Shown here in pieces: positions 1-64,000 of a DNA stretch of 64,000 nucleotides (position 1 is the stretch's first letter; each line of letters starts with the position of its first letter). Below the pieces are notes generated by a model. It saw nothing but the letters and a program-made list of their open reading frames with translations, had not been told where the DNA came from and did no database searches. The position numbers and the translations under genes are program-made. Origin of the DNA: an uncultured Clostridia bacterium (lineage in GTDB: Bacteria; Bacillota; Clostridia; Christensenellales; Aristaeellaceae). The stretch covers positions 22,187 through 86,186 of the forward strand of contig CAKUKM010000001.1 in the NCBI GenBank assembly GCA_934663595.1, given 5' to 3'.

Positions 1-12
1 GGAGGAAGAAAA

Positions 13-567
13 ATGATCGTGCTGCATGCGGAATCGGAATTCAGCGGCGCGCGATCGGTGGTTGCGCTCGGCATGTTCGACGGCGTGCACATCGGCCACC
101 AGCGGTTGATTCGCCGCACGGTTGCGCTGGCGCGGGAGCTGAACGCAAGCGCAATCGTCTGCACGTTCGACCGGCATCCGCTGTCGGTCATCGCGCCGGA
201 AAGAGCGCCGGAGCCGGTGCTGCCGCTGGCGGAAAACCTTCAAAAATTTGAGCGGCTCGGCGCGGACTTCGCGATTGTGCGGCCGTTTACGCGCGAATTT
301 GCGGCCATGCCGCCGGAAGAGTACATTCGCCTGCTGTGCGAAACGCTGCATGCGGTCGCGATCGTGGTTGGCGAAAATTATACTTTCGGAGATCACGGCC
401 GCGGAAACGCGGAGCTGCTGCGCCGCCTCGCGCAGGAATGCGGCTATCGCGCCGAAATTATCCCGCCGGTAATGGTTGGCGAGCGCATGGCGTCGTCGAC
501 CTACATCCGCGAGCTCCGCCGCGAGGGCAAAAACCAGGAAGCGGAGAGATTGCTGAGAATTGAATAG
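13..567 (+). CDS. ribF: FMN adenylyltransferase / FAD synthetase (RibF N-terminal domain only)
   Basis: 184-aa ORF with GGAGG RBS at 1-5. GMFDGVHIGHQ nucleotidyltransferase motif and RibF-like sequence throughout. The TAG stop at 565-567 falls where the riboflavin-kinase domain normally begins. Confidence 0.8.
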   Translation: MIVLHAESEFSGARSVVALGMFDGVHIGHQRLIRRTVALARELNASAIVCTFDRHPLSVIAPERAPEPVLPLAENLQKFERLGADFAIVRPFTREFAAMPPEEYIRLLCETLHAVAIVVGENYTFGDHGRGNAELLRRLAQECGYRAEIIPPVMVGERMASSTYIRELRREGKNQEAERLLRIE

Positions 568-823
568 AAATACATCCTGTTTGCGTCCGTGAGAGGCTAT
601 GGCACGGAGAAGCAGATTGAGAAGCGCGATCGTAACCTCCTGCGATATCCAGACGGGAAAAACGGATCTGCCGCTTCGCTTAAACGGCACGGCGATTTCG
701 CACGTTTACTTTGAAGGCCTGACGAATCGAGCCAAACGGCCTCATCTTTCGGTTGGCTGCGAGGACGGCTCGCGCATCGAGCTGGACTTTGGCGGAATGG
801 GATTTGCGAAACCTGAAATATAG
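568..823 (+). pseudogene. possible decayed riboflavin-kinase domain of ribF (in-frame stop plus frameshift)
   Basis: The frame continuing after the TAG reads KYILFASVRGYGTEKQIEKRDRNLLRYPDG. A second frame reads NGTAISHVYFEG...SVGCEDGSRIELDFGGMGFAKPEI. Order and spacing loosely follow the flavokinase pattern (Y.l.G.V..G...G..lGfPTaNl...P.dGVY...niG..Pt...Ev.l.DF.gdlYGk.i), but the key residues are lost. Confidence 0.3.
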
Positions 824-825
824 AA

Positions 826-854
826 TTGCTTTATGGCCTCCATTGTGTTATAAT
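826..854 (+). promoter_or_regulatory. sigma-A type promoter for the rpiB-like gene
   Basis: TTGCTT (826-831), 17-nt spacer, TGtTATAAT extended -10 (846-854), 35 nt upstream of ATG 889. Confidence 0.55.
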
Positions 855-888
855 AAACGCAACAAATTAACAATTTGGAGGCGACAGT

Positions 889-1485
889 ATGAAGACGATC
901 AAGGACAAGCAGTTGCTCGTGGGCGCGGATTTCGCGGGTTATCCGCTGAAGGAGGCCGTTTGCGCGCATCTTCGCGCGAAGGGCTGGACGATTACGGACG
1001 TGGGCGTGACGGATCCGAGCGTTGAGGATACCGAAAATATGTTCCATCGCATCGGCCTGCGCGTGGGCGCGCTGATTGCGGAGCGCGAATTTGAGCGCGC
1101 GCTGGTGTTCTGCGGAACGGGCATGGGCATTCACATTGCGGCCAGCAAGTGTCCGCACGTGCATGCGGGCGTGGTGGAATCGGTGCCGGCGGCGCTGCGC
1201 GCGATTACCGGAAACGGCGTGAACGTGCTGGCGATGGGCGCGTTTTATGTCGCGCCGCAGATGGGCTGCGACATTGCGGACGCGTATCTGAACGCCGAGC
1301 TCGGCAGCGGCTATGAATGGTGGAAGAATTTTTATGAATTCCACAAGCTGGCGATCGACGAGCTGGAGGCATTCGACTATGAAACCTACAAGAAAAACGG
1401 CTTCAAGGTCGAGCATCTGGGCGATTATCCGCTTTCGCTGGAAACGAAGGACGATCTCCGCTTCCAGCTGAGGGGAGACGAATAA
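889..1485 (+). CDS. RpiB/LacA/LacB family sugar-phosphate isomerase with about 50-aa C-terminal extension
   Basis: 198-aa ORF with GGAG RBS. Family-typical GADFAG...CGTGMGI...NVLAMGA pattern. The SDH of canonical RpiB is replaced by ADF. Confidence 0.7.
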   Translation: MKTIKDKQLLVGADFAGYPLKEAVCAHLRAKGWTITDVGVTDPSVEDTENMFHRIGLRVGALIAEREFERALVFCGTGMGIHIAASKCPHVHAGVVESVPAALRAITGNGVNVLAMGAFYVAPQMGCDIADAYLNAELGSGYEWWKNFYEFHKLAIDELEAFDYETYKKNGFKVEHLGDYPLSLETKDDLRFQLRGDE

Positions 1486-1491
1486 GAGAAG

Positions 1492-2091
1492 ATGGATCGG
1501 CGCGGAAGAATCCGATCGAAGCTCTCCGGAAGACAGATCCCGAAGGCGGCGCATATGCTGCTTTCGGGATTTGCAATTTGCTTTCCGGCAATATTCGCGG
1601 CGATGCTTGGCGAGACGGAAGGCTGCATTGCCGGCTTTTTCCTGTTTGCGGGGCTGCTGCTGTGCGCCATGCTTGCGGAGAATCGGATTGTATTCGAATT
1701 TCGGCAGGAGAAATACGTCGCGCTGAACGGCTGCGGCCTGAAAAAGCGCGCCGTTGCACTCGACAGCATAAGGGCGCTGGCCGTCGTTGCGGCGGCATGG
1801 AACGGGCCGGGATACAATCGCGGGCTGAGCTATTGCGATACGACGGGAAGAAGGCGGCCTTATCCGCAGCTGCTTTTGTATACGGATCGCGATAATGTCG
1901 AATGGCAGGGCGGCAATATGTGCCCATACAGCGGCTGCGCGGGCGATTTTATACTGGTCGGGGGCAATCTCGAGGTGTTCCGAAGCATCGTGGATGGAAC
2001 GAAATGCAATATATATGTGGATAAAGCGGCCGCCGAAGGGCTGACGCTGCCGGAAGGGCGCGTTTGGGAATTGCGCGCGAATGAAGGGTGA
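1492..2091 (+). CDS. hypothetical membrane protein
   Basis: 199-aa ORF with two hydrophobic helices (LLSGFAICFPAIFAAML, IAGFFLFAGLLLCAML). Its stop abuts the next ATG. No family recognised. Confidence 0.4.
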   Translation: MDRRGRIRSKLSGRQIPKAAHMLLSGFAICFPAIFAAMLGETEGCIAGFFLFAGLLLCAMLAENRIVFEFRQEKYVALNGCGLKKRAVALDSIRALAVVAAAWNGPGYNRGLSYCDTTGRRRPYPQLLLYTDRDNVEWQGGNMCPYSGCAGDFILVGGNLEVFRSIVDGTKCNIYVDKAAAEGLTLPEGRVWELRANEG

Positions 2092-2576
2092 ATGAATAAC
2101 ATGCTTGAATGGAAAAGAATCGAATCCGAGGGCGACTTTGCGGCGTTTTCCCGGCTTGTGTTCAATGAGCGGTCATGCAAATGGACATGGGCCGAGCGTT
2201 CACGCCGGAGGAAGCGGAGGGCTATTTTGCATTTCTGCTCCGCTACAACCGCGAAAATCCGGATTCGGGAATGTATATGGTCTTTGACGGCGGCACATTT
2301 CTCGGCGTGGGCGCGCTGTTCGTTCGTCCGGAGGGCGCGGAGGTGGAGTACATGCTGCTGCCTGAATATTGGAATCGCGGCTATGCGACGAAAATCGTGG
2401 GCGAGCTGCTGCGAATTGCGCGGAAAATCCCCGAATTGCATCAGATTCGCGCAATGATGGATCCACAAAACGCCGCGTCGAAGCGCGTGCTGATCAAAAA
2501 CGGCTTCAAGCGCGAGAAAACCGTCCACATCGACGAAGATGACAGCGACGCGGAGGTTTATTGCATTCAATGGTAA
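2092..2576 (+). pseudogene. GNAT family N-acetyltransferase, apparent 1-nt frameshift near 2166-2172 (or a 133-aa product from ATG 2175)
   Basis: The frame from ATG 2092 gives a GNAT-like N-terminus, MNNMLEWKRIESEGDFAAFSRLVFNE. The rest (AVMQMDMGRAFTPEEAEGYF...EYWNRGYATKIV...NAASKRVLIKNGF) continues in another frame that overlaps by one base. Confidence 0.5.
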
Positions 2577-2608
2577 AAAGCAGGGCGTTCCACGCGAATG
2601 CCCTGCTT

Positions 2609-4126
2609 TTATGTGTCCTCGAGGTGAATTTCGAGGCGAGCGGACCACAATTCGGGGATTTGCTCGTCGGAGAAAGCGTCTCGCAGATTTTTGTGATACG
2701 AGTATTTCAAGCTTAGAGTGAGCACCTGCGGCGGCGAATCCTTTTCGAGCGGCGTAACGCGCCAGCTTGCGCTGAACGATGGCAAGCTGCTTTCATTCAG
2801 CTTGAAGGATGCAAGCGCTTCGGTGTGCGTTTCTGCAAACGGTTCGCCGAGCAGCGCGGTGGTTGCCTGAATCCACTGTTCGCCCATATCGAGCAGCGCG
2901 CGCATTTCGGATTCGCTGAACGCCTCTCCATCGGCGTAAATGGCGGAAATCTTCGATGCGCTGCCGGAGAGCGTGTAGTCCATGCCGTTTAAAGAAAACG
3001 AGCGCCTGAGCACGGGAAAGGCGTCTTCGAGCCGCGCCCGGTCGTTTCCAAGGCACGCCAGGATCGCGCTTTCGGTTGGAAACAGTTCTTCGACCGTCGT
3101 GCCCACGGAGAACAGCAGCTGCGAATGCAGCGAAAGAATCAGAACCGCAATCGCAATCAGCCAGCTTGCGGCCTTGCGCGAGGGGCGCAGAATGGCGGCG
3201 ACGCGCTGCTGAATCAGCTCGGCGCCCGCGGTAAAATAGAGCGCTATGCCGGACAGCGACCGCGTTTCCGCCAGATCGGTCAGCAGGCGCGCATAGCGGA
3301 TTCGATCCGCCTTCGTCGTTTTCGGCGGGGAAATCAGCATTTCATCCACGGCGAATTCCATATCGCGCCGGACCAGCTTCGCGTAAATGTGAACGAACGG
3401 ATTGAACCAGAAGAGGTCGCAGAGCAGGTCCAGCCGAGCGATCGCGCCCAGATGCCCGGCGGAAATGTGCGCCAGCTCGTGCCGGAGAATCCATTGGAGC
3501 TGTTCGGGCGAATAATCCGTTCGATCCAGCGCAATGGTCGGCTCCTTCAGGGAAATCGTACACGGCGATTTCAGCCCGGGAACGACAATCAGCGCAATAT
3601 TGTGGTCCATAAGCTCGTCAAACAGCGGAAGCTTTACGGGATATTCCTCCAGCAGAGGGCGAAATACTCCGAAAAGCTCCGGCGGGCAGGGCTGCGCGTT
3701 TTTGCGAATCAGCTTTCGCAGCTTCCGATTTGAGCGACCGCGAATGTCGCCGGCGACGAAGAGTCCGACCCAGTAAACAATGAATGCAATTTTTCGCACA
3801 TCCACGGGGCCGATCGACGGAATTTCGACGAACTGCGATTCAATTCGCGAGGGAATTGGAATGTGGAGAATCGGCCGGATGTGGGGCAAATAGTCCAGAC
3901 GAAGCGCGTCCCACAGCTGCGGGCTCGTCAGAATGGTCAGCAGCAGCGCGGATCCAAATACGCCGGTCAATGCGCGCGCGGACACGACGCGGCGCAGGGG
4001 CTTGTGAAACAGCGCAAGCAGCGCGATCACAAGAGTCATGGAAAGCGCAATGGTCAGCAGCTCTTCTATGCGGAAAGCGCCGTAAAACATGCGTATGCCT
4101 CCGCGAATCCAGTTGATTACGCTCAT
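2609..4126 (-). CDS. BlaR1/M56 family membrane zinc-peptidase signal transducer
   Basis: 505 aa with a 4-nt overlap with the upstream BlaI-type gene. N-terminal TM segments and HELAHISAGH (HExxH). The C-terminal extracytoplasmic domain of about 190 aa is not recognisable as a penicillin-binding sensor. Confidence 0.8.
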   Translation of the reverse strand: MSVINWIRGGIRMFYGAFRIEELLTIALSMTLVIALLALFHKPLRRVVSARALTGVFGSALLLTILTSPQLWDALRLDYLPHIRPILHIPIPSRIESQFVEIPSIGPVDVRKIAFIVYWVGLFVAGDIRGRSNRKLRKLIRKNAQPCPPELFGVFRPLLEEYPVKLPLFDELMDHNIALIVVPGLKSPCTISLKEPTIALDRTDYSPEQLQWILRHELAHISAGHLGAIARLDLLCDLFWFNPFVHIYAKLVRRDMEFAVDEMLISPPKTTKADRIRYARLLTDLAETRSLSGIALYFTAGAELIQQRVAAILRPSRKAASWLIAIAVLILSLHSQLLFSVGTTVEELFPTESAILACLGNDRARLEDAFPVLRRSFSLNGMDYTLSGSASKISAIYADGEAFSESEMRALLDMGEQWIQATTALLGEPFAETHTEALASFKLNESSLPSFSASWRVTPLEKDSPPQVLTLSLKYSYHKNLRDAFSDEQIPELWSARLEIHLEDT

Positions 4127-4494
4127 TTCTCGTCCTCGTATTCGTCAATCAGTTGGCGAATGCGATCGGCTTCTTCCTTCGTGATCGCCGCGCCGCCGGT
4201 AAATGCCTGCACCATGTCCGCGAGCGAGCCGGAAAACGTTCGCCTCAGAAACGATTGGCTTTCGCTCAACTGAATCGCCTCGCGGCTGATCAGCGATGTG
4301 ACCACCGAATCCTTTACCGCCAGAATGCCGCGGTCGCACAGCCTTTTCAGCTGTGTATACGTCGTTGTGCGCTTCCAATGGAGCTGCAGCGCGCATTGCT
4401 CGACCAGCGCGCGCGTCGTCATCGGCTCGTTTTCCCATACGATGCACGCGAGCTGGTATTCGGAATCAAATATTTTCGGCGAATTCATGCGCAT
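4123..4494 (-). CDS. BlaI/MecI/CopY family transcriptional repressor
   Basis: 123 aa with a winged-helix N-terminus (YQLACIVWENEPMTTRALVEQ...WKRTTTYTQLKRLCDRGIL). Paired with the M56 gene. Confidence 0.85.
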   Translation of the reverse strand: MRMNSPKIFDSEYQLACIVWENEPMTTRALVEQCALQLHWKRTTTYTQLKRLCDRGILAVKDSVVTSLISREAIQLSESQSFLRRTFSGSLADMVQAFTGGAAITKEEADRIRQLIDEYEDEK

Positions 4495-4500
4495 CCCTCT

Positions 4501-4549
4501 TGTCTAATGCATTCGACAAAAGTCTAACAGATTAGACAGAATTTGTCAA
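4501..4549 (-). promoter_or_regulatory. promoter of the blaI/blaR1 pair with two dyad operators
   Basis: On the minus strand: TTGACA (4549-4544), 17 nt, TAGACT (4526-4521). Dyads GTCTAA-cag a-TTAGAC (4522-4537, over the -10) and TGTCTAATGCATTCGACA (4501-4518). Confidence 0.55.
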
Positions 4550-4551
4550 GC

Positions 4552-4579
4552 AAAAAAAGCCGCCGCGAAATGCGACGGC
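4552..4579 (-). terminator. intrinsic terminator after metK
   Basis: On the minus strand: GCCGUCGC-auuuc-GCGGCGGC followed by U7. Confidence 0.7.
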
Positions 4580-4587
4580 ACAATTTT

Positions 4588-5745
4588 TTACAGCTTTTTC
4601 GCGGCTTCCTTGAGGAGGTCGACTTTGTCGAGGTGCTCCCAGGGGAGGTCGACGTCGGTGCGGCCGAAGTGGCCGTACGCAGCGGTGGCGGCGTAAATCG
4701 GGCGCTTGAGATCGAGATCGCGGATGATCGCGGCGGGGCGGAGGTCGAAGCACTGCTCAACCAGCTCGGCCAGCTTGTCGTCCGGCAGCTTGCCGGTGCC
4801 CTCGGTATCGACGAACACGGAAACGGGCTTCGCCACGCCGATCGCGTAGGCCACGCCAATTTCGCATTTGTCCGCAAGGCCCGCGGCCACCAGATTCTTC
4901 GCGACATGGCGCATTGCATACGCGGCGCTGCGGTCGACCTTGCTCGGGTCCTTGCCGGAGAACGCGCCGCCGCCGTGGTGCGCATAGCCGCCATAGGTGT
5001 CGACGATGATCTTTCTGCCGGTCAGGCCGGAGTCGCCCTGCGGGCCGCCGACGACGAAGCGGCCGGTCGGGTTGACGAAGTACTTCGTATTCTCATCCAG
5101 CAGCGCTTCGGGCAGTACGGGGCGCACGACGTGCGCGAGAATGTCCTCGCGAATCTGCTCCTGCGAGACGTCCGGCGCATGCTGCGTGGAGATGACGACC
5201 GCCTCAATGCGAACGACGCGGTTGTCGTCGTATTCGACGGTGACCTGCGATTTTCCGTCGGGACGGAGATAGGGGAGCGTGCCGTTTTTGCGAACCTCGG
5301 TCAGACGGCGGCTGAGCTTGTGCGAGAGGGAGATGGCGAGCGGCATGTATTCCTCGGTCTCGTTGCACGCGTAGCCGAACATCATGCCCTGGTCGCCCGC
5401 GCCCTGATCCATATCGACCTCGCGATTGACGCCCTGCGCGATGTCCGGAGACTGCTCGTCGAGGCTGACCAGCACGGAGCAGGAATGGCCGTCGAAGCCG
5501 TATTTCGCGCGGTCATAGCCGATTTCGACGATCTTTTTGCGAACGATATCGCTGATCGGGACATACGCGCTGGTCGAAATTTCGCCCATGACCAGCACCA
5601 TGCCGGTGGTTGCGGCGCATTCGCAGGCGACGTGCGCGTTCGGATCCTGCGCGAGAATCGCGTCCAGAATCGAATCGGAAATCTGGTCGCAGATTTTATC
5701 GGGATGTCCTTCGGTCACGGATTCGGAAGTAAAGAAATGACGCAT
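4588..5745 (-). CDS. metK: S-adenosylmethionine synthetase
   Basis: 385 aa with [12 protein letters not shown] and full-length MetK-like sequence. GGAGGA RBS. Confidence 0.95.
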
Positions 5746-5775
5746 TTTGGTTCCTCCTGAAGTAAATAGGTCAAT

Positions 5776-5924
5776 AAAAAACCCGCCTGCAGGGCGAGTC
5801 AGAAAAAAGCTTTTCCACTCGCCTCATCTTCCGGCGTTACCGCCGCGGGAATTGGCACCTTGCCGAATAATCGACCGGTTGCCGGGTTTCATCGGGCCCG
5901 TCCCTCAACCACTCTGGATAAGGC
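5776..5924 (-). promoter_or_regulatory. SAM-I riboswitch with terminator expression platform in the metK leader
   Basis: The minus strand reads CUUAUCCAGAGUGGUUGAGGGACGGGCCCGAUGAAACCCGGCAACC...GGUGCCAAUUCC...AGAUGAG, with P1 CUUAUC/GAUGAG. This is followed by CUCGCC-cugca-GGCGGG-U6. Confidence 0.9.
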
Positions 5925-5947
5925 TTGTTCTTCAATTGCCAAAAGAC

Positions 5948-5976
5948 ATTATAGCGCAATCCGCGGTGCATGTCAA
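5948..5976 (-). promoter_or_regulatory. consensus promoter for the metK leader
   Basis: Minus strand: TTGACA, 17 nt, TATAAT. Confidence 0.7.
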
Positions 5977-5988
5977 TGAATTTGACGT

Positions 5989-6021
5989 AAAAAAGGCGAA
6001 GAAGCGTTTTGCTTCCTCGCC
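5989..6021 (-). terminator. intrinsic terminator after the EF-G paralog
   Basis: Minus strand: GGCGAGGAAGC-aaaac-GCUUCUUCGCC followed by U6. Confidence 0.7.
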
Positions 6022-6034
6022 CTTGGGGCTGAAA

Positions 6035-8116
6035 TTAATCCTCGTCTTCCTCTTCGCGCTTGCAGGCTTCGACGATCTTTTTCGCATCCGCCGCGGGGAC
6101 TTCCTCGTAGCGCTCGAAGGTCATCGTGAACGAGCCGCGCGCCTGCGTCATGGAACGCAGATCGGTCGCGTACTTGAACATCTCGGAAAGCGGCGCTTCG
6201 GCAGTGACGCGCTGGAGCTCGCCCACCTTGTCCATGCCCATGATGCGGCCGCGGCGCTTGTTCATGTCGCCGATGATGTCGCCCATGTACTGATCCGGCA
6301 CGTCCACTTCGACGTGGTAGATCGGCTCGAGCAGAACCGGCATAGCGGTGGTCAGCTGCTTGAACGCCAGACGGGCCGCCGTCTTGAACGCCATTTCGGA
6401 GGAGTCGACCGGGTGATAGCCGCCGTCGTAGAGCTCGGCGGTCAGACCGACGACCGGGAAGCCGGCCATAACGCCGTGCTTGATGTTGTCGCGCAGGCCC
6501 TTTTCAACCGCGGGGATGAAGTTGCGCGGTACGGTGCCGCCGACGACGGAATCGACAAAGTGGAACTCGGTATCGTTCGGGTCGTCGTTCGGACGGAACT
6601 TGATCTTGACGTCGCCGAACTGGCCGTGTCCGCCGGACTGCTTCTTGTGGCGGCCTTCAACGTCGATCGGCTTGCGGATGGACTCGCGATACGGGATCTT
6701 GGGATCCTGCAGCACGCACTCCGCGCCGAACTTGCTGGCCAGCTTCTTCGCGATGACTTCGATGTGCATCTCGCCCAGACCGGACAGGACGCTCTCGGTG
6801 GTCTCGACGTTCTTTTCAACCTTGATCGTTGGATCCTCTTCCATCAGACGCGCAAGACCGGAGAAGATCTTGTCTTCTTCGCCCGCCTTCTTGGCGTAAA
6901 CGGCCTTGGAGATGCAGGGCGCCGGGAAGTGGAGCTCGTCGAAGCGAACGGGATTCGCCGCGTCGCACAGGGTGTTGCCGGTGGCAACGGTCTGCAGCTT
7001 CGCCAGCGCGCACAGGTCGCCCGCGCACACGCGCGTGGTCGTGGTCTGCTTCTTGCCCTTCAGGATGTAAATCGTGCCGGGCTTTTCGGTCTTTTCCGCA
7101 TTCGCGTTGTACAGCGTGATGTCCGGGGTCAGCGCGCCGGAGGTGATCTTCATCAGCGACAGCTTGCCGACGAACGGGTCCGCCATGGTCTTGAACACGC
7201 GCGCGGAGAAGGGCTGATCGTCCGCGCAGATGCGCTCGACGGCTTCACCGGTCTTCGGGTTCACGCCGGTGAGCACTCCGCCCGCCGGAGACGGCATCAG
7301 GTCGATGATGTTGTCGAGCAGCTTCGCAAGACCCACGCGGGTGATGCCGGAGCAGCATACGACCGGAACGACCGTGCCTTCCACGATGCCCTTGCGCAGG
7401 CCGTGCATCATCTCTTCGAAGGACAGCTCGCCTTCCTCAAAGAACTTCTCCATCAGTTCGTCGTCCGCGCCGGCGGCCGCTTCCATGATGGCTTCGCGCG
7501 CAGATTCGACCTCGTCCGCAACGGAGGCGGGGATGTCGGTGGCCTTCAGGGTCTTGCCCTCGCCGATGAACGCCTTGTTCTCCAGAACGCACGCAACGCC
7601 GGTGAACTTGCCGCCTTCCACGATCGGAACCTGAATCGGCGCGATGTGGCTGCCGTACTTGGCGGTGATGGTGCCGAGCGCCTTTTCGAAGTTGGCGTTC
7701 TCGCGATCCATCTGGTTGATGACGATCATGCGGGAAGTATGGGACTTGTCGCACATCGCCCACGCCTTTTCAGCGCCGACGGACAGGCCGGAAACCGCGC
7801 CCACGGTGATCAGAGCGGCGTCGGAAACGGCCATCGGGCCGACCTGCTCGCCTGCGAAATCAAAGTAACCCGGAATATCGATCAGGTTGATCTTGGTCTC
7901 CTTCCACTCCAGCGGCGCCATCGCGGCGGAGATGGAAATCTGACGGCGAGTCTCTTCCGGATCGTAGTCCGTGGTGGTGGTGCCGTCTTCTACGCGGCCC
8001 TGGCGATCGATCGCGCCGGCGGTGAAGAGAAGGGCTTCCACCAGAGTGGTCTTGCCTTCGCTGCCGTGACCAACAACGGAGAGGTTGCGGATATTCTTGG
8101 CCTGATAATCTTTCAT
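6035..8116 (-). CDS. elongation factor G paralog (EF-G II-like translational GTPase)
   Basis: 693 aa with full EF-G domain order. G1 is GHGSEGKT, G3 is DIPGYFDF, G4 is NQMD. It stands alone, not in an rpsL-rpsG-fusA-tuf context. Confidence 0.85.
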   Translation of the reverse strand: MKDYQAKNIRNLSVVGHGSEGKTTLVEALLFTAGAIDRQGRVEDGTTTTDYDPEETRRQISISAAMAPLEWKETKINLIDIPGYFDFAGEQVGPMAVSDAALITVGAVSGLSVGAEKAWAMCDKSHTSRMIVINQMDRENANFEKALGTITAKYGSHIAPIQVPIVEGGKFTGVACVLENKAFIGEGKTLKATDIPASVADEVESAREAIMEAAAGADDELMEKFFEEGELSFEEMMHGLRKGIVEGTVVPVVCCSGITRVGLAKLLDNIIDLMPSPAGGVLTGVNPKTGEAVERICADDQPFSARVFKTMADPFVGKLSLMKITSGALTPDITLYNANAEKTEKPGTIYILKGKKQTTTTRVCAGDLCALAKLQTVATGNTLCDAANPVRFDELHFPAPCISKAVYAKKAGEEDKIFSGLARLMEEDPTIKVEKNVETTESVLSGLGEMHIEVIAKKLASKFGAECVLQDPKIPYRESIRKPIDVEGRHKKQSGGHGQFGDVKIKFRPNDDPNDTEFHFVDSVVGGTVPRNFIPAVEKGLRDNIKHGVMAGFPVVGLTAELYDGGYHPVDSSEMAFKTAARLAFKQLTTAMPVLLEPIYHVEVDVPDQYMGDIIGDMNKRRGRIMGMDKVGELQRVTAEAPLSEMFKYATDLRSMTQARGSFTMTFERYEEVPAADAKKIVEACKREEEDED

Positions 8117-8331
8117 GAATGAATTCCCCCTGTTTGAATGTACTCCTGCGTCTCACGACAGTGCAGGTCTGGCAGAGGCGGCGTGCGCGAGCGCTGTTTC
8201 ACCTCATATGCCATAGTATTCTTATTTTAACAGAAAATCCTTGATTTGAAAAGTACCTTTTGACAGGTTTTTTTGTTTTAACGTGGAAATAGGTAAGAAA
8301 AGTTGCATTTTAACACCGGGAGGACGAAAAA

Positions 8332-9564
8332 TTGGCGGCAAAGAGAGGCCTTGCGCTGGCGGTTGCGCTCCTGTTTGCGCTGAATGCCGGCGCTTATGCG
8401 TTTGAAACGCGCGGCGAGCTGCGAGATGCGTTTTCCGCAATCGAGCTTCCGGGCGCGGAATCGCCGTATGCCGAGGAACCCGGCGTCCGCGCGCCCTATT
8501 CGCCCGGCGCGCTTTCCGGCGAGGCGAAGCAGACGGCGCTGGCGTATGCGAATTTCCTGCGCGCCGTGGCGGGATTGAATCCGATTCAGGAAAGCGCGCT
8601 CTACGATCTGCGCAGCCAGCACGGCGCGGTTCTGCTCGCGGCGAACGATTTTATCGACCATGATCCGCCGCGGCCGGACGACATGCCGGAGGATTTTTAC
8701 GAATCGGCGCACGCGGGAACGTCGGAGAGCAATCTGGTGAAATTCAACTGGATGCGGCCGACGATTCTGATCGAGGGCATTCAGTATTTCGCGCGCGACG
8801 ACGGCGAGGCGAATCTCGCGGTGCTGGGCCATCGGCGGTGGCTTTTGAATCCGGAAATGGGGGAGACGGGCTTCGGGCTCGCGAATTCGGAATCGGGAAT
8901 GACGTATGTCGCGATGTACGCGCTGGATCAAACGGCGGAATGCGACTGGGCGGAGGTGCTCTGGCCGGCGGCGGGCGCGTTTCCGGTGGAGCTGATGCAC
9001 AGCCAGCTCGCGTGGTCGATTTCGCTGAATCCGGAAAAATACGATATCGCGCGCTCGAACCCGGTGGTGACGCTGCGCGAGGAAAATTCGGGCCTTGCGT
9101 TTACCTTCGATTGCCGCAGCGGAACCGGCGACGGCTTCTGCCGCGTGAGCGAAGAGGCGTTCGGCGCGGGAGCGTGCATCATCTTCCGGCCGGATTTTTC
9201 CAATACGGATTTTACCGATTACCGCCAGAATCAGCGCTGGACGGTGCGCGTAACGGGTCTGCAGGGCGTGCAGGAGGCGCTTGAATACGCGGTGGACATG
9301 ACGTCGCTGTACGTTCAGGACGTCGCGAACGTGGAAATGAGCGCCAATCGCGCCGAGCTGCGCGCGGGGGAAACGTTTGCGCTGCAGGCGCGCGTCGTTC
9401 CGGACTATGCGGACGATCTCGCGCTTTCGTGGTCGAGCGGCGATGAATCGGTCGCGCGGGTGGACGCGGAGGGCAATGTGACGGCGATTGCGCCGGGCAA
9501 ATGCGAAATTCGGGCGGAAAGCGCCAACGGTCGCGCGGATTTTTGCGAAATCATCGTGTCCTGA
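8332..9564 (+). CDS. secreted CAP/SCP-domain protein with C-terminal Big_2 Ig-like domain
   Basis: 410 aa with TTG start 8 nt after GGGAGG and a signal peptide (ALLFALNAGAYA). CAP-like LGHRRWLLNPEMGETGFG. C-terminal ...SWSSGDESVARVDAEGNVTAIAPGKCEIRA. Confidence 0.7.
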   Translation: MAAKRGLALAVALLFALNAGAYAFETRGELRDAFSAIELPGAESPYAEEPGVRAPYSPGALSGEAKQTALAYANFLRAVAGLNPIQESALYDLRSQHGAVLLAANDFIDHDPPRPDDMPEDFYESAHAGTSESNLVKFNWMRPTILIEGIQYFARDDGEANLAVLGHRRWLLNPEMGETGFGLANSESGMTYVAMYALDQTAECDWAEVLWPAAGAFPVELMHSQLAWSISLNPEKYDIARSNPVVTLREENSGLAFTFDCRSGTGDGFCRVSEEAFGAGACIIFRPDFSNTDFTDYRQNQRWTVRVTGLQGVQEALEYAVDMTSLYVQDVANVEMSANRAELRAGETFALQARVVPDYADDLALSWSSGDESVARVDAEGNVTAIAPGKCEIRAESANGRADFCEIIVS

Positions 9565-9616
9565 TGGAACAAAACGCCATTGTTTCACGCCTAAAAGTCA
9601 AATGGAGGGATGCGGA

Positions 9617-11017
9617 GTGAAACGAATTATCGCGGCGCTGGCGGCGCTTCTGCTTTTATCAACGGCCAGTGCGGAGAGCTATCCGGCGAACATATGGGAG
9701 GACGACGGCACGTCCTTTGCGCTGCTTTTGGGCGCGGACGGCGAAAAATATACGTCGGAGGCCGAATACGCCATCATTTACCCGATCACGGACGACGGCG
9801 CGGCGGAAGCGCTGTTCTGCGCGGTGGCGATGGACTCGGACGGCGATTTTGAATCCTGCACGCTGCTGAACGAGCGCGGCGAGGCGCTGGGCGGGCGGCG
9901 GTTCCAGTCGCTGGAATTCCGCCGGGGTGCGGTGCTGGCGACCGAGGAAACGGGCTATATGACCGCGCTCGACGCGGCGGGAAACGATTTGCTCGCGGGC
10001 GAATACGGCTGGATCGAGCCGAACGGCGAGGGCGGCTATCTCGCGCTGAAGGTGGACGAGGCCTATGATCCGGACGGCGCGCAGCTCTATCCGGTCGTGG
10101 CGATCGACGCGCAGGGCGAGGAGACGGAGACCGGCGTTTTCAGCGACGTCTGGTCGCACGGCTGGTATTCCGAGGGCCTCTGCCGCGTTCAGAATTCTCA
10201 GAATTCCATTTCCTATTATCTCGACGCGGCGGGAAAAGAGGCATTTCGCATTACCGAGAAATATGCCGACGATTTTCAGGGCGGGCATTTGATCTGCGTG
10301 GATTCGAACAGCCGGTATCGTCTGCTCAATCCGGACGGCTCGGACGCGCTGGGAAAGGCGTACGCTTCAATCAGCTATAATTCTTCGCTCGGCGACGAGG
10401 CCAAATTCATACTGGCCGACGATCGCGGCGCAATCGACGTGCGCAATCCGATTACGCTGGAGAGCGAGCTCGCGATCGCGCCGTGTGGAACGGCGGCCTG
10501 GTCGGCCGCGCAGTCGGCGGGCGGCCTGCTGATGGTGTGGTACGACGATCGCAGCCGCATTTACGATCTGACCGGCAAATTGCTGTTTGAGAACATGAAT
10601 TATTCGACCATCGAGGTCACGATCGCCTATTCGCTGGAGAACGACGGCAGCGTGAAGCGCTTCGTGCGCGCCAGCGGCACATGGCCGAATCAGACGCAGA
10701 CGCTTTTGGACGAGACGGGCCGAAGCCTAGGGGAAGCGCATCGCTATCTGGACGGCCTGAGATGCGAAAACGGCGCGGCGCGCTTTCTGATTACCGAATA
10801 TGAAACGGAAACCTCGGGCGGCGCGGCGGCCATCGCCGAAAACACGACGAAATACGGCGTGTGCGACGAATCGGGCGAGGTGGTGCTGCCCGCGGAATAC
10901 GATTGGATTGAGATGCTCGCATGGGACCGCTATTGGGTCTGCCAGGACGGGCAATGGGGCATGATCGATGAATCCGGCCGCTGGCTGGCGACGGCGGAGT
11001 TGCCCAAAACAGAATAA
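9617..11017 (+). CDS. secreted WG-repeat (KWG-type) protein
   Basis: GTG start 7 nt after GGAGGG (the track ORF begins further upstream at 9488). Signal peptide KRIIAALAALLLLSTASA. Repeated YGxxDxxGxxxxPxEYDWI / WGMIDESGRW motifs. Confidence 0.7.
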   Translation: MKRIIAALAALLLLSTASAESYPANIWEDDGTSFALLLGADGEKYTSEAEYAIIYPITDDGAAEALFCAVAMDSDGDFESCTLLNERGEALGGRRFQSLEFRRGAVLATEETGYMTALDAAGNDLLAGEYGWIEPNGEGGYLALKVDEAYDPDGAQLYPVVAIDAQGEETETGVFSDVWSHGWYSEGLCRVQNSQNSISYYLDAAGKEAFRITEKYADDFQGGHLICVDSNSRYRLLNPDGSDALGKAYASISYNSSLGDEAKFILADDRGAIDVRNPITLESELAIAPCGTAAWSAAQSAGGLLMVWYDDRSRIYDLTGKLLFENMNYSTIEVTIAYSLENDGSVKRFVRASGTWPNQTQTLLDETGRSLGEAHRYLDGLRCENGAARFLITEYETETSGGAAAIAENTTKYGVCDESGEVVLPAEYDWIEMLAWDRYWVCQDGQWGMIDESGRWLATAELPKTE

Positions 11018-11024
11018 GCGCAAA

Positions 11025-11370
11025 CCAAACGCCCGGCAGAGCTCCTGCCGGGCGCGATCGTTTATTCAGTTGTGCAAGAAAGTCGAGATACTGTCGTGCT
11101 GGTTCCGTCTGCATCCCCCGGCGTTTCACCCTTATGGTCTTTGTTTAAAGATGAAAATGCCGTTTCGAAAACGAATCTATCTCAATTCGGGCAAACGCTC
11201 AACGCGTGGGAGATGCAGACGATGGTCTGGCTTGCGGGTTCCGAATGGTACAATGGAATCGCCTCCCCTCATGGTATTCGACCGAACCGCCCGAACGCGC
11301 GCGGCCTCTGATCCTGCGTGCGAATGAAACGTTGCTTTGCCGCTTCCCTCGGGCGTCTTTTCCTTGATCT
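11025..11370 (-). ncRNA. candidate orphan structured sRNA, unclassified (about 345 nt)
   Basis: It lies between a perfect promoter (11377-11405) and the hairpin at 11031-11053. There is no plausible ORF or RBS. GC is lower than in the flanking genes. There is a 13-bp long-range pairing with one mismatch (11106-11119 with 11208-11221), plus local hairpins. Confidence 0.4.
11031..11053. terminator. bidirectional hairpin terminator
   Basis: GCCCGGCAG-agctc-CTGCCGGGC, 14 nt after the WG-repeat gene stop. U-rich on the minus side (GUUUGGUUUG). Confidence 0.6.
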
Positions 11371-11376
11371 GGTTTG

Positions 11377-11405
11377 ATTATAGCACGGAATGTTAAAACT
11401 GTCAA
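11377..11405 (-). promoter_or_regulatory. perfect consensus promoter with no downstream gene
   Basis: Minus strand: TTGACA (11405-11400), 17 nt, TATAAT (11382-11377). The -35 is bracketed by the inverted repeat GTTAAAAC/GTTTTAAC (11392-11399 and 11410-11417). Confidence 0.6.
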
Positions 11406-11425
11406 CCCTGTTTTAACAAAAATTT

Positions 11426-12457
11426 TCATCCGAGATACGCGCGCAGCAGCTTGAACGTATTCTCCACGCCGTCGCGATGGCTGCGCTCGTAGCCGTGAGA
11501 GGCGTATACGCCCGAGCCGATCAGGCCGTGGCGCAGGTCGTTGCCGGCGGAAAGCGTGGCCTCGACGTCCGAGCCGTAATGCGGGTAAACGTCCACCGCG
11601 TAATCGAGATTTTCGCGCTTCGCGGCGGCAATCAGGCCCTTGACGACCGAATAGCTGTACGGGCCGCCGCTGTCCTTGGCGCAGATGGAAACCTGCCGCT
11701 CGGTGCATTCCAGTCCGTCGCCCACGCAGCCCATATCCACCGAAATCGCCTCGGTCACGCCCGCGGGAACGCTCGCCGCGCCGCCGTGGCCGACCTCTTC
11801 ATACACGGTGATGTGGCCCCAGACGCGGCGCTCCGGAACGACGCCTTCGTCCTTTAAGTATTTCGCATAGCCGAGCAGAATGCCGACGGACAGCTTGTCG
11901 TCCAGAAAGCGGCTCTTGATATAGCCCTTTTCGGTGATTCGCGTGCGCGGCTCGAAGCAGACGAAGTCGCCCGGGCGAATGCCGAGCTTCATCGTCTCGT
12001 CGCGCGAGGCGGTGATTTCGTCGAGCACGACCTCCATCTTGTCCCATGCGCGCGTTGTGGACGAATAATCACCGTTTACGTGAATGGACGCGTCGCACAG
12101 CTGCAGCGTGCCCTCGTATTTGCCGTCGAATTTGGTGATCACGCGCACGTTTTCGGTTTCGGCGTTGTTCGGATTCATGCCGCCGATGTTGGTCAGCCGC
12201 AGCCGGCCGTTGCCCTTGACCTCCGCGACCATGCCGCCCAGCGTGTCCAGATGCGTCTCCAGCAGCACGCCGTTCTGCGCGTCCCGGCCGCCGAGATCGA
12301 CCAGCACGCCGCCCTTGTTCGTCTTCATCGGCGCGTAGCCCAGCGCGCGCAGCTCGGTCAATACGAAATCCACGCAATCGTCGGTATAGCCGGTCGGGCT
12401 GTCGATCGAGAGCAGCTTTACGGTTTCATCCATTATAAATCTGGTGTAATCAAACAT
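11426..12457 (-). CDS. M42 family metallo-aminopeptidase (FrvX/YpdE-like)
   Basis: Start MFDYTRFIMDE after a GGGAGGA RBS. The ATG overlaps the mtlD-like stop (ATGTTTGA). M42-like sequence throughout. Confidence 0.75.
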   Translation of the reverse strand: MFDYTRFIMDETVKLLSIDSPTGYTDDCVDFVLTELRALGYAPMKTNKGGVLVDLGGRDAQNGVLLETHLDTLGGMVAEVKGNGRLRLTNIGGMNPNNAETENVRVITKFDGKYEGTLQLCDASIHVNGDYSSTTRAWDKMEVVLDEITASRDETMKLGIRPGDFVCFEPRTRITEKGYIKSRFLDDKLSVGILLGYAKYLKDEGVVPERRVWGHITVYEEVGHGGAASVPAGVTEAISVDMGCVGDGLECTERQVSICAKDSGGPYSYSVVKGLIAAAKRENLDYAVDVYPHYGSDVEATLSAGNDLRHGLIGSGVYASHGYERSHRDGVENTFKLLRAYLG

Positions 12458-13616
12458 GGTTTTCCTCCCTGTAAGCATCGCGAATCAGCGGATAGAGCTT
12501 CTCCTCCGGATTCAGCGACATGTAATGACTCAATACATAATCAATTCCCTGTTCGCGCAGCGCCTTCTGGATTTCCGCGGCGCTCGCATCGTCCGCGCGG
12601 TCAAACCGCAGCGCGGCCAGAATGGTGCGCACGATCGGCGCGGGATCGACGTTTTCCTCCATTGCAAACAGCGCCGCGCCCACCAGACGGTCGTTTCGGC
12701 GCAGCTTGCGCACGGGATCCGCGCCCACGCGGGCCACGGTGTCCTTCAGCGCGCGATTGCGGAAGCGCTCGAGCAGATCGAGCACGTTGCCCTCGACATT
12801 TTCGCGCACGCCCTCGCCGAAGCGATGAATCAGCGCCTGCGCGCTCACCATCATGCTCGCCTTCGCGGCGGCGTAGATCTCGGGATCCTCGATCGCCTGC
12901 CAGATCATCTCATAGCTCTTCAGATTGCCCAGGTACGCGCACGTCGCATGGCCGCCGTTGTGCAGAAACAGCTTTCTTTTGATGTAAAACTCAAACGGCG
13001 AATACGGAACCAGCCCGGCAAGCTGCGGAATTTCGCCCTTGAACGCGTCTTTGTCCACCGGCAGCTCGCAATACGGCTCCACGCAGATCAGCAGCCGGTC
13101 CTTTGCGCGCATTTCCGGCGTGAGCGGCGGCACCATGCGCCCGATCGACGGCTCGACCAGACCGAGATTCTCGTCCGCCCAGCGCTTCTGCTCGTCGGTA
13201 AAGCATGCATACAGCCATTCGCGCATCAGCTTGTCCACTTCCAGCTGGTTTTCGCAGAGAATGATGTTCAGCGGCTTTCCGCCGCGCTCCATGCGCGCGA
13301 CAATGCCCTTTGCAATTGCCGGAGCGACGCGCGGCAGAATATTTACGCCCACGGCCGTGGCCATGATATCGCAGGTCGCGATTTCGTCGATCGCCTGATC
13401 GGTCGTGGAATTGACCGCGCGGACGGGCGCGACGCGCGTGTCCTGCTCGCCCTCGTTGGAAACGATGCGCACCGTGTATTCGCCGCGGCGATTCATTTCG
13501 TCGATCACGTCCTGCATGATGTCCAGAAACACGACCTCATAGCCCGAATCCGAGAAGACCTTGCCGATAAATCCGCGCCCGATGTTGCCCGCGCCGTACA
13601 TAACCGCCTTTTTCAT
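12450..13616 (-). CDS. mtlD: mannitol-1-phosphate 5-dehydrogenase family protein
   Basis: 388 aa. YGAGNIGRGFIGK, APAIAKG, ERKLFxxNxGHA-type motifs are colinear with MtlD. Confidence 0.85.
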   Translation of the reverse strand: MKKAVMYGAGNIGRGFIGKVFSDSGYEVVFLDIMQDVIDEMNRRGEYTVRIVSNEGEQDTRVAPVRAVNSTTDQAIDEIATCDIMATAVGVNILPRVAPAIAKGIVARMERGGKPLNIILCENQLEVDKLMREWLYACFTDEQKRWADENLGLVEPSIGRMVPPLTPEMRAKDRLLICVEPYCELPVDKDAFKGEIPQLAGLVPYSPFEFYIKRKLFLHNGGHATCAYLGNLKSYEMIWQAIEDPEIYAAAKASMMVSAQALIHRFGEGVRENVEGNVLDLLERFRNRALKDTVARVGADPVRKLRRNDRLVGAALFAMEENVDPAPIVRTILAALRFDRADDASAAEIQKALREQGIDYVLSHYMSLNPEEKLYPLIRDAYREENHV

Positions 13617-13691
13617 GAGAAATCCTTCCTTTTTTCGGTAAAATCACTTGACATGATTATACCACAAGACGCGCCGTTTGACCAGTGCGGC

Positions 13692-13723
13692 AAACAAAAA
13701 TCCGCGCATCTTTCAGCGCGGAT
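13692..13723 (-). terminator. intrinsic terminator after the DegV gene
   Basis: Minus strand: AUCCGCGC-loop-GCGCGGAU followed by UUUUUGUUUG. Confidence 0.7.
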
Positions 13724-13732
13724 GGGGCGGGA

Positions 13733-14605
13733 TTACCGCTCGGAGCCTACGAAGAACAGCGATACGACGCCCGGGCCGGTGTGCGCGCCGATCACGGGGC
13801 CGACGTAATTGATGCGGATATCCGTAATTCCAAACTTTTCGCGCACGAGCGAGGCGACGTATTCCGCGTCCTCCCGGCAATCGCCGTGGCAGATGTACAC
13901 GCGCTGCTTCTCCGGCTCAGTCGCGAGCTTCTCCATCTTGGCCACCAGCGCGCGCAGCGAGGCCTTGCGGCCGCGCGCAACGTCCACCTTGATCAGATGG
14001 CCTTCGTTGTCCATGTGCATGACCGGCTTGATGCTCAGCACCGAGCCGACGATCGCGGTCGCGGCGCTCACACGTCCGCCGCGCTTTAAGAACATCAGAT
14101 CGTTCACGGTAAACCAGTGGCAAATGTGCAGCTTCAGCGATTCGGCATAATCGCGCAGCTCGTCGATCGACATGCCCGCCTGTTTCTTCTCGTGGCACAG
14201 ATCCACAAACAGGCCCTCGCCCAGCGACGCGCACAGCGAATCCACCGCGTACAGCTTGCGCTCCGGATACTTTTCGCTCAGCTCGCGCATCGCGATCGCG
14301 CCGGAATTGTAGGTGCCGCTCAGGCCCGAGGAGAACGCGAGGTACAGCACGTCCACGCCCGCCTGGCACAGCGGCTCGAGCACCTCCATGAACTGCTCGC
14401 TCGTGACCGCGGAGGTTTTGGCCGATTTCGCGGTTACGACGCGCTCAAAGAACTCGTGAAAGCCGATTTCGCGCCCATCGAGATAGTTGCGATAGAGCTT
14501 GCCGTCCATATCCACCGTCAGCGGGAGAACCGTCAGCTGCATCTGATCGGCCAGCTCGGCCGGCAGATCGCAGGAAGAATCCGTCAAAAGAACGTAGTCC
14601 GCCAT
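13733..14605 (-). CDS. DegV family fatty-acid-binding protein
   Basis: 290 aa. LLTDSSCDLP...FSSGLSGTYNS...GPGVVSLFF pattern. Confidence 0.9.
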   Translation of the reverse strand: MADYVLLTDSSCDLPAELADQMQLTVLPLTVDMDGKLYRNYLDGREIGFHEFFERVVTAKSAKTSAVTSEQFMEVLEPLCQAGVDVLYLAFSSGLSGTYNSGAIAMRELSEKYPERKLYAVDSLCASLGEGLFVDLCHEKKQAGMSIDELRDYAESLKLHICHWFTVNDLMFLKRGGRVSAATAIVGSVLSIKPVMHMDNEGHLIKVDVARGRKASLRALVAKMEKLATEPEKQRVYICHGDCREDAEYVASLVREKFGITDIRINYVGPVIGAHTGPGVVSLFFVGSER

Positions 14606-14644
14606 CTAAAAGCACCTCCGAAAAAGGGTATTTACATAATCGGA

Positions 14645-14673
14645 ATTATAGCATATCCTGAATTCGTTGTCAA
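14645..14673 (-). promoter_or_regulatory. consensus promoter for the DegV gene
   Basis: Minus strand: TTGACA, 17 nt, TATAAT. Confidence 0.7.
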
Positions 14674-14715
14674 TATTTGCCGGGCACGGCGCGACGAAAG
14701 CTGGTATTAAAAACC

Positions 14716-14749
14716 ATAAACAAATCCCCGTCCGGATGGGCGGACGGGG
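14716..14749 (-). terminator. intrinsic terminator after the marR-ABC-ABC operon
   Basis: Minus strand: CCCCGUCCG-loop-CGGACGGGG followed by AUUUGUUUAU. Confidence 0.65.
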
Positions 14750-14759
14750 GAGAGGCGGA

Positions 14760-16625
14760 TCAGGAAAGCTCCTTCTTGCCGGTATACAATTCGTAATAGC
14801 GGCCCTTCAGCGCAAGCAGATCGTCGTGATCGCCGCGCTCGATGATCTCGCCGTTTTCGAGAACCATAATCGCGTTGGCGTTGCGAACGGTGGACAGGCG
14901 ATGGGCGATGACGAACGTGGTGCGGTTCTCCATCAGGTGATCCATGCCCTTTTCAATCAGCCGCTCGGTGCGGGTATCGACGGAGCTGGTCGCCTCGTCG
15001 AGCACCAGTATCGGCGCCTTGCTGAGCGCCGCGCGCGCGATATTGAGCAACTGCCGCTGACCCTGCGACAGGTTTGCGCCGTCGCCTTCGATTACGGTGT
15101 TGTAGCCGTCGGACAGGCGCTGAATGAAGCCGTCGGCGCTGGCCATCTTCGCCGCCTCGATCACCTCTTCGTCCGTCGCGTCCAGGCGGCCGTAGCGGAT
15201 GTTTTCCATGATCGTGCCGCTGAAGAGATGCGTGTCCTGCAGCACCATCGCGATGTTCTTCCTCAGGTAATCGCGCTTGAAATGGTGAATGTCGATGCCG
15301 TCGATCGTGATTGAGCCGGAATCGATATCATAGAAGCGATTCAGCAGGTTCGTGATCGTGGTTTTGCCCGCGCCGGTCGAGCCGACGAACGCGATTTTCT
15401 GGCCGGGCTTGGCATAGAGCGAGATGTGCTTGAGGATCGTCTTTCCCGGATTGTAGCCGAAGGTCACGTCGTCCAGAATCACATGGCCCTCGAGCTTCTC
15501 CGGTGCAACCGCGTCGGGCGCGTCGGGCGTTTCGGGATCGAGATCCATGATGCGGAACACGCGCTCCGCGCCGGCGAGAGCGGACAGGATCGTGCTCATC
15601 TGCTGCGAAATTTCGCTCACGGGGCGCGAGAACTGGCGCGAGTAATTCACAAATACGGCCAGGCCGCCGATATCGAACAGCCCCAGCGCGCACAGCACGC
15701 CGCCCACGCCCGCGGTCAGCGAATAGCTGATCTGGCTGGTATTGCCCATGACCGGGCCCATGATGCCGCCCAGGAACTGCGCCTTCTGCTGCTTGCCGCG
15801 CAGATCGTCGTTCAGGCGGCTGAATTCCTCAATGCAGGTTTCCTCGTGGCAGAAGACCTTTACGACCTTCTGGCCGGAGACGTTTTCCTCGATATAGCCG
15901 TTGACCGCGCCGAGCGCCGCCTGCTGGCCGAGATAGTATTTGCGGCTGTGCTTCATCAGCTTTCCGCCGCCGAGCGCGAATACCGGCAGGAACGCGACCG
16001 TAATCAGCGTAAGCCAGATGTTCGTAAAGATCATCATGGCGAGCGTGCCGACCAGCGTGAACGCGCCGGAGATCATCGAGGTGATCGACGAATCCAGCAT
16101 CGTTCCGATGTTGTCGACGTCGTTGGTGAAGCGCGACATGATTTCGCCGTTGGATTCATTGTCGAAAAAGCGAATCGGCAGCGTCTGCAGCTTCGTGAAC
16201 AGATCCTCGCGAATGCGCGCGATTGCGTTCTGGGAAACGCCGATCATCAGGCGGTTCTGCAGATACGTGCCGCCCACGCCCGCGAGGTAAACGCCGCCCA
16301 TAACGCCGATCATCGCCGCGAGGTAGGCAATGCGCTCGGAAGCAGGAATGCCGGCTTCCGCAATGCGGTTGATGATCGGGCGCAGCAGATACGAGCCCGC
16401 GACCGACGCGGCGGTGCTCACCAGCATGCAGGCGAACACGGCGATCAGCCGCTTTTTGAACATGCCGATATAGGTCAGAATCCGGCGAATGGTCGCGCCA
16501 GCGTTCTTGGGCTTGCCGGTGGCCATGCCGCGCGGCCCGCGCGGGCCCGGGCCGGCTTTTTTCTGCGGATCGGAGCGATGGCCGCCGTAGCGCGCGGTCA
16601 GGTTTTCAAGCGATCTTGCGGGCAT
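14760..16625 (-). CDS. ABC exporter, fused permease-ATPase (heterodimer half)
   Basis: 621 aa. N-terminal TM domain, GSTGAGKTT, LSQGQRQ, ILVLDEATS. Its ATG overlaps the upstream stop (TAATG). Confidence 0.9.
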   Translation of the reverse strand: MPARSLENLTARYGGHRSDPQKKAGPGPRGPRGMATGKPKNAGATIRRILTYIGMFKKRLIAVFACMLVSTAASVAGSYLLRPIINRIAEAGIPASERIAYLAAMIGVMGGVYLAGVGGTYLQNRLMIGVSQNAIARIREDLFTKLQTLPIRFFDNESNGEIMSRFTNDVDNIGTMLDSSITSMISGAFTLVGTLAMMIFTNIWLTLITVAFLPVFALGGGKLMKHSRKYYLGQQAALGAVNGYIEENVSGQKVVKVFCHEETCIEEFSRLNDDLRGKQQKAQFLGGIMGPVMGNTSQISYSLTAGVGGVLCALGLFDIGGLAVFVNYSRQFSRPVSEISQQMSTILSALAGAERVFRIMDLDPETPDAPDAVAPEKLEGHVILDDVTFGYNPGKTILKHISLYAKPGQKIAFVGSTGAGKTTITNLLNRFYDIDSGSITIDGIDIHHFKRDYLRKNIAMVLQDTHLFSGTIMENIRYGRLDATDEEVIEAAKMASADGFIQRLSDGYNTVIEGDGANLSQGQRQLLNIARAALSKAPILVLDEATSSVDTRTERLIEKGMDHLMENRTTFVIAHRLSTVRNANAIMVLENGEIIERGDHDDLLALKGRYYELYTGKKELS

Positions 16626-18358
16626 TAGGCTCCCTCCTTTTTATCGGTCTGAGAATAATAGATCTCCTGGTATTCGCGGTTGCTGCGCAGAAGCTCGTCG
16701 TGGGTGCCCACGCCGGTGATTCTGCCGTCGTCGAGCACGACGATCTTGTCCGCGTCGATGACGGACGAAATGCGCTGCGCGATGATGATTTTGGTCGAAT
16801 CCTTCAGGCTCGTCGCAAACGCCTCGCGAATGCGCGCCTCGGTGGCGGTGTCGACCGCGCTGGTCGAGTCGTCCAGAATCAGAATCTTCGGCTTTTTCAG
16901 AAGCGCGCGCGCAATGCACAGGCGCTGCTTCTGGCCGCCGGATACGTTCGAGCCGCCCTGATCGAGCACGTGCTCATAGCCGTCGGCAAACGAGCGAATG
17001 AAGCCGTCCGCCTGCGCGCTCTCGGCCGCCGCGGTCAGCTGCGCGTCCGTCGCCAGATCGTCGCCCCAGCGCAGGTTTTCCTCGATCGTTCCGGAGAAGA
17101 GCACGTTCTTCTGCAGCACCATGCCGACGCCCGTGCGCAGACGATTCAGATTGTAATCGCGCACGTTTACGCCGTCGACCAGAATCTCGCCCTCGTCCGC
17201 ATCGTAGAGGCGCGGAATCATCGAAACCAGCGTGGTTTTGCCGCAGCCGGTCGAGCCGACGACGCCGACCGTTTCGCCGGGATTGATCGTGAGGTTGATG
17301 TTGTCGAGCACCTTCCCGGGGCTGGTCTTGTAATAGCGGAAGGAGACGTTTTTGAATTCGATTTTGCCGGCCGTTACGTCCAGATCGGGGCAGGCGGCGT
17401 TTTCGTCGCTCAAATCGATCTTCTCATCCAGCACCTCCGAAATGCGCTTCGCGCTGGCGAGCGCGCGGGAGCTGTTCATGAAGATCATCGTGAGCATCAT
17501 CAGCGACATCAGGATCTGCGTAATATAGGTAATGAACGACGAAAGATCGCCCACGCTCAGCTGCGTGTTGATCACCATCTTGCCTCCGAACCAGATCACG
17601 GCCAGCGAGGTCAGGTTCATCATCAGCATCATCGCCGGCATCATCGTGACCATGACGTTCAACGCGCTCAGCGTCGTGTTCTTCAAATCCGTGTTCGTCT
17701 CGCGGAAGCGGTCGTTTTCATAGTCCTCGCGCACGAACGATTTGATCACGCGCTCGTTCGTCAGGTCCTCCTGAATGCGGGTGTTGAGCGCATCGATCTT
17801 CTTCTGCGTCTTCTGAAAGCGCGGATATCCGGTGCGGATCACGACGAACTGGATGATCACCAGCAGCGGAATCGTGACCGCCAGCACCTTCGCGAGGTCG
17901 GGGCTCAGCGAAATCGACGCAATCAGCGCGCCGATCAGCATGCCCGGCGAGCGCAGGCACATGCGCATCAGCATGTTGATCATGTTCATGATCTGGGTGA
18001 CGTCGTTCGTCAGGCGCGTGACCAGCGAGCCGGTCGAGAAGCGATCGATATTCGCAAACGAGAACTGCTGGATCTTTGCGTAAACGTCCCTGCGCACGTC
18101 GGCCGCGAAATTGACCGAGGCCTTCGACGCGTAATACGCACCGCCGATGCCGCCGGTCATCATCAGTATGGCTGTGAGCACCATGATCGCGCAGGCAATC
18201 ACGATGTAGGTCACGTTCTGCGTCGCCACGCCCGTATCAATGATCTTCGCGTAAATGCGCGGCAATACGATTTCGCCGATGACCTCGACGATCATGCACA
18301 GCGGCCCGATGATGAAATATTTCGTGTAGGGCCGCGCGTAATGGAGCCATCTTTTCAA
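16625..18358 (-). CDS. ABC exporter, fused permease-ATPase (heterodimer half)
   Basis: TTG start overlapping the marR stop (TTGA), so I shortened the track ORF. GSTGCGKTT, VSGGQKQ, ILILDDSTS. Confidence 0.85.
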   Translation of the reverse strand: MKRWLHYARPYTKYFIIGPLCMIVEVIGEIVLPRIYAKIIDTGVATQNVTYIVIACAIMVLTAILMMTGGIGGAYYASKASVNFAADVRRDVYAKIQQFSFANIDRFSTGSLVTRLTNDVTQIMNMINMLMRMCLRSPGMLIGALIASISLSPDLAKVLAVTIPLLVIIQFVVIRTGYPRFQKTQKKIDALNTRIQEDLTNERVIKSFVREDYENDRFRETNTDLKNTTLSALNVMVTMMPAMMLMMNLTSLAVIWFGGKMVINTQLSVGDLSSFITYITQILMSLMMLTMIFMNSSRALASAKRISEVLDEKIDLSDENAACPDLDVTAGKIEFKNVSFRYYKTSPGKVLDNINLTINPGETVGVVGSTGCGKTTLVSMIPRLYDADEGEILVDGVNVRDYNLNRLRTGVGMVLQKNVLFSGTIEENLRWGDDLATDAQLTAAAESAQADGFIRSFADGYEHVLDQGGSNVSGGQKQRLCIARALLKKPKILILDDSTSAVDTATEARIREAFATSLKDSTKIIIAQRISSVIDADKIVVLDDGRITGVGTHDELLRSNREYQEIYYSQTDKKEGA

Positions 18359-18840
18359 TTTAATGCACTTCCTTTCGCTTCTTCTTCCGCCTCGCAGGCA
18401 CGCAGATTTTGCTGCATGTGCTCCAGGCGCGCGCACAGGGTTTCGATTTCCTCTCGATCGAAGCCCTCGAACACGCGCTGATCCACCGCGTCAAAGGTGC
18501 GGCGCGTATCGTCCATCAGCTTTTTGCCCTTTTCCGAAATGCGCACGCTGTTGCGCCGGAGATCGCTCTTATCGTCGCTGCGCAGCACGTAGCCGTCCTC
18601 CACCAGACTTTTCAAAAGCCGCGTTACGCACGCGGGGCTCACGTCGAACCGCTCGGCGATCTCCTTTTGCGAATGCGGCTCGGTCGATTCGCTCAAAAAC
18701 ATCAGCACCTTCCGCTGGCTGCGGTGCACGCCCGAATCGCCGAATAATCGCTCGATCAGGCGATGATGCATCCGCGAATTGTGAATCAGAAGATCCATCG
18801 CGTGGTGCACCAGCTGCGCCCGATTCCGATCCTGTTCCAT
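18355..18840 (-). CDS. MarR family transcriptional regulator
   Basis: Winged-helix HSQKEIAERFDVSPACVTRLLKSLVEDGYV...RRNSVRISEKG. ATG 18840 preferred (AAGGAAGGAG upstream). The track ORF starts at TTG 18861. Confidence 0.85.
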   Translation of the reverse strand: MEQDRNRAQLVHHAMDLLIHNSRMHHRLIERLFGDSGVHRSQRKVLMFLSESTEPHSQKEIAERFDVSPACVTRLLKSLVEDGYVLRSDDKSDLRRNSVRISEKGKKLMDDTRRTFDAVDQRVFEGFDREEIETLCARLEHMQQNLRACEAEEEAKGSALN

Positions 18841-18867
18841 GCGCTCCTTCCTTTCTTTCAAAATTAT

Positions 18868-18925
18868 TTGACTAGTTGATAATTGACATGTTCTGAATTA
18901 TAGCATGCGATTGCAAATTGCGCAA
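18868..18925 (-). promoter_or_regulatory. marR promoter plus TTGAY direct repeats (candidate MarR box)
   Basis: Minus strand: TTGCGC (18925-18920), 17 nt, TATAAT (18902-18897). On the plus strand TTGAC/TTGAT/TTGAC occur at 18868, 18876 and 18883, in the leader. Confidence 0.45.
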
Positions 18926-19090
18926 CGAGGGGAATTGTAAAAAAACGCGCCCGCAGCGGCGAAATGCAAAAAATTAACATTCAAAAATCCGGAAAAGACA
19001 GAACAAAATGGAACGGACGGGTGTCCAATAGTTGAAGGATGCAAAGAAGCGCCCTTTGCCGAGAGTGAAACGGAAAGGAAGCCGATTGAA

Positions 19091-21145
19091 ATGAAAAAAA
19101 GCCTGATTGCCGCGATCGTCATCTGCCTGCTCGCGCAGCCGGTCTCCGGGGCGTTTGCCGAGGAGAATCTGCCCGTAGCGGTGGAGCAGGCGGTGGAAAC
19201 GGAAACGCCGACCGAGCAGCCGACGGAAAAACCGACGGAAGCGCCGACCGGAGCGCCCACGGAAAAGCCCGACGAGCAGCCGACGGAGCAGCCGACCGAA
19301 AAACCGACGGAGCAGCCCACGGAAAAGCCGACCGAGCAGCCGACGGAAGCGCCCACCGAAAAGCCGACCGAGTCGCCCACGGAGCAGCCGACGACGGCGC
19401 CGACCGAGCAGCCGACGACGGAGCCGACCGCCGCGCCCACGGAAGAACCGATGATTCCGGTTCCGGTCGTTTCCGATAAAAAGGAAATTCCGGAAACGGC
19501 CGAGGCGTGGATGTGCGCGGAGAACGGCTTCGCCTATGGAACGCTCGAGGATCTGATCGCCTGCGCGCAGCCGGGCGGCGAGCTTTTCCTGCATGTGGAA
19601 ACGGCAATGCGCCTGAAGGAAGCGCCGGTGCTGAAGCTGTCGGAGCTCAAATTCAGCCTGGACGAGGACGTTTTTAAGGGCGACGAATGGAAGATTACTT
19701 ATTTACAGGACGATCCGGAGAAGGCCGACGAGCCGCGCGAGCTGGACGCGAAGACGTTCAGGGACGCGAAGGAGGATCTCGTGATGGAGATGTTCATCCG
19801 CGTAGATTCCACGCACGTCGATCCGGAGCCGACGGAGGAGCCGACGATTCAGATTGAGGTTTCGGTCGACGAATACCGTGCCGGCGAATGGAGCCCGGTG
19901 CTGCCGACGTTCACGCTGTCCGGCAAGCCCGATGAAGAGGGCTATTCCTATGCGGTCGTGATTTACGACGAGCGCATCGCGGTGCTGTCCGAGGACGTTT
20001 ACGCCGCGGAAAAGGAGGGCGTGTACACCGTCCGGTTCGCGATTCTGAATGCGAAGGGCGATATCGTCTCCGCGTCCGATCGCTACACGCTCCTGCTGGA
20101 CGAAACGCTGCCCGAGGTTTCCGCGATGGTGGACGAGAGCATGGATTACACGCTGCGGATGAGCGCGAGCGACGCGCTGTCGGGCGTGAAGGAGTTTTCG
20201 ACCGACGGCGGACAGACGTGGACTCCGTTTGCGGACGGCGAGGAATGGGTGTATACCGCGCAGTCGAAGGTCACGGTCGCGCCCGGAATGCTGCAGGTGC
20301 GCGACGCGGCGGGCAACACCTGGCAGAACGACGAGGAATACGTGCTGGATAAGATTCCGTCGTTCCCGGGCGGGGGCGGCGGCGGTGGCGGCGGAGACGG
20401 CAAGAAGAAGCCGGATCACGCCGCAGGCGACAAAAAGGACGAGCCGGATTACGATACGGTGGAGCTCCAGTTCCCCGAGGAACCGATGACGACGCTGCAG
20501 ATGGGTGAAACGGAATTGCCGCTCACGCTGGAGCTGGCTGATCCCGGCAATTTCCAGAAGCCCGCCGATTATGAGGCGAAATTCTCCGCGGCGCTGCGCG
20601 CATGGCCGAAGCCGGCGGAATACGACGCGGACGGCAATCTCATTCCGCCCGAGGAAAATCCCGCGCCGGACACGCTGGTGCTGACCGCGATGGAAGAGGA
20701 CAACATGGGCGACCGCTTCGAATATCGCTGGAAGGTGAACGGCGAGGTGTTCCGCCTGCTCGAGAACAGCGGAATTCAGTATCTCGTATTCAATGTAAAC
20801 GACAACTACGCCGTGTTCCCGACCGCGGGCTTTACCGGCGGCACCGAATACACGACGCTCCGCATGAACGGCTTCTCGGTCAAGAAGTTCGATTATACGA
20901 TTTCGATGAGCGTCAACCTCGATCCCGATCACATTCCGGCGCTTTCCGAAACCGACCTGTCTGTGGACTGCGATATCGCGGTGCTGGTGCAGGCGGACGG
21001 CAGAAAATACGTAATGAGTGCCGAACAGAAGGGCGAGATGTACTTCTATGACGTTACTCTCGGCCCGGCGGAAATGCTGGAAGAGCCGTATGGAGCGTAT
21101 ACGGCGGGTTTAACGCAGATCGAAGATGGGAGGACGGTTGAATGA
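19091..21145 (+). CDS. secreted protein with PT-rich linker, Ig-like region and Gly9-Lys hinge; function unknown
   Basis: 684 aa. Signal peptide MKKSLIAAIVICLLAQPVSGAFA. No LPxTG or TM anchor. Its stop overlaps the next ATG (ATGA). Confidence 0.75.
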   Translation: MKKSLIAAIVICLLAQPVSGAFAEENLPVAVEQAVETETPTEQPTEKPTEAPTGAPTEKPDEQPTEQPTEKPTEQPTEKPTEQPTEAPTEKPTESPTEQPTTAPTEQPTTEPTAAPTEEPMIPVPVVSDKKEIPETAEAWMCAENGFAYGTLEDLIACAQPGGELFLHVETAMRLKEAPVLKLSELKFSLDEDVFKGDEWKITYLQDDPEKADEPRELDAKTFRDAKEDLVMEMFIRVDSTHVDPEPTEEPTIQIEVSVDEYRAGEWSPVLPTFTLSGKPDEEGYSYAVVIYDERIAVLSEDVYAAEKEGVYTVRFAILNAKGDIVSASDRYTLLLDETLPEVSAMVDESMDYTLRMSASDALSGVKEFSTDGGQTWTPFADGEEWVYTAQSKVTVAPGMLQVRDAAGNTWQNDEEYVLDKIPSFPGGGGGGGGGDGKKKPDHAAGDKKDEPDYDTVELQFPEEPMTTLQMGETELPLTLELADPGNFQKPADYEAKFSAALRAWPKPAEYDADGNLIPPEENPAPDTLVLTAMEEDNMGDRFEYRWKVNGEVFRLLENSGIQYLVFNVNDNYAVFPTAGFTGGTEYTTLRMNGFSVKKFDYTISMSVNLDPDHIPALSETDLSVDCDIAVLVQADGRKYVMSAEQKGEMYFYDVTLGPAEMLEEPYGAYTAGLTQIEDGRTVE
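19205..19450 (+). repeat. in-frame 12-nt (PTEx) tandem repeats, about 20 copies
   Basis: TPTEQPTEKPTEAPTGAPTEKPDEQPTEQPTEKPTEQPTEKPTEQPTEAPTEKPTESPTEQPTTAPTEQPTTEPTAAPTEEP. Confidence 0.9.
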
Positions 21146-22260
21146 GAAGGCATACCCGTTTCCTGGCGGCGCTGCTCGCGGCGCTCGCCCTGTCCGTGCC
21201 GGCCAATGCGGCGATCAGCTTTGAGGGCAAGGTCGTTTCCAGCGAGTCGGTCGCGGTGCTTGCGCCGTTCGGCGGACTGACGGATTCCGTTGAGCTGCGC
21301 GCGGGCGATCCGGTGAAGGTCGGCGATCCGGTCGCGACCATTTCCACAACCAAGGTCTACGCGACGGCGGACGGCATGGTCAGCGGCGTGTTTGCGCGCG
21401 AGGGCGATTCCACCGAGGGCATCGTCGAGCGCTATGGCGCGGTGGTCTATATCGAGCCCACCAATCGCTATAAGATCGCCGCGACGACCGAGAAGGCGTA
21501 CAACAGCAGCGACACGAAGTACATTCACATCGGCGAGAAGGTCTATGTCTCCTGCGCGAAGGACGGCACGCACACCGGCACCGCGGTCGTGACCGCCATT
21601 TCCGATGTGGACGAATCCGGCAATACCCCGTACAAGCTCGAGGTGACCGGCGGCGATTTCTACATGGCCGAGACGGTGGGCATTTACCGCAGCCGCGATT
21701 ATTCCGCCGATTCCAGAATCGGCCGCGGAACGATTCAGCAGACGGCGGCGATCGCCGTAAAGGGCTCGGGCAGCGTTCTGAAGATGCATGTTGCCGACGG
21801 CGACAAGGTCGAGCGCGGCGAGCTGCTGTTTGAAACGGTGGACGGCGATCTGGACGGCCTGTACGCAATGGACAACACGATCGTGTCCGCGGTTTCCGGC
21901 GTGGTCGCGTCGGTCGATACCAAGCCCGGCGATTCGGTCTCGAAGGGCGCGAAGCTGATTACCGTGTATCCGGACGGCTCGTTCCAGATCGAGGTCAACG
22001 TTTCCGAAATGGATTTGAATTCCATCCACGAGGGCGATAAGGTTTCGATCGAATTCGAGTTTGACGCCGACGGCGAGCTGCGCCTGGACGGCACGGTCGC
22101 GTCGATCTCGCGCGTGAATATCGCCGAGGAGGGCGCGTCGGCCGCATCGAGCGCGGAATACAGCGCCTATATCAATTTCGAGGAAACCGACCAGGTGCGC
22201 CTGGGCATGTCCGTGATCGTTTACACGCAGGCGGACGAGCCGCTCGACAAGGGCGAATAA
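21142..22260 (+). CDS. HlyD/membrane-fusion-protein-like adaptor lacking a long coiled-coil hairpin
   Basis: 372 aa with an N-terminal signal/anchor. Two lipoyl-like motifs (VLAPFGGLTDSVELRAGDPVKVGDPVATI and VKGSGSVLKMHVADGDKVERGELLFET), then a beta-barrel-like C-terminus. Confidence 0.65.
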   Translation: MRRHTRFLAALLAALALSVPANAAISFEGKVVSSESVAVLAPFGGLTDSVELRAGDPVKVGDPVATISTTKVYATADGMVSGVFAREGDSTEGIVERYGAVVYIEPTNRYKIAATTEKAYNSSDTKYIHIGEKVYVSCAKDGTHTGTAVVTAISDVDESGNTPYKLEVTGGDFYMAETVGIYRSRDYSADSRIGRGTIQQTAAIAVKGSGSVLKMHVADGDKVERGELLFETVDGDLDGLYAMDNTIVSAVSGVVASVDTKPGDSVSKGAKLITVYPDGSFQIEVNVSEMDLNSIHEGDKVSIEFEFDADGELRLDGTVASISRVNIAEEGASAASSAEYSAYINFEETDQVRLGMSVIVYTQADEPLDKGE

Positions 22261-22282
22261 TCATTAAGGGAGTGAAGAAGAA

Positions 22283-24562
22283 ATGAAGAAGCTTTTATGT
22301 ATGCTTCTGTGCCTGATGCTGCTGATTCCCGCGGCGGCGTTTGCGGCGCAGGGCGATGTAACCATGTCCACCACGAGCGGACAGCTCGAACAGTACGGAG
22401 TGGAGAACGGTTTTCGCTCGTTCTGCGCTGCGGGCGACACGCTTTATATGCTGACCTACGACGGCAAGCTCCTGACCCACAAGGTGGGCGACGCGGAGCC
22501 GAAGGTGTATACCTCCGACATGAATCAGGAGAGCGGCGCGGACGAGACCTACTCGTACTATACCCATGCGAACTATTACATGTTTTCGGCGAACGACAAG
22601 GTTTACGTGCTCAAGAGCGTGACGCAGTACAACGGCGAAACGGGCACGGAGAGCGTTACCTCCGCATCGATGAACGAGCTGACGTTCTCCGGCGATCATG
22701 CCGCGCTCAACGCGCTGTTTGACGTGAATATGGAATCGATGCGCACGTCCGAGGGCTACATGCCGTATCTGCAGTATCTCGTGGGCGCGGGCGATTACCT
22801 GGTGATGTATTCCGACGACGGCAGCAGCGCCTCCGCGGGCGTATGGGCCATGAGCCTGACCGACGGCAGCATGAAGCGCATCGACGTAGCGCCCGCCGGC
22901 AATTACCTGATGTCGCTTGCGCTGTATAAGGACAATACGGTGCTGACCCAGATATGGGAAAACAACGGACAGAGCGTGGGCTTCTATGCGATTGATCCCG
23001 CGGCGGGCACGTCCGCGCAGGTTTCGAGCGTTCCGGTGGAGTCGTATGAATCCTTCTCCGGTATTGCGACCGATCAGGCGACGGGCACGGTCTATTGCGT
23101 CAAGGGCGGCGAGATCCGCACGCTGGACGTCATGACCGGCGAAGTAGGCGAGGGCATTACCGATATCGTGGCCGACAACGGCAACGGCTTCATCCTCACC
23201 GGCGGCTTCTATGCGGCGGCGGATTACCAGAGCTATTCGCTGCGCAACATCAATCCCGGCCAGCAGAGCAATCGCAAAATGAAGATCTCATCCTCGAGCT
23301 GGGGAAACAACATTGACGCGGCGTATTATACGTTCGCCAACGCGCACGGCGATGTGTCCGTCGTGTATTCCCACGACTATTCGGAATATGAGAATCTGAT
23401 TCAGGATATGATGAATCGGGATTCCAGCATCGACGTGTACATTCTTTCCACGTCCAATTCGACCTTCTCGGCGCTGTATCAGCGCGGCTATCTCGCGGAC
23501 TTTTCGGACAGCGAAAAGCTCATGCAGCTCGCGAACGCGATTCAGCCGGAGCTCCTCGAGCAGCTCAGCGTAAACGGCCGGTTCAGCGTGCTTCCGGTGA
23601 GCGGATATTTCTATCTGCCGTTTATGAATCGCGCGGCGCTGGAAAAGGCCGGCATTTCGACTGAGGAAATTCCGACCAACTGGGCCGATTTCCTGGAATG
23701 GCTGCCGACGCTCGCGGGCCGTCTGCCCGACGGCATGTCGCTGCTGGATCCGTGGACGAGCGCTTCTGATGCACGCATGTCGATATTCTATCAGATCTTC
23801 CAGTGCTATCAGAACCATCTGGAAAACGATCCGAACAGCGTCAGCGCAAACGACATGGTTTCCATTCTCGAAGCGCTCGATCGCGTGGATTTCAGCGCCC
23901 TCGGCCAGCCGAGCGACGAGCAGATTCGATCCGACAACTATTCGCCGGAATGGAACGAAGAGGGCATCCTGATGGAGCTGAACTCCGGCCGCTCGATCAG
24001 CGGCATGGCCACAAAGTACTATCCGCTGGTCATGAGCCTGAAAAACGGTCTCCCGCACATGCTGACTATGGATGCGGCGGTTGCGATCATCAATCCGTTC
24101 AGCAAGAACGTCGATCTGGCGCTTCAGTTCCTCGAAACGCTGGCGGACAAGATGGAGGACGAGACCGCCTATACGATCCGCACCGACAAGACCGAGCCGA
24201 CTCCGAACAAGTGGTACGAGCAAAACATGCAGGAAATGCAGAAATATGTCGACCAGCTCAAGAAGCAGATCGAGACGGCCGAGGCGGTCAACAAGCAGCA
24301 GCTTGAGGAAACGCTGAAGCAGGCGGAAACTGCGATGAAGGAGATGGAGAGCGATCGCTGGTCGATCTCTGAAGCCGATATCGCATGGATGAGCGAGCAT
24401 CGCGCCGAGCTTGGCCTGGCGGGCGACAACTGGCTTTACAGCGACAATACCGGCGACGGCGCCACGCTGATTCAGCAGTATCTCGACGGCCAGATCGACG
24501 CCAGCCGCCTGATGAAGGAAGTAGACCGCAAGGTGCGCATGCGCATTATGGAAGGCGCATAA
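22283..24562 (+). CDS. oversized extracellular solute-binding protein fusion (N-terminal repeat module + SBP + coiled coil)
   Basis: 759 aa with a signal peptide. The central region resembles sugar-type ABC SBPs (ENLIQDMMNRDSSIDVYIL...RGYLADF...PVSGYFYLPFMNRAALEKAGI). Confidence 0.7.
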   Translation: MKKLLCMLLCLMLLIPAAAFAAQGDVTMSTTSGQLEQYGVENGFRSFCAAGDTLYMLTYDGKLLTHKVGDAEPKVYTSDMNQESGADETYSYYTHANYYMFSANDKVYVLKSVTQYNGETGTESVTSASMNELTFSGDHAALNALFDVNMESMRTSEGYMPYLQYLVGAGDYLVMYSDDGSSASAGVWAMSLTDGSMKRIDVAPAGNYLMSLALYKDNTVLTQIWENNGQSVGFYAIDPAAGTSAQVSSVPVESYESFSGIATDQATGTVYCVKGGEIRTLDVMTGEVGEGITDIVADNGNGFILTGGFYAAADYQSYSLRNINPGQQSNRKMKISSSSWGNNIDAAYYTFANAHGDVSVVYSHDYSEYENLIQDMMNRDSSIDVYILSTSNSTFSALYQRGYLADFSDSEKLMQLANAIQPELLEQLSVNGRFSVLPVSGYFYLPFMNRAALEKAGISTEEIPTNWADFLEWLPTLAGRLPDGMSLLDPWTSASDARMSIFYQIFQCYQNHLENDPNSVSANDMVSILEALDRVDFSALGQPSDEQIRSDNYSPEWNEEGILMELNSGRSISGMATKYYPLVMSLKNGLPHMLTMDAAVAIINPFSKNVDLALQFLETLADKMEDETAYTIRTDKTEPTPNKWYEQNMQEMQKYVDQLKKQIETAEAVNKQQLEETLKQAETAMKEMESDRWSISEADIAWMSEHRAELGLAGDNWLYSDNTGDGATLIQQYLDGQIDASRLMKEVDRKVRMRIMEGA

Positions 24563-24564
24563 AT

Positions 24565-24668
24565 CAAACGGGCGCGCCGGCTGAAGGGAACAGCGCTGCA
24601 CTGCAAATGGAGAAGGGGTTCGCCACATGCGGTGCAGCGGTTCCCGCAAACGGCCCGGGGCGCGTTTG
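24565..24668 (+). other. large imperfect hairpin between the SBP and permease genes
   Basis: Outer arms CAAACG (24565-70) / CGTTTG (24663-68). Inner arms GGGAAC..CTGCAC (24586-) / GTGCAG..GTTCCC (-24645). No U-tract follows. Confidence 0.5.
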
Positions 24669-24694
24669 AATGAAGAAGTAGGGGGAAGACGAGC

Positions 24695-25549
24695 GTGTTT
24701 ACCAGGAAAAAATCGGTATGGCTGTTTCTGCTGCCAGGCCTTGCCGGACTGATGCTGTTTTACGTCGTTCCGTTTCTCGGCGGCATATGGTACAGCTTGA
24801 CGGACGGCACCTATCGAAACGCGTTCGTCGGGCTTCAGAATTACATGAATATCTGGCGGAACGGCATGTTTTTGCTGGGCCTGAAGAACACGATGCTGCT
24901 GTCGCTGATCTGCGCGCCGACGGTGTGGGTGCTGTCGTTCGTGATCGCGGCGCTTTTGAATCGCCTGCGCCCGAACGGCGCGTTTTTCCGAAACAGCATA
25001 TTGCTCCCGTATCTGATGCCGTCGTCGGCGATGCTGCTGATCTGGCTGCTGCTGTTTGATTACGGCGGCGTGATCAACCGGCTGCTTACGTATCTCGGCC
25101 TCGAGCGCGTGATCTGGCTGGAGGGCGCGGAGCTGCGCGTTCCGATCATATTGCTGTTCATCTGGAAAAATCTGGGCTTCGCGGTGATCATTTTCCTCGC
25201 GGCGCTGCAGACGATTCCGGAGCCGCTGTATGAATACGCGCGCCTCGAGGGCGCGAGCTTCATGCGGCAGACGTTTGGGATCACGCTGCCGATGATCGTG
25301 CCGAGCGCGTTCCTGATCATCATTCTGGAATGGATCAACGCGTTCAAGATCTTCAAGGAGGTCTATTTTATCGGCGGCGCGTATCCGGACGAGGCGGTGT
25401 ATACGCTTCAGAATTTCATGAACAACCTTTACAGCAAGCTCAATTATCAGACCGTCACGACCGCGGCGTACAGCTTTGCGATCATCGTGTTCGCGCTGTT
25501 CGGAGCGCTGTTCCTTACGCAGCGCGCGCTGCTGCGCAAGTTCAGTTAG
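24695..25549 (+). CDS. ABC importer permease, MalF-type
   Basis: 284 aa with GTG start. Six hydrophobic segments. EAA loop EYARLEGASFMRQTFGITLP. Confidence 0.85.
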   Translation: MFTRKKSVWLFLLPGLAGLMLFYVVPFLGGIWYSLTDGTYRNAFVGLQNYMNIWRNGMFLLGLKNTMLLSLICAPTVWVLSFVIAALLNRLRPNGAFFRNSILLPYLMPSSAMLLIWLLLFDYGGVINRLLTYLGLERVIWLEGAELRVPIILLFIWKNLGFAVIIFLAALQTIPEPLYEYARLEGASFMRQTFGITLPMIVPSAFLIIILEWINAFKIFKEVYFIGGAYPDEAVYTLQNFMNNLYSKLNYQTVTTAAYSFAIIVFALFGALFLTQRALLRKFS

Positions 25550-25562
25550 GAGGCGGCGCGAG

Positions 25563-26438
25563 ATGAAGAAAAAGCTGCGTAATCAATCGCCGAAGGGGCG
25601 GCATACGGGTGCGCGGGCGCTGCTGATGCTGCTGGCGCTGCTGATGCTGATCCCCATTGCGGTCACGATGCTGTATTCGTTCTTCTCCCCGGAGGAGATC
25701 AAGACCTATATGCAGACGCGCGGCAGCTTCGACGTCGAAAAGTGGATGGACGTCAAGCTCTCGCCGAAGATGTTTTCGCTCAGCCAGTATTATCAGATCC
25801 TGATTACCGATACGTCGATACTCAAGATGTTTGTCAATTCGGCGTTTTACACCGTCGCGATCCTGCTGGGACAGGCGGTGGTGGTGCCGATGATGGCGTA
25901 TGCACTCAGCCGGTTCAACTTCAGGGGCCGCGAGGCGATCTTTTTCATGATCCTGATGCTGATGCTGCTGCCGTTCCAGGTCACGATGGTGCCGAACGTG
26001 CTGACGCTCAGGCAGCTCGGGCTGCTGAATACGGTGTGGGCGGTCATATTGCCGATGTGGTTTTCGCCGTTTTACATCTTCCTGATTCGCCAGTTCATGA
26101 TCGGCCTTCCGAACGAGCTGATCGAGGCGGGCGAGATGGATGGCGCGGGCACGGTGCGGTGCTATATCCACATCGTGCTGCCGGTATGCCGCCCGGTGAT
26201 CGGCGCGGCGGTCGCGCTGTCGTTTGCGGACTGCTGGAATCTGGTCGAGCAGCCGATGACGTATCTGAGCCAGAATACCGAACTGCAGCCGCTGTCTGTC
26301 ATGTTCAATCAGCTGGTGGATCAGAGCACGGGCATCGAGTTTGCCGGCGCGGCGATCTACATACTGCCGGCGCTGTTCGTGTATCTGTATTTCCTGAAGG
26401 ACATCCTGACGGGCATCCAACTGACGGAGCTGAAATAA
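25563..26438 (+). CDS. ABC importer permease, MalG-type
   Basis: ATG 25563 after AGGAGG (the track ORF starts upstream, inside the previous gene). EAA loop ELIEAGEMDGAGTVRCYIHIVLP. Confidence 0.85.
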   Translation: MKKKLRNQSPKGRHTGARALLMLLALLMLIPIAVTMLYSFFSPEEIKTYMQTRGSFDVEKWMDVKLSPKMFSLSQYYQILITDTSILKMFVNSAFYTVAILLGQAVVVPMMAYALSRFNFRGREAIFFMILMLMLLPFQVTMVPNVLTLRQLGLLNTVWAVILPMWFSPFYIFLIRQFMIGLPNELIEAGEMDGAGTVRCYIHIVLPVCRPVIGAAVALSFADCWNLVEQPMTYLSQNTELQPLSVMFNQLVDQSTGIEFAGAAIYILPALFVYLYFLKDILTGIQLTELK

Positions 26439-26453
26439 GAGGTGTGAAGACGA

Positions 26454-27788
26454 ATGAACCTGAAAAAATTTGCGCTGCGCGGGCTGGCGATTCTGGCGGT
26501 GTTCGTGGCGCTGTGCATGTTCTTCTCCGGCACGATTAAAACCATTACCACCGCGAAGATCAAGATCACGCGCGGTCGCTCCGGACGGCTGGAGGAGAAG
26601 ATACAGCTGACCGGCAAGCTCACCTTCCCGGACGTGGTCAAGGTCGGCTATCCGCTCGAGGACGGCCAGACGATTCAGATCACGAAGGTCAATTTCCGCC
26701 CCGGCTACACCGTAAACGAGGGCGACGTGGTCATTCAGGCGCGCGTGGCCAACTACGACGAAACGATGAAGGGCTATCAGTCCGATTACAGCTCGGCGCT
26801 CGAAACGCTGCAGCAGCTCGAGAGCAAGAACGCAAACATTCGCCTGCGCCGCACCGATACGGCATATGCGGACGCGTATTTCGGTCTGCGCGACGCGCGG
26901 CGCGACACCGTTTCCAAGCGCATTGCGATGAATACGCTTCTGAATCGCGAGGGACTGACGCTGCCCGAGACCGGCGCGCCGGAGGGCGCGAGCGACGCGC
27001 TGATTCAGGCGATCAGCGATTATCGCGCCGCAGTGCAGGCCGAGACGGCCGCCGAATCCGCAATGCAGCAGGTCGAGCGCTATGCGCCCGAGGAGAGCGT
27101 CTGGACGTATATCACCGAAAAGCGCGCGGCAGAGGACAAGATCAGCGATCTGGAGGCCAAAATGGAGGCGCTCGGCGTGCTCAACGGCAGCGTCCAGCAG
27201 ATCACCGCGCCGAACGGCGGCTATATCGCCGAGGTGCTGGTGAAGGAGGGCGATAATTACGACGGCGCGAGCGAGCTGTTTACGCTGACGCAGCCGGAGA
27301 CGATGCCCGTGCTTCGCGCGGATCTGACCGGAATTGACAAAACGGTGACGCAGGGCATGACCGTGACCATCAGCGGCGGAAATTTCGGCGATATGGAAAC
27401 GACCGTTGCAAACGTCGGCATCGATCAGGAGGGTAAAAAGTACGCGGACGTGACGCTTACGCAGGATGTGATTTCCTCGCTGGGCTCGGTGTATTCGATG
27501 ACGCTCGAGGACACGCCGATGACGCTGGTCAATCGCGCGCGGCAGAACACGATGCTGCTGACCACCAGCGCCATTCACGGAACCGGCAATAACCGCTATA
27601 TCTATACCGTCGATACCAGCTATTCCAGCTTCGGCAATTCCACCATGACCGTGCGCAAACAGACCGTGACCGTGCTTGCAGAGGCGGACGGCGTCGCTTC
27701 GATTCAGGAGGACATGAGCTGGTACGACATCGCCTACATGGAGGATCGCCCGATCAACGACGGAGACACCGTCATGCTCTACGAGTAA
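26454..27788 (+). CDS. HlyD family adaptor (membrane-fusion protein) with coiled-coil hairpin
   Basis: 444 aa. N-terminal TM, lipoyl-like halves flanking a helical segment of about 150 aa, and a C-terminal barrel. Confidence 0.7.
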   Translation: MNLKKFALRGLAILAVFVALCMFFSGTIKTITTAKIKITRGRSGRLEEKIQLTGKLTFPDVVKVGYPLEDGQTIQITKVNFRPGYTVNEGDVVIQARVANYDETMKGYQSDYSSALETLQQLESKNANIRLRRTDTAYADAYFGLRDARRDTVSKRIAMNTLLNREGLTLPETGAPEGASDALIQAISDYRAAVQAETAAESAMQQVERYAPEESVWTYITEKRAAEDKISDLEAKMEALGVLNGSVQQITAPNGGYIAEVLVKEGDNYDGASELFTLTQPETMPVLRADLTGIDKTVTQGMTVTISGGNFGDMETTVANVGIDQEGKKYADVTLTQDVISSLGSVYSMTLEDTPMTLVNRARQNTMLLTTSAIHGTGNNRYIYTVDTSYSSFGNSTMTVRKQTVTVLAEADGVASIQEDMSWYDIAYMEDRPINDGDTVMLYE

Positions 27789-27807
27789 ACGCACCTGGGA
27801 GGCGCAC

Positions 27808-28947
27808 ATGAAAAAGAGAAGATGGCGCGCAATGCCGGTGGTATTGATCGTGCTGGGACTGCTGCTTGCGATTCCCTCGGGCGTAAAGCTCGCAACCACG
27901 CGGGAAACGCTGGAATACGCGCTTCCCGCACCGGATGGCGATGCGACGGACGCGATCGACGCGATGGTAAAGGCGCGCGACACGCTTTCCGAGCAGCTCG
28001 CCGACTGCGCGGAGACGGTTGCGGCGAGCGCGATTTGCGAAACCAGTTCCGTTTCCGCCGGCGACAAAAGCGCGAGTGCGACGATTTACGGCGCGGGCGA
28101 GGGCTGGTTCGAGGTGTATCCCGCGTTTCTGAAAAGCGGGCGCAGAATCAGCGAAACGGAGCTCAAGGCGGGCGACACGGTCGCGATGCTGGATGAATCG
28201 CTCGCGTTTCAGCTCTTCGGCGAGGATTTGAACGAGGATTCCACCGTCGATATCGGCGGGGCGAGCTATCGCGTGGTCGGAACGTTTCAGCACGGGCGCA
28301 GCGTGGGCGAAACGGGTGAATATGCGGCGATCGTGCCGGTAAACGCCGCGAAGGCGGAGAAATGGACGACTTTGATGATCTCGGCCAAACCGATTCCGGA
28401 GTCCGGCGCGCGCACGATGTTCGATTCCTCCGTGCCGACGGCATGGCGCGAGGGCAGCAGCAGCCTGAGCCTTGAAAAAGAGGCGATGCGGCGGCTGATT
28501 CTGCCGCGGATGCTGCTGTTTGTATTCGGCCTTACCGCAATTCTCGCGCTGCTCAGGCGCATGAACGGAGTTGCCGCGCGGAGAATCGCATGGTATCGCG
28601 ACGCGATCCGGTGGAACTATTTTAAAAAGACGATTCCGCAGCTGCTCGCCGTGATCGGCATTTGCCTGGCGGGCTACGGCGCGATTCTCGCGCTGCTGAG
28701 CGCGCTGATGGCGTTCACGATTCAGCCGCTGTATGTGTTCACCGAATGGGTGCCGGACAATTTCGTGGCGTGGTCGTCGCTGAAAAAGGTGTTCTGGAGC
28801 CTCGCGAGCGAGCATGCGGCGCTGGTTCGCGTGGGCACGCCCGGAATGCGCGCAATCGAGTTCGAGGGCGGCATTCTGCGCTGGGGTGTGATCAGCGCGA
28901 TGACGGGCGCAATCCTGATGCGCGTGAAAAAACCGAAGAAGGCATAA
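27808..28947 (+). CDS. MacB/FtsX-type ABC permease (4 TM plus extracytoplasmic core domain), no adjacent ATPase
   Basis: 379 aa. TM1, then a MacB_PCD-like region (GDTVAMLDESLAFQLFGEDL...IGGASYRVVGTF), then three C-terminal TM segments. Confidence 0.6.
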   Translation: MKKRRWRAMPVVLIVLGLLLAIPSGVKLATTRETLEYALPAPDGDATDAIDAMVKARDTLSEQLADCAETVAASAICETSSVSAGDKSASATIYGAGEGWFEVYPAFLKSGRRISETELKAGDTVAMLDESLAFQLFGEDLNEDSTVDIGGASYRVVGTFQHGRSVGETGEYAAIVPVNAAKAEKWTTLMISAKPIPESGARTMFDSSVPTAWREGSSSLSLEKEAMRRLILPRMLLFVFGLTAILALLRRMNGVAARRIAWYRDAIRWNYFKKTIPQLLAVIGICLAGYGAILALLSALMAFTIQPLYVFTEWVPDNFVAWSSLKKVFWSLASEHAALVRVGTPGMRAIEFEGGILRWGVISAMTGAILMRVKKPKKA

Positions 28948-28951
28948 TCTC

Positions 28952-28986
28952 AATCGGCGTTGAAGCAATTTTGACGCCGATTTTTC
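28952..28986 (+). terminator. intrinsic terminator ending the 19.1-28.9 kb operon
   Basis: AATCGGCGT-loop-ACGCCGATT followed by T-run. Confidence 0.75.
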
Positions 28987-29006
28987 ATTGCGCGATTCGC
29001 CTGCGC

Positions 29007-29036
29007 TTGATTTTTTTACGCGGAATATCTTATAAT
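29007..29036 (+). promoter_or_regulatory. promoter for pfkA
   Basis: TTGATT, 18 nt, TATAAT. Confidence 0.55.
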
Positions 29037-29075
29037 CTGTATATCATTTTTTGAGGAATAAGGAGCATACTCGCT

Positions 29076-30143
29076 ATGAAGAGAATCGGCGTATTGACTT
29101 CCGGCGGAGACGCGCCGGGCATGAACGCGGCCATCCGTTCGGTGGTGCGCACGGCGCTGCATCATGAAATGAGCGTCGTTGGCTTTAAGCGCGGCTATAA
29201 CGGCGTATTGATGCGCAATCAGGTGCAGACGGACGATTTTGAAATTCTGACCGCCCGCAGCGTGTCCGACAAGATTCATCGCGGCGGCACGTTCCTGCGC
29301 ACCGCGCGCTGCATGGACTTCTACAAAGAGGAAACGCGCCGGGAGGCCGTGGAAAATCTGGAAGCGCTCGGCATCGAGGGCCTCGTCTGCATCGGCGGCG
29401 ACGGAACGTATAAGGGCGCGGAATCGCTGAATGCGCTGGGCCTGCCGACGATCGGCGTGCCGGGCACGATCGACAACGATCTGGCCTATACCGATTACAC
29501 GATCGGCTTTGATACGGCGCTGAATACCGCGTGCGAGTGCCTGAATAAGATTCGCGAAACCAGCGATTCCCACGAGCGCGCGAGCATGCTGACGGTCATG
29601 GGCCGGAATTGCGGCGATATCGCCCTGCACACGGCGCTGACCTGCGGCGCGGAAATCTGCATGATTCCGGAAGTAAAATGGGATATCGAGGAAGTGGCCG
29701 AGCGCGTCAAATGGGGCGTTATGCGCGGCAAGCGCAGCATGATTCTGGTCTTTGCCGAGGGCGCGCTGCAGTCGCTGACCACCGATCTGGAAAAGCTCTG
29801 CTCCGAAAGGGAAGAGCTGAAGGACATCGTCGTTCGCGGCAATGTCGTCAGCAGCGCGCAGATTGCGCTGATCATTGAAAAGCTGTCCGGCCATGACACG
29901 CGCTCGACCGTGCTCGGCTATATCCAGCGCGGCGGCAGTCCGTCGGCGCGCGATCGCCTGCTTGCGACCCAGTTCGGCGCGCGCGCGGTGGATCTGCTGG
30001 CGGAGGACAAGTCCGGCGTGGCCGTCGGCATTCGCGGAAACGATCTGATCGAGGTTCCGTTCGCGGATGTTCAGAAGGGCGAGCATGCGGCGGACAAGGG
30101 CCTTCTGGACCTGGTGGACATCATGTCCGTCATGACCCGCTAA
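29076..30143 (+). CDS. pfkA: ATP-dependent 6-phosphofructokinase
   Basis: 355 aa. GVLTSGGDAPGMNAAIR, GGDGT, PGTIDND motifs. Confidence 0.95.
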   Translation: MKRIGVLTSGGDAPGMNAAIRSVVRTALHHEMSVVGFKRGYNGVLMRNQVQTDDFEILTARSVSDKIHRGGTFLRTARCMDFYKEETRREAVENLEALGIEGLVCIGGDGTYKGAESLNALGLPTIGVPGTIDNDLAYTDYTIGFDTALNTACECLNKIRETSDSHERASMLTVMGRNCGDIALHTALTCGAEICMIPEVKWDIEEVAERVKWGVMRGKRSMILVFAEGALQSLTTDLEKLCSEREELKDIVVRGNVVSSAQIALIIEKLSGHDTRSTVLGYIQRGGSPSARDRLLATQFGARAVDLLAEDKSGVAVGIRGNDLIEVPFADVQKGEHAADKGLLDLVDIMSVMTR

Positions 30144-31466
30144 ATGGAACGGGTAAAAATTACCGGCGTAGGCTCCGGAATGCAGGGCGTGGGGCGGCTC
30201 GAAGAGGGCTGCGTCGCGTTCGTGCCCGGAGCGCTGCCCGGCGAAGAAGTGGAAATTGAAATCACCAGGCGCGCCCAGCGTTTCTGCGAGGCGCGCCTTC
30301 TTCGCGTGTGCGCGCCGTCACCTGAGCGGCGAACGCCCGATTGCCCGGCCTACGATTCCTGCGGCGGCTGTCAGGCCCGGCATATGACGTATGAAGAGAC
30401 GCTTCGCCTGAAGCGGCAGCGCGTTTATGATGCGCTTTCCCGCCTCGGCGGCGCGGAAGAGCCCGAGGTGCGCGAAACGATCGGCTGCGAGCGCCCGGAT
30501 CGCACGCGTAATAAGGCCGAATTCCCGATTGGAAAGGGCGCGGACGGCCGCGTCGTGATCGGCGCATATGCGGAGGGCAGCCGCAGAATCGTTCCGCTCA
30601 AGGATTGCCTGCTGCAGCGCGAGCCCGCGGCGCATGCGCTGCAATACTTTTCCGAGCATCTTTCCCAAATGCCGGGCGCGGGGCATTATACGCATCTGGT
30701 TACGCGCGTCAACCGCCGGGGCGAGCTGATGCTCACGCTCTGCGCGAGCGCGCCGGTGATCGATTCGGCGAAAAAGCTGCTTCCGGAGCTGCAAAGGGCG
30801 CTTCCGGAGATGGTTTCCTTTTATTTCCTACGGCAGAATCAGCGCCCGGCGCACGCGCTCGACGGCGCAATTGCGCATCTCTGGGGCGAAAAAACGCTGA
30901 ATGAGACGCTGCTCGGCCTGCAATTTGCCATTTCTCCGCAATCGTTTTTCCAGATCAATCCCGAACAGACGGAAAGGCTGTATTCCTGCGCGCTGGAGGC
31001 GGCAAATCTCGCGCAGAATCCGAATGCGCGTGTGCTGGATGTGTATTGCGGCGCGGGGACGATTTCGCTGGCCGCTGCGAGGCTGTGCAAAAGTGTGACC
31101 GGCGTGGAAATCGTCGCGCCCGCAATTCGCGACGCGAAGGAAAACGCGCGCCGAAACGGGCTGGAATCGCGCGCACGGTTCCTCTGCGCCGACGCGGCAA
31201 AGGAGATTCCGCGCCTGATTTCCGCGGGCGAGCGCTTTGATTGCGCAATCGTGGACCCGCCGCGCAAGGGTGTGGATGAGCCGGCGCTGCGCGCGCTGCT
31301 CGCCGCGAAGCCCGACCGAATCGCCTATGTCTCGTGCAATCCCGCAACGCTCGCGCGGGACGTAAAAATCCTGTCGGAGGGCTACCGGCTGGAATGGGCG
31401 CAGCCGGTCGATATGTTCCCCTGGACGGAGCACGTCGAGACGGTGTGCCTTTTATCCAGAATCTAG
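30144..31466 (+). CDS. rlmD: 23S rRNA (uracil-C5)-methyltransferase, RlmD/RumA family
   Basis: 440 aa. N-terminal TRAM, a Cys cluster (CPAYDSCGGCQ) and a SAM-MTase core (LDVYCGAGT...DPPRKG...YVSCNP). Confidence 0.85.
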   Translation: MERVKITGVGSGMQGVGRLEEGCVAFVPGALPGEEVEIEITRRAQRFCEARLLRVCAPSPERRTPDCPAYDSCGGCQARHMTYEETLRLKRQRVYDALSRLGGAEEPEVRETIGCERPDRTRNKAEFPIGKGADGRVVIGAYAEGSRRIVPLKDCLLQREPAAHALQYFSEHLSQMPGAGHYTHLVTRVNRRGELMLTLCASAPVIDSAKKLLPELQRALPEMVSFYFLRQNQRPAHALDGAIAHLWGEKTLNETLLGLQFAISPQSFFQINPEQTERLYSCALEAANLAQNPNARVLDVYCGAGTISLAAARLCKSVTGVEIVAPAIRDAKENARRNGLESRARFLCADAAKEIPRLISAGERFDCAIVDPPRKGVDEPALRALLAAKPDRIAYVSCNPATLARDVKILSEGYRLEWAQPVDMFPWTEHVETVCLLSRI

Positions 31467-31513
31467 GATTCAGCGCCGGGAATGCGGGGCATTCAGGGCG
31501 GACGGGAGGAAGT

Positions 31514-32236
31514 ATGGGAAGAATTGTGGCCATTGCCGGCGGCGATCTGTCGTCGACCCGGCCGTTGAATCAGCATGCGATTCAATTGAGCGGAAAGAGC
31601 AAACCGAATGTTCTCTTTATTGGAACGGCCAGCCACGACGCCGCGGGATATATTGAATCCATTGCCCGGGAATTTGCATTCCTCGGCTGCAATGTGAAGG
31701 CTCTTTGTCTGGCAAACGGCAACTGCGGCGATTGCGAAATGGAGACGCTTTTGGCGTGGGCAGACGTTATTTATGTCGGCGGCGGAGACACTGTTTTCAT
31801 GATGCAAACGTGGAAGCGCTTCGGCTTGGACGAAAGGCTGAAAAGGATATACGCGCAGGACGCGGCGGTGTTAACCGGCCTCAGCGCGGGCGCAATTTGC
31901 TGGTTCCGCTGCGGGCATAGCGACAGCGGCGCTTTCCAGCGCGCGGAAAACTGGAATTATTGCTGGGCGGAGGGTATGCTGGATATCGTTCCTATAGCGT
32001 ATTGCCCCCACTACAACGAGGAAGGACGCGATACCTTTGACGCAATGCTGCGGCAAAAGGATGTGCCGGGCCTGGCAATGGAAAACGATACGGCATTTGT
32101 GAGCGACAATGGCGAGCAGTATTTTATCAGAAGCGCGCCGACCGCGAACGCGTATTTCATTCAATATAAGGACGGCTTGATGGAAAAGAAGGAAGTAACC
32201 TTCAGGCCGTTGGACGCGCCGCTTGAGAAACGGTGA
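31514..32236 (+). CDS. S51 family peptidase (peptidase E-like)
   Basis: ATG 31514 after GGGAGGA (the track ORF starts upstream). ...VIYVGGGDT...GLSAGAICWF pattern. Confidence 0.7.
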   Translation: MGRIVAIAGGDLSSTRPLNQHAIQLSGKSKPNVLFIGTASHDAAGYIESIAREFAFLGCNVKALCLANGNCGDCEMETLLAWADVIYVGGGDTVFMMQTWKRFGLDERLKRIYAQDAAVLTGLSAGAICWFRCGHSDSGAFQRAENWNYCWAEGMLDIVPIAYCPHYNEEGRDTFDAMLRQKDVPGLAMENDTAFVSDNGEQYFIRSAPTANAYFIQYKDGLMEKKEVTFRPLDAPLEKR

Positions 32237-32523
32237 ATGCCAAAAAGCGAAGGACGGTGCGGCGGATGAACGAGGAACTGCTGGGCAAATGCGGCTTTTA
32301 TTGCGGGGCCTGCCCGACCTGGTTAAAGGGCGGCTGCTGCGGGTGCGAGCGCGAGCACGCGGCGGGGGATTGCTTTACCCGCGATTGCGTAAAGGAAAAG
32401 CAGCTGGATTTCTGCGGGGCGTGCGCGGCCTTTCCCTGCGATGTGATTCTGAAGAAGCCGCGCTCCACCGTGCTCGACAAGGACTGGCTCGCGTGGAAGA
32501 AGAAAAGCGCGCAGAACCGATAG
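32233..32523 (+). CDS. cysteine-rich DUF3795-like protein
   Basis: CGFYCGACPTW..GCCGCE...CFTRDC...FCGACAAFPC. The true start may be ATG 32266. Confidence 0.6.
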   Translation: MNAKKRRTVRRMNEELLGKCGFYCGACPTWLKGGCCGCEREHAAGDCFTRDCVKEKQLDFCGACAAFPCDVILKKPRSTVLDKDWLAWKKKSAQNR

Positions 32524-32524
32524 C

Positions 32525-32565
32525 AAAGCGCCGCCCTGTCCCATTTGGACGAAGCGGCGCTTTTG
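32525..32565. terminator. bidirectional hairpin terminator
   Basis: AAAGCGCCGC-19 nt-GCGGCGCTTT between convergent genes. Confidence 0.6.
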
Positions 32566-32571
32566 CCGCGC

Positions 32572-33264
32572 TTACAGCAGCAGCGCGCGGTTTGTGTCGT
32601 AAACGATCTCGTCGCGGAAGGCGAGCATTTTCAGCAGGCGCTCGAATTCGCCCCAGCCGTCGTGCGCGTCGAGCTCGTAGGAATGGCCCCAGATGTAGAG
32701 CAGCTGCGGCGATTCGGCGTTCATGGACAGAAACTGCTCCGCCAGCTCGAAACGGTTTTCGCTCAGGTGGTGAATCGTCGGGTTGAAGCGAAGGAGATTC
32801 TCCTGCGGATCAAAGCGATTTGTCGAGGTAATCGTGCGCGAATACAGAATGCGCGTGCGCGATTGGAGTATGCCGGCCACGCGATCGTCGTTGTTGATTC
32901 CGCCGCACGGATACGCCATGCCGACCACCGGATAGCCCGCGAGGCGCGAGAGGTTTTTGCGATCCTCCTCGACCTGGCGCACGATCTCGTCCTCGCCGAG
33001 CTGCGTAAGATTCGGGTGCGTCAGCGTGTGAACGGCGATTTCGTGGCCGCGATAGAGCGTGCAGACCTCGTCGGGCAATACGCAGCTGTGGTCGACCGTT
33101 TCGCCGCGCACGGGGAGCGTGCCCTGCTTGCCGAACAGCTCGGAATTGAGGTTGAACGTCGCCTTCATGCCGTAGCGATTCAGCAGGGGAATCAATCGCC
33201 GGTCCTGCGCAACGCCGTCGTCGTAGCTGAAGGTGATTCCCTTCATTTTGCCGTGTAGATTCAT
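32572..33264 (-). CDS. polysaccharide deacetylase (NodB homology) family protein
   Basis: 230 aa. ITFSYDDG...ATFNL...HTLTHP motifs. Confidence 0.8.
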   Translation of the reverse strand: MNLHGKMKGITFSYDDGVAQDRRLIPLLNRYGMKATFNLNSELFGKQGTLPVRGETVDHSCVLPDEVCTLYRGHEIAVHTLTHPNLTQLGEDEIVRQVEEDRKNLSRLAGYPVVGMAYPCGGINNDDRVAGILQSRTRILYSRTITSTNRFDPQENLLRFNPTIHHLSENRFELAEQFLSMNAESPQLLYIWGHSYELDAHDGWGEFERLLKMLAFRDEIVYDTNRALLL

Positions 33265-33276
33265 ACTTTCCCTCCG

Positions 33277-33951
33277 TTATGGTTCGCTGCGGTCGAGAAA
33301 CAGGCGCATCGTTTCCTCCGGCAGCACGCCTTTGAGCACGGCTATCGCGCCGGAATATTCATTGACGCGCGCCAAAACTGCGTGCGATTCGCGCACGGGG
33401 TGGAAGCCCATGCGCAAATACAGCCCGATTGCCTTGTGGCTCCAGGTCTGCGTGTCGAGATAGGTATCCGCGCCGGGATCCAGCTCGGCGATTCGCCGAA
33501 TGGCCCATGCCACGATCGCGCGCCCGATGCCCTTGCCCTGATGCGCCGGATCGGTGCAAATCCAGTGAACGCGCCCGAAACGCCGCCCGTCTTCCTCAAA
33601 GCGCCACGCCATGGAGGTCGCGACCGCGCTGCCGTCCGGCGCGATTACGAAGGACAGGCGCTTTCGGAGCGCGTCCTCGTCCTGCATGAACTGCTTCCTG
33701 AACGCGCTTTCGGCGGTCTGCTCGCAGGAGAATTCGTCGACGATCGTCGCGATGCGCGCCCAGTTCTTTTCGTCTCCGGGAAGATAGGTTCTGAACGCAT
33801 AGCCCTCCGGAAGAATCGGCTCCGGAACGCGCGCCATTTCGTCCGGGTGAATGACCATGACGATGCTCTTGCGCGGAAGCGAGCGATCCGCCGTGAGCAC
33901 CGCGGGCCGACTGTAGATCATACTTAACCCCCTTTTTCGATTGTTTTCCAA
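33277..33951 (-). CDS. GNAT family N-acetyltransferase
   Basis: 224 aa. [11 protein letters not shown]...LYLRMGF motif A/B pattern. Confidence 0.75.
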
Positions 33952-34045
33952 AACGCATTATACCATTTCCGGCGCAAATCGCGCAATAGCAAAACGCGGC
34001 AATGCAGGTTTAACCCAAGTTTTTCAACAAAATCTCGCCCAGGGC

Positions 34046-34074
34046 TTGAAATTTGGACGGGATCGTGATAAAAT
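34046..34074 (+). promoter_or_regulatory. promoter for rpsT
   Basis: TTGAAA, 17 nt, TGaTAAAAT extended -10. Confidence 0.6.
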
Positions 34075-34108
34075 ATCTGTTGTTAAATTGCGTAGGGAGG
34101 TGAAGATT

Positions 34109-34369
34109 TTGCCGAATATCAAATCTGCCGTTAAGCGCGTGAAGGTGACTCGCAAGAAGAACCTGCGCAACCGCATGATCAAGTCTGCGATGAAGACCAA
34201 GATCAAGAAGTTTGATACCGCCGTTTCCGCGAAGCAGGCCGACGCCGCGCTTCTCAGCGCGACGCAGGGTGCGGTCGATAAGGCTGCCGCAAAGGGCGTT
34301 ATTCATAAGAACGCTGCGAACCGCAAAAAGGCTCGTATGGCGAAGCGCCTGGCCAAGGCCGCAGAATAA
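34109..34369 (+). CDS. rpsT: 30S ribosomal protein S20
   Basis: TTG start 8 nt after [28 protein letters not shown]...[11 protein letters not shown]. Confidence 0.9.
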
Positions 34370-34388
34370 GATCATCGAAATGCAAACG

Positions 34389-34421
34389 AAGGGGACGCGG
34401 ACAGGCGTTCCTTTTGTTTTT
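34389..34421 (+). terminator. intrinsic terminator after rpsT
   Basis: 9-bp stem (34390-98 / 34405-13) followed by TTTTGTTTTT. Confidence 0.65.
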
Positions 34422-34432
34422 GGAGAATTGCG

Positions 34433-35752
34433 ATGGAAGATTTGTTTTCAATGAGCGCCAAATCGCTCGCGCCGCTCGCGGATCGAATGCGCCCGCGAAC
34501 GCTGGATGAATTCGTGGGTCAGGAGCAGATCGTGGGCAAAAACAAGCTGCTGCGCCGCGCGATCGAGGCCGACCGGCTGACCAGCAGCATCTTCTGGGGC
34601 CCGCCCGGCTGCGGGAAAACCACGCTCGCCTCCGTAATTGCCGAAAGCACGCGCGCGGAATTCGTCAAGCTCAACGCCGTTACCAGCGGCGTGTCCGACG
34701 TGCGCGAGGTGCTGAAGGCGGCGGAGAACCGGCTGAAGCTGAACGGCCAGCCGACCTATCTGTTGCTGGACGAATGCCATCGCTGGTCGAAGGCGCAGTC
34801 GGACTCCATTCTCCCGGCGATCGAGCAGGGCGTGATTCGATTCATCGGCTCGACGACGGAGAACCCGATGATCGCCATGACCCCCGCGATCGTGAGCCGC
34901 TGCCGGCTGTTTCATTTTGAGCCGCTGAAGCCGGGGGACGTTCGCCGCGCGCTCGAACGCGCGATTGCCGATCCGGAGCGCGGCTACGGCATGCAGGACG
35001 TCAAAATCGACGAAGCGGCGATGAATCATATCGTCTCCGTTGCAAACGGCGACGCGCGCAGCGCGCTGAACGCGCTCGAGCTCGCGGTGCTGACCACGCC
35101 GATGGAGGCCGACGGCTCGACGCACATCACGCTCGAGGTGGCCGAGGAATCGATTCAGAGCCGCGTAATGCAAATGGATGAATCGATGTTTTACGACATG
35201 CTCTCGGCGTTCTGCAAGTCGCTCCGCGGCTCGGACAGCGATGCGGCGCTGGCATGGTTCGCGCGGCTGAATTACGCGGGGATCGACCCGAGAATCATCG
35301 TGCGCCGCGTGATCGCGCATGCCAGCGAGGACGTGGGCCTGGCCAATCCAATGGCGATGCTGCAGGCCGTCGCCGCTGCGCAGGCGCTGGAAACGATCGG
35401 CATGCCGGAGGCGAAGCTGCCGATTTCGCAGGCGATCATCGCCGTGTGCGAAAGCCCGAAGTCCAATTCGGTGGTAATGGCGATCGATCGCGCGATGGCG
35501 GATGCGGAGAAGGGCGGCTTTCAGAGCGTGCCCGTTCATCTGCGCGACACGCATTACAAGGGCGCGGAGCAGCTCGGCTCCGGCGAGGGCTATCAATATC
35601 CGCACGAATTCCACGGCCACTGGATTCCGCAGCAGTACGCGCCGCTCGAGGCGAAGGGCATGCCGTATTACGTGCCGAGCGAGCAGGGCTTCGAAACCGA
35701 GATCCGCAAAATCCGCGCGCAGCGCGACAAGCGGGATCCCGCGGACGTTTGA
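34433..35752 (+). CDS. rarA: replication-associated recombination protein A (AAA ATPase)
   Basis: 439 aa. GPPGCGKTTLA Walker A, LLLDECHRW, and a MgsA-type C-terminus (HLRDTHYKGAEQLG...YQYPH). Confidence 0.9.
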   Translation: MEDLFSMSAKSLAPLADRMRPRTLDEFVGQEQIVGKNKLLRRAIEADRLTSSIFWGPPGCGKTTLASVIAESTRAEFVKLNAVTSGVSDVREVLKAAENRLKLNGQPTYLLLDECHRWSKAQSDSILPAIEQGVIRFIGSTTENPMIAMTPAIVSRCRLFHFEPLKPGDVRRALERAIADPERGYGMQDVKIDEAAMNHIVSVANGDARSALNALELAVLTTPMEADGSTHITLEVAEESIQSRVMQMDESMFYDMLSAFCKSLRGSDSDAALAWFARLNYAGIDPRIIVRRVIAHASEDVGLANPMAMLQAVAAAQALETIGMPEAKLPISQAIIAVCESPKSNSVVMAIDRAMADAEKGGFQSVPVHLRDTHYKGAEQLGSGEGYQYPHEFHGHWIPQQYAPLEAKGMPYYVPSEQGFETEIRKIRAQRDKRDPADV

Positions 35753-35868
35753 AGCGCGTGTTCATTGGAAATTTACAACAAATCGCGTTGGATGACATGT
35801 TTTTGCCGTATAATAAAGCTGGACATTCTCTGCGCAAACGCGCGTAAAATTTCATTCGGAGAGGAACG

Positions 35869-37755
35869 ATGACCGAGAAAAAGAAAACCGCGTCTTCGCG
35901 AAAAATAGAACAGGACCTCTTTATGGAGGAAAAAAAGCCCGTCGCGGCGAAAAAGCTGGGCACGGGCAAAACGTCTGCCGCAAAGAAGGCGGGGACGACC
36001 GCATCCAAGACATCGACCGGCGCGAAAAAGACCGGGACGACAGCCTCTAAAACCTCGACCACGGCAAAGAAGACCGGAACGACCGCCTCTAAAACCTCGA
36101 CCACGGCAAAGAAGACCGGAACAACTGCCACCAAAACCTCGACCGGAGCAAAGAAGACCTCGAGCACGGCGACATCCAAAAGGACGGCGCGGCCTTCCGC
36201 GGGCGCGCAAAGGACGGGCGTGCAGGCCAATCCGGTTGCGGAGGCGGCGGTGAAGAGAGCGTCCCGCCCGCCGGTGAGACGGCCGGCGGCGCGCCCCGTT
36301 CTGGCCGTGAGCAATGCGCGCGAGGACGATTACGATCGCTTTCTGCGCGAGCAGGAGCGGCCGCATCGCGCGAAGAAAAGGCCGCGCAGGAAGGGGCATT
36401 TCGCAATTACGCTTTTGCTGCTGCTGCTGATCGGCGGCGTGTGCGTGCTGGGCTATCGCCAGAACGCGCGCTATGCCGCGTTTGCGGAGATGAAGACCGC
36501 GGTCAACCGGCAGACGTTTTATCAGGGAACGACGGTGGACGGCGTGGACGTTTCCGCAATGACGCTCGAGCAGGCGCTGGATTATTGGGAGACGAATATC
36601 GAGGCGCCGAATCGCAGCCGCACGGTGACGCTTTCCAACGGAACGAGCTATACCGCGCAGGAGCTCGGCTATCAGAGCGACGCGCAGACGGTGCTTACCA
36701 ACGCGTATTCCGCCGGGCGCTCCGGTTCGCTCGAGGAACGGTATCAGGCGCTGAACGAGCGCGCGGGCCAGCCGGCGAATTATCAGATTACGCGCACGAT
36801 GTATGATTCACAGATCATCGCCGCGTATGTCAATCAGCTCGCCGCTGAAATCGATGCGCCCGCGACGGACGCGAAGATCGAATCGTTCGACACGAGCAGC
36901 TATCAGTTTACCTTCACCGAGGGAACGGCGGGCAAAAAGCTCGATACCGATTCGCTGAAGGCGGATATTGCGCGCGCGCTGGACGCGGGCGGCGGCAGCG
37001 TCGAGCTGCACGTGAGCGCGATTCAGCCGTCGGTGCAGACGAGCGATATTTCCTCGCAGTACGGCCTGATCGCCTATGCGGTCACGAACGCGTCGTCCTC
37101 GAGTTCAAACCGCCTGTCGAATATCCGGCTGGCGCTGCAGCTGATCAATGGAACGCGCATCGCGCCCGGCGAATCGTTCTCGTTTAACGATACCGTCGGC
37201 AAGCGCACCACGGAGCGCGGCTTTAAGGTCGCCACGGCGTATTCCAGCGGCGAGGTCACCGAGGACGTCGGCGGCGGCATCTGCCAGGTGTCGACGACGC
37301 TGTTCAACGCCGTCGTGAAGGCGGATATGCAGATCGACGAGCGACACAACCATTCGCTCACGGTGGCGTATGTCGACAAGGGCAAGGACGCGGCGGTCAA
37401 CTGGAAAAGCCAGGATCTGCGATTTACGAATACGTCGGACGACGATATCTATCTCGTGTGCGTGCTGACGGACGATAAGCGCGTGCGCATCGGCGTGTTC
37501 GGAAAGCTCCTGCCGAACGGCGAGACGATTGAAATCGACGCGGAAACGACCGGAACGATCGATTATGAAACGGTGTATCAGCCGAGTCTGTCGCTCGCGC
37601 CGGGCACGCAGAGCGTCGTCAAAAACGGCAAGAACGGCTACACGGCGATGGCTTACAAGGTGCGCAAGGACGCAAACGGCAATACGATCAGCCGCGAGCT
37701 GCTTTGCAAGAGCAGCTACAAGGCGACCAATCAGGTGATCGAATACGGCCCGTGA
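35869..37755 (+). CDS. VanW/YoaR-like membrane protein with Lys/Thr-rich repeat N-terminus
   Basis: 628 aa. Single TM (FAITLLLLLLIGGVCVLGY). VanW-type core (FSFNDTVGKRTTERGF...GGGICQVSTTLFNA...HS). Confidence 0.75.
   Translation: MTEKKKTASSRKIEQDLFMEEKKPVAAKKLGTGKTSAAKKAGTTASKTSTGAKKTGTTASKTSTTAKKTGTTASKTSTTAKKTGTTATKTSTGAKKTSSTATSKRTARPSAGAQRTGVQANPVAEAAVKRASRPPVRRPAARPVLAVSNAREDDYDRFLREQERPHRAKKRPRRKGHFAITLLLLLLIGGVCVLGYRQNARYAAFAEMKTAVNRQTFYQGTTVDGVDVSAMTLEQALDYWETNIEAPNRSRTVTLSNGTSYTAQELGYQSDAQTVLTNAYSAGRSGSLEERYQALNERAGQPANYQITRTMYDSQIIAAYVNQLAAEIDAPATDAKIESFDTSSYQFTFTEGTAGKKLDTDSLKADIARALDAGGGSVELHVSAIQPSVQTSDISSQYGLIAYAVTNASSSSSNRLSNIRLALQLINGTRIAPGESFSFNDTVGKRTTERGFKVATAYSSGEVTEDVGGGICQVSTTLFNAVVKADMQIDERHNHSLTVAYVDKGKDAAVNWKSQDLRFTNTSDDDIYLVCVLTDDKRVRIGVFGKLLPNGETIEIDAETTGTIDYETVYQPSLSLAPGTQSVVKNGKNGYTAMAYKVRKDANGNTISRELLCKSSYKATNQVIEYGP
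35980..36180 (+). repeat. in-frame 42-nt (14-aa AKKTGTTASKTSTT) tandem repeats, about 4.7 copies
   Basis: Two adjacent units are identical at the DNA level (36022-36063 and 36064-36105). The flanking units are degenerate. Confidence 0.85.
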
Positions 37756-37784
37756 TTGCAATTGCGCGCGGCGTGTGCTATACT
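37756..37784 (+). promoter_or_regulatory. promoter for the small membrane protein / UDG operon
   Basis: TTGCAA, 17 nt, TATACT. Confidence 0.55.
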
Positions 37785-37811
37785 GAAGAAAAAGCGGGGA
37801 GGGATACGGCG

Positions 37812-38033
37812 ATGGCGAGAATTTTTACGCGCCAGGAGGTGCGCAAGCGCAAAATGAAATATCAGGTTTTTGCGGGAATGGCGGATTTCATCGGAATTCT
37901 GCTGGGATTGATCGTGATCGCCGCCTGCATTTTCCTGCTGATTACGCTGATTCGCTGGGCGGTTTCCGGCGTGGAGGTCTCGTTTGCCACGCTGTGGGAC
38001 ATGTTCATGAGCGCAATCATCATTCCGGAATAA
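37812..38033 (+). CDS. small membrane protein, unknown function
   Basis: 73 aa. One long hydrophobic helix (FAGMADFIGILLGLIVIAACIFLLITLI). Confidence 0.5.
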   Translation: MARIFTRQEVRKRKMKYQVFAGMADFIGILLGLIVIAACIFLLITLIRWAVSGVEVSFATLWDMFMSAIIIPE

Positions 38034-38046
38034 GGAGGAAAAGAGC

Positions 38047-38643
38047 ATGCGCGTTTCCTGGGCGGAATTTTCCGATGCGATGCAGGACTGCCGCCGCTGC
38101 CGGCTTTGCGAGGGCAGGAATCACATCGTGCCCGGCGAGGGCAATCCCAATGCCGATCTGATGTTCATCGGCGAGGGCCCCGGGCAGGAGGAGGATCGGC
38201 TGGGCCGGCCGTTCGTCGGCCGCTCCGGCGAGCTGCTTACGCGCATGATCCACGCAATCGGCGTCGAGCGCGCGGATACCTATATCTGCAATATCGTGAA
38301 ATGCCGCCCGCCGCAGAATCGCACGCCCGAGGCGGACGAGGCCGCGGCCTGCAAGGAGTTTCTCCGCATGCAGTTCGCGCTGGTGCGGCCGAAGGTGATC
38401 GTGCTGCTGGGCAAAACCGCATGCCGGTATACGATCGGCGAGGACATTTACATTACCCGCGACCACGGCCGCTGGTTTGAGCGCAAGGGCGTGTGGTTTC
38501 TGCCGACGTTTCATCCCTCGGCGCTGCTGCGCGATCCGGAAAAAAAGCGCGACGCATGGGATGATTTCCAGAAGCTGCGGGCAAAACTAAATGAAATCAG
38601 GGATTCCGGAGGGAACGCGGAGAATGGAGAAGCTGCGCGCTGA
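38047..38643 (+). CDS. uracil-DNA glycosylase, family 4 (Fe-S type)
   Basis: 198 aa. CRRCRLC...[20 protein letters not shown]...CNIVKCRPP...FHPSALLR. Confidence 0.85.
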
Positions 38644-39187
38644 AATGCAACGGCTGATGAATCAGCTCTACGAAGGCGAAAACAAGGTGCTGGTCTTTGG
38701 CGAAGGCGCGATCGGCGCGCGCGTAATGCTCGTGGGCGAAGCGCCGGGCGCGCAGGAAGCGCTGCTGGGCCGGCCGTTCGTGGGCAAGGCGGGCAAGAAT
38801 CTGAACGAGTTTCTCGAACTGGCCGGATTGGATCGCGGCGAGCTGTATGTGACCAATACGGTGAAATTCCGCCCCACACGCGTGTCCGAGGCCGGGAGAA
38901 ACGTCAATCGCCCGCCCACGCAGGAGGAGGTCGCGCTGTTTTTGCCGTTTCTCCGCCGCGAAATCGATCTGGTTGCGCCGGAATACGTGGTGACGCTCGG
39001 AAACGTGCCGCTGCGCGCGCTCACGGATCGCAAAACCGTGATTGGCGACGTGCACGGCCGGCTTCTGGAGCGCGGGAACATGCGGATTTACCCGATGTAT
39101 CATCCCGCGTCGGTGATTTACAATCCGTCGCTCAAGGAGACTTACCGCGCGGATGTGCTGCATCTGGCGGAGCTTTTGAGGGCGTAA
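38624..39187 (+). CDS. uracil-DNA glycosylase superfamily protein, family-4-like but cysteine-free
   Basis: About 187 aa, overlapping the previous gene by 20 nt. GEAPGAQEALLGRPFVGKAG...TNTVKFRPT...YHPASVIY. There is no Cys in the whole ORF. Confidence 0.75.
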   Translation: MEKLRAEMQRLMNQLYEGENKVLVFGEGAIGARVMLVGEAPGAQEALLGRPFVGKAGKNLNEFLELAGLDRGELYVTNTVKFRPTRVSEAGRNVNRPPTQEEVALFLPFLRREIDLVAPEYVVTLGNVPLRALTDRKTVIGDVHGRLLERGNMRIYPMYHPASVIYNPSLKETYRADVLHLAELLRA

Positions 39188-39197
39188 AGGACAAAAG

Positions 39198-39222
39198 CGT
39201 CGGAAAATTCCGGCGTTTTTTT
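39198..39222 (+). terminator. intrinsic terminator after the UDG pair
   Basis: CGTCGG-aaaatt-CCGGCG followed by T7. Confidence 0.65.
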
Positions 39223-39294
39223 ATCGGGCGATTCAGAAAACGCAAAATATCGAATAAAATGGCTTGGAAAGTGTCATTTTACGCCTGGAGGGGC

Positions 39295-39322
39295 TTGCAC
39301 AATAGCATGAAATGTGTATAAT
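39295..39322 (+). promoter_or_regulatory. promoter for the zinc-ribbon/phosphoesterase operon
   Basis: TTGCAC, 16 nt, TATAAT. Confidence 0.55.
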
Positions 39323-39397
39323 AACAGGGTAGCGGTGAAAGCAGGCGCTTTTTTGCCGCGCGAATATTCTTCAGGCGCTTATTTGGGAGGAATCTGA

Positions 39398-39805
39398 ATG
39401 AAACTGGTCTTGTGCCCGCGCTGCGAGCTGAATTACATGAATGAGAACGAGAAGATGTGTTCCGTTTGCCGCCGCGAGGTGAAGGGCGAAAGCGAACAGT
39501 TCGAGATGATTGAAATGTGCTCCGAGTGCGGCGAAAATCCGGTCGTTCCCGGAAAGGAGCTTTGCGCATCCTGCTTGAAGGAGCTGGCGCGCCGCTCCGC
39601 AATGAACACCGACGATACCGTCGAGCCCAGCGGGGCGAATATCGAAATCGATTCCGTGTCCTCGATGGACGAAATCGAGATCGACGAGCTGCCGGACGAC
39701 ATCAGCGACGAGGACTTCGACGACGACGATTTCGGCAAGAGCGAGATCGACGACGGCGACGATGACGACGACGATGATGATGACGACGACGATGAGGATG
39801 AATAA
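39398..39805 (+). CDS. zinc-ribbon protein with extremely acidic C-terminal tail
   Basis: 135 aa. CPRC...CSVC and CSEC...CASC pairs. The last approximately 55 aa are mostly Asp/Glu, ending DDGDDDDDDDDDDDDEDE. Confidence 0.65.
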   Translation: MKLVLCPRCELNYMNENEKMCSVCRREVKGESEQFEMIEMCSECGENPVVPGKELCASCLKELARRSAMNTDDTVEPSGANIEIDSVSSMDEIEIDELPDDISDEDFDDDDFGKSEIDDGDDDDDDDDDDDDEDE

Positions 39806-39807
39806 CA

Positions 39808-40497
39808 TTGGCAGTCTTCGCCATATCTGACCTGCATTTGCCTGCGCGCCAGAAGCCGATGGACGTATTTGGCGCGCACTGGGCGAATCACTTTGACAAA
39901 ATATCGGAGGACTGGCGCGCCCGGGTGAGAAACGAGGATATCGTGCTCTTACCGGGCGATTTGACGTGGGCAATGCATCTGGAAGAGGCGATGGAGGACG
40001 TGCGTCGCGTGGGCGAGCTGCCTGGAAAAAAGCTGATTCTGCGCGGCAATCACGATTACTGGTGGAGCGCGATCGGCCGCGTGCGCCGCGCATTGCCGGA
40101 GAACATGTTCGCCATTCAGAACGACGCGATGCTGCTGGACGGCGTCCTCTTTGCCGGAACGCGCGGCTGGACGATCCCGGGAGCCGATGCGGATCCGGAC
40201 GACGTGCGCATTTACAATCGCGAGCGGCTGCGGCTGGAAATGTCGATGAAGGCCGCGCGCCGGATCGATGCGAACGCGCCGATCGTGGCGATGCTGCATT
40301 ATCCGCCGCTGATGGAATCGGCGAAGGGCTTTTCCGATATACTGGAGAACTACGGCGTGGCGGATTGCGTGTACGGCCATCTTCACGGCGCAAGCATCGC
40401 CGGGGCCGTTCGCGGGCTCCGCGGCGGCGTGCGCTATCATCAGGTCTCGTGCGACGGGCTGGATTTTAAACTGTATCTTTTAAAGAATTATGGATAA
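39808..40497 (+). CDS. metallophosphoesterase family protein
   Basis: 229 aa with TTG start 2 nt after the previous stop. SDLHL, GDLTW, GNHDYWW, HYPP motifs. Confidence 0.8.
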   Translation: MAVFAISDLHLPARQKPMDVFGAHWANHFDKISEDWRARVRNEDIVLLPGDLTWAMHLEEAMEDVRRVGELPGKKLILRGNHDYWWSAIGRVRRALPENMFAIQNDAMLLDGVLFAGTRGWTIPGADADPDDVRIYNRERLRLEMSMKAARRIDANAPIVAMLHYPPLMESAKGFSDILENYGVADCVYGHLHGASIAGAVRGLRGGVRYHQVSCDGLDFKLYLLKNYG

Positions 40498-40512
40498 ATA
40501 CCGGAGGAGATT

Positions 40513-41421
40513 ATGAACGGACGTATTTTGCTGGTGCTGAACCCGTGCGCCGGGCAGCGGCGCGCCAACCGTGTGCTTGCGGAAATCATCCGAACAATTC
40601 TGGACGGCGGCTATCGCTGCGAAACCTTCGTGACCGCGCGGCGCGGCGATTGCACCGACTATGTCTCCGAGCATGCGAAGGAGTTCGATCGCGTGATTTG
40701 CGCCGGCGGCGACGGCACGCTCAACGAAACGATTGCCGGCATGCTGCGCGCGGGCGCGGAAACGCCGATCGGCTATATTCCCTGCGGAACGACGAACGAC
40801 TTCGCCGCGTCCCTCGGCCTTTCGACGGACATTGAGCAGGCGGCGGCGGACGCGGTGGGCGGCGTGCCTTCGGCGTTCGACGTCGGCGCTTTTGGAGATC
40901 GGTATTTTACCTATACCGCGTCCTGCGGCGCGTTTACCAAGGCGTCCTACAGCACGCCGCAATCGATGAAGAATCTGATGGGCCATCTGGCGTATATTCT
41001 CGAGGGCATTAAGGATTTGCCGTCGATTCGGCCCACGCATCTGAAGATCACCACCGAGGCGCGCGAGATCGAGGACGATTTCATATTCTGTTCCATCACG
41101 AATTCCACGTCCGTCGGCGGCATTCTGAAGCTGGACGCGGAGCGCGTTGCACTGAACGACGGATTGTTCGAGGTCATTCTCGTGCGCCGGCCGGTCACGG
41201 CGATGCAGCTGAGCAGCATCATCCACGGCGTAACCACGATGGACTTGCCCAACGAGATGATTCACTTCTTCACCGCGCGCGAGATTCTCGTTCGCAGCGA
41301 CGTGCCGGTGGAATGGACGCTCGACGGCGAGCACGCCGAGGGCGGCAGCGAGGTGCTGATGCGCAATCTGCACAGCGCGATTCGAATCATGCTTCCGAAA
41401 AAAGCGGAAGAAGATGCGTAA
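40513..41421 (+). CDS. diacylglycerol kinase family lipid kinase (YegS/BmrU type)
   Basis: 302 aa. LLVLNPCAG...ICAGGDGTLNE...IPCGTTNDFA. Confidence 0.85.
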   Translation: MNGRILLVLNPCAGQRRANRVLAEIIRTILDGGYRCETFVTARRGDCTDYVSEHAKEFDRVICAGGDGTLNETIAGMLRAGAETPIGYIPCGTTNDFAASLGLSTDIEQAAADAVGGVPSAFDVGAFGDRYFTYTASCGAFTKASYSTPQSMKNLMGHLAYILEGIKDLPSIRPTHLKITTEAREIEDDFIFCSITNSTSVGGILKLDAERVALNDGLFEVILVRRPVTAMQLSSIIHGVTTMDLPNEMIHFFTAREILVRSDVPVEWTLDGEHAEGGSEVLMRNLHSAIRIMLPKKAEEDA

Positions 41422-42075
41422 ATGAAGATCAATTATCAGCTTGAAATGGAAAAGGAGCTTCGGCGCATTCAGGCGCTCGGCGTTCGGCCGCGCCTTCTGC
41501 TGCACAGCTGCTGCGCCCCATGCTCCAGCGCCGTGCTCGAGCGCCTGACGGAGGCGTTTGAGATCACCGTGTTCTATTACAACCCGAATATCGCGCCCGA
41601 GGAGGAGTTCCGCCGCCGCGCGCAGGAGCAAATGCGCCTGATCGAGGCGATGCCGCATTGCGGAAGCATCGAATTCCTCTGCGGGAATTACGACGTGCAG
41701 CGGTTCGAGCATCTGGCGCACGGGTTGGAGGACGCGCCCGAGGGCGGCGAGCGCTGCACGCGATGCTTTTATCTGCGCCTCGGCGAAACCGCTCGCGTCG
41801 CCCGGAAAATGGGCTTTGATTACTTCACGACGACGCTGTCCATCAGCCCGCTCAAGGACGCGCAGCGCCTGAATCGCATTGGAGGCGAGCTCTCGCAGCG
41901 CTTCGGCACGCCCTATCTGTTTTCCGATTTCAAGAAAAAGGACGGTTACCGCCGCTCCTGCGCGCTCTCCGAGGTCTATGGCCTCTATCGCCAGGATTAC
42001 TGCGGCTGCCGATTCTCCAGGGAGGAGCGCGACCGCCGCTTGAATGCGTTAAATGTCACCTCTAAAACCGAATAA
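41422..42075 (+). CDS. queH: epoxyqueuosine reductase QueH
   Basis: 217 aa. LLHSCCAPCS, and a Cys-rich C-terminus (DYCGCRFS). Confidence 0.85.
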   Translation: MKINYQLEMEKELRRIQALGVRPRLLLHSCCAPCSSAVLERLTEAFEITVFYYNPNIAPEEEFRRRAQEQMRLIEAMPHCGSIEFLCGNYDVQRFEHLAHGLEDAPEGGERCTRCFYLRLGETARVARKMGFDYFTTTLSISPLKDAQRLNRIGGELSQRFGTPYLFSDFKKKDGYRRSCALSEVYGLYRQDYCGCRFSREERDRRLNALNVTSKTE

Positions 42076-42078
42076 TGG

Positions 42079-42107
42079 TTGACAATTAATCCTTCGCATG
42101 CTATTCT
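42079..42107 (+). promoter_or_regulatory. promoter for birA-bioY
   Basis: TTGACA, 17 nt, TATTCT. Confidence 0.5.
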
Positions 42108-42138
42108 AAACGAGGAAACAGCGTGCGGAGGTTTTTTT

Positions 42139-43089
42139 ATGGAAACGAGAGAGCGCGTGCTGGCGGCGCTGATGGAGTCGCCGGCGGGGAAATCGGGCGA
42201 GGCGCTGGCGAAGGAGCTGGGCGTGTCGCGCAATGCGATCTGGAAGGCGGTCGCGGCGCTGAAGCAGGAGGGCTACAGCATATCGGCCCGGCAGAACGTG
42301 GGGTATCGATTGGAAAACGAGCCGGTGAGCGCAATCGGCATTCGCCGGGCGATGCGGCATGTGATTCCCATCGAGGTCGCGGACGAAATGGAATCCACGA
42401 ACAACCGCGCGAAGGCGCTGGCGGAGAGCGGCGTTCCGGCGGGAACGCTGGTTTGCGCGCGGCGTCAGACGGGCGGTCGCGGGCGCTACGGGCGGCCGTT
42501 CTTTTCGCCGGAGGGCGGCGTGTATATGAGCGTGATTCTGCGGCCGAACGTGCCGGCGGAGCGCGCCGTAATGCTCACGCCGATGGCGGCGGTGGCGGCG
42601 GCGCGCGCGATCGAGGCGCTGGCGGAGGTTCGAGTGGAGATCAAATGGGTCAACGATCTGTTCATTCGCGGCAAAAAGGTCAGCGGCATTCTGAGCGAGG
42701 CGAGCATGGACTTCGAATCCGGCCAGCTCGCGTATGCGGTGATTGGCATGGGCATTAACGTTTCGCCCATGACCTTCCCGGACGAGCTGGTCAATGTCGC
42801 CACGTCGATCGGAAACGAATGGCCGGGCAAGGTTTCGCCCAATCGCCTGATCGCGGGCGTGTGCGACAATCTTCTCGACCTGTCGGGCGATTTGGAAACG
42901 ACCGCGTTTATGGACGAATACCGCGCGCGGTCGAACGTCATTGGCAAGCGGATTCAGGTGCGCAGGGGCGACGAGCAATTCCCGGCGCGCGCGATTGCGA
43001 TCGACGATGCCGGCGGACTCGTGATTGAAACGGAAGACGGAACGCAGACCGTGCGCTCGGGCGAAATCAGCGTGCGGCTGGAAAACTGA
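42139..43089 (+). CDS. birA: bifunctional biotin-protein ligase / repressor BirA
   Basis: ATG after GGAGG (the track ORF starts at the -35 TTG). HTH GEALAKELGVSRNAIWKAVAALK. QTGGRGRYGRPF motif. Confidence 0.9.
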   Translation: METRERVLAALMESPAGKSGEALAKELGVSRNAIWKAVAALKQEGYSISARQNVGYRLENEPVSAIGIRRAMRHVIPIEVADEMESTNNRAKALAESGVPAGTLVCARRQTGGRGRYGRPFFSPEGGVYMSVILRPNVPAERAVMLTPMAAVAAARAIEALAEVRVEIKWVNDLFIRGKKVSGILSEASMDFESGQLAYAVIGMGINVSPMTFPDELVNVATSIGNEWPGKVSPNRLIAGVCDNLLDLSGDLETTAFMDEYRARSNVIGKRIQVRRGDEQFPARAIAIDDAGGLVIETEDGTQTVRSGEISVRLEN

Positions 43090-43102
43090 GGAGGAAAGAA
43101 CG

Positions 43103-43609
43103 ATGAATGTAAAGAGAATGTGCCGAATTGCGCTGCTGACGGCGGTGATCTGCGTGGTGGCGCCGCTGTCGATTCAGACGGGCGCGATTCCGATTTCGCT
43201 GGCGACGCTGGCGGTGTATATCGCGGGCATTTGCCTGGGACCGCGCGACGCGGTGATTGCGGTTGCGCTGTATTTGCTGATCGGCGGCGCGGGGCTTCCG
43301 GTGTTTTCCGGCTTTTCGAGGGGCTTTGCGCACATCGCCGGGCCCACGGGCGGCTATATGATCGGGTATTTGCCGATGGCGCTGCTGTCCGGCCTTGCGC
43401 GCGGCAAAAAGGCGGGAATGCGCTGGGTATTGCTGATTGCCGCGACCGCCGCGTGCTATTTGCTGGGCACGGTGTGGTTCATCGTGGAAACGGGCACGCA
43501 GCCGCTGGCCGCGCTCAGCGCGTGCGTCATTCCGTTCCTGCCGGGCGATTTGCTGAAAATGCTGGTCGTCGCGCTCCCGGCCAGACGCCTCGAGGCGATC
43601 ACGGCTTAA
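43103..43609 (+). CDS. bioY: biotin transporter BioY (ECF S component)
   Basis: 168 aa. ...PISLATLAVYIAGICLGPR...GGAGLPVFSGF...GPTGGYMIGY. Confidence 0.9.
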   Translation: MNVKRMCRIALLTAVICVVAPLSIQTGAIPISLATLAVYIAGICLGPRDAVIAVALYLLIGGAGLPVFSGFSRGFAHIAGPTGGYMIGYLPMALLSGLARGKKAGMRWVLLIAATAACYLLGTVWFIVETGTQPLAALSACVIPFLPGDLLKMLVVALPARRLEAITA

Positions 43610-43613
43610 ATTC

Positions 43614-43645
43614 AAAAAGCGTCTCTTTCGCAGAGACGCTTTTTA
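43614..43645. terminator. bidirectional terminator
   Basis: AAAAAGCGTCTC-loop-GAGACGCTTTTT between convergent genes. Confidence 0.75.
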
Positions 43646-44089
43646 CTATTTGTTTTTCCAGTGATTCAGCGTGGGCAGCTTGGCCTCGAGGTAGGCGCGC
43701 ACCTGATCGGCGGGCCAGCTTTCGTTCGCCATGTACTCCGCGCAGAATGCAATCAGAGCCTCCAGATTGGAATAGGCGAACTTCCCATCCGCATAGCACC
43801 ATTTGCAGTATTCCTCGTTGAACGAGCCGTCGGGCTCGCGGCTGAGGGTGGAATCCTCCAGCGGCATGCCGCAGCACTGGCAAATCAGCGTTCGCGGCGC
43901 GCCCAAAAGCGTGTTAATCGATACGTCGAATTCCTTTGAAAGCAGCTTCAGCGTGTCCGTGTTGGGCACCGTTTCGCCGTTTTCCCAGCGCGAGACGGCC
44001 TGACGCGTTACGAATATCCTTTCCGCCAGCGCTTCCTGCGAAAGCCCGCGATCGGTGCGCAGCTTGAGCAGCACATCCTTAATTTCCAT
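43646..44089 (-). CDS. XRE-family HTH regulator fused to a C-terminal zinc-ribbon domain
   Basis: Start MEIKDVLLKLR after GGAGG. LSQEALAERIFVTRQAVSRWENGETVP. CQCCGMPL...YCKWC. Confidence 0.8.
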   Translation of the reverse strand: MEIKDVLLKLRTDRGLSQEALAERIFVTRQAVSRWENGETVPNTDTLKLLSKEFDVSINTLLGAPRTLICQCCGMPLEDSTLSREPDGSFNEEYCKWCYADGKFAYSNLEALIAFCAEYMANESWPADQVRAYLEAKLPTLNHWKNK

Positions 44090-44160
44090 ATATATCGCCT
44101 CCTTATGAATGCATTTTAGCACAAAATCCGCCCCGGGCAAAGCAACGCGCTGTTGCGGGG

Positions 44161-44850
44161 CTACAGAAGCGCGCGGCCCGGCGTTTCATTGGATTCGTAA
44201 ATCGCCTCGGCGGTGTCGATCGTGAATGCAAAGCGCGCGGCCAGCTCGATTTCGCTGCCGCTCATGAGCGCGAGCTCCGGCATCAGAACTGCGCGGAGCG
44301 TTCCGGAAAAGTGCGCGAGCGTCCCTTCCGTTTCCACGGAATCAAACGCGATCGAATAATGCGCGCCATAGGGGTATTCCATGCCCATGTACTGCGTGGC
44401 CCAGGCATAGGTCGAGGCGTTGTCGGTCAGCGTGTACAGAATCACGCCGGAGAGCTCGTCGCCCGCGAGAATGGCGCTTTCGGTGGATACGCTGTCGCCC
44501 GCGCGCACGCCGAGCGGAAAGGTGAGGTCGATTTCATAGACCGCGCCCGCATTCGTTTCCAGATAAAACGCCGCCTGAACCAGATCGGCTTCGACATACG
44601 AATACGCGGGATCGACGTCAAACAGCATCGGAAGCGTCTGTCCGTACAGCTCGGCCGTCATCCATCCGCCCGCGACAAGCGGCTCGGGCGTTACAATCGG
44701 CTCGGCGGGCGCTTCGGTCTCGAGCGGTTCCGCAGATTCCATCGGCGCTTCGGTTTCGGCGGGAAGCAGGAAATCCGGCAAATTGCCTTCGCAGAGGGCG
44801 GGAGAGAGGAAAAGCGCGGCGCAGAGCAGCGCGGCGAGGAATTTCTTCAT
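44161..44850 (-). CDS. secreted hypothetical protein
   Basis: Only the C-terminal 229 aa of the 518-aa track ORF look real. Signal peptide MKKFLAALLCAALFLSPALC. The upstream part of that ORF is antisense to the next gene. Confidence 0.55.
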   Translation of the reverse strand: MKKFLAALLCAALFLSPALCEGNLPDFLLPAETEAPMESAEPLETEAPAEPIVTPEPLVAGGWMTAELYGQTLPMLFDVDPAYSYVEADLVQAAFYLETNAGAVYEIDLTFPLGVRAGDSVSTESAILAGDELSGVILYTLTDNASTYAWATQYMGMEYPYGAHYSIAFDSVETEGTLAHFSGTLRAVLMPELALMSGSEIELAARFAFTIDTAEAIYESNETPGRALL

Positions 44851-45006
44851 AGGGCGTTCGCTCCGTTTCAAAAGGCTGATTTTATTGTAGAGCGAAAGGC
44901 GAAGCTTGTCAAGAATTGACGGAGAATTCCCAATCGCTTGATCAAAAATACATCTTTCGGGTGCTATAATAAGCGCTGAATGAAAATGGCAAAGTGGGGG
45001 AGAAAT

Positions 45007-45546
45007 ATGATTCGTTTGGCGCAGCTGAGAGACGTTCCCGAATTGCTCGCGATTTACGCGCCGTATATTCAGAAAACCTGCATCACCTTTGAATACGAGG
45101 TGCCGACGATCGAGGAATTTACGGAGCGCTTCCAGCGCATTACGGCGAAATATCCGTGGATTGTCTGGGAAGAGGACGGCAAAATCCTCGGCTATGCGTA
45201 TGCCGACGCGGCGTTTTCGCGCGCGGCGTATGCGTGGGATGCGGATCTGTCGATTTATCTGGACATGAACGCGCGGGGGCGCGGCATTGGCGGCAAACTC
45301 TACGACGATCTGGAGGGCCGCCTTGCGCGCATGGGCTATCACACGCTGTATGCGATTATTACCGGCGAGAACGCGGCGAGCGCGCGCTTCCATGAGCGGC
45401 GCGGCTATCGCCTGGAGGGAACGCTGCATCAGACCGGATGGAAGTTCGGCGCGTGGCACGACGTGTTCTGGTATGCCAAGCGCGTGCGCCCGGCGCTGGA
45501 TCCCGGCTCTGCACCGGACGGCAAGGAGCGTGAAGCGCATGAATGA
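45007..45546 (+). CDS. GNAT acetyltransferase, phosphinothricin-acetyltransferase-like
   Basis: MIRLAQLRDVPELLAIYAPYIQKTCITFEYEVPT...RGRGIGGKLY...FHERRGY. Confidence 0.75.
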   Translation: MIRLAQLRDVPELLAIYAPYIQKTCITFEYEVPTIEEFTERFQRITAKYPWIVWEEDGKILGYAYADAAFSRAAYAWDADLSIYLDMNARGRGIGGKLYDDLEGRLARMGYHTLYAIITGENAASARFHERRGYRLEGTLHQTGWKFGAWHDVFWYAKRVRPALDPGSAPDGKEREAHE

Positions 45547-46891
45547 GCTGACCGAACGAAGATTTACCGATCGCCAGCTGCTCGAGCTGCTGCTTCCGCT
45601 GGTGGTGGAGCAGACGCTGGTGATGCTGGTCGGCATGGCGGACACGATCATGGTTTCCAAGCTCGGCGACGCGGCGGTTTCGGGCGTATCGCTGGTGGAC
45701 CAGATCTGCAATGTCATTATCGCGCTGCTGGCGGCGCTGGCGACGGGCGGCGCGGTGGTCGCTTCGCAGATGATCGGCGCGAACCGGCGCGAGGACGCGT
45801 GCCGGGTGTCGAATCAGCTGGTGCTGGTCGTGACCGGCGTGGCGCTGCTGATCATGGTTCCGGTGCTGGTCTTCAAGCGCCAGCTGCTCGGGCTGATGTT
45901 CAATAAGGTCGAAGCCGACGTCATGAACAACGCGCTGACCTACCTGAACATCACGGCGATTTCCTATCCGTTCCTCGCCATTTACAACGCGGGAACGGCG
46001 CTCTATCGGTCGATGAACCGCTCGAAGACGACGATGAAGGTGTCGATGCTGGTCAACATCATCAACATCGGCGGCAACGCGCTGTTTGTATACGGCCTCG
46101 GATCGGGCGTGGAGGGCGTTGCGATACCGACGCTCGTTTCGCGCATGACCGGCGCGGTCTGCATGATGATGCTGCTGCGCGATCCGCATTTGCAGATTCA
46201 CCTGATGCCGCGCGCGTGGAAGCCGAAGGTTTCGATGATGAAGCACATCCTCGGCATCGGCATTCCGAACGGGCTGGAAAACAGCCTGTTTCATCTGGGA
46301 AGACTGCTGGTCGTGGGCGTAATTACCGCGTTCGGCACCGTTCAGATCACCGCAAACGCGGTTGCGAACGTGATGGATTCGGTGGGCGTGCTGCCCGGAC
46401 AGGCGATGAATCTGGCGATCATCACGGTGGTCGGCCAGTGCGTGGGCGCGGGAGACTACCGGGAGGCGCGGTATTACATCAAAAAGCTGCTGATCTGGGC
46501 GTATATCGGCATGGTGATTGTGAATATCCCGCTGCTGAGCGCGCTGCGATGGGTGCTGCCGATCTTCAAGGTCTCCGGTGCGGCGCTGGATCTGGCGTGG
46601 ACGCTGGTCATGATTCACGACGGCGTGGCCGTGCTGCTGTGGCCGCTGGCGTTCGTGCTGCCGAACGCGCTGCGCGCGGCGAGCGACGTGAAATACACGA
46701 TGGTGGTTGCGATTGTGTCGATGGCGCTGTTCCGGATCCTGTTCAGCTATATCCTCGGCCTGTGGATGGGCTGGGGCGCGATCGGCGTGTGGATTGCGAT
46801 GGTGCTCGACTGGATTTGCCGGCTGACCTGCTTCGTGGCGCGCTATCATGGCTCCAAATGGGAGACCAAGGCGCACATTCAGCGCGCGTAA
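45539..46891 (+). CDS. MATE family efflux transporter
   Basis: ATG 45539 overlaps the previous stop by 8 nt. 12 hydrophobic segments with a MATE-like N-terminus (LLELLLPLVVEQTLVMLVGMADTIMVS). Confidence 0.85.
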   Translation: MNELTERRFTDRQLLELLLPLVVEQTLVMLVGMADTIMVSKLGDAAVSGVSLVDQICNVIIALLAALATGGAVVASQMIGANRREDACRVSNQLVLVVTGVALLIMVPVLVFKRQLLGLMFNKVEADVMNNALTYLNITAISYPFLAIYNAGTALYRSMNRSKTTMKVSMLVNIINIGGNALFVYGLGSGVEGVAIPTLVSRMTGAVCMMMLLRDPHLQIHLMPRAWKPKVSMMKHILGIGIPNGLENSLFHLGRLLVVGVITAFGTVQITANAVANVMDSVGVLPGQAMNLAIITVVGQCVGAGDYREARYYIKKLLIWAYIGMVIVNIPLLSALRWVLPIFKVSGAALDLAWTLVMIHDGVAVLLWPLAFVLPNALRAASDVKYTMVVAIVSMALFRILFSYILGLWMGWGAIGVWIAMVLDWICRLTCFVARYHGSKWETKAHIQRA

Positions 46892-46955
46892 ATGTTGACG
46901 AGCGCGCCCGAGGCATAGTATAATACAATCAAACGAAATAAGGGAGGGTTCCTCT

Positions 46956-47672
46956 ATGAGCAATATTCCGACCCCGCATATCAACGCCAAATACGGCGAT
47001 TTCGCCCCCACCGTGCTGATGCCCGGCGATCCGCTGCGCGCGAAGGTGATTGCGGAGCGCTATCTGGAGCATGCGGTGCTGGTCAACAATGTCCGCGGCG
47101 TGCAGGGCTATACCGGCGAATACCATGGCAAGCGCGTGTCCGTCATGGCGTCCGGCATGGGCATGCCGTCGATCGGCATTTATTCGTATGAGCTGTTCAA
47201 TTTCTACGGCGTGGAGAACATCATTCGCGTCGGTTCCGCGGGCGCGATGACTGACAAGCTCCATCTGCGCGATATCGTCGCCGGCATGAGCGCGTATTCC
47301 ACGTCCAATTACGGCTATCAGTTCGGCTTCGATGGCATGCTCGCGCCGTGCTGCTCGTATGATCTGCTCGTGCGCGCGGTCGAGGCGGGCAAAAAGCTCG
47401 GGCAGAACGTGGTTCCCGGCCCGGTTTTCTCCAGCGATGCATTTTATGAGCAGGGCAAGCAGGAAACCGCGAGCGCGAAGCTGATGAAGCTGGGCGTGCT
47501 GTGCGTGGAGATGGAGGCGTATGCGCTGTATCTGAACGCGGCGGCGGCGGGCAAGAACGCGCTGGCGCTTCTGACTATTTCGGACAGCATCGTGACCGGC
47601 GAAGCGCTTCCGGCGGAGGATCGCCAGAACACGTTCACGCGCATGATGGAGATTGCGCTCGAAATCGCATAA
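46956..47672 (+). CDS. deoD: purine nucleoside phosphorylase DeoD-type
   Basis: 238 aa. TPHINAKYGDFA...MPGDPLRA...MASGMGMPS...VEMEAYAL. Confidence 0.9.
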   Translation: MSNIPTPHINAKYGDFAPTVLMPGDPLRAKVIAERYLEHAVLVNNVRGVQGYTGEYHGKRVSVMASGMGMPSIGIYSYELFNFYGVENIIRVGSAGAMTDKLHLRDIVAGMSAYSTSNYGYQFGFDGMLAPCCSYDLLVRAVEAGKKLGQNVVPGPVFSSDAFYEQGKQETASAKLMKLGVLCVEMEAYALYLNAAAAGKNALALLTISDSIVTGEALPAEDRQNTFTRMMEIALEIA

Positions 47673-47708
47673 GCCCCGCGAGAAAGCGCGGCGACCGCAA
47701 AGCATAAC

Positions 47709-47735
47709 CAGCCGCAGCTCATTCAGCTGCGGCTG
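47709..47735 (+). terminator. hairpin after deoD (weak U-tract)
   Basis: CAGCCGCAGCT-loop-AGCTGCGGCTG. Confidence 0.45.
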
Positions 47736-47788
47736 ATGCTGTTTGAAGGATAAACAGAAGCTCAGAGATCATTTCGGGGAGGCGCGGC

Positions 47789-48130
47789 ATGAAGAGAAAA
47801 TATCCGGCGAAGATGTTTTGGCGGTTTGTCTTAGCGGATTTCGTGTTTCATTTTCTGTATCTGTTTCTTCCCGGGATCGTGCTTTGTGTTGTGGGCATTC
47901 GCGTAAGGCCATGCCTGTGGATTGGCCTGATTCTTCTCGGCGCTGATCTGGCGCTTTCCATCGCCGAACAGACGCGCATTCGCAAAGCTGCCGAAGCTCC
48001 CAGCGCGAATCCCGAGTTCAACGAACTGATGGACGCGTTCTGCGGCCCGGGCGGCCTCGACGCCTTTGGAAAAGCCCTGACCGAAAAGGGCAAAGCCCCA
48101 AATCATCCGGATTCCCCGGAAGAAAACTGA
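47789..48130 (+). CDS. hypothetical membrane protein
   Basis: 113 aa with two hydrophobic helices. No family recognised. Confidence 0.45.
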   Translation: MKRKYPAKMFWRFVLADFVFHFLYLFLPGIVLCVVGIRVRPCLWIGLILLGADLALSIAEQTRIRKAAEAPSANPEFNELMDAFCGPGGLDAFGKALTEKGKAPNHPDSPEEN

Positions 48131-48153
48131 TATAAAACGATTCAGGAGGCCTT

Positions 48154-48723
48154 ATGAGAAGCGATATCACCATTCGCCCGGAAACGCATCGCGATTACAG
48201 GGACGTCGTTTCGCTGATTCTGCGCTCGTTCGGCGAGGGCGCGCAGCATTCCGACGGCACGGACGTGGTCGCCCTTGTGGAGGAAATCCGCGATTCGGAG
48301 AATTACATTCCGGAATTGTCCTTTGTCGCCGAGCTGGACGGCAAAATCGTGGGGCATTTCCTGTTTTCGCATTTTCCCATTTCCCCAACGAAGGCCGGCG
48401 GCTGCGCGGCGAAGGATTCGGAAATCGCGATGCTCGCGCCCGTTGCCGTGCATGCCGATTATTTCCGAAAGGGAATCGGCACCGCGATGCTGACGATGGG
48501 CATGGAGGAGGTTCGGCGGCACGGGTTTAAGGGGATTACCGTGGAGGGCGATTACCATTTTTACAATCGGCTGGGCTTTCGCACGTCCTCCGATTACGGC
48601 ATTTTTCCGACGAGCGGCTATCCCATGACGGAGCCGCGCTGCATGATGTGCCGGGAATTGTATCCCGGCGCGCTGGATGGAATCGGTGGGTATATCGTAT
48701 ATGACATGTATTACAACGCCTGA
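48154..48723 (+). CDS. GNAT family N-acetyltransferase
   Basis: 189 aa. ...LAPVAVHADYFRKGIGTAML...YNRLGF. Confidence 0.75.
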   Translation: MRSDITIRPETHRDYRDVVSLILRSFGEGAQHSDGTDVVALVEEIRDSENYIPELSFVAELDGKIVGHFLFSHFPISPTKAGGCAAKDSEIAMLAPVAVHADYFRKGIGTAMLTMGMEEVRRHGFKGITVEGDYHFYNRLGFRTSSDYGIFPTSGYPMTEPRCMMCRELYPGALDGIGGYIVYDMYYNA

Positions 48724-48736
48724 GCCGGATAAAGGT

Positions 48737-49378
48737 ATGTTTCCGGAGGCAATTCGGCAAATCACCGGCGGCCGATCGTTTCGCGCGGATACGATCGGCT
48801 GCAGCGGCGACGAGGTCTATCTGTTTGGAAATGAGCTGATCCTGAAGGTATCGAAGGATCCGGAGCGCCTGAAGCGCGAAAGAGAGCGCACGGATTTTCT
48901 GCGCGCGCAGGGCCTGCCGGGCAGCGAGAGCGTCATCAGCCTCGAAGAGGGTGGCAGGAGCTATTACCTGCGCACGCTGATTCGCTGCGACAGCCTGATC
49001 GCGCCGCGCTTTCTGGAAAATCCCGAGCGGCTGATCGGCGTACTGGCAGATGTGGTCGGCATATTGCGCGGCCTGGACGCAGTTCCCTGCCCGTTTTGCT
49101 CCACGGACAATGCGGGAAATGATTTCGTGCACGGCGACCTGTGCCTGCCGAATGTATATGTGAATGAGCAGGACGAATTCGCGGGATTTATCGATCTGGA
49201 CAATTCCGGGCGCGGCGATCGGTGGTACGATTACGCATGGCTGCTGTGGAGCATGCAATACAATTTAAAGACCGATCGCTATTGCCGGCGGCTGCTGGAC
49301 AGACTGGGAATTCCATTTGAGCGCCGGAAATATGAGCAGTACATTCCGGAAGAATATTGGCCCGCAGGGCAAAACTGA
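48737..49378 (+). CDS. aminoglycoside/choline-kinase-like phosphotransferase (APH family)
   Basis: ...GCSGDEVYLF...ILKVS...VHGDLCLPNVYV...FIDLDNSGRGDRWYDYA. Start ATG 48737 preferred over the overlapping track start at 48677. Confidence 0.75.
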   Translation: MFPEAIRQITGGRSFRADTIGCSGDEVYLFGNELILKVSKDPERLKRERERTDFLRAQGLPGSESVISLEEGGRSYYLRTLIRCDSLIAPRFLENPERLIGVLADVVGILRGLDAVPCPFCSTDNAGNDFVHGDLCLPNVYVNEQDEFAGFIDLDNSGRGDRWYDYAWLLWSMQYNLKTDRYCRRLLDRLGIPFERRKYEQYIPEEYWPAGQN

Positions 49379-49380
49379 AA

Positions 49381-49408
49381 GCGGCGGCGACTCTCTGGAG
49401 CGCCGCCG
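49381..49408. terminator. hairpin between convergent genes
   Basis: CGGCGGCG-11 nt-CGCCGCCG. Confidence 0.45.
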
Positions 49409-49413
49409 GTGCT

Positions 49414-50523
49414 TTATTGGACCGACGCATTCCATTCTTCCGGCAGATGGAAGGGGAAATGCGATTCGATGAAGGCCTTATTCTCCGCATAGTTCTTTTC
49501 GAAATATGCTTCGACGCGATTTTCCAGAATCGCCTCCTCCAGCGGTCGGACAAGCGCATTCAGGCGCTGGAAGGTATCGGCATCCATCGGACGATCGGAT
49601 AGCGGGCTATAGGCAAAGTATGCAAAGTAGCAGTCCATATCCGACGCTTCTTCGGGGAATCCGCCTTCCATATCCGCTTCTCCGAAAAAATCGCCTTCCA
49701 TATCTGCTTCTCCGAAGAATCCGTCTTCCATATTTCCGCTTGTGTGAAAGCGCTCCGCCCGCGCGATGTATTCGGAAGCCCTGGGATCCGTTTCGATATT
49801 CGGCACGTGAAGCCGATCCGAAGAGCAGTTTCTGAAAGCGTCGATCCATTCCAGCGCTTCCTCTTTGCGCCCCAGATACATACATACGCAGCCCGGCGCG
49901 TCGATTCCGCCCCGAATATCCTCGGCGACCAGCATTCGCATTTTTCTCGCGATATCCGCCTTGGAGACGAAATCGCCCGCCGCCCGGGACGCTTCGTATT
50001 TCTTTTTCTCGTAATCGACGTACATCTGATGGGTTGCCGCGGCTTCGTCATAGATTCCCTGCACGTTCGCAATCCGGCGAATCTTTTCATTGATGAAATC
50101 CAAAACGTCGCCGCACAGCCGCAGCGTTTGCGCGTCTGGCCGCCGCTGATAGCGCATGGCGTCGAGCCCCGGGCAATATTGATCCGGCGCGGCAAAATCG
50201 GGATCGCCTGCCAGATAGCGATGAACCGCGTATTCGTCGTTCGCGTTCGTCGGAGTTCGATTGACAGATACCTGCTGTTCGCCGTTCGCCTCATAATCCA
50301 GATTGTCCTGCCTTGCAAAGAGCGGCGAGACGCTGTAGCTGAATTCAATGCGCTGAAGGCTCAGAATGCGCGCGGAAACCTCCGCGAAAAATCCATTTTC
50401 GCACATACAGGCAAAGCTGTGATACTCCGAATGCCGCTGCCCCGGAACGGTGATTTTCTCCTGAATCAGAAGATCCAGCCAGTCCGACTTTTCGTTCGGC
50501 TTGAGTAAACGCGGTTCGCTCAT
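49414..50523 (-). CDS. hypothetical protein with acidic 10-aa repeats
   Basis: Start MSEPRLLKPNEK after AAAGGAGG. The track ORF extension to 50955 overlaps the rnr 3' end. No family recognised. Confidence 0.55.
   Translation of the reverse strand: MSEPRLLKPNEKSDWLDLLIQEKITVPGQRHSEYHSFACMCENGFFAEVSARILSLQRIEFSYSVSPLFARQDNLDYEANGEQQVSVNRTPTNANDEYAVHRYLAGDPDFAAPDQYCPGLDAMRYQRRPDAQTLRLCGDVLDFINEKIRRIANVQGIYDEAAATHQMYVDYEKKKYEASRAAGDFVSKADIARKMRMLVAEDIRGGIDAPGCVCMYLGRKEEALEWIDAFRNCSSDRLHVPNIETDPRASEYIARAERFHTSGNMEDGFFGEADMEGDFFGEADMEGGFPEEASDMDCYFAYFAYSPLSDRPMDADTFQRLNALVRPLEEAILENRVEAYFEKNYAENKAFIESHFPFHLPEEWNASVQ
49634..49738 (-). repeat. in-frame 30-nt tandem repeats (MEGDFFGEAD), about 3.3 copies
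   Basis: CCTTCCATATC(C/T)GCTTCTCCGAA... repeated on the plus strand. Confidence 0.8.
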
Positions 50524-50582
50524 GGGGTGACCTCCTTTTGTATGCGATGTGCGGAAGGCTCGAATCGAGTTTTCCGCGAAAA

Positions 50583-52682
50583 TCAGGCGTTTTTGCGTTG
50601 CGGTGGGAGCAGGACGAATGCGATTTCGGCGCGCTGAACGTCCACCTGCTCCAGACGCACGCGCACGCGGTCGCCCAGACGGAATGCATTGCGCGTGTGT
50701 TCGGCAATCAGCAGCCCGCGATCGCGGTCGAATACGTAGTAATCGTCCAGCGTCGAGATCGGCACCAGCCCCTCGACCGTGTTTTCCAGCGTCACATACA
50801 GTCCCCATCCGGTTACGCCGGACACGATTGCATCGAACGCGCAGCCGACCTTGTCCTGCATGTAGAAAGCCTTCATCAGATCGTCGGCCTCGCGCTCGGC
50901 CAGCACGGATTCCTGCTCGCGCGCCGAGCATTGCCGCGCCGTTTCGGGCATACACGCGCCGGAAACCGGCTGCTTGCGCAGCAGCTTTTTCAAATGGCGA
51001 TGCACCACCAGATCGGGATAGCGGCGAATCGGCGAGGTGAAATGGCAGTAATCCGCCATCGCGAGCGCGTAATGTCCCAGCGGCCGCGCATCGTAGCGCG
51101 CGCGCTGCAGCGACCGAAGCAGCGTGCGCCGAATCGCATCCGAAACCGGGTGATCGCGCGTCGCATCCAGAATGCGCTGCAGCTCGATCGGCTCCGGCTG
51201 CGCGCTTAAATGAAACGGCACGCCCAGCTGCGTCAAAAACGCGCCCAGCGCATGCAGACGGTCGGGATCGGGCGTTTCGTGCACGCGATAGACCAGCGGC
51301 AGCTCGCTTTCCCGCGCCATGCGCGCCACAGCCTCGTTCGCCGCCAGCATGAACGATTCAATCAGCTTCTCCGATTCGCCGCGATCCGCGCAATACAGCT
51401 CCGTCGGGAAATTGTTTTCGTCGAGCGTGAATTCCGCCTCCGGAATGTCCAGATCGAGCGCGCCCAGAGCGCTTCGCCGCGCGCGCATTTGCCGGGCCAG
51501 TTCGCGCATGTCGCTCAGAATTTCGCGCACGGATTCAGGAACCGCGGACGCGTCGCCCTCGAAAAAGCGGTTTACGCCGTCGTAGGTGAGCCGCGCGCAC
51601 GAGCGAATGACCGATTCGCAGGCCCGCGAATGCGTGATTTCGCCGTTTTCGATCGTCAGAAATACGCTCATGGTCAGTCGGTCGCGCCCGGGCAGCAGCG
51701 AGCAAAGCCCGTTGGACAGCGCCTCGGGGAGCATCGGAACGGTCAGTCCCGGCAAATACAGCGACGTTCCGCGCGCAAACGCGTTTTGATCGAGCGCGGA
51801 ACCGGGCCGCACGTAATGCGATACGTCCGCGATGTGCACGCCGAGCACGGCCTTGCCGGCGGAATCGCGCGAAAGCGAAACGGCGTCGTCGAAATCCTTG
51901 GAAAACGCGCCGTCGATGGTGAATATGGGCAGGTTGCGCAGATCCTCGCGGCCGGAAAAATCGGTGGGATCCTCCGGAAAATCGCGATCGTCGGTCTGCG
52001 GCAGAAAGCCGTGCGACTCGGCGATGATTGCAAGCCGTGCGCGCACGTCGCTCTGATCGCCCAGCACGCGCACGATATGTGCAAAAATCGGGCGATCGCC
52101 CTCGGGATAGCGATCGATCGCGAGCAGCGCCAGCGCGTCGTTCTGAACGGGCAGATCGGTGTCCGCAATTTCGATGGGACAGGCGATCCGCCGGTCGCAG
52201 GCCGTGCCGGCCAGTATTTTCTGCGAGGGAAGCTCGCGCCGGCCGCGCCGCGCCCGCTTTGCAACGCGCATTTGCCGATAGCGCACGGACAGAAACGCCG
52301 GCAGCGTTTTAAGGCCGCGCTCCGCAATCGCGATCAGGTCGCATTCCTCGCCGTCCGGGCGAATCAGAAGCGTGTCGCCGGGAAGCGAGCGCAGAAAGCC
52401 GTTCGTGCGCACTCGCATCGGCTCGCCGCCGTCCGTCGGTTCAGCCAGCGGGGTTCCGTTTCGCAGCGCCGTCGCCCGCGCGCGAACGAGGCCGAGCGTT
52501 TCCGGAAGGGCGTATTTGCCCTTTTTGGTCAGCGCCAGATGGCCGGACGCGGCCAGAGAGTTCAGCGCCGATTGCGTATCGCGCATGTCGAGACCGGCGC
52601 GCTCAGCGATTTCAAACGAATCGAGCGCCCTGGTCGATTCGTTCAGCAGATCCAGTATGCGTTTTGAATTGGATTGATTCAT
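50583..52682 (-). CDS. rnr: ribonuclease R
   Basis: 699 aa. N-terminal HTH/cold-shock-like region, RNB core (FTIDGAFSKDFDDAVS...) and a C-terminal S1 domain. Confidence 0.9.
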   Translation of the reverse strand: MNQSNSKRILDLLNESTRALDSFEIAERAGLDMRDTQSALNSLAASGHLALTKKGKYALPETLGLVRARATALRNGTPLAEPTDGGEPMRVRTNGFLRSLPGDTLLIRPDGEECDLIAIAERGLKTLPAFLSVRYRQMRVAKRARRGRRELPSQKILAGTACDRRIACPIEIADTDLPVQNDALALLAIDRYPEGDRPIFAHIVRVLGDQSDVRARLAIIAESHGFLPQTDDRDFPEDPTDFSGREDLRNLPIFTIDGAFSKDFDDAVSLSRDSAGKAVLGVHIADVSHYVRPGSALDQNAFARGTSLYLPGLTVPMLPEALSNGLCSLLPGRDRLTMSVFLTIENGEITHSRACESVIRSCARLTYDGVNRFFEGDASAVPESVREILSDMRELARQMRARRSALGALDLDIPEAEFTLDENNFPTELYCADRGESEKLIESFMLAANEAVARMARESELPLVYRVHETPDPDRLHALGAFLTQLGVPFHLSAQPEPIELQRILDATRDHPVSDAIRRTLLRSLQRARYDARPLGHYALAMADYCHFTSPIRRYPDLVVHRHLKKLLRKQPVSGACMPETARQCSAREQESVLAEREADDLMKAFYMQDKVGCAFDAIVSGVTGWGLYVTLENTVEGLVPISTLDDYYVFDRDRGLLIAEHTRNAFRLGDRVRVRLEQVDVQRAEIAFVLLPPQRKNA

Positions 52683-52751
52683 GAATTCCTTCCTTTGATC
52701 GCATAAATTCGGATGGAACGTTCGTATTTAAAATTGCAATGGCTGATTCTT

Positions 52752-52780
52752 ATTATACATCCCGCGCGCAGATTCGTCAA
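52752..52780 (-). promoter_or_regulatory. promoter for rnr
   Basis: Minus strand: TTGACG, 17 nt, TATAAT. Confidence 0.6.
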
Positions 52781-52815
52781 ATCGACACGCGGTGGCGCAT
52801 AAAATAGGGTCGGGC

Positions 52816-52844
52816 TTGATTTTAATACCCGGTTGTGCTATCAT
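52816..52844 (+). promoter_or_regulatory. promoter for the HEPN-like/CBS and SAS pair
   Basis: TTGATT, 17 nt, TATCAT. Confidence 0.55.
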
Positions 52845-52864
52845 GGATGCAGAGGTGGTAAGGC

Positions 52865-53593
52865 ATGGAAGAACGTCAGCCGACGCGCGCGGAGCGCTTT
52901 TTAAGAAGGTATCGCGTGCTGGAGGGGCTGCTGGAGAAGCGCTACGGCGAGCCGGAGCAGGGTAGCGTCGTGTTTGAATATCTCCGCAGCGACGATTCCG
53001 AGCCCTGCCGCTACGAGCTGAATCTGATTCGCGAAATCCGGAATCTGCTCACGCACAACGCCGTCGAGAGCGGTCAGCCGGTGGTCGAGCCGTCCGAGGG
53101 CGTGCTGCGGTCGCTGGAAAAGGTGATTGCCTACGTCGAAAAGCCGCGCCTCGCCGTGGAATGCGGAACGCCTGCGGAGCGCATCCTCTGCGCGCATCGA
53201 AACGACCGCATCGAGGACGTCATGCATCGCATGCGCCGGCAGGGATTTTCCAATGCGCCGGTGCTGGAAAGGGATCAGATTATCGGCGTATTCAGCGTGG
53301 GCGCGCTGTTTGCATTTTTTGAGGAACGGGGCCTGGAGGCGCTCGACCGCGACGCGCGGATCGGCGATCTGGGAGAACATATCGATATTGCGCGCAGCGG
53401 GCGCGAGAATTACCGCTTTCTGCCGGAAACGACCACGGTGGTCGAGGCGCGCGCGGCGTTTCAGCGCTATCGCGAGCGCAACGATCGCCTTCGCGCGATC
53501 TTTATTACGCCCACGGGCAATTCCGGCGAGCGATTGCTCGCGCTGCTCACGCCGTGGGACGTGATGAAAGACGATCCGCAGAGCGGACGATAA
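52865..53593 (+). CDS. fusion of an N-terminal HEPN-like helical module (R-x4-H) with a CBS pair
   Basis: 242 aa. IREIRNLLTHN (R59-H64). C-terminal CBS-like repeats (IEDVMHRMRRQGFSNAPVLERDQIIGVFS and ...RLRAIFITPTGNSGERLLALLTPWDVM). Confidence 0.6.
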   Translation: MEERQPTRAERFLRRYRVLEGLLEKRYGEPEQGSVVFEYLRSDDSEPCRYELNLIREIRNLLTHNAVESGQPVVEPSEGVLRSLEKVIAYVEKPRLAVECGTPAERILCAHRNDRIEDVMHRMRRQGFSNAPVLERDQIIGVFSVGALFAFFEERGLEALDRDARIGDLGEHIDIARSGRENYRFLPETTTVVEARAAFQRYRERNDRLRAIFITPTGNSGERLLALLTPWDVMKDDPQSGR

Positions 53594-53608
53594 GGAGGTT
53601 GCGGGTAA

Positions 53609-54295
53609 ATGGCCCAGCAGACCGGGGAGGAACGCGAGGTTTCCATGGAGGAGCTTCGCAAGGACTACGCACAGATTCGCGGCGTATATGCCGCGGCGAT
53701 TCAGGAAATCGACGCGCGGCTGAAGACGCTCGACAGCGAATTTTCCTTTCGGCATCGCCACAATCCAATTCACCACATCGAAAGCCGCGTAAAAACGCTT
53801 CCGAGCATCATCAAGAAGCTGCACAGCCTGGAGATTCCGGTTTCCATCATCAATGCCAAAAAGAATTTGCACGACATCGCGGGCGTGCGCGTCGTCTGCC
53901 GCTATGTGGACGACATTTACCGCATCGCGAATCTTCTGCTTTCGCAGGACGACATCGTGCTGATTCTCGAAAAGGACTACATCAAAAAGCCGAAGGACAA
54001 CGGCTATCGCAGTCTGCACATCGTGGTGGACGTGCCGGTTTACATGATCGACGGCAAGCTGTTCATTCCGGTCGAGATTCAGATTCGCACCGTCGCGATG
54101 GACTTCTGGGCCACGCTCGAGCACGGCATTCGCTACAAGGCCAGCGAGGAGGTGCCGCCGTCGATCGCGAAGGAGCTGCGCGAGTGCGCGGACGTCATTA
54201 CCGATACCGACTATAAGATGCAGAAGATCTTCAAGACCCTTCAGACCGTTCACGATCGCGAGGATCCGCCCGAGGAACGCCCGACGGACGGCTGA
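53609..54295 (+). CDS. small alarmone synthetase (RelA/SpoT synthetase domain only, RelQ/RelP-like)
   Basis: 228 aa. DIAGVRVVC, GYRSLHIVV, EIQIRTVAMDFWATLEH. The AGGAGG RBS overlaps the upstream stop. Confidence 0.85.
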   Translation: MAQQTGEEREVSMEELRKDYAQIRGVYAAAIQEIDARLKTLDSEFSFRHRHNPIHHIESRVKTLPSIIKKLHSLEIPVSIINAKKNLHDIAGVRVVCRYVDDIYRIANLLLSQDDIVLILEKDYIKKPKDNGYRSLHIVVDVPVYMIDGKLFIPVEIQIRTVAMDFWATLEHGIRYKASEEVPPSIAKELRECADVITDTDYKMQKIFKTLQTVHDREDPPEERPTDG

Positions 54296-54305
54296 TCGAG
54301 AATGC

Positions 54306-54340
54306 AATCCCGCTTTACAAAAGGTAGAGCGGGATTTTTG
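54306..54340 (+). terminator. intrinsic terminator after the SAS gene
   Basis: AATCCCGCT-loop-AGCGGGATT followed by T-run. Confidence 0.7.
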
Positions 54341-54380
54341 CGGCCGAAAGACGGAATCTATGAATGCATAAATTCTATAT

Positions 54381-54422
54381 ATCAATAAATGCATTGACAT
54401 TTATTGATAATTGTGATATATT
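54381..54422 (+). promoter_or_regulatory. promoter with perfect 11-bp inverted repeat over the -35
   Basis: ATCAATAAATG (54381-91) / CATTTATTGAT (54398-408). TTGACA 54394-99, 17 nt, TGaTATATT (54414-22). Confidence 0.6.
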
Positions 54423-54464
54423 AAACGTGCTGAAGGAAATCAGCAGTTCAATCCGGAAAGGGCG

Positions 54465-55421
54465 ATGCATATGAAGAATTTTCAGAATATCGTAGTGGCC
54501 GGCGGCGGCGTATTGGGAAGTCAGATTGCCTTTCAGGCGGCGTATTGCGGGTTTCAGGTAACGATCTGGCTGCGCAGCGAGGGCAGCATCGAACGGACGC
54601 AGCCGAAGCTCGCGCGGCTGAAGCAAACCTATCTGGACACGATTCGGGAAATGTCCGAGCCGAACGGCGATCGCCGGCTTTGGGCCTGCGGCATCGCGGA
54701 CTACGACGCATTCGACGCCTCGGAATGCATTGCGCGCGTCGAAAAGGCGGCGGCTTCGATTCGATTGGAGCTGGATCTGGCCAGCGCGGCGAAGGACGCG
54801 GACCTGATCATCGAATCCATGGCCGAAAACGCGGACGATAAGATCGCCTTCTACAAAAAGCTCGCGCCCGTAATGCCGGAGAAGACGATTCTGGTGACCA
54901 ATTCGTCGACGCTGCTGCCCTCCAAATTCGCGAAATATACCGGCCGGCCGGATCGGTATCTCGCGCTGCATTTCGCCAATTCCATCTGGAAAAACAATAC
55001 GGCGGAAATCATGGCGCAGGCGGAGACGAGCCGGGAGGCGTTTGAAGCGGTGATGGCGTTCGCCGGACAGATTCGCATGGTTCCGCTGCCCGTTCACAAG
55101 GAAAAGGCGGGATATCTGCTGAATTCCATGCTCGTTCCGCTGCTGTTTTCCGCGATGGATCTGTATGTAAACGGCATTTCCGATCCGGAGAGCATCGACC
55201 GCGCGTGGACGCTGGGAACCGGCGCGCCGAAGGGCCCGTTCCGGATATTGGATACCGTCGGCCTGACCACGGCGCACAATATCGTAAAGCAATACGTCAA
55301 AATTCCGCGCTTCCTGGCGCCGTACAATTTCCGCGACATGGAAGCCATGCTGAAGAAATATATCGAGGAAGGAAAGCTCGGCATGTCCTCCGGAGAAGGC
55401 TTCTTTCAATATAAAAATTAA
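54465..55421 (+). CDS. 3-hydroxyacyl-CoA dehydrogenase family protein
   Basis: 318 aa. VAGGGVLGSQIA Rossmann motif. The C-terminal domain ends ...GKLGMSSGEGFFQY. Confidence 0.8.
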   Translation: MHMKNFQNIVVAGGGVLGSQIAFQAAYCGFQVTIWLRSEGSIERTQPKLARLKQTYLDTIREMSEPNGDRRLWACGIADYDAFDASECIARVEKAAASIRLELDLASAAKDADLIIESMAENADDKIAFYKKLAPVMPEKTILVTNSSTLLPSKFAKYTGRPDRYLALHFANSIWKNNTAEIMAQAETSREAFEAVMAFAGQIRMVPLPVHKEKAGYLLNSMLVPLLFSAMDLYVNGISDPESIDRAWTLGTGAPKGPFRILDTVGLTTAHNIVKQYVKIPRFLAPYNFRDMEAMLKKYIEEGKLGMSSGEGFFQYKN

Positions 55422-55433
55422 ATAAAATGAATT

Positions 55434-55459
55434 GCCGCTTCCCTGTAAGCGGCTTTTTT
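55434..55459 (+). terminator. intrinsic terminator
   Basis: GCCGCTT-loop-AAGCGGC followed by T6. Confidence 0.7.
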
Positions 55460-55463
55460 GCGG

Positions 55464-55513
55464 TTGACAAGTGAACGATCGTTTGCTATAATACGATGTA
55501 AACGATCGTTCAC
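55464..55513 (+). promoter_or_regulatory. consensus promoter for rsgA flanked by twin palindromic boxes
   Basis: TTGACA (55464-69), 17 nt, TATAAT (55487-92). GTGAACGATCGTTT (55471-84, in the spacer) and its inverse AAACGATCGTTCAC (55500-13). Each box contains the palindrome AACGATCGTT. Confidence 0.6.
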
Positions 55514-55544
55514 TTATGGGAAGAAGGGGATAAATACGAAAATC

Positions 55545-56468
55545 ATGCGCGTAACGGCCGAGGAGCGCGGCGCGTGGCGGCTGGAGGGCGAGAAAGGCGC
55601 GCAAATCGCCACGAGAATAAAGGGAAATCTCGATTCGCCGGCCGTCGGCGATTGGGTAAAGGCGGATGAAGCGGGCGCGATTTGCGAAATTTTGCCGAGA
55701 AAGAGCCGGTTCATTCGAAAAAGCGCTGGAAGAACGGGAGAAGCGCAGACGGTCGCGGCTAATATCGATATAGCGCTGATCGTAATGGCGCTGAACCGGG
55801 ATTTCAGCATCCGGCGAATGGAGCGCTATCTGGCGCTGGCATGGGAGAGCGGCGCGCAGCCGGCGGTGGTGCTGACGAAGGCGGATCTGTGCCCGGAATA
55901 CGCCGAAAGGGTGCTGGAGGCGGAGCGCAACGCGCCGGGCGCGCCGGTAATGGCAATCAGCGCGAAGACCGGATTGGGAATGGAAGCGGTAAAGCGCCTG
56001 CTTGTTCCCGGCGCGACGGCGGCGTTTCTCGGCTCGTCCGGCGCGGGAAAATCCACGCTGATCAACGCATTGCTCGGCCGGGAGACGCAGGAAACGAACG
56101 GCCTGAGAAACGACGACCGCGGCCGGCACACGACCACGCGGCGCGAGCTGTTCGCCCTTCCGGGCGGCGCGTTTGCAATCGATACGCCGGGCATGCGCGA
56201 GCTGGGCATGTGGGCGGCGGAGGAAGGGCTGAATCGGACATTTGCGGAGATCGCGGCGCTCGCGCAGGAATGCCGATTCCGCAATTGCACGCACAACGGC
56301 GAGCCCGGCTGCGCGGTGCAAAGCGCCATTCAGGCGGGCGAACTGCCGATCGATCGCTGGGAAGCGTATCAGAAGCTGCTGCGCGAGGACGGCGAGAATG
56401 CGCGGCGCGAAAAGGAGCGCAAATTCAAGGAAATTGCCAAGATCAATCGAAGGAGAGAAAAGCGATGA
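55545..56468 (+). CDS. rsgA: ribosome small-subunit-dependent GTPase A
   Basis: ATG 55545 (the track ORF starts in the promoter). GSSGAGKSTLINAL, DTPGMRE, CRFRNCTHNGEPGC zinc knuckle. Confidence 0.9.
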   Translation: MRVTAEERGAWRLEGEKGAQIATRIKGNLDSPAVGDWVKADEAGAICEILPRKSRFIRKSAGRTGEAQTVAANIDIALIVMALNRDFSIRRMERYLALAWESGAQPAVVLTKADLCPEYAERVLEAERNAPGAPVMAISAKTGLGMEAVKRLLVPGATAAFLGSSGAGKSTLINALLGRETQETNGLRNDDRGRHTTTRRELFALPGGAFAIDTPGMRELGMWAAEEGLNRTFAEIAALAQECRFRNCTHNGEPGCAVQSAIQAGELPIDRWEAYQKLLREDGENARREKERKFKEIAKINRRREKR

Positions 56469-57169
56469 AGTATATTCGCAGTCAGAAATACGATGTATGG
56501 ATGGACAAAATCATGGGGCCGAATCCGATGAAGCTCACGGAGGAGCTGATGGAGGACAACGCCATTCCGGCCGGCGCGCGCGTGTGCGATCTCGGCAGCG
56601 GACAGGGATTGACCTCGATGTTTCTCGCGCGCGAATACGGCTGGACGGTCTATGCGGCCGATCTCTGGAGCGATCCGGAGGAAAATCGCCGGTTTTTTGA
56701 ATCGGCGGGCGTGCAGAACGTGATCCCGGTCAAGGCGGACGCGACGGCGCTTCCGTTTGCGCCGGAGTTCTTCGACGCGGTGGTCAGCGTGGATTCCTAC
56801 AATTATTTCGGGCGCGACGAGGCGTATCTGGATGAAAAGCTGCTGCCGTTTGTGAAGGCGGGCGGGCTGATTTATCTGGCGATTCCGGGAATGAGGCGCG
56901 ATTGCCACCGGAATCTGCCCGAGGTGCTGCTGCGGTCGTGGACGCCCGAGCAGCTGGAATACATGCACGATGCGGCCTGGTGGCGCGCACTGGTGGAAAA
57001 GTGCCGCGGCGCGGAGGTGCTCGACGTTTCGGAAATGGAGAGCAACGAGGAGGTCTGGGCCGATTGGCTGAAACAGGAAAACGAATATGCGGTAAACGAC
57101 CGCAAGACGATGCTCGCCGGCGGCGGCGAATACCTGAATTTTATTCGAATTCTGCTGAAAAAGAAATAA
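56465..57169 (+). CDS. class I SAM-dependent methyltransferase
   Basis: ATGA overlap with the rsgA stop. VCDLGSGQG...FDAVVSVDS. Confidence 0.75.
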   Translation: MKYIRSQKYDVWMDKIMGPNPMKLTEELMEDNAIPAGARVCDLGSGQGLTSMFLAREYGWTVYAADLWSDPEENRRFFESAGVQNVIPVKADATALPFAPEFFDAVVSVDSYNYFGRDEAYLDEKLLPFVKAGGLIYLAIPGMRRDCHRNLPEVLLRSWTPEQLEYMHDAAWWRALVEKCRGAEVLDVSEMESNEEVWADWLKQENEYAVNDRKTMLAGGGEYLNFIRILLKKK

Positions 57170-57172
57170 AAT

Positions 57173-57207
57173 GCGGGCGAAACGCAAATCAACAGCGTTT
57201 CGCCCGC
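57173..57207. terminator. bidirectional terminator
   Basis: 13-bp perfect stem GCGGGCGAAACGC / GCGTTTCGCCCGC, T-rich on both sides. Confidence 0.75.
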
Positions 57208-57214
57208 GCTATTT

Positions 57215-58207
57215 TTACAGCTTTCGGGAAAGCAGCAGCATGTCGGTGAGAATCCGGCCGTCCTCTTCGATCGGCTCGGGATAATTGTCGGAGAAAAAAC
57301 CCTTGCGCACGCCGCATTCCTCAAAGCCGAATCGCCGGTAAAACGGAACTCCGGCCGGCGACGTGCCCACCCGCATTTTTTTGCAGCGCGGCTGATAGAG
57401 CTTCAGAAGATGCCTTACCAGATGCGATCCATAGCCCTTGCCGCGCTGATCGGGCGCGGTGGCGAGGTTCAGCAGCTCGCATTCCTCGTCGCCGGTCATG
57501 CCGACGATCGCGACCGCAACCGCCTGCCCGTTGGTCATCAGCACATACATTTCGCCGGAATCCAGATATTTGCGGATCATGGCCTCGCAGGGATCGGCCT
57601 CGAGCAGCAGCGGGAAATACGCTTCCTTGCCGTATGCGATTTTGCGCACCTCAATCGGCGCGAGCTCGCCGGTCGACCAGTGGTGGCGGCAGAGCGCGAC
57701 GTAGCTCTCGTTGCCGCCGAGCAGAATCTGTTCGCCGGATTTGACCACGCGGCCGTTCAGCACGCGCGCGTTGAACGTCGCCTTGCGCCCGCACCAGCAC
57801 ACGGTTTTGATTTCCTCAATCGTGTCCGCCCACGCCATCAGCCACGAGCTGCCCTCGAACAGATTGCCGCGGAAGTCCGCGCGCAGGCCGTAGCAGATCA
57901 CGGGAATGTTCAAATCGTCCACGACGTGCACCAGATATTCCACCTGCGATTTGGTCAGGAACTGCGCCTCGTCCACGATAATGCAATCGTAGACCGACAG
58001 ATCCAGTTCCTCGAGCTCTTCGATATAGCTGCAGGGCGCGCTCAGGCCCGAGCGCGAGCCCACCAGCCGCGCGCCGTCGCGATTGTCCAGGCGGGGCTTT
58101 AGCAGGAGCGCATTCTGGCCGCGCTCGTGATAATTGTATTGCACCATGATCGCGTTGGCGGTCTTGGACGAGCCCATTGCGCCATATCGGAAATAGAGTT
58201 TCGCCAT
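57215..58207 (-). CDS. tdk: thymidine kinase fused to a C-terminal GNAT acetyltransferase domain
   Basis: 330 aa from MAKLYFRYGAMGSSKTANAI (AGGAG RBS). Tdk through ...CWCGRKA...ALCRHHW, then a GNAT core (LLNLATAPDQRGKGYGSHLV...FYRRFGF) in one uninterrupted frame. Confidence 0.8.
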   Translation of the reverse strand: MAKLYFRYGAMGSSKTANAIMVQYNYHERGQNALLLKPRLDNRDGARLVGSRSGLSAPCSYIEELEELDLSVYDCIIVDEAQFLTKSQVEYLVHVVDDLNIPVICYGLRADFRGNLFEGSSWLMAWADTIEEIKTVCWCGRKATFNARVLNGRVVKSGEQILLGGNESYVALCRHHWSTGELAPIEVRKIAYGKEAYFPLLLEADPCEAMIRKYLDSGEMYVLMTNGQAVAVAIVGMTGDEECELLNLATAPDQRGKGYGSHLVRHLLKLYQPRCKKMRVGTSPAGVPFYRRFGFEECGVRKGFFSDNYPEPIEEDGRILTDMLLLSRKL

Positions 58208-58277
58208 TTTCATTCTCCTAAACGCATTTGTAATTATATTAAAATTCGAGCAGCGGCACGGCGAATCCTGCCGGCGC

Positions 58278-58306
58278 TTGAAAAAAGCGCGAACTTTGGA
58301 TAAAAT
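58278..58306 (+). promoter_or_regulatory. promoter for tmcAL
   Basis: TTGAAA, 17 nt, TAAAAT. Confidence 0.55.
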
Positions 58307-58339
58307 AGACAAAGAGTATTGCCCATCGGAGGTGCGCAG

Positions 58340-59512
58340 ATGAAAATTGCCGGCGTGATTTGCGAATACAATCCGTTCCATTCGGGCCATGCGTATCATC
58401 TTGCCGAAACGCGCGCGCAGACGGGCTGCGATTACATCGTGGTCTGCATGGCGGGCAGCTATGTGCAGCGCGGCACGGCGGCCTGCCTTTCCAAATGGAC
58501 GCGCGCGGAGATGGCCCTGCGATCGGGCGCGGACGCGGTGCTGGAGCTGCCGGCGCTGTATGCGCCGCGCACGGCGGACGTGTTTGCGCGCGGCGGCGTG
58601 CATATTCTAAATGGCGTCGGCGCGGACGTGCTGTCGTTCGGCAGCGAAACGGCGGAGCTGGGATTGTTGGAGCGCATTGCGACGTTGCGGGAGCGCGAGC
58701 CGGAGAGCGTTTCCAGCGCGATTCAGCGCGGCCTTGCCGAGGGAAAATCCCATGCGCGCGCGCAGGGCGAGGCGATTGCGGAGGCGCTCGGCGCGGAACC
58801 GGCGCTGCTGGAGCGGCCGAACCTGATTCTGGCGACGGAATATCTGCGGGCGATCCGCGCGCTGAACGCGCCGATTCAGCCGTTTGCCATCGAGCGCGTC
58901 GGCGATTATCATGCGGAAACGGCCGGTTCCGGCTATGCGTCCGCCACGGCGATTCGCAATCTCCTTCAGCAGGGGCGAATCGACGAGGCGAGCGCGCAAC
59001 TGCCCGAGTCTGTGCGGCCGCTATTGGCGGAATGGCGGGGCATGCACGCGCCGGATGATCTGCTTTTGCACGCGCTGCGCGGAATGTCGGAGGCCGAAAT
59101 TGCGCGCCTGCCGGATGTGTCCGAGGGGCTGGAAAACCGGGTAAAGCGCGCGGCGGCCGCGGCGTTCGATGTAGAATCGCTGATTGCGGGCGTGAAATGC
59201 AAGCGCTATACGCGCGCACGGCTGAATCGCCTCTGCGCGCACGCGATGCTCGGACTCACGCGCGAACTGGCGAATCGGCATCCGCTTCCGGAATACGCGC
59301 GCCTGATCGGCATGCGGGAAGACGCGCGGCCGCTGCTGCGGGAATTGAAAAAGCGCGCGCGGTTGCCGATCGTATCCGATTCCGCGCAATTGACCGGCAG
59401 CGAAATCTTTCAGCTGGAATGCCGGGCAACCGACCTGCGCGCGCTGCAATGCGATGCGCCGGAGCAGCGCGCGGCGGGGCAGGAGCGCACGCAGAAGTTC
59501 GTTCGGGTATAA
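58340..59512 (+). CDS. tmcAL: tRNA(Met) cytidine acetate ligase (UPF0348 nucleotidyltransferase)
   Basis: MKIAGVICEYNPFHSGHAYHL after GGAGG. Confidence 0.8.
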   Translation: MKIAGVICEYNPFHSGHAYHLAETRAQTGCDYIVVCMAGSYVQRGTAACLSKWTRAEMALRSGADAVLELPALYAPRTADVFARGGVHILNGVGADVLSFGSETAELGLLERIATLREREPESVSSAIQRGLAEGKSHARAQGEAIAEALGAEPALLERPNLILATEYLRAIRALNAPIQPFAIERVGDYHAETAGSGYASATAIRNLLQQGRIDEASAQLPESVRPLLAEWRGMHAPDDLLLHALRGMSEAEIARLPDVSEGLENRVKRAAAAAFDVESLIAGVKCKRYTRARLNRLCAHAMLGLTRELANRHPLPEYARLIGMREDARPLLRELKKRARLPIVSDSAQLTGSEIFQLECRATDLRALQCDAPEQRAAGQERTQKFVRV

Positions 59513-59516
59513 AAAT

Positions 59517-59553
59517 GCCGCAGAATCCTCCTGAATAGGGGCGATTCTGCGGC
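59517..59553. terminator. bidirectional hairpin terminator
   Basis: GCCGCAGAATC-loop-GATTCTGCGGC followed by GATTTTT. Confidence 0.65.
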
Positions 59554-59558
59554 GATTT

Positions 59559-60968
59559 TTACTTTTTGCGGGCTTTGCGCTGCTCGTTGAATTCGGCGAG
59601 CGCGGCCTGTCCCTGCGGGGTGACGGGCTTGATCCATTTCAGCGAGTACATGTGTCGCTGCATCAGGCAGAAGCGAATCGGCTCGTCGATATAGCAGCAC
59701 GCGAACACGATCAGGAACAGCGCGTGCTTGACCATGCCGGTGACATACACGCACGGCAGCACCATCAGATACATGAACGTGATTTCGAGAATCGTGCCAT
59801 ATGCGGCGTCGCCTGCCGCGCGATACGTGTCGTTCTGCACCCAGTTGCACATGCGAATCGTGGCCGCGACCATGTAAATCATCAGCATGCCCGTGCCCAG
59901 CTTCAGCGCGTCGCCCGTGAGGCTCATTTGAATCAGGATCGGGCGACTTGCGCAGACCAGAATCGTGCAGATGGTAAAGATCATGCCGGCGCACATATAA
60001 ACCAGGCGCTTCGCGCGCTTTTGCGCCAGATCCGGATTGCCCGCGCCGACCTCCTTGCCGACCAGAATCGACGAGGCGTTCGAAAATCCGCTGAAGAAGC
60101 CGATGACCAGGCCCTCCAGCGTGCGGAATACGGCCGTTGCGGCAATCGCATCCTCGGACTGGCGGCCGAGCACGACGTTGATCAGCATGAAGCCCACGCC
60201 CATGACCACCTCGTTGGCAATGATCGGCGCGCACTTGCGGAAGTAGTGGCCGAGGAAGCTGCCCGTCCAGTGGAAATGCCGATGAATGCGGAACAGATGC
60301 GGATGACGCGCGCGATAGGCGAACGCCAGAATCACCAGCGCGTTTACCGCCGCCGCGCAGACCGTTGCGATCGCCGCGCCGCGAATGCCGAGCGCCGGCG
60401 CGCCCAGATGGCCGCCGATGAGAACCCAGTTGAGCAATACATTCGTCGCGACGGACACGATCGAGCCGTACAGCGGGATCTTCACGCGCTCGGTCGATCG
60501 CAGCAGCGCGCTCATCGCCATGGAATACACCTGAAACGGATACGCGAGGCCGACGATGCGCAGATACTCTATGCCGATTTCCTGAATCGCGGCCTTATCG
60601 GTGTATACGCGCATGATCAGATGCGGGAAAAACACCGCCGCAATGGTAAACAGCGTGGCCACCGCCATCATGCAGATCAGCGTAATGCCATAGGAGCGGT
60701 TGATGCCGTCGTCGTCCTTTGCGCCGTAGTACTGCGAGAAAAACAGCATGCCGCCGCCGACAAAGCCCCAATAGCCCGAGAACATCAGCGTGGAAAACTG
60801 CGCGCACAGCCCGACCGCGCCCACCGAAAGCTGGCCCAGCGGCGCGATCATCATTGTATCGACCATGCTGCCCGTGGTGGTCAGCAGGTTTTGCAGCGCA
60901 ACCGGAACGGCGATGACCGCAACCTTGCGCACAAAGGATTTCCAGGGGAACGCTTCTCTCTTTTGCAT
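59559..60968 (-). CDS. MATE family efflux transporter
   Basis: 469 aa with 12 hydrophobic segments and a MATE-like N-terminus. Confidence 0.85.
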   Translation of the reverse strand: MQKREAFPWKSFVRKVAVIAVPVALQNLLTTTGSMVDTMMIAPLGQLSVGAVGLCAQFSTLMFSGYWGFVGGGMLFFSQYYGAKDDDGINRSYGITLICMMAVATLFTIAAVFFPHLIMRVYTDKAAIQEIGIEYLRIVGLAYPFQVYSMAMSALLRSTERVKIPLYGSIVSVATNVLLNWVLIGGHLGAPALGIRGAAIATVCAAAVNALVILAFAYRARHPHLFRIHRHFHWTGSFLGHYFRKCAPIIANEVVMGVGFMLINVVLGRQSEDAIAATAVFRTLEGLVIGFFSGFSNASSILVGKEVGAGNPDLAQKRAKRLVYMCAGMIFTICTILVCASRPILIQMSLTGDALKLGTGMLMIYMVAATIRMCNWVQNDTYRAAGDAAYGTILEITFMYLMVLPCVYVTGMVKHALFLIVFACCYIDEPIRFCLMQRHMYSLKWIKPVTPQGQAALAEFNEQRKARKK

Positions 60969-60980
60969 GCTTCCTCCGCC

Positions 60981-61817
60981 TTATCGATAGAGCAGGCCGC
61001 GATTTTCCAGATAGCTCTTCAGCATCAGCGGCCAGTCGGTCTGAATGAAATCAAAGTTCTTTTTCGCCAGCCACCCCCAGCCGTCGTCGGGATTGCCGGT
61101 CAGCGAGGCGTCGTCGCTGTGTCCGCCGGCGAGAACGGCCTTGTAGCTGTAAACGATTGCGTTGGCCCACGAAAGGATGCCGTCCGCGCGCAGCTGGGCG
61201 AGGTATTCGTCGCTGCAAAGGGGGCTGTCGTCGGTCGTGAACAGCAGCTCCTGGCCCATGTAATGGATGTTGCGGGCCTTCAGCTCGCGATGAACCGCCT
61301 CGGCGTTTTCCTTGACGATCACCATATACTGAACGTCCGGCGCGTATTCCTCGATGATATCGAAGTACTCCTTCTTCGGCGAGGTTTTCACCAGAATCTG
61401 CTCCATCATGCCGTGGCGGCGAATGCAGTCGGCGATCTCGCGCGGGTGCTCCCAGAATTTGTCGCAGTTGATATAGCAGCGATCCTTGAACGTCTCCAGA
61501 ACCTCGTCGAGCGTATTCAGCCCGAACTGCGTGGGCGTGTCGTCCTGATTGACGAAGCGCAGCGCGCGCACCTCGGCCTCCGGCATGCGCGCGATATTGC
61601 AATTCTGATTCAGATGCGCGCTCTCCATGCCAGGGTGAAAGATGAACAGCTTGCCGTCCGCGGACATGTCCACGTCGATCTCAATCATGTCCGCGCCCTG
61701 CCGAAGCGCGATTTCATACGCCGCGATCGTGTTGCAGGGAATGTTTCCGCCGCAAACGCCGCGATGCGCGACGATCAGCCGCTTTTCCCGCGCCGACGCC
61801 CGTAAATCAAACTGCAT
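60981..61817 (-). CDS. glycerophosphodiester phosphodiesterase family protein
   Basis: 278 aa. VAHRG...NT..A...A...GADMIEIDV. Confidence 0.8.
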   Translation of the reverse strand: MQFDLRASAREKRLIVAHRGVCGGNIPCNTIAAYEIALRQGADMIEIDVDMSADGKLFIFHPGMESAHLNQNCNIARMPEAEVRALRFVNQDDTPTQFGLNTLDEVLETFKDRCYINCDKFWEHPREIADCIRRHGMMEQILVKTSPKKEYFDIIEEYAPDVQYMVIVKENAEAVHRELKARNIHYMGQELLFTTDDSPLCSDEYLAQLRADGILSWANAIVYSYKAVLAGGHSDDASLTGNPDDGWGWLAKKNFDFIQTDWPLMLKSYLENRGLLYR

Positions 61818-61832
61818 TTCCTTTTCCTCCGT

Positions 61833-62459
61833 TTACGCAAATATTTCCATTATATTCATTATAACATGCGCGCCGATTCTGTCAAGAGAAACGTCTCCGG
61901 AAATGCCGGCAATCAGGAAAATCAGGAGAAACGCGGCGCCGCATTCGGCGCGCAGCAGGAGCGTTCGCCGAGCGGATTCAGTCAAAAGCCCGCGCAGCTT
62001 TCGGCCGCATCGCGGACATGTGCGCGCGGAAAACTCGTTTGCGCGGCCGCAGGCGCAATACACCGCGCCGTTCTGCGCGCAGGGAAAGCGAATCGCGTCC
62101 GATCCGAAGCGGCGCTTTAGAAGCAATTGCGAATCCAAATCCAGCCGCGGAACCGGTGCGAGCGGCAGCCGCGGTCCCGGCGCTTGCACCCAGTCCGGCG
62201 CGTTCCGAAAGCGCACGCGCTGAAAAGTAATTTCCGGAAAAGTTGGCGCTGCCGGCTCCGGAAGCGCGATATGCAATTCAAAAAACGAGCGTCCGGCGGC
62301 GTTTACCGGCAGGTCGAACGCAATGGAACGGTCGCCCATTGCGATCGTTCCGGACAGGGAAAGCGCCGCGCATCTGCTTAAATTGAACAGGCGAACGCAA
62401 AGCTCTTCGCCCAGCGCAACGCCGCGTGGCTCGATTGGACAGCGGGGATCGAACGTCAT
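61833..62459 (-). CDS. hypothetical protein with zinc-ribbon and C-terminal TM helix
   Basis: 208 aa with GAGGTGAGGTG RBS. CACGRANEFSARTCPRCG. AAFLLIFLIAGI. Confidence 0.5.
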   Translation of the reverse strand: MTFDPRCPIEPRGVALGEELCVRLFNLSRCAALSLSGTIAMGDRSIAFDLPVNAAGRSFFELHIALPEPAAPTFPEITFQRVRFRNAPDWVQAPGPRLPLAPVPRLDLDSQLLLKRRFGSDAIRFPCAQNGAVYCACGRANEFSARTCPRCGRKLRGLLTESARRTLLLRAECGAAFLLIFLIAGISGDVSLDRIGAHVIMNIMEIFA

Positions 62460-62616
62460 TTCACCTCACCTCGAAAGCATGCATATGATCCCGCGCCGGA
62501 GGCAAGAAGAAAAAAGCGCGTTTGTTGCAAAGACGTGCGCAATGCGCCGCAAAATTGTCGGAGCTTTCCGCGAATGCCGGGCGCGCGATCGGGAAACAAA
62601 GAAAGGGAAGGGAGGA

Positions 62617-62793
62617 ATGAACATGCGAACAGGCGACGATCCGTTTGATGAAATGATGAAGGTTGCGTCCGTCACGGAATGCACCGGCCTGATGCCCGCG
62701 CTGCCGGAAACGGAGCAGGGCGACCAGAGTCTGGCTGCGCTCTACGCGATTCACGCGGCGAAGAAAAAGAAGAAAAAACACGCGAAGGCATGA
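62617..62793 (+). CDS. small hypothetical protein with Lys-rich tail
   Basis: 58 aa with a strong RBS (GGGAAGGGAGGA). Followed directly by a terminator. Confidence 0.4.
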   Translation: MNMRTGDDPFDEMMKVASVTECTGLMPALPETEQGDQSLAALYAIHAAKKKKKKHAKA

Positions 62794-62796
62794 AAA

Positions 62797-62819
62797 AAGG
62801 TTCCCTATAAGGGAACCTT
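62797..62819. terminator. bidirectional terminator
   Basis: AAGGTTCCC-tataa-GGGAACCTT flanked by A6 and T5. Confidence 0.75.
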
Positions 62820-62838
62820 TTTGCGCTGCGTCAGGCGA

Positions 62839-63891
62839 TTAGCCCGCGTACTGCGCCCAGTGCTCCGCCCACTTCTCGAGCAGGGCTTCCTTCTGGCTGC
62901 CGAGCCATTCCCAATCGATTTCCTTCAGGCCAAGCTCGCTGTCGTCCGGATAGTTGCCGTACTTGATGGTGGTGTTGGTGCCGCGCGCGCAGTTCTCGGT
63001 GGAGCGCGCCAGCTGGTAATCCGCGGAAGCGCAGAAATCGAGGAACGCCGCAGCCGCTTCGGGACGCGGGCAATCCTTGATCATCGCAGCGCCGGAAGCG
63101 CACGCGGTGTTGCCCTCGACGGGGTAGACCAGGCGGATGTTGTCCGCGCCGTTGATGGTGATCTGCATCTCAACGATGTTCTCGTAGGTCAGGCCGACGA
63201 CGTATTCGCCGGAGATGACGGACTTGAACACGGTGGAGGAAGAGGTGGTGATGACGCCATCGCAGTTCTTGATCAGCTCATCAATGTACGCCCACGCCTT
63301 GTCGTCGCCGAACTCGTCGCCCATCAGCGCGAGGATCGTGTGGAACTGGCGATACGCGGAGGAGGACGCCGCCGGATCCGCCTGAATGATCTTGCCCTTC
63401 AGCGCGGGATTCAGCAGATCCTGATAGCCGTTGATGGTGATGCCCAGCTCGGCTTCCAGATCCTTGTTCACAACCAGCGCCATGTACTGGATGTCGAAGA
63501 AGCTGTAGTAGCCATAGGGATCCAGCTTGCTCAGCTCATCCGCGATGGTGGGGGTGTAGGGCTGGAGAATGTCGTGATACACGGTGCCGTCGGACTCAAA
63601 CAGGCCGCCGAAGATGACGTCCGCCTGAGGATTGTTGGCCTCGCTGCGCGCGCGCGCGACGAGCTTGCCGACGGAATCGCTGACCCATTCAATCGTGCAG
63701 TTCGGATAGTACTTGTACCAGATGTTCTCGACGGTCGCCTGCTGCGGATCGTCCAGCGTGGAATACACGACGACGCGATCGCCGATCGAGGCGGGATCTT
63801 CGCGCACCCAGGAGGGCTTCTCCTCGGCGACGGCTGCGCAGCAGCTCAGTACGAACAGGGCAACCAGAATCAGACTCAGGATTTTCTTCAT
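62839..63891 (-). CDS. ABC transporter substrate-binding lipoprotein (iron/polyamine-type fold)
   Basis: 350 aa. Lipobox-like VLSCC. ...VVVYSTLDD...ADVIFGG... Confidence 0.7.
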   Translation of the reverse strand: MKKILSLILVALFVLSCCAAVAEEKPSWVREDPASIGDRVVVYSTLDDPQQATVENIWYKYYPNCTIEWVSDSVGKLVARARSEANNPQADVIFGGLFESDGTVYHDILQPYTPTIADELSKLDPYGYYSFFDIQYMALVVNKDLEAELGITINGYQDLLNPALKGKIIQADPAASSSAYRQFHTILALMGDEFGDDKAWAYIDELIKNCDGVITTSSSTVFKSVISGEYVVGLTYENIVEMQITINGADNIRLVYPVEGNTACASGAAMIKDCPRPEAAAAFLDFCASADYQLARSTENCARGTNTTIKYGNYPDDSELGLKEIDWEWLGSQKEALLEKWAEHWAQYAG

Positions 63892-63943
63892 GGGGCAAAC
63901 ACTCCTTTTTGTTTTATTACAAAGCGCAATCGCTTTATAATCG

Positions 63944-64000
63944 GTCAGACGCTCATCTTTTCCGATCCGCGCGTGCAGATCAGATAGAGCACCAGGCAGA
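63944..64000 (-). CDS. 3' end of an upstream ORF (hydrophobic C-terminus, possibly the transporter permease), truncated by the window edge
   Basis: The minus frame reads ...CLVLYLICTRGSEKMSV stop. Too short to assign. Confidence 0.2.

Follow-up and report, generated by a model that had tools for sequence, protein, structure and literature searches.

A strictly conserved gene cluster of uncultured gut Clostridia combines a sugar-type ABC importer with MacA- and MacB-like proteins and carries no ATPase gene

A cluster of seven genes, here named A to G, is strictly conserved in uncultured gut Clostridia; it encodes secreted proteins, a pair of ABC importer permeases, a MacA-like adaptor and a MacB-fold protein but no ATPase. 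The genes are inherited together and all seven are under purifying selection (dN/dS 0.05-0.30). We analyzed the cluster in a stretch of 64,000 nucleotides (the window) and in homologous loci of related genomes and metagenomes. In the window, the ORF list gives seven co-directional, tightly packed genes at 19091-28947 with a strong terminator at the 3' end (Table 1). An ATGA sequence joins A and B in a 4-nt overlap, and the remaining gaps measure 22 nt (B-C), 132 nt (C-D), 13 nt (D-E), 15 nt (E-F), and 19 nt (F-G). These coordinates and spacings agree with those of an earlier, sequence-only reading, which had also called the terminator after G; its stem and T-run were found at 28952-28982, and the stem is retained in the centroid fold. 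The same reading had placed a promoter region on the marR side. The divergent marR gene and the intergenic position were borne out, but a simple consensus scan of the region between marR and A found no sigma-70-like site; this region is also without an Rfam match. Structure had further been proposed for the C-D gap, where we found a long hairpin (z = -4.46) that none of 200 shuffled sequences matched in folding energy. No T-run follows its stem, it matches no Rfam family, and it is not conserved, with C-D gaps of just 6 nt in distant loci.

Table 1. Features of the cluster and its flanks (positions in the window).
Feature	Position	Strand	Description
marR	18355-18861	-	divergent gene; MarR Pfam matches
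marR-A intergenic region	18862..19090	+	presumed cluster promoter region, inferred from position only
A	19091..21145	+	secreted 684-aa protein; type-I signal peptide; PT repeat Pfam match
B	21142..22260	+	secreted 372-aa membrane-fusion/periplasmic-adaptor-like protein
C	22283..24562	+	secreted 759-aa solute-binding protein
C-D stem-loop	24563..24694	+	long stem-loop inside the operon; fold energy -66.5 kcal/mol
D	24695..25549	+	284-aa MalF/UgpA-type ABC importer permease; GTG start; BPD_transp_1; EAA loop EYARLEGASFMRQTFGITLP
E	25563..26438	+	291-aa MalG/UgpE-type ABC importer permease; BPD_transp_1; EAA loop EAGEMDGAGTVRCYIHIVLP
F	26454..27788	+	444-aa membrane-anchored MacA-like adaptor
G	27808..28947	+	379-aa MacB-fold (type VII ABC) 4-TM protein; small periplasmic core domain
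Intrinsic terminator	28952..28992	+	closes the cluster; 14-bp stem, 3-nt loop, T-run
Phosphofructokinase	starts 29076		next gene downstream; promoter-like site of its own at 29007-29036

The order A-B-C-D-E-F-G was intact in 43 of 59 species-level genomes, and the other 16 loci end at contig ends without any of them breaking it. Loci of the deeper lineage read either C-C-D-E-F-G, as in 24 metagenome loci, or D-E-F-G; two of the latter (L116 and L096) have no adjacent C, so linkage of the binding-protein gene to the other four is not universal. Across the 59 species and the metagenome lineages, G identity falls to 27-30% while the order stays. A is missing from the deeper lineages and so is B, except in L113, where B-like genes lie 3' of G (F-G-B-B) and B is therefore linked to F-G independently of gene order. 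A and B are features of the window's lineage, and the deepest conserved core is D-E-F-G, usually with C. What is inherited is the module itself, as its flanking genes differ from lineage to lineage.

Neither a Walker A nor an LSGGQ motif was found anywhere in A-G, in keeping with the Walker A scan of the sequence-only reading. ABC ATPase domains in the window are confined to two exporter genes upstream of the cluster, and none of the 124 homologous loci has such a domain inside the cluster, which argues that the ATPase genes were not merely lost here. The occasional neighboring ATPases are of DrrA/ABC-2 or lantibiotic-protection type and not of MacB/LolD/FtsE type; in one genome with the cluster (L008), a UgpC/MalK-type ATPase (471 bits, cut-off 432) lies 9 kb from the cluster beside unrelated genes. 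Because CUT1 importers of the Firmicutes often draw on a shared MsmX-type ATPase whose gene lies at another site (PMC7658222), an importer half without one is ordinary, and the oddity originally seen in the missing gene holds for G only. The kept synteny and the lack of an ATPase in 124 loci indicate one conserved module, not two neighboring transporters. The observations of the sequence-only reading were thus confirmed as a whole, and the checks on synteny and ATPase loss failed to refute its interpretation, which was supported; the check by profiles was passed in part, as described for B, F, and G below.

Of the seven proteins, D and E show the highest conservation (61-95% and 66-94% identity across genome loci, dN/dS 0.05 and 0.06, respectively), and their canonical EAA loops are the sole ATPase-docking elements in the module. 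The BPD_transp_1 matches and these loops uphold their assignment as MalF/MalG-type permeases. The best NCBIfam matches were UgpA and GlcT for D and UgpE, GlcU, and MalG for E. Among solved structures, D is closest to AlgM1 (7.7e-19), followed by SugA and MalF. AlgM1 belongs to the alginate importer of Sphingomonas sp. A1 (AlgM1M2SS; AlgM1-AlgM2-AlgS with AlgQ1/Q2), an SBP-dependent type I importer of a polymer-sized ligand that, unlike the cluster, has its own ATPase gene, sits in a diderm envelope and has no adaptor or MacB-like subunits.

The secreted solute-binding-protein fusion proposed for C was recovered as an N-terminal extension of ~330 aa, a family-1 SBP domain (SBP_bac_8 in Pfam, residues 352-631), and a helical or coiled C-terminal part. 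The best PDB match is 4rk2, a sugar-binding protein. SBP_bac_8 was matched in 12 of 23 homologues and the SGL propeller family in one, and the extension is probably a beta-propeller. Some loci hold two or three copies of C. The signal peptides of C are of AxA type without a lipobox, and many of them have no Cys at all. Throughout the homologues of A, B, and C, the signal peptide is of the signal-peptidase-I type, and neither a lipobox nor a C-terminal anchor is present; since all three carry Sec signal peptides, they need no ABC exporter. A family-1 SBP with two EAA-loop BPD_transp_1 permeases and no ATPase gene is also the composition of CUT1 importers in Firmicutes and Actinobacteria that share a multitask ATPase, such as B. 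subtilis AraNPQ/MsmX and the MsmK and MsiK systems of S. pneumoniae and Streptomyces (PMC7658222). The cluster differs from these in the length of C and its extension, in that C is not a lipoprotein, and in the adaptor and MacB-fold protein that are always in the operon. It also has no accompanying glycoside hydrolase or sugar-catabolic genes, so that a sugar ligand is no more than a guess from the protein family.

A had been described as a secreted PT-linker protein, and both its signal peptide and its PT repeat were present. After the signal peptide and a PT-rich linker (about residues 40-130) come an alpha/beta domain and two Ig/FnIII-like beta-sandwiches; a conserved poly-Gly hinge then leads to a second alpha/beta domain at the C-terminus. 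The linker is variable among homologues, and the conserved part (residues about 133/245 to 672) has no match by sequence in Pfam or the PDB. An AlphaFold model (pLDDT 84.6) gave only generic Ig/Fn3 matches in Foldseek. The dN/dS of A is 0.13-0.20. B (dN/dS 0.09) has barrel-sandwich and beta-barrel domains without an alpha-hairpin; it scored 82 bits for HlyD_3 (cut-off 22) and 50 bits for HlyD_D23, and its profile matched LipC, MacA, and EmrA at 1e-10 to 1e-6. B was thus rightly called a hairpin-less HlyD/MFP adaptor, but not a signal-anchored one: a cleavable-type AxA signal peptide is common to all B homologues, and no anchor is obvious.

F carries an N-terminal transmembrane helix (VALCMFFSGTI.TI.T.KV) that is conserved in all loci and nearly invariant across the family; such constancy suggests that the helix makes a specific contact inside the membrane. 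A long helical insert spans about residues 97-245. In a profile search of the PDB, the barrel-sandwich domain and first hairpin helix of F matched the MacA/MexA chimera 4dk1 at 8.5e-5, and hhalign aligned F with B at 81% probability. The transmembrane anchor and the MacA relationship agree with the HlyD-type adaptor originally proposed, but every score against Pfam and NCBIfam adaptor families was below cut-off, whereas B passed; among database searches, F is recognized as adaptor-like by the PDB profile search only. Pseudomonas TriABC-OpmH likewise has two different adaptors, TriA and TriB, which work with a diderm RND pump; B and F resemble this pair in being distinct adaptor-family proteins with homologous barrel-sandwich/beta-barrel cores. 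Unlike TriA and TriB, B is secreted, hairpin-less, and confined to part of the family.

G (dN/dS 0.16-0.18) had been taken for a MacB/FtsX-type 4-TM permease. The MacB half of this assignment stands, with 57 bits for MacB_PCD in Pfam (cut-off 27), but there was no FtsX profile match at all. Only the periplasmic domain was matched in a profile search of the PDB. The AlphaFold model (pLDDT 76), built on 14 sequences and with residues 312-342 of the TM3-TM4 loop below 50, predicts a MacB-type fold; Foldseek matched it to MacB (5gko, 1.4e-11) as well as to Spr0695, LolE, and YbbP over ~390-440 alignment columns. Conservation is highest in the extracytoplasmic TM3-TM4 loop (PLYVFTEWVPxN, 0.66) and weak in the transmembrane helices, and the cytoplasmic TM2-TM3 segment is among the least conserved parts (0.35), which is only suggestive as a sign against ATPase docking. 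There is almost no cytoplasmic mass, with at most 8 residues before TM1 and about 6 after TM4. In the model, a turn of 5 residues connects TM2 and TM3, both of which are unbroken helices, and neither a separate coupling helix nor a C-terminal minor coupling helix (PMC5985334) is seen. In longer G relatives, the cytoplasmic C-terminus is an SCP2-like domain and not an ATPase.

The F-G pair resembles MacAB-like pumps, namely E. coli MacAB and the Gram-positive B. subtilis YknXYZ, S. pneumoniae Spr0693-0694-0695, and E. faecalis AS-48FGH, in having a membrane-anchored adaptor that combines a barrel-sandwich domain with a helical hairpin region, a permease with four TM helices and a MacB-type periplasmic core between TM1 and TM2, and the adaptor gene directly upstream of the permease gene. 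It differs from them in lacking a counterpart of YknY, Spr0694, or the fused MacB ATPase domain in all 124 loci, in the failed FtsX profile and minimal cytoplasmic segments of G, and in always sharing an operon with MalFG-type permeases. The TM3-TM4 loop, long and highly conserved in G, is a short "shoulder" in MacB (PMC5985334).

We tentatively prefer an explanation in which A-G form one envelope machine around a CUT1-type, solute-binding-protein-dependent ABC importer. In this machine, whose subunits we infer to be physically associated, C would pass its ligand (probably a glycan fragment or oligosaccharide) on to the permeases D and E for uptake, and a shared MalK/MsmX-type ATPase from another locus would energize D-E in trans. 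F and the ATPase-less G would be permanent accessory subunits of D-E and not an independent pump. Their large extracytoplasmic domains would form a wall-zone scaffold or cage that keeps in place the secreted proteins A, B, and C, none of which has a lipid, sortase, or wall anchor of its own. The hairpin-less B and the Ig-domain protein A would extend this scaffold in the window's lineage. The scaffold role is modeled by analogy on the periplasmic domains of LolC, FtsX, MacB, and YbbP, which recruit LolA, EnvC, MacA, and TesA. In such systems, MacB-type extracytoplasmic domains serve as docking platforms for secreted proteins (e.g., PMC12646458, PMC7668044). Type VII ABC systems with soluble partners (LolCDE-LolA, FtsEX-EnvC/PcsB/CwlO, YbbAP-TesA) are driven by dedicated ATPases (LolD, FtsE, YbbA), however, and G has none. 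The retention of a complete MacB fold is left without obvious reason in a pure scaffold, which counts against this explanation.

It is somewhat unlikely that F-G are instead a true MacAB-type (type VII ABC) exporter or mechanotransducer that uses an unlinked FtsE/MacB/LolD-type ATPase and is only functionally coupled to C-D-E, for example by activating a wall enzyme, or by expelling a toxic by-product or peptide, as the importer brings in the product. The MacB fold and periplasmic core domain of G and the MacA-like character of F, including its N-terminal helix, would fit, and G weakly matches TIGR03434 in NCBIfam, which we take to be the "ADOP" family of FtsX-type permeases encoded apart from any ATPase gene. 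Adaptor genes of Gram-positive bacteria also typically lie beside macB homologues (PMC5985334). Against such a pump are the absence of a right-type ATPase in or beside the cluster (0 of 124 loci), the minimal, poorly conserved cytoplasmic face of G without coupling helices in the model, the SCP2-like domain in place of an ATPase in its long forms, and a D-E-F-G linkage that over deep divergence is stricter than usual for mere functional coupling. That ATPase-docking motifs occur only in D and E would suit an arrangement, in our view unlikely, in which the D-E ATPase cycle is passed mechanically through membrane contacts to G and an adaptor ring of F (and B). The importer would thus be the engine of a MacB-style "bellows" on the outer side of the membrane, which could open and close the adaptor cage or else pull or thread a large polymer across the wall zone as far as the binding protein. 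Purifying selection on a full MacB fold, more than a tether would need, the strong conservation of the G extracytoplasmic loop and the F helix, the invariant D-E-F-G core, and the kinship of D to a polymer importer are consistent with this arrangement, but it is without precedent and entirely inferential, and the G transmembrane helices are weakly conserved.

A system that assembles or anchors a surface structure of A (and B), or exports a wall polymer or exopolymer, with non-canonical importer parts, is quite improbable. A resembles a surface fiber or adhesin in being secreted and in having several Ig domains and a long linker, A and B are translationally coupled through the ATGA overlap, and some distant loci adjoin glycosyltransferase, Wzx-like, and dTDP-sugar genes, as judged from ORF sequences. 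These neighbors are not conserved, however, the Sec signal peptides make an ABC exporter unneeded, and C-D-E-F-G is kept in deeper lineages without A and, L113 aside, without B; to our knowledge, export has not been shown for any MalFG-type pair that has EAA loops and a binding protein of its own. Hardly credible is a chance neighborhood of an unrelated importer and a degenerate pump. Although these part families normally serve separate machines, the order was the same in every sufficiently long locus of the 59 species and the metagenome lineages, the flanking genes of different lineages are unrelated, and purifying selection acts on all seven genes; the synteny data effectively refute it.

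The full-text literature that we searched gave no published description of an importer combined with an ATPase-less adaptor and MacB-like protein, in agreement with the sequence-only reading, which had known of no such system. With respect to that literature, the cluster of these gut Clostridia presents a new combination, in which a sugar-type ABC importer is joined to ATPase-less, pump-type adaptor and MacB-like proteins.

The coordinates and spacings of the seven co-directional genes agreed with the sequence-only reading, with gaps of 22, 132, 13, 15, and 19 nt following B, C, D, E, and F, respectively. The strong terminator expected after G was also found, as a 14-bp stem with a T-run, and the next gene past it encodes phosphofructokinase and has its own promoter-like site. 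Because a simple sigma-70 scan upstream of A returned no promoter-like site, the assignment of A to G to a single putative operon is based on gene packing and the terminator. The C-D gap forms a long and very stable hairpin (-66.5 kcal/mol, z = -4.5) that is not followed by a T-run, and a check of this hairpin and the leader region against Rfam gave no known RNA family. Through transcript stability or processing, the hairpin may control the proportion of binding protein to permease; it is not kept in distant loci, which have a C-D gap of 6 nt.

Features of the cluster, of the window around it, and of related loci (positions are those of the window unless a numbered locus, L, is given; P numbers are G homologues)
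Feature	Position	Strand	Description
A	19091-21145	+	ORF; secreted PT-linker protein
B	21142-22260	+	ORF; HlyD-type adaptor; ATGA overlap with A
C	22283-24562	+	ORF; predicted solute-binding protein
D	24695-25549	+	ORF; MalF/MalG-type permease
E	25563-26438	+	ORF; MalF/MalG-type permease
F	26454-27788	+	ORF; predicted membrane-anchored MacA-like adaptor
G	27808-28947	+	ORF; predicted MacB-fold 4-TM protein
Poly-glycine run of A	20360-20400		residues ~424-436
C-D hairpin	24563-24694		long hairpin
Terminator	28952-28982		after G
marR and exporter genes	14760-18861	-	divergent from cluster
BlaR1-like gene and upstream ORF	2609-4494	-	M56 sensor-peptidase
123-aa ORF	4123-4494	-	upstream of BlaR1-like gene
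Wall-associated protein	35869-37755	+	628 aa; VanW / PG_binding_4 / G5
462-aa ORF	57215-58603	-	thymidine kinase and GNAT domains
Tandem C copies	L001:2180-6830, L007:2-6667, L040:1852-6736, L020:12604-14853		duplicated or triplicated
B-like pair	L113:1068-4474		after G
Amino-sugar genes	L063:7052-8893		upstream of A
G homologues with SCP2_2	loci L068-L105, e.g. L068:9938-11602		P0275, P0277, P0286, P0290, P0294, P0297, P0321, P0330, P0337, P0368
Gene after G in L096	L096:11620-12891		start resembles GNAT/Eis-type acetyltransferase

Searching species-representative genomes with a G profile recovered 59 loci, all from uncultured gut or rumen organisms. One carried an archaeal label, probably by a binning error, and two were labeled only 'bacterium'; the others named to phylum or below were Clostridia. 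A 2.8-kb contig binned as a Methanomassiliicoccales archaeon MAG (L006, CAZWKY010000076.1) has F and G sequences 52-56% identical to those of the window and most likely entered that bin as contamination from a Clostridia genome. Genes A to G stood in the same order in 43 of the 59 loci, and the other 16 ended at contig ends without any break in order, which bears out the proposed seven-gene synteny. Identity to the window was highest for the permeases (D, 61-95%; E, 66-94%), followed by the adaptors (B, 48-87%; F, 36-92%) and then G (30-79%), A (30-73%), and C (23-68%). The dN/dS values against two relatives were 0.05-0.30 for every gene.

Deeper loci, mostly from human-gut metagenomes, were recovered with a profile of the long G forms. 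Twenty-four of them read C-C-D-E-F-G, and in L116 and L096 D-E-F-G stands without a C next to it. A was absent from all loci recovered with this profile, and B-like genes were present only in L113, where two stand in tandem after G (F-G-B-B) rather than before C, an arrangement that ties B to F-G independently of gene order. The genes flanking the cluster differ by lineage. Given the conserved cluster content and the differing flanks, the inherited unit is the module itself, with an invariant core of D-E-F-G, usually accompanied by C; A and B were added in the lineage of the window.

A mobile or island origin of the cluster was rejected, as its G+C content is in line with that of the surroundings and the neighbors are housekeeping genes. 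The divergent genes upstream encode a MarR-family regulator and two ABC_membrane plus ABC_tran half-transporters that form a heterodimeric exporter. They were considered as parts of the system and set aside; this arrangement is conserved only in close relatives (L003/L005, L065) and is probably an independent regulon for that reason. Elsewhere in the window, a BlaR1-like gene lies downstream of a 123-aa ORF that may encode its BlaI-type repressor; this gene and the VanW protein represent ordinary envelope functions with no evident tie to the cluster. In the 462-aa ORF, a thymidine kinase domain (residues 135-309) is followed by a GNAT acetyltransferase domain at the C-terminus (341-432). This may be an unusual fusion, or the mechanical ORF call may have run two genes together.

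The importer half of the cluster is conventional in most respects. D and E matched BPD_transp_1 (PF00528) with 52 and 51 bits (cut-off 26), each has a cytoplasmic EAA loop readable in its translation, and their nearest relatives are UgpAE, GlcTU, AlgM1, SugA, and MalF, so their identification as MalF/MalG-type permeases holds. C matched SBP_bac_8 at residues 352-631 (50.7 bits, cut-off 27), as did 12 of 23 C homologues, and its best PDB match is a sugar-binding protein. By these matches, C is a divergent family-1 solute-binding protein, and the description of it as a secreted fusion is supported by an N-terminal extension of ~330 aa, one homologue of which matches a beta-propeller family. Several species carry C in two or three tandem copies; these share no more than 30-40% identity with the C of the window while D to G stay single-copy, which suggests diversified ligand or partner specificity. 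C-D-E thus has the permease pair with EAA loops and the family-1 binding protein of a CUT1 importer, the usual tether of the binding protein being the exception. No glycoside hydrolase or catabolic gene accompanies the module, so an oligosaccharide ligand is a guess at the level of the family. The only hint of a sugar-catabolic neighbor, not conserved elsewhere, comes from the distant locus L063, where genes for amino sugars, one NagB-like (Glucosamine_iso) and one NagA-like (Amidohydro_1), stand ~1.1-2.9 kb upstream of A.

Within the cluster, ATPase-docking elements are recognizable only in the EAA loops of D and E. As had been noted from the sequence, no ORF in it carries a Walker A motif, and the ABC signature motif is absent as well. 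ABC ATPase domains in the 64-kb window occur only in the two exporter genes behind marR. Neither a motif scan nor BLAST with an ATPase domain as the query placed such a domain inside any of the 124 related clusters, so the notion of ordinary transporters whose ATPase genes were lost only here does not apply. No MalK/MsmX-type ATPase was found in the cluster, the window, or the 124 related clusters. In L008, a UgpC/MalK-type ATPase above the curated cut-off stands alone among unrelated genes 9 kb from the cluster, and the few neighboring ATPases typed by NCBIfam are of ABC-2/DrrA or lantibiotic-protection types. CUT1 importers of Firmicutes normally lack their own ATPase gene and share MsmX-type ATPases (PMC7658222); the missing ATPase is therefore unusual for G and not for the importer half.

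G had been read as a MacB/FtsX-type permease with four transmembrane helices. The MacB part of this claim stood, with 57 bits to MacB_PCD (cut-off 27) and a modeled 4-TM MacB fold, but the FtsX part did not, as the FtsX profile (PF02687) gave no match even at E = 0.1. The AlphaFold model, built from 14 sequences (pLDDT 76, pTM 0.68; TM3-TM4 loop poorly modeled), has the order TM1, periplasmic domain, TM2, TM3, TM4. Foldseek matched this model best to 5gko (1.4e-11) and also to 5lil, 5xu1_M, LolE, and YbbP, with ~390-440 columns aligned to MacB, Spr0695, LolE, and YbbP, yet the MacB match in a profile search of PDB was confined to the periplasmic domain. On the strength of the model, G is thus predicted to be a MacB-fold (type VII ABC) protein whose membrane domain has diverged strongly. 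For contact with their ATPase, permeases of the MacB family use three elements (PMC5985334): an amphipathic helix that precedes TM1, a major coupling helix located between TM2 and TM3, and a minor coupling helix that follows TM4. In the single, medium-confidence model of G, helices 231-269 and 275-314 are joined by a 5-residue turn so that TM2 and TM3 are continuous, with at most 8 residues before TM1 and ~6 after TM4. The cytoplasmic TM2-TM3 segment is among the least conserved parts (0.35), and conservation peaks (0.66) in the extracytoplasmic TM3-TM4 loop (PLYVFTEWVPxN...). These short cytoplasmic parts and the loop conservation suggest, but do not prove, that the essential contacts of G lie outside the cytoplasm. 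A cognate ATPase, fused to G or adjacent to it, was found in none of the 124 clusters.

An exhaustive search yielded 164 representative clusters of G at E ≤1e-30. Ten longer representatives, mostly on human-gut metagenome contigs, have a cytoplasmic C-terminal SCP2_2 domain (PF13530, ~170 aa), which eliminated the possibility that the long forms are ATPase fusions. SCP2_2 is a sterol-carrier-like domain also present in Eis-type acetyltransferases. In L096, the predicted product of the gene after G resembles a GNAT/Eis-type acetyltransferase at its start.

F had been described as a membrane-anchored HlyD adaptor with a hairpin, and this description was upheld in part. F fell below every curated adaptor threshold (HlyD_D23, 17.8 bits, cut-off 30; HlyD_3, 15, cut-off 22; RND_mfp, 27.5, cut-off 94.9), but its family profile matched the MacA/MexA chimera 4dk1 (8.5e-5) at residues 42-160 and again at 246-311, a span that takes in the barrel-sandwich domain and the first helix of the hairpin, and a conserved hydrophobic transmembrane helix was present at its N-terminus. 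F is also homologous to B in the sandwich/barrel region (hhalign, 81% probability). The transmembrane helix is nearly invariant over the whole family, including distant metagenome lineages, and such conservation argues for a specific contact within the membrane, for which D and E would be the most conserved candidates. B itself clearly passed the HlyD profiles (HlyD_3, 82 bits, cut-off 22; HlyD_D23, 50 bits, cut-off 30), as expected of an adaptor. Its profile matches to LipC, MacA, and EmrA run through the barrel-sandwich and beta-barrel parts only, and B thus appears to lack an alpha-helical hairpin in the aligned PDB regions, as proposed. Its supposed signal anchor was not supported, since the N-terminus is a cleavable-type signal peptide with no membrane anchor.

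A has a signal-peptidase-I-type signal peptide, a PT-rich linker, and a conserved part of ~430-540 aa that matched nothing in Pfam or in sequence and profile searches of PDB. Its well-supported AlphaFold model (pLDDT 84.6) comprises an alpha/beta domain, two Ig/FnIII-like sandwiches, a conserved poly-glycine hinge, and a C-terminal alpha/beta domain, and Foldseek returned generic Ig/Fn3 matches only and no enzyme fold. The stretch of 8-9 glycines that separates the second Ig-like domain from the C-terminal domain is kept in the consensus of both alignments of A (A5 and A6); this is unusual for a linker and suggests a functionally required hinge. Binding proteins of monoderms are typically tethered by a lipid anchor or a transmembrane helix, a feature that is not strictly defining. 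C and its homologues lack this feature, having neither a lipid anchor nor a C-terminal anchor. A, B, and C have AxA-type signal peptides in all homologues, many of those of C being without Cys, and all three lack a sortase motif or transmembrane segment at the C-terminus. They would be lost from a monoderm cell unless partners hold them, and F and G are the only membrane proteins of the cluster with large outside domains.

We tentatively favor an explanation in which the cluster encodes one machine. At its center would be C-D-E as a CUT1 importer dependent on a solute-binding protein, with a shared MalK/MsmX-type ATPase energizing D-E in trans. F and G, together with B and A in the lineage of the window, would form an ATPase-less scaffold derived from MacA/MacB that may retain and position the secreted subunits, by analogy with the recruitment of LolA, EnvC, MacA, and TesA by the periplasmic domains of LolC, FtsX, MacB, and YbbP, respectively. 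That F-G is instead a real type VII pump served by its own unlinked ATPase seems rather doubtful, as a suitable ATPase was found in none of the 124 loci and the cytoplasmic face of G is minimal and variable.

Unlikely, but the most novel of the readings, is an importer-driven mechanotransmission in which the D-E cycle drives the MacB fold. D-E-F-G would then be a new class of ABC machine, in which MalFG-like permeases and a shared MalK/MsmX-type ATPase drive an ATPase-less MacB-fold subunit and an outside adaptor ring. If true, this would be a powered conduit or capture device for a large ligand across the monoderm wall zone, and the first link between type I importer and type VII mechanotransmission architectures. 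Assembly of a surface structure or export of a polymer is improbable, given that the secreted proteins have Sec signals and that the deeper lineages lack A and, except for L113, B. Chance adjacency of two transporters is scarcely credible and is refuted by the synteny data.

The individual parts belong to known families, namely CUT1 importers, adaptors, and MacB-fold proteins. The F-G pair differs from the MacAB, YknXYZ, and Spr0693-95 systems in lacking their defining cognate ATPase and in failing the FtsX profile, and the TM3-TM4 'shoulder' of MacB is short whereas the equivalent loop of G is much longer. Our full-text literature search returned no account of an obligate link between MalFG-type permeases, an adaptor, and an ATPase-less MacB-fold protein, in agreement with the view that the architecture is undescribed, and a search on ATPase-less FtsX/MacB proteins gave no relevant description. 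In the current view, ABC importers and MacB-type mechanotransmitters are distinct machines, and each has an ATPase of its own. In this module importer and MacB-type parts are inherited as one unit, the MacB half always without an ATPase gene, across dozens of uncultured Clostridia species of the gut and rumen, among them abundant human-gut lineages. The family is conserved and well delimited, and there is a real chance that it is something more unusual; with its recognizable motifs, it is open to direct tests by co-purification and structural studies. Should the parts form a single complex, monoderms would have a new accessory architecture for taking up nutrients, with Gram-positive adaptor proteins acting beyond efflux and a MacB fold working without its own motor, and it would explain how non-lipidated binding proteins are retained at the surface.
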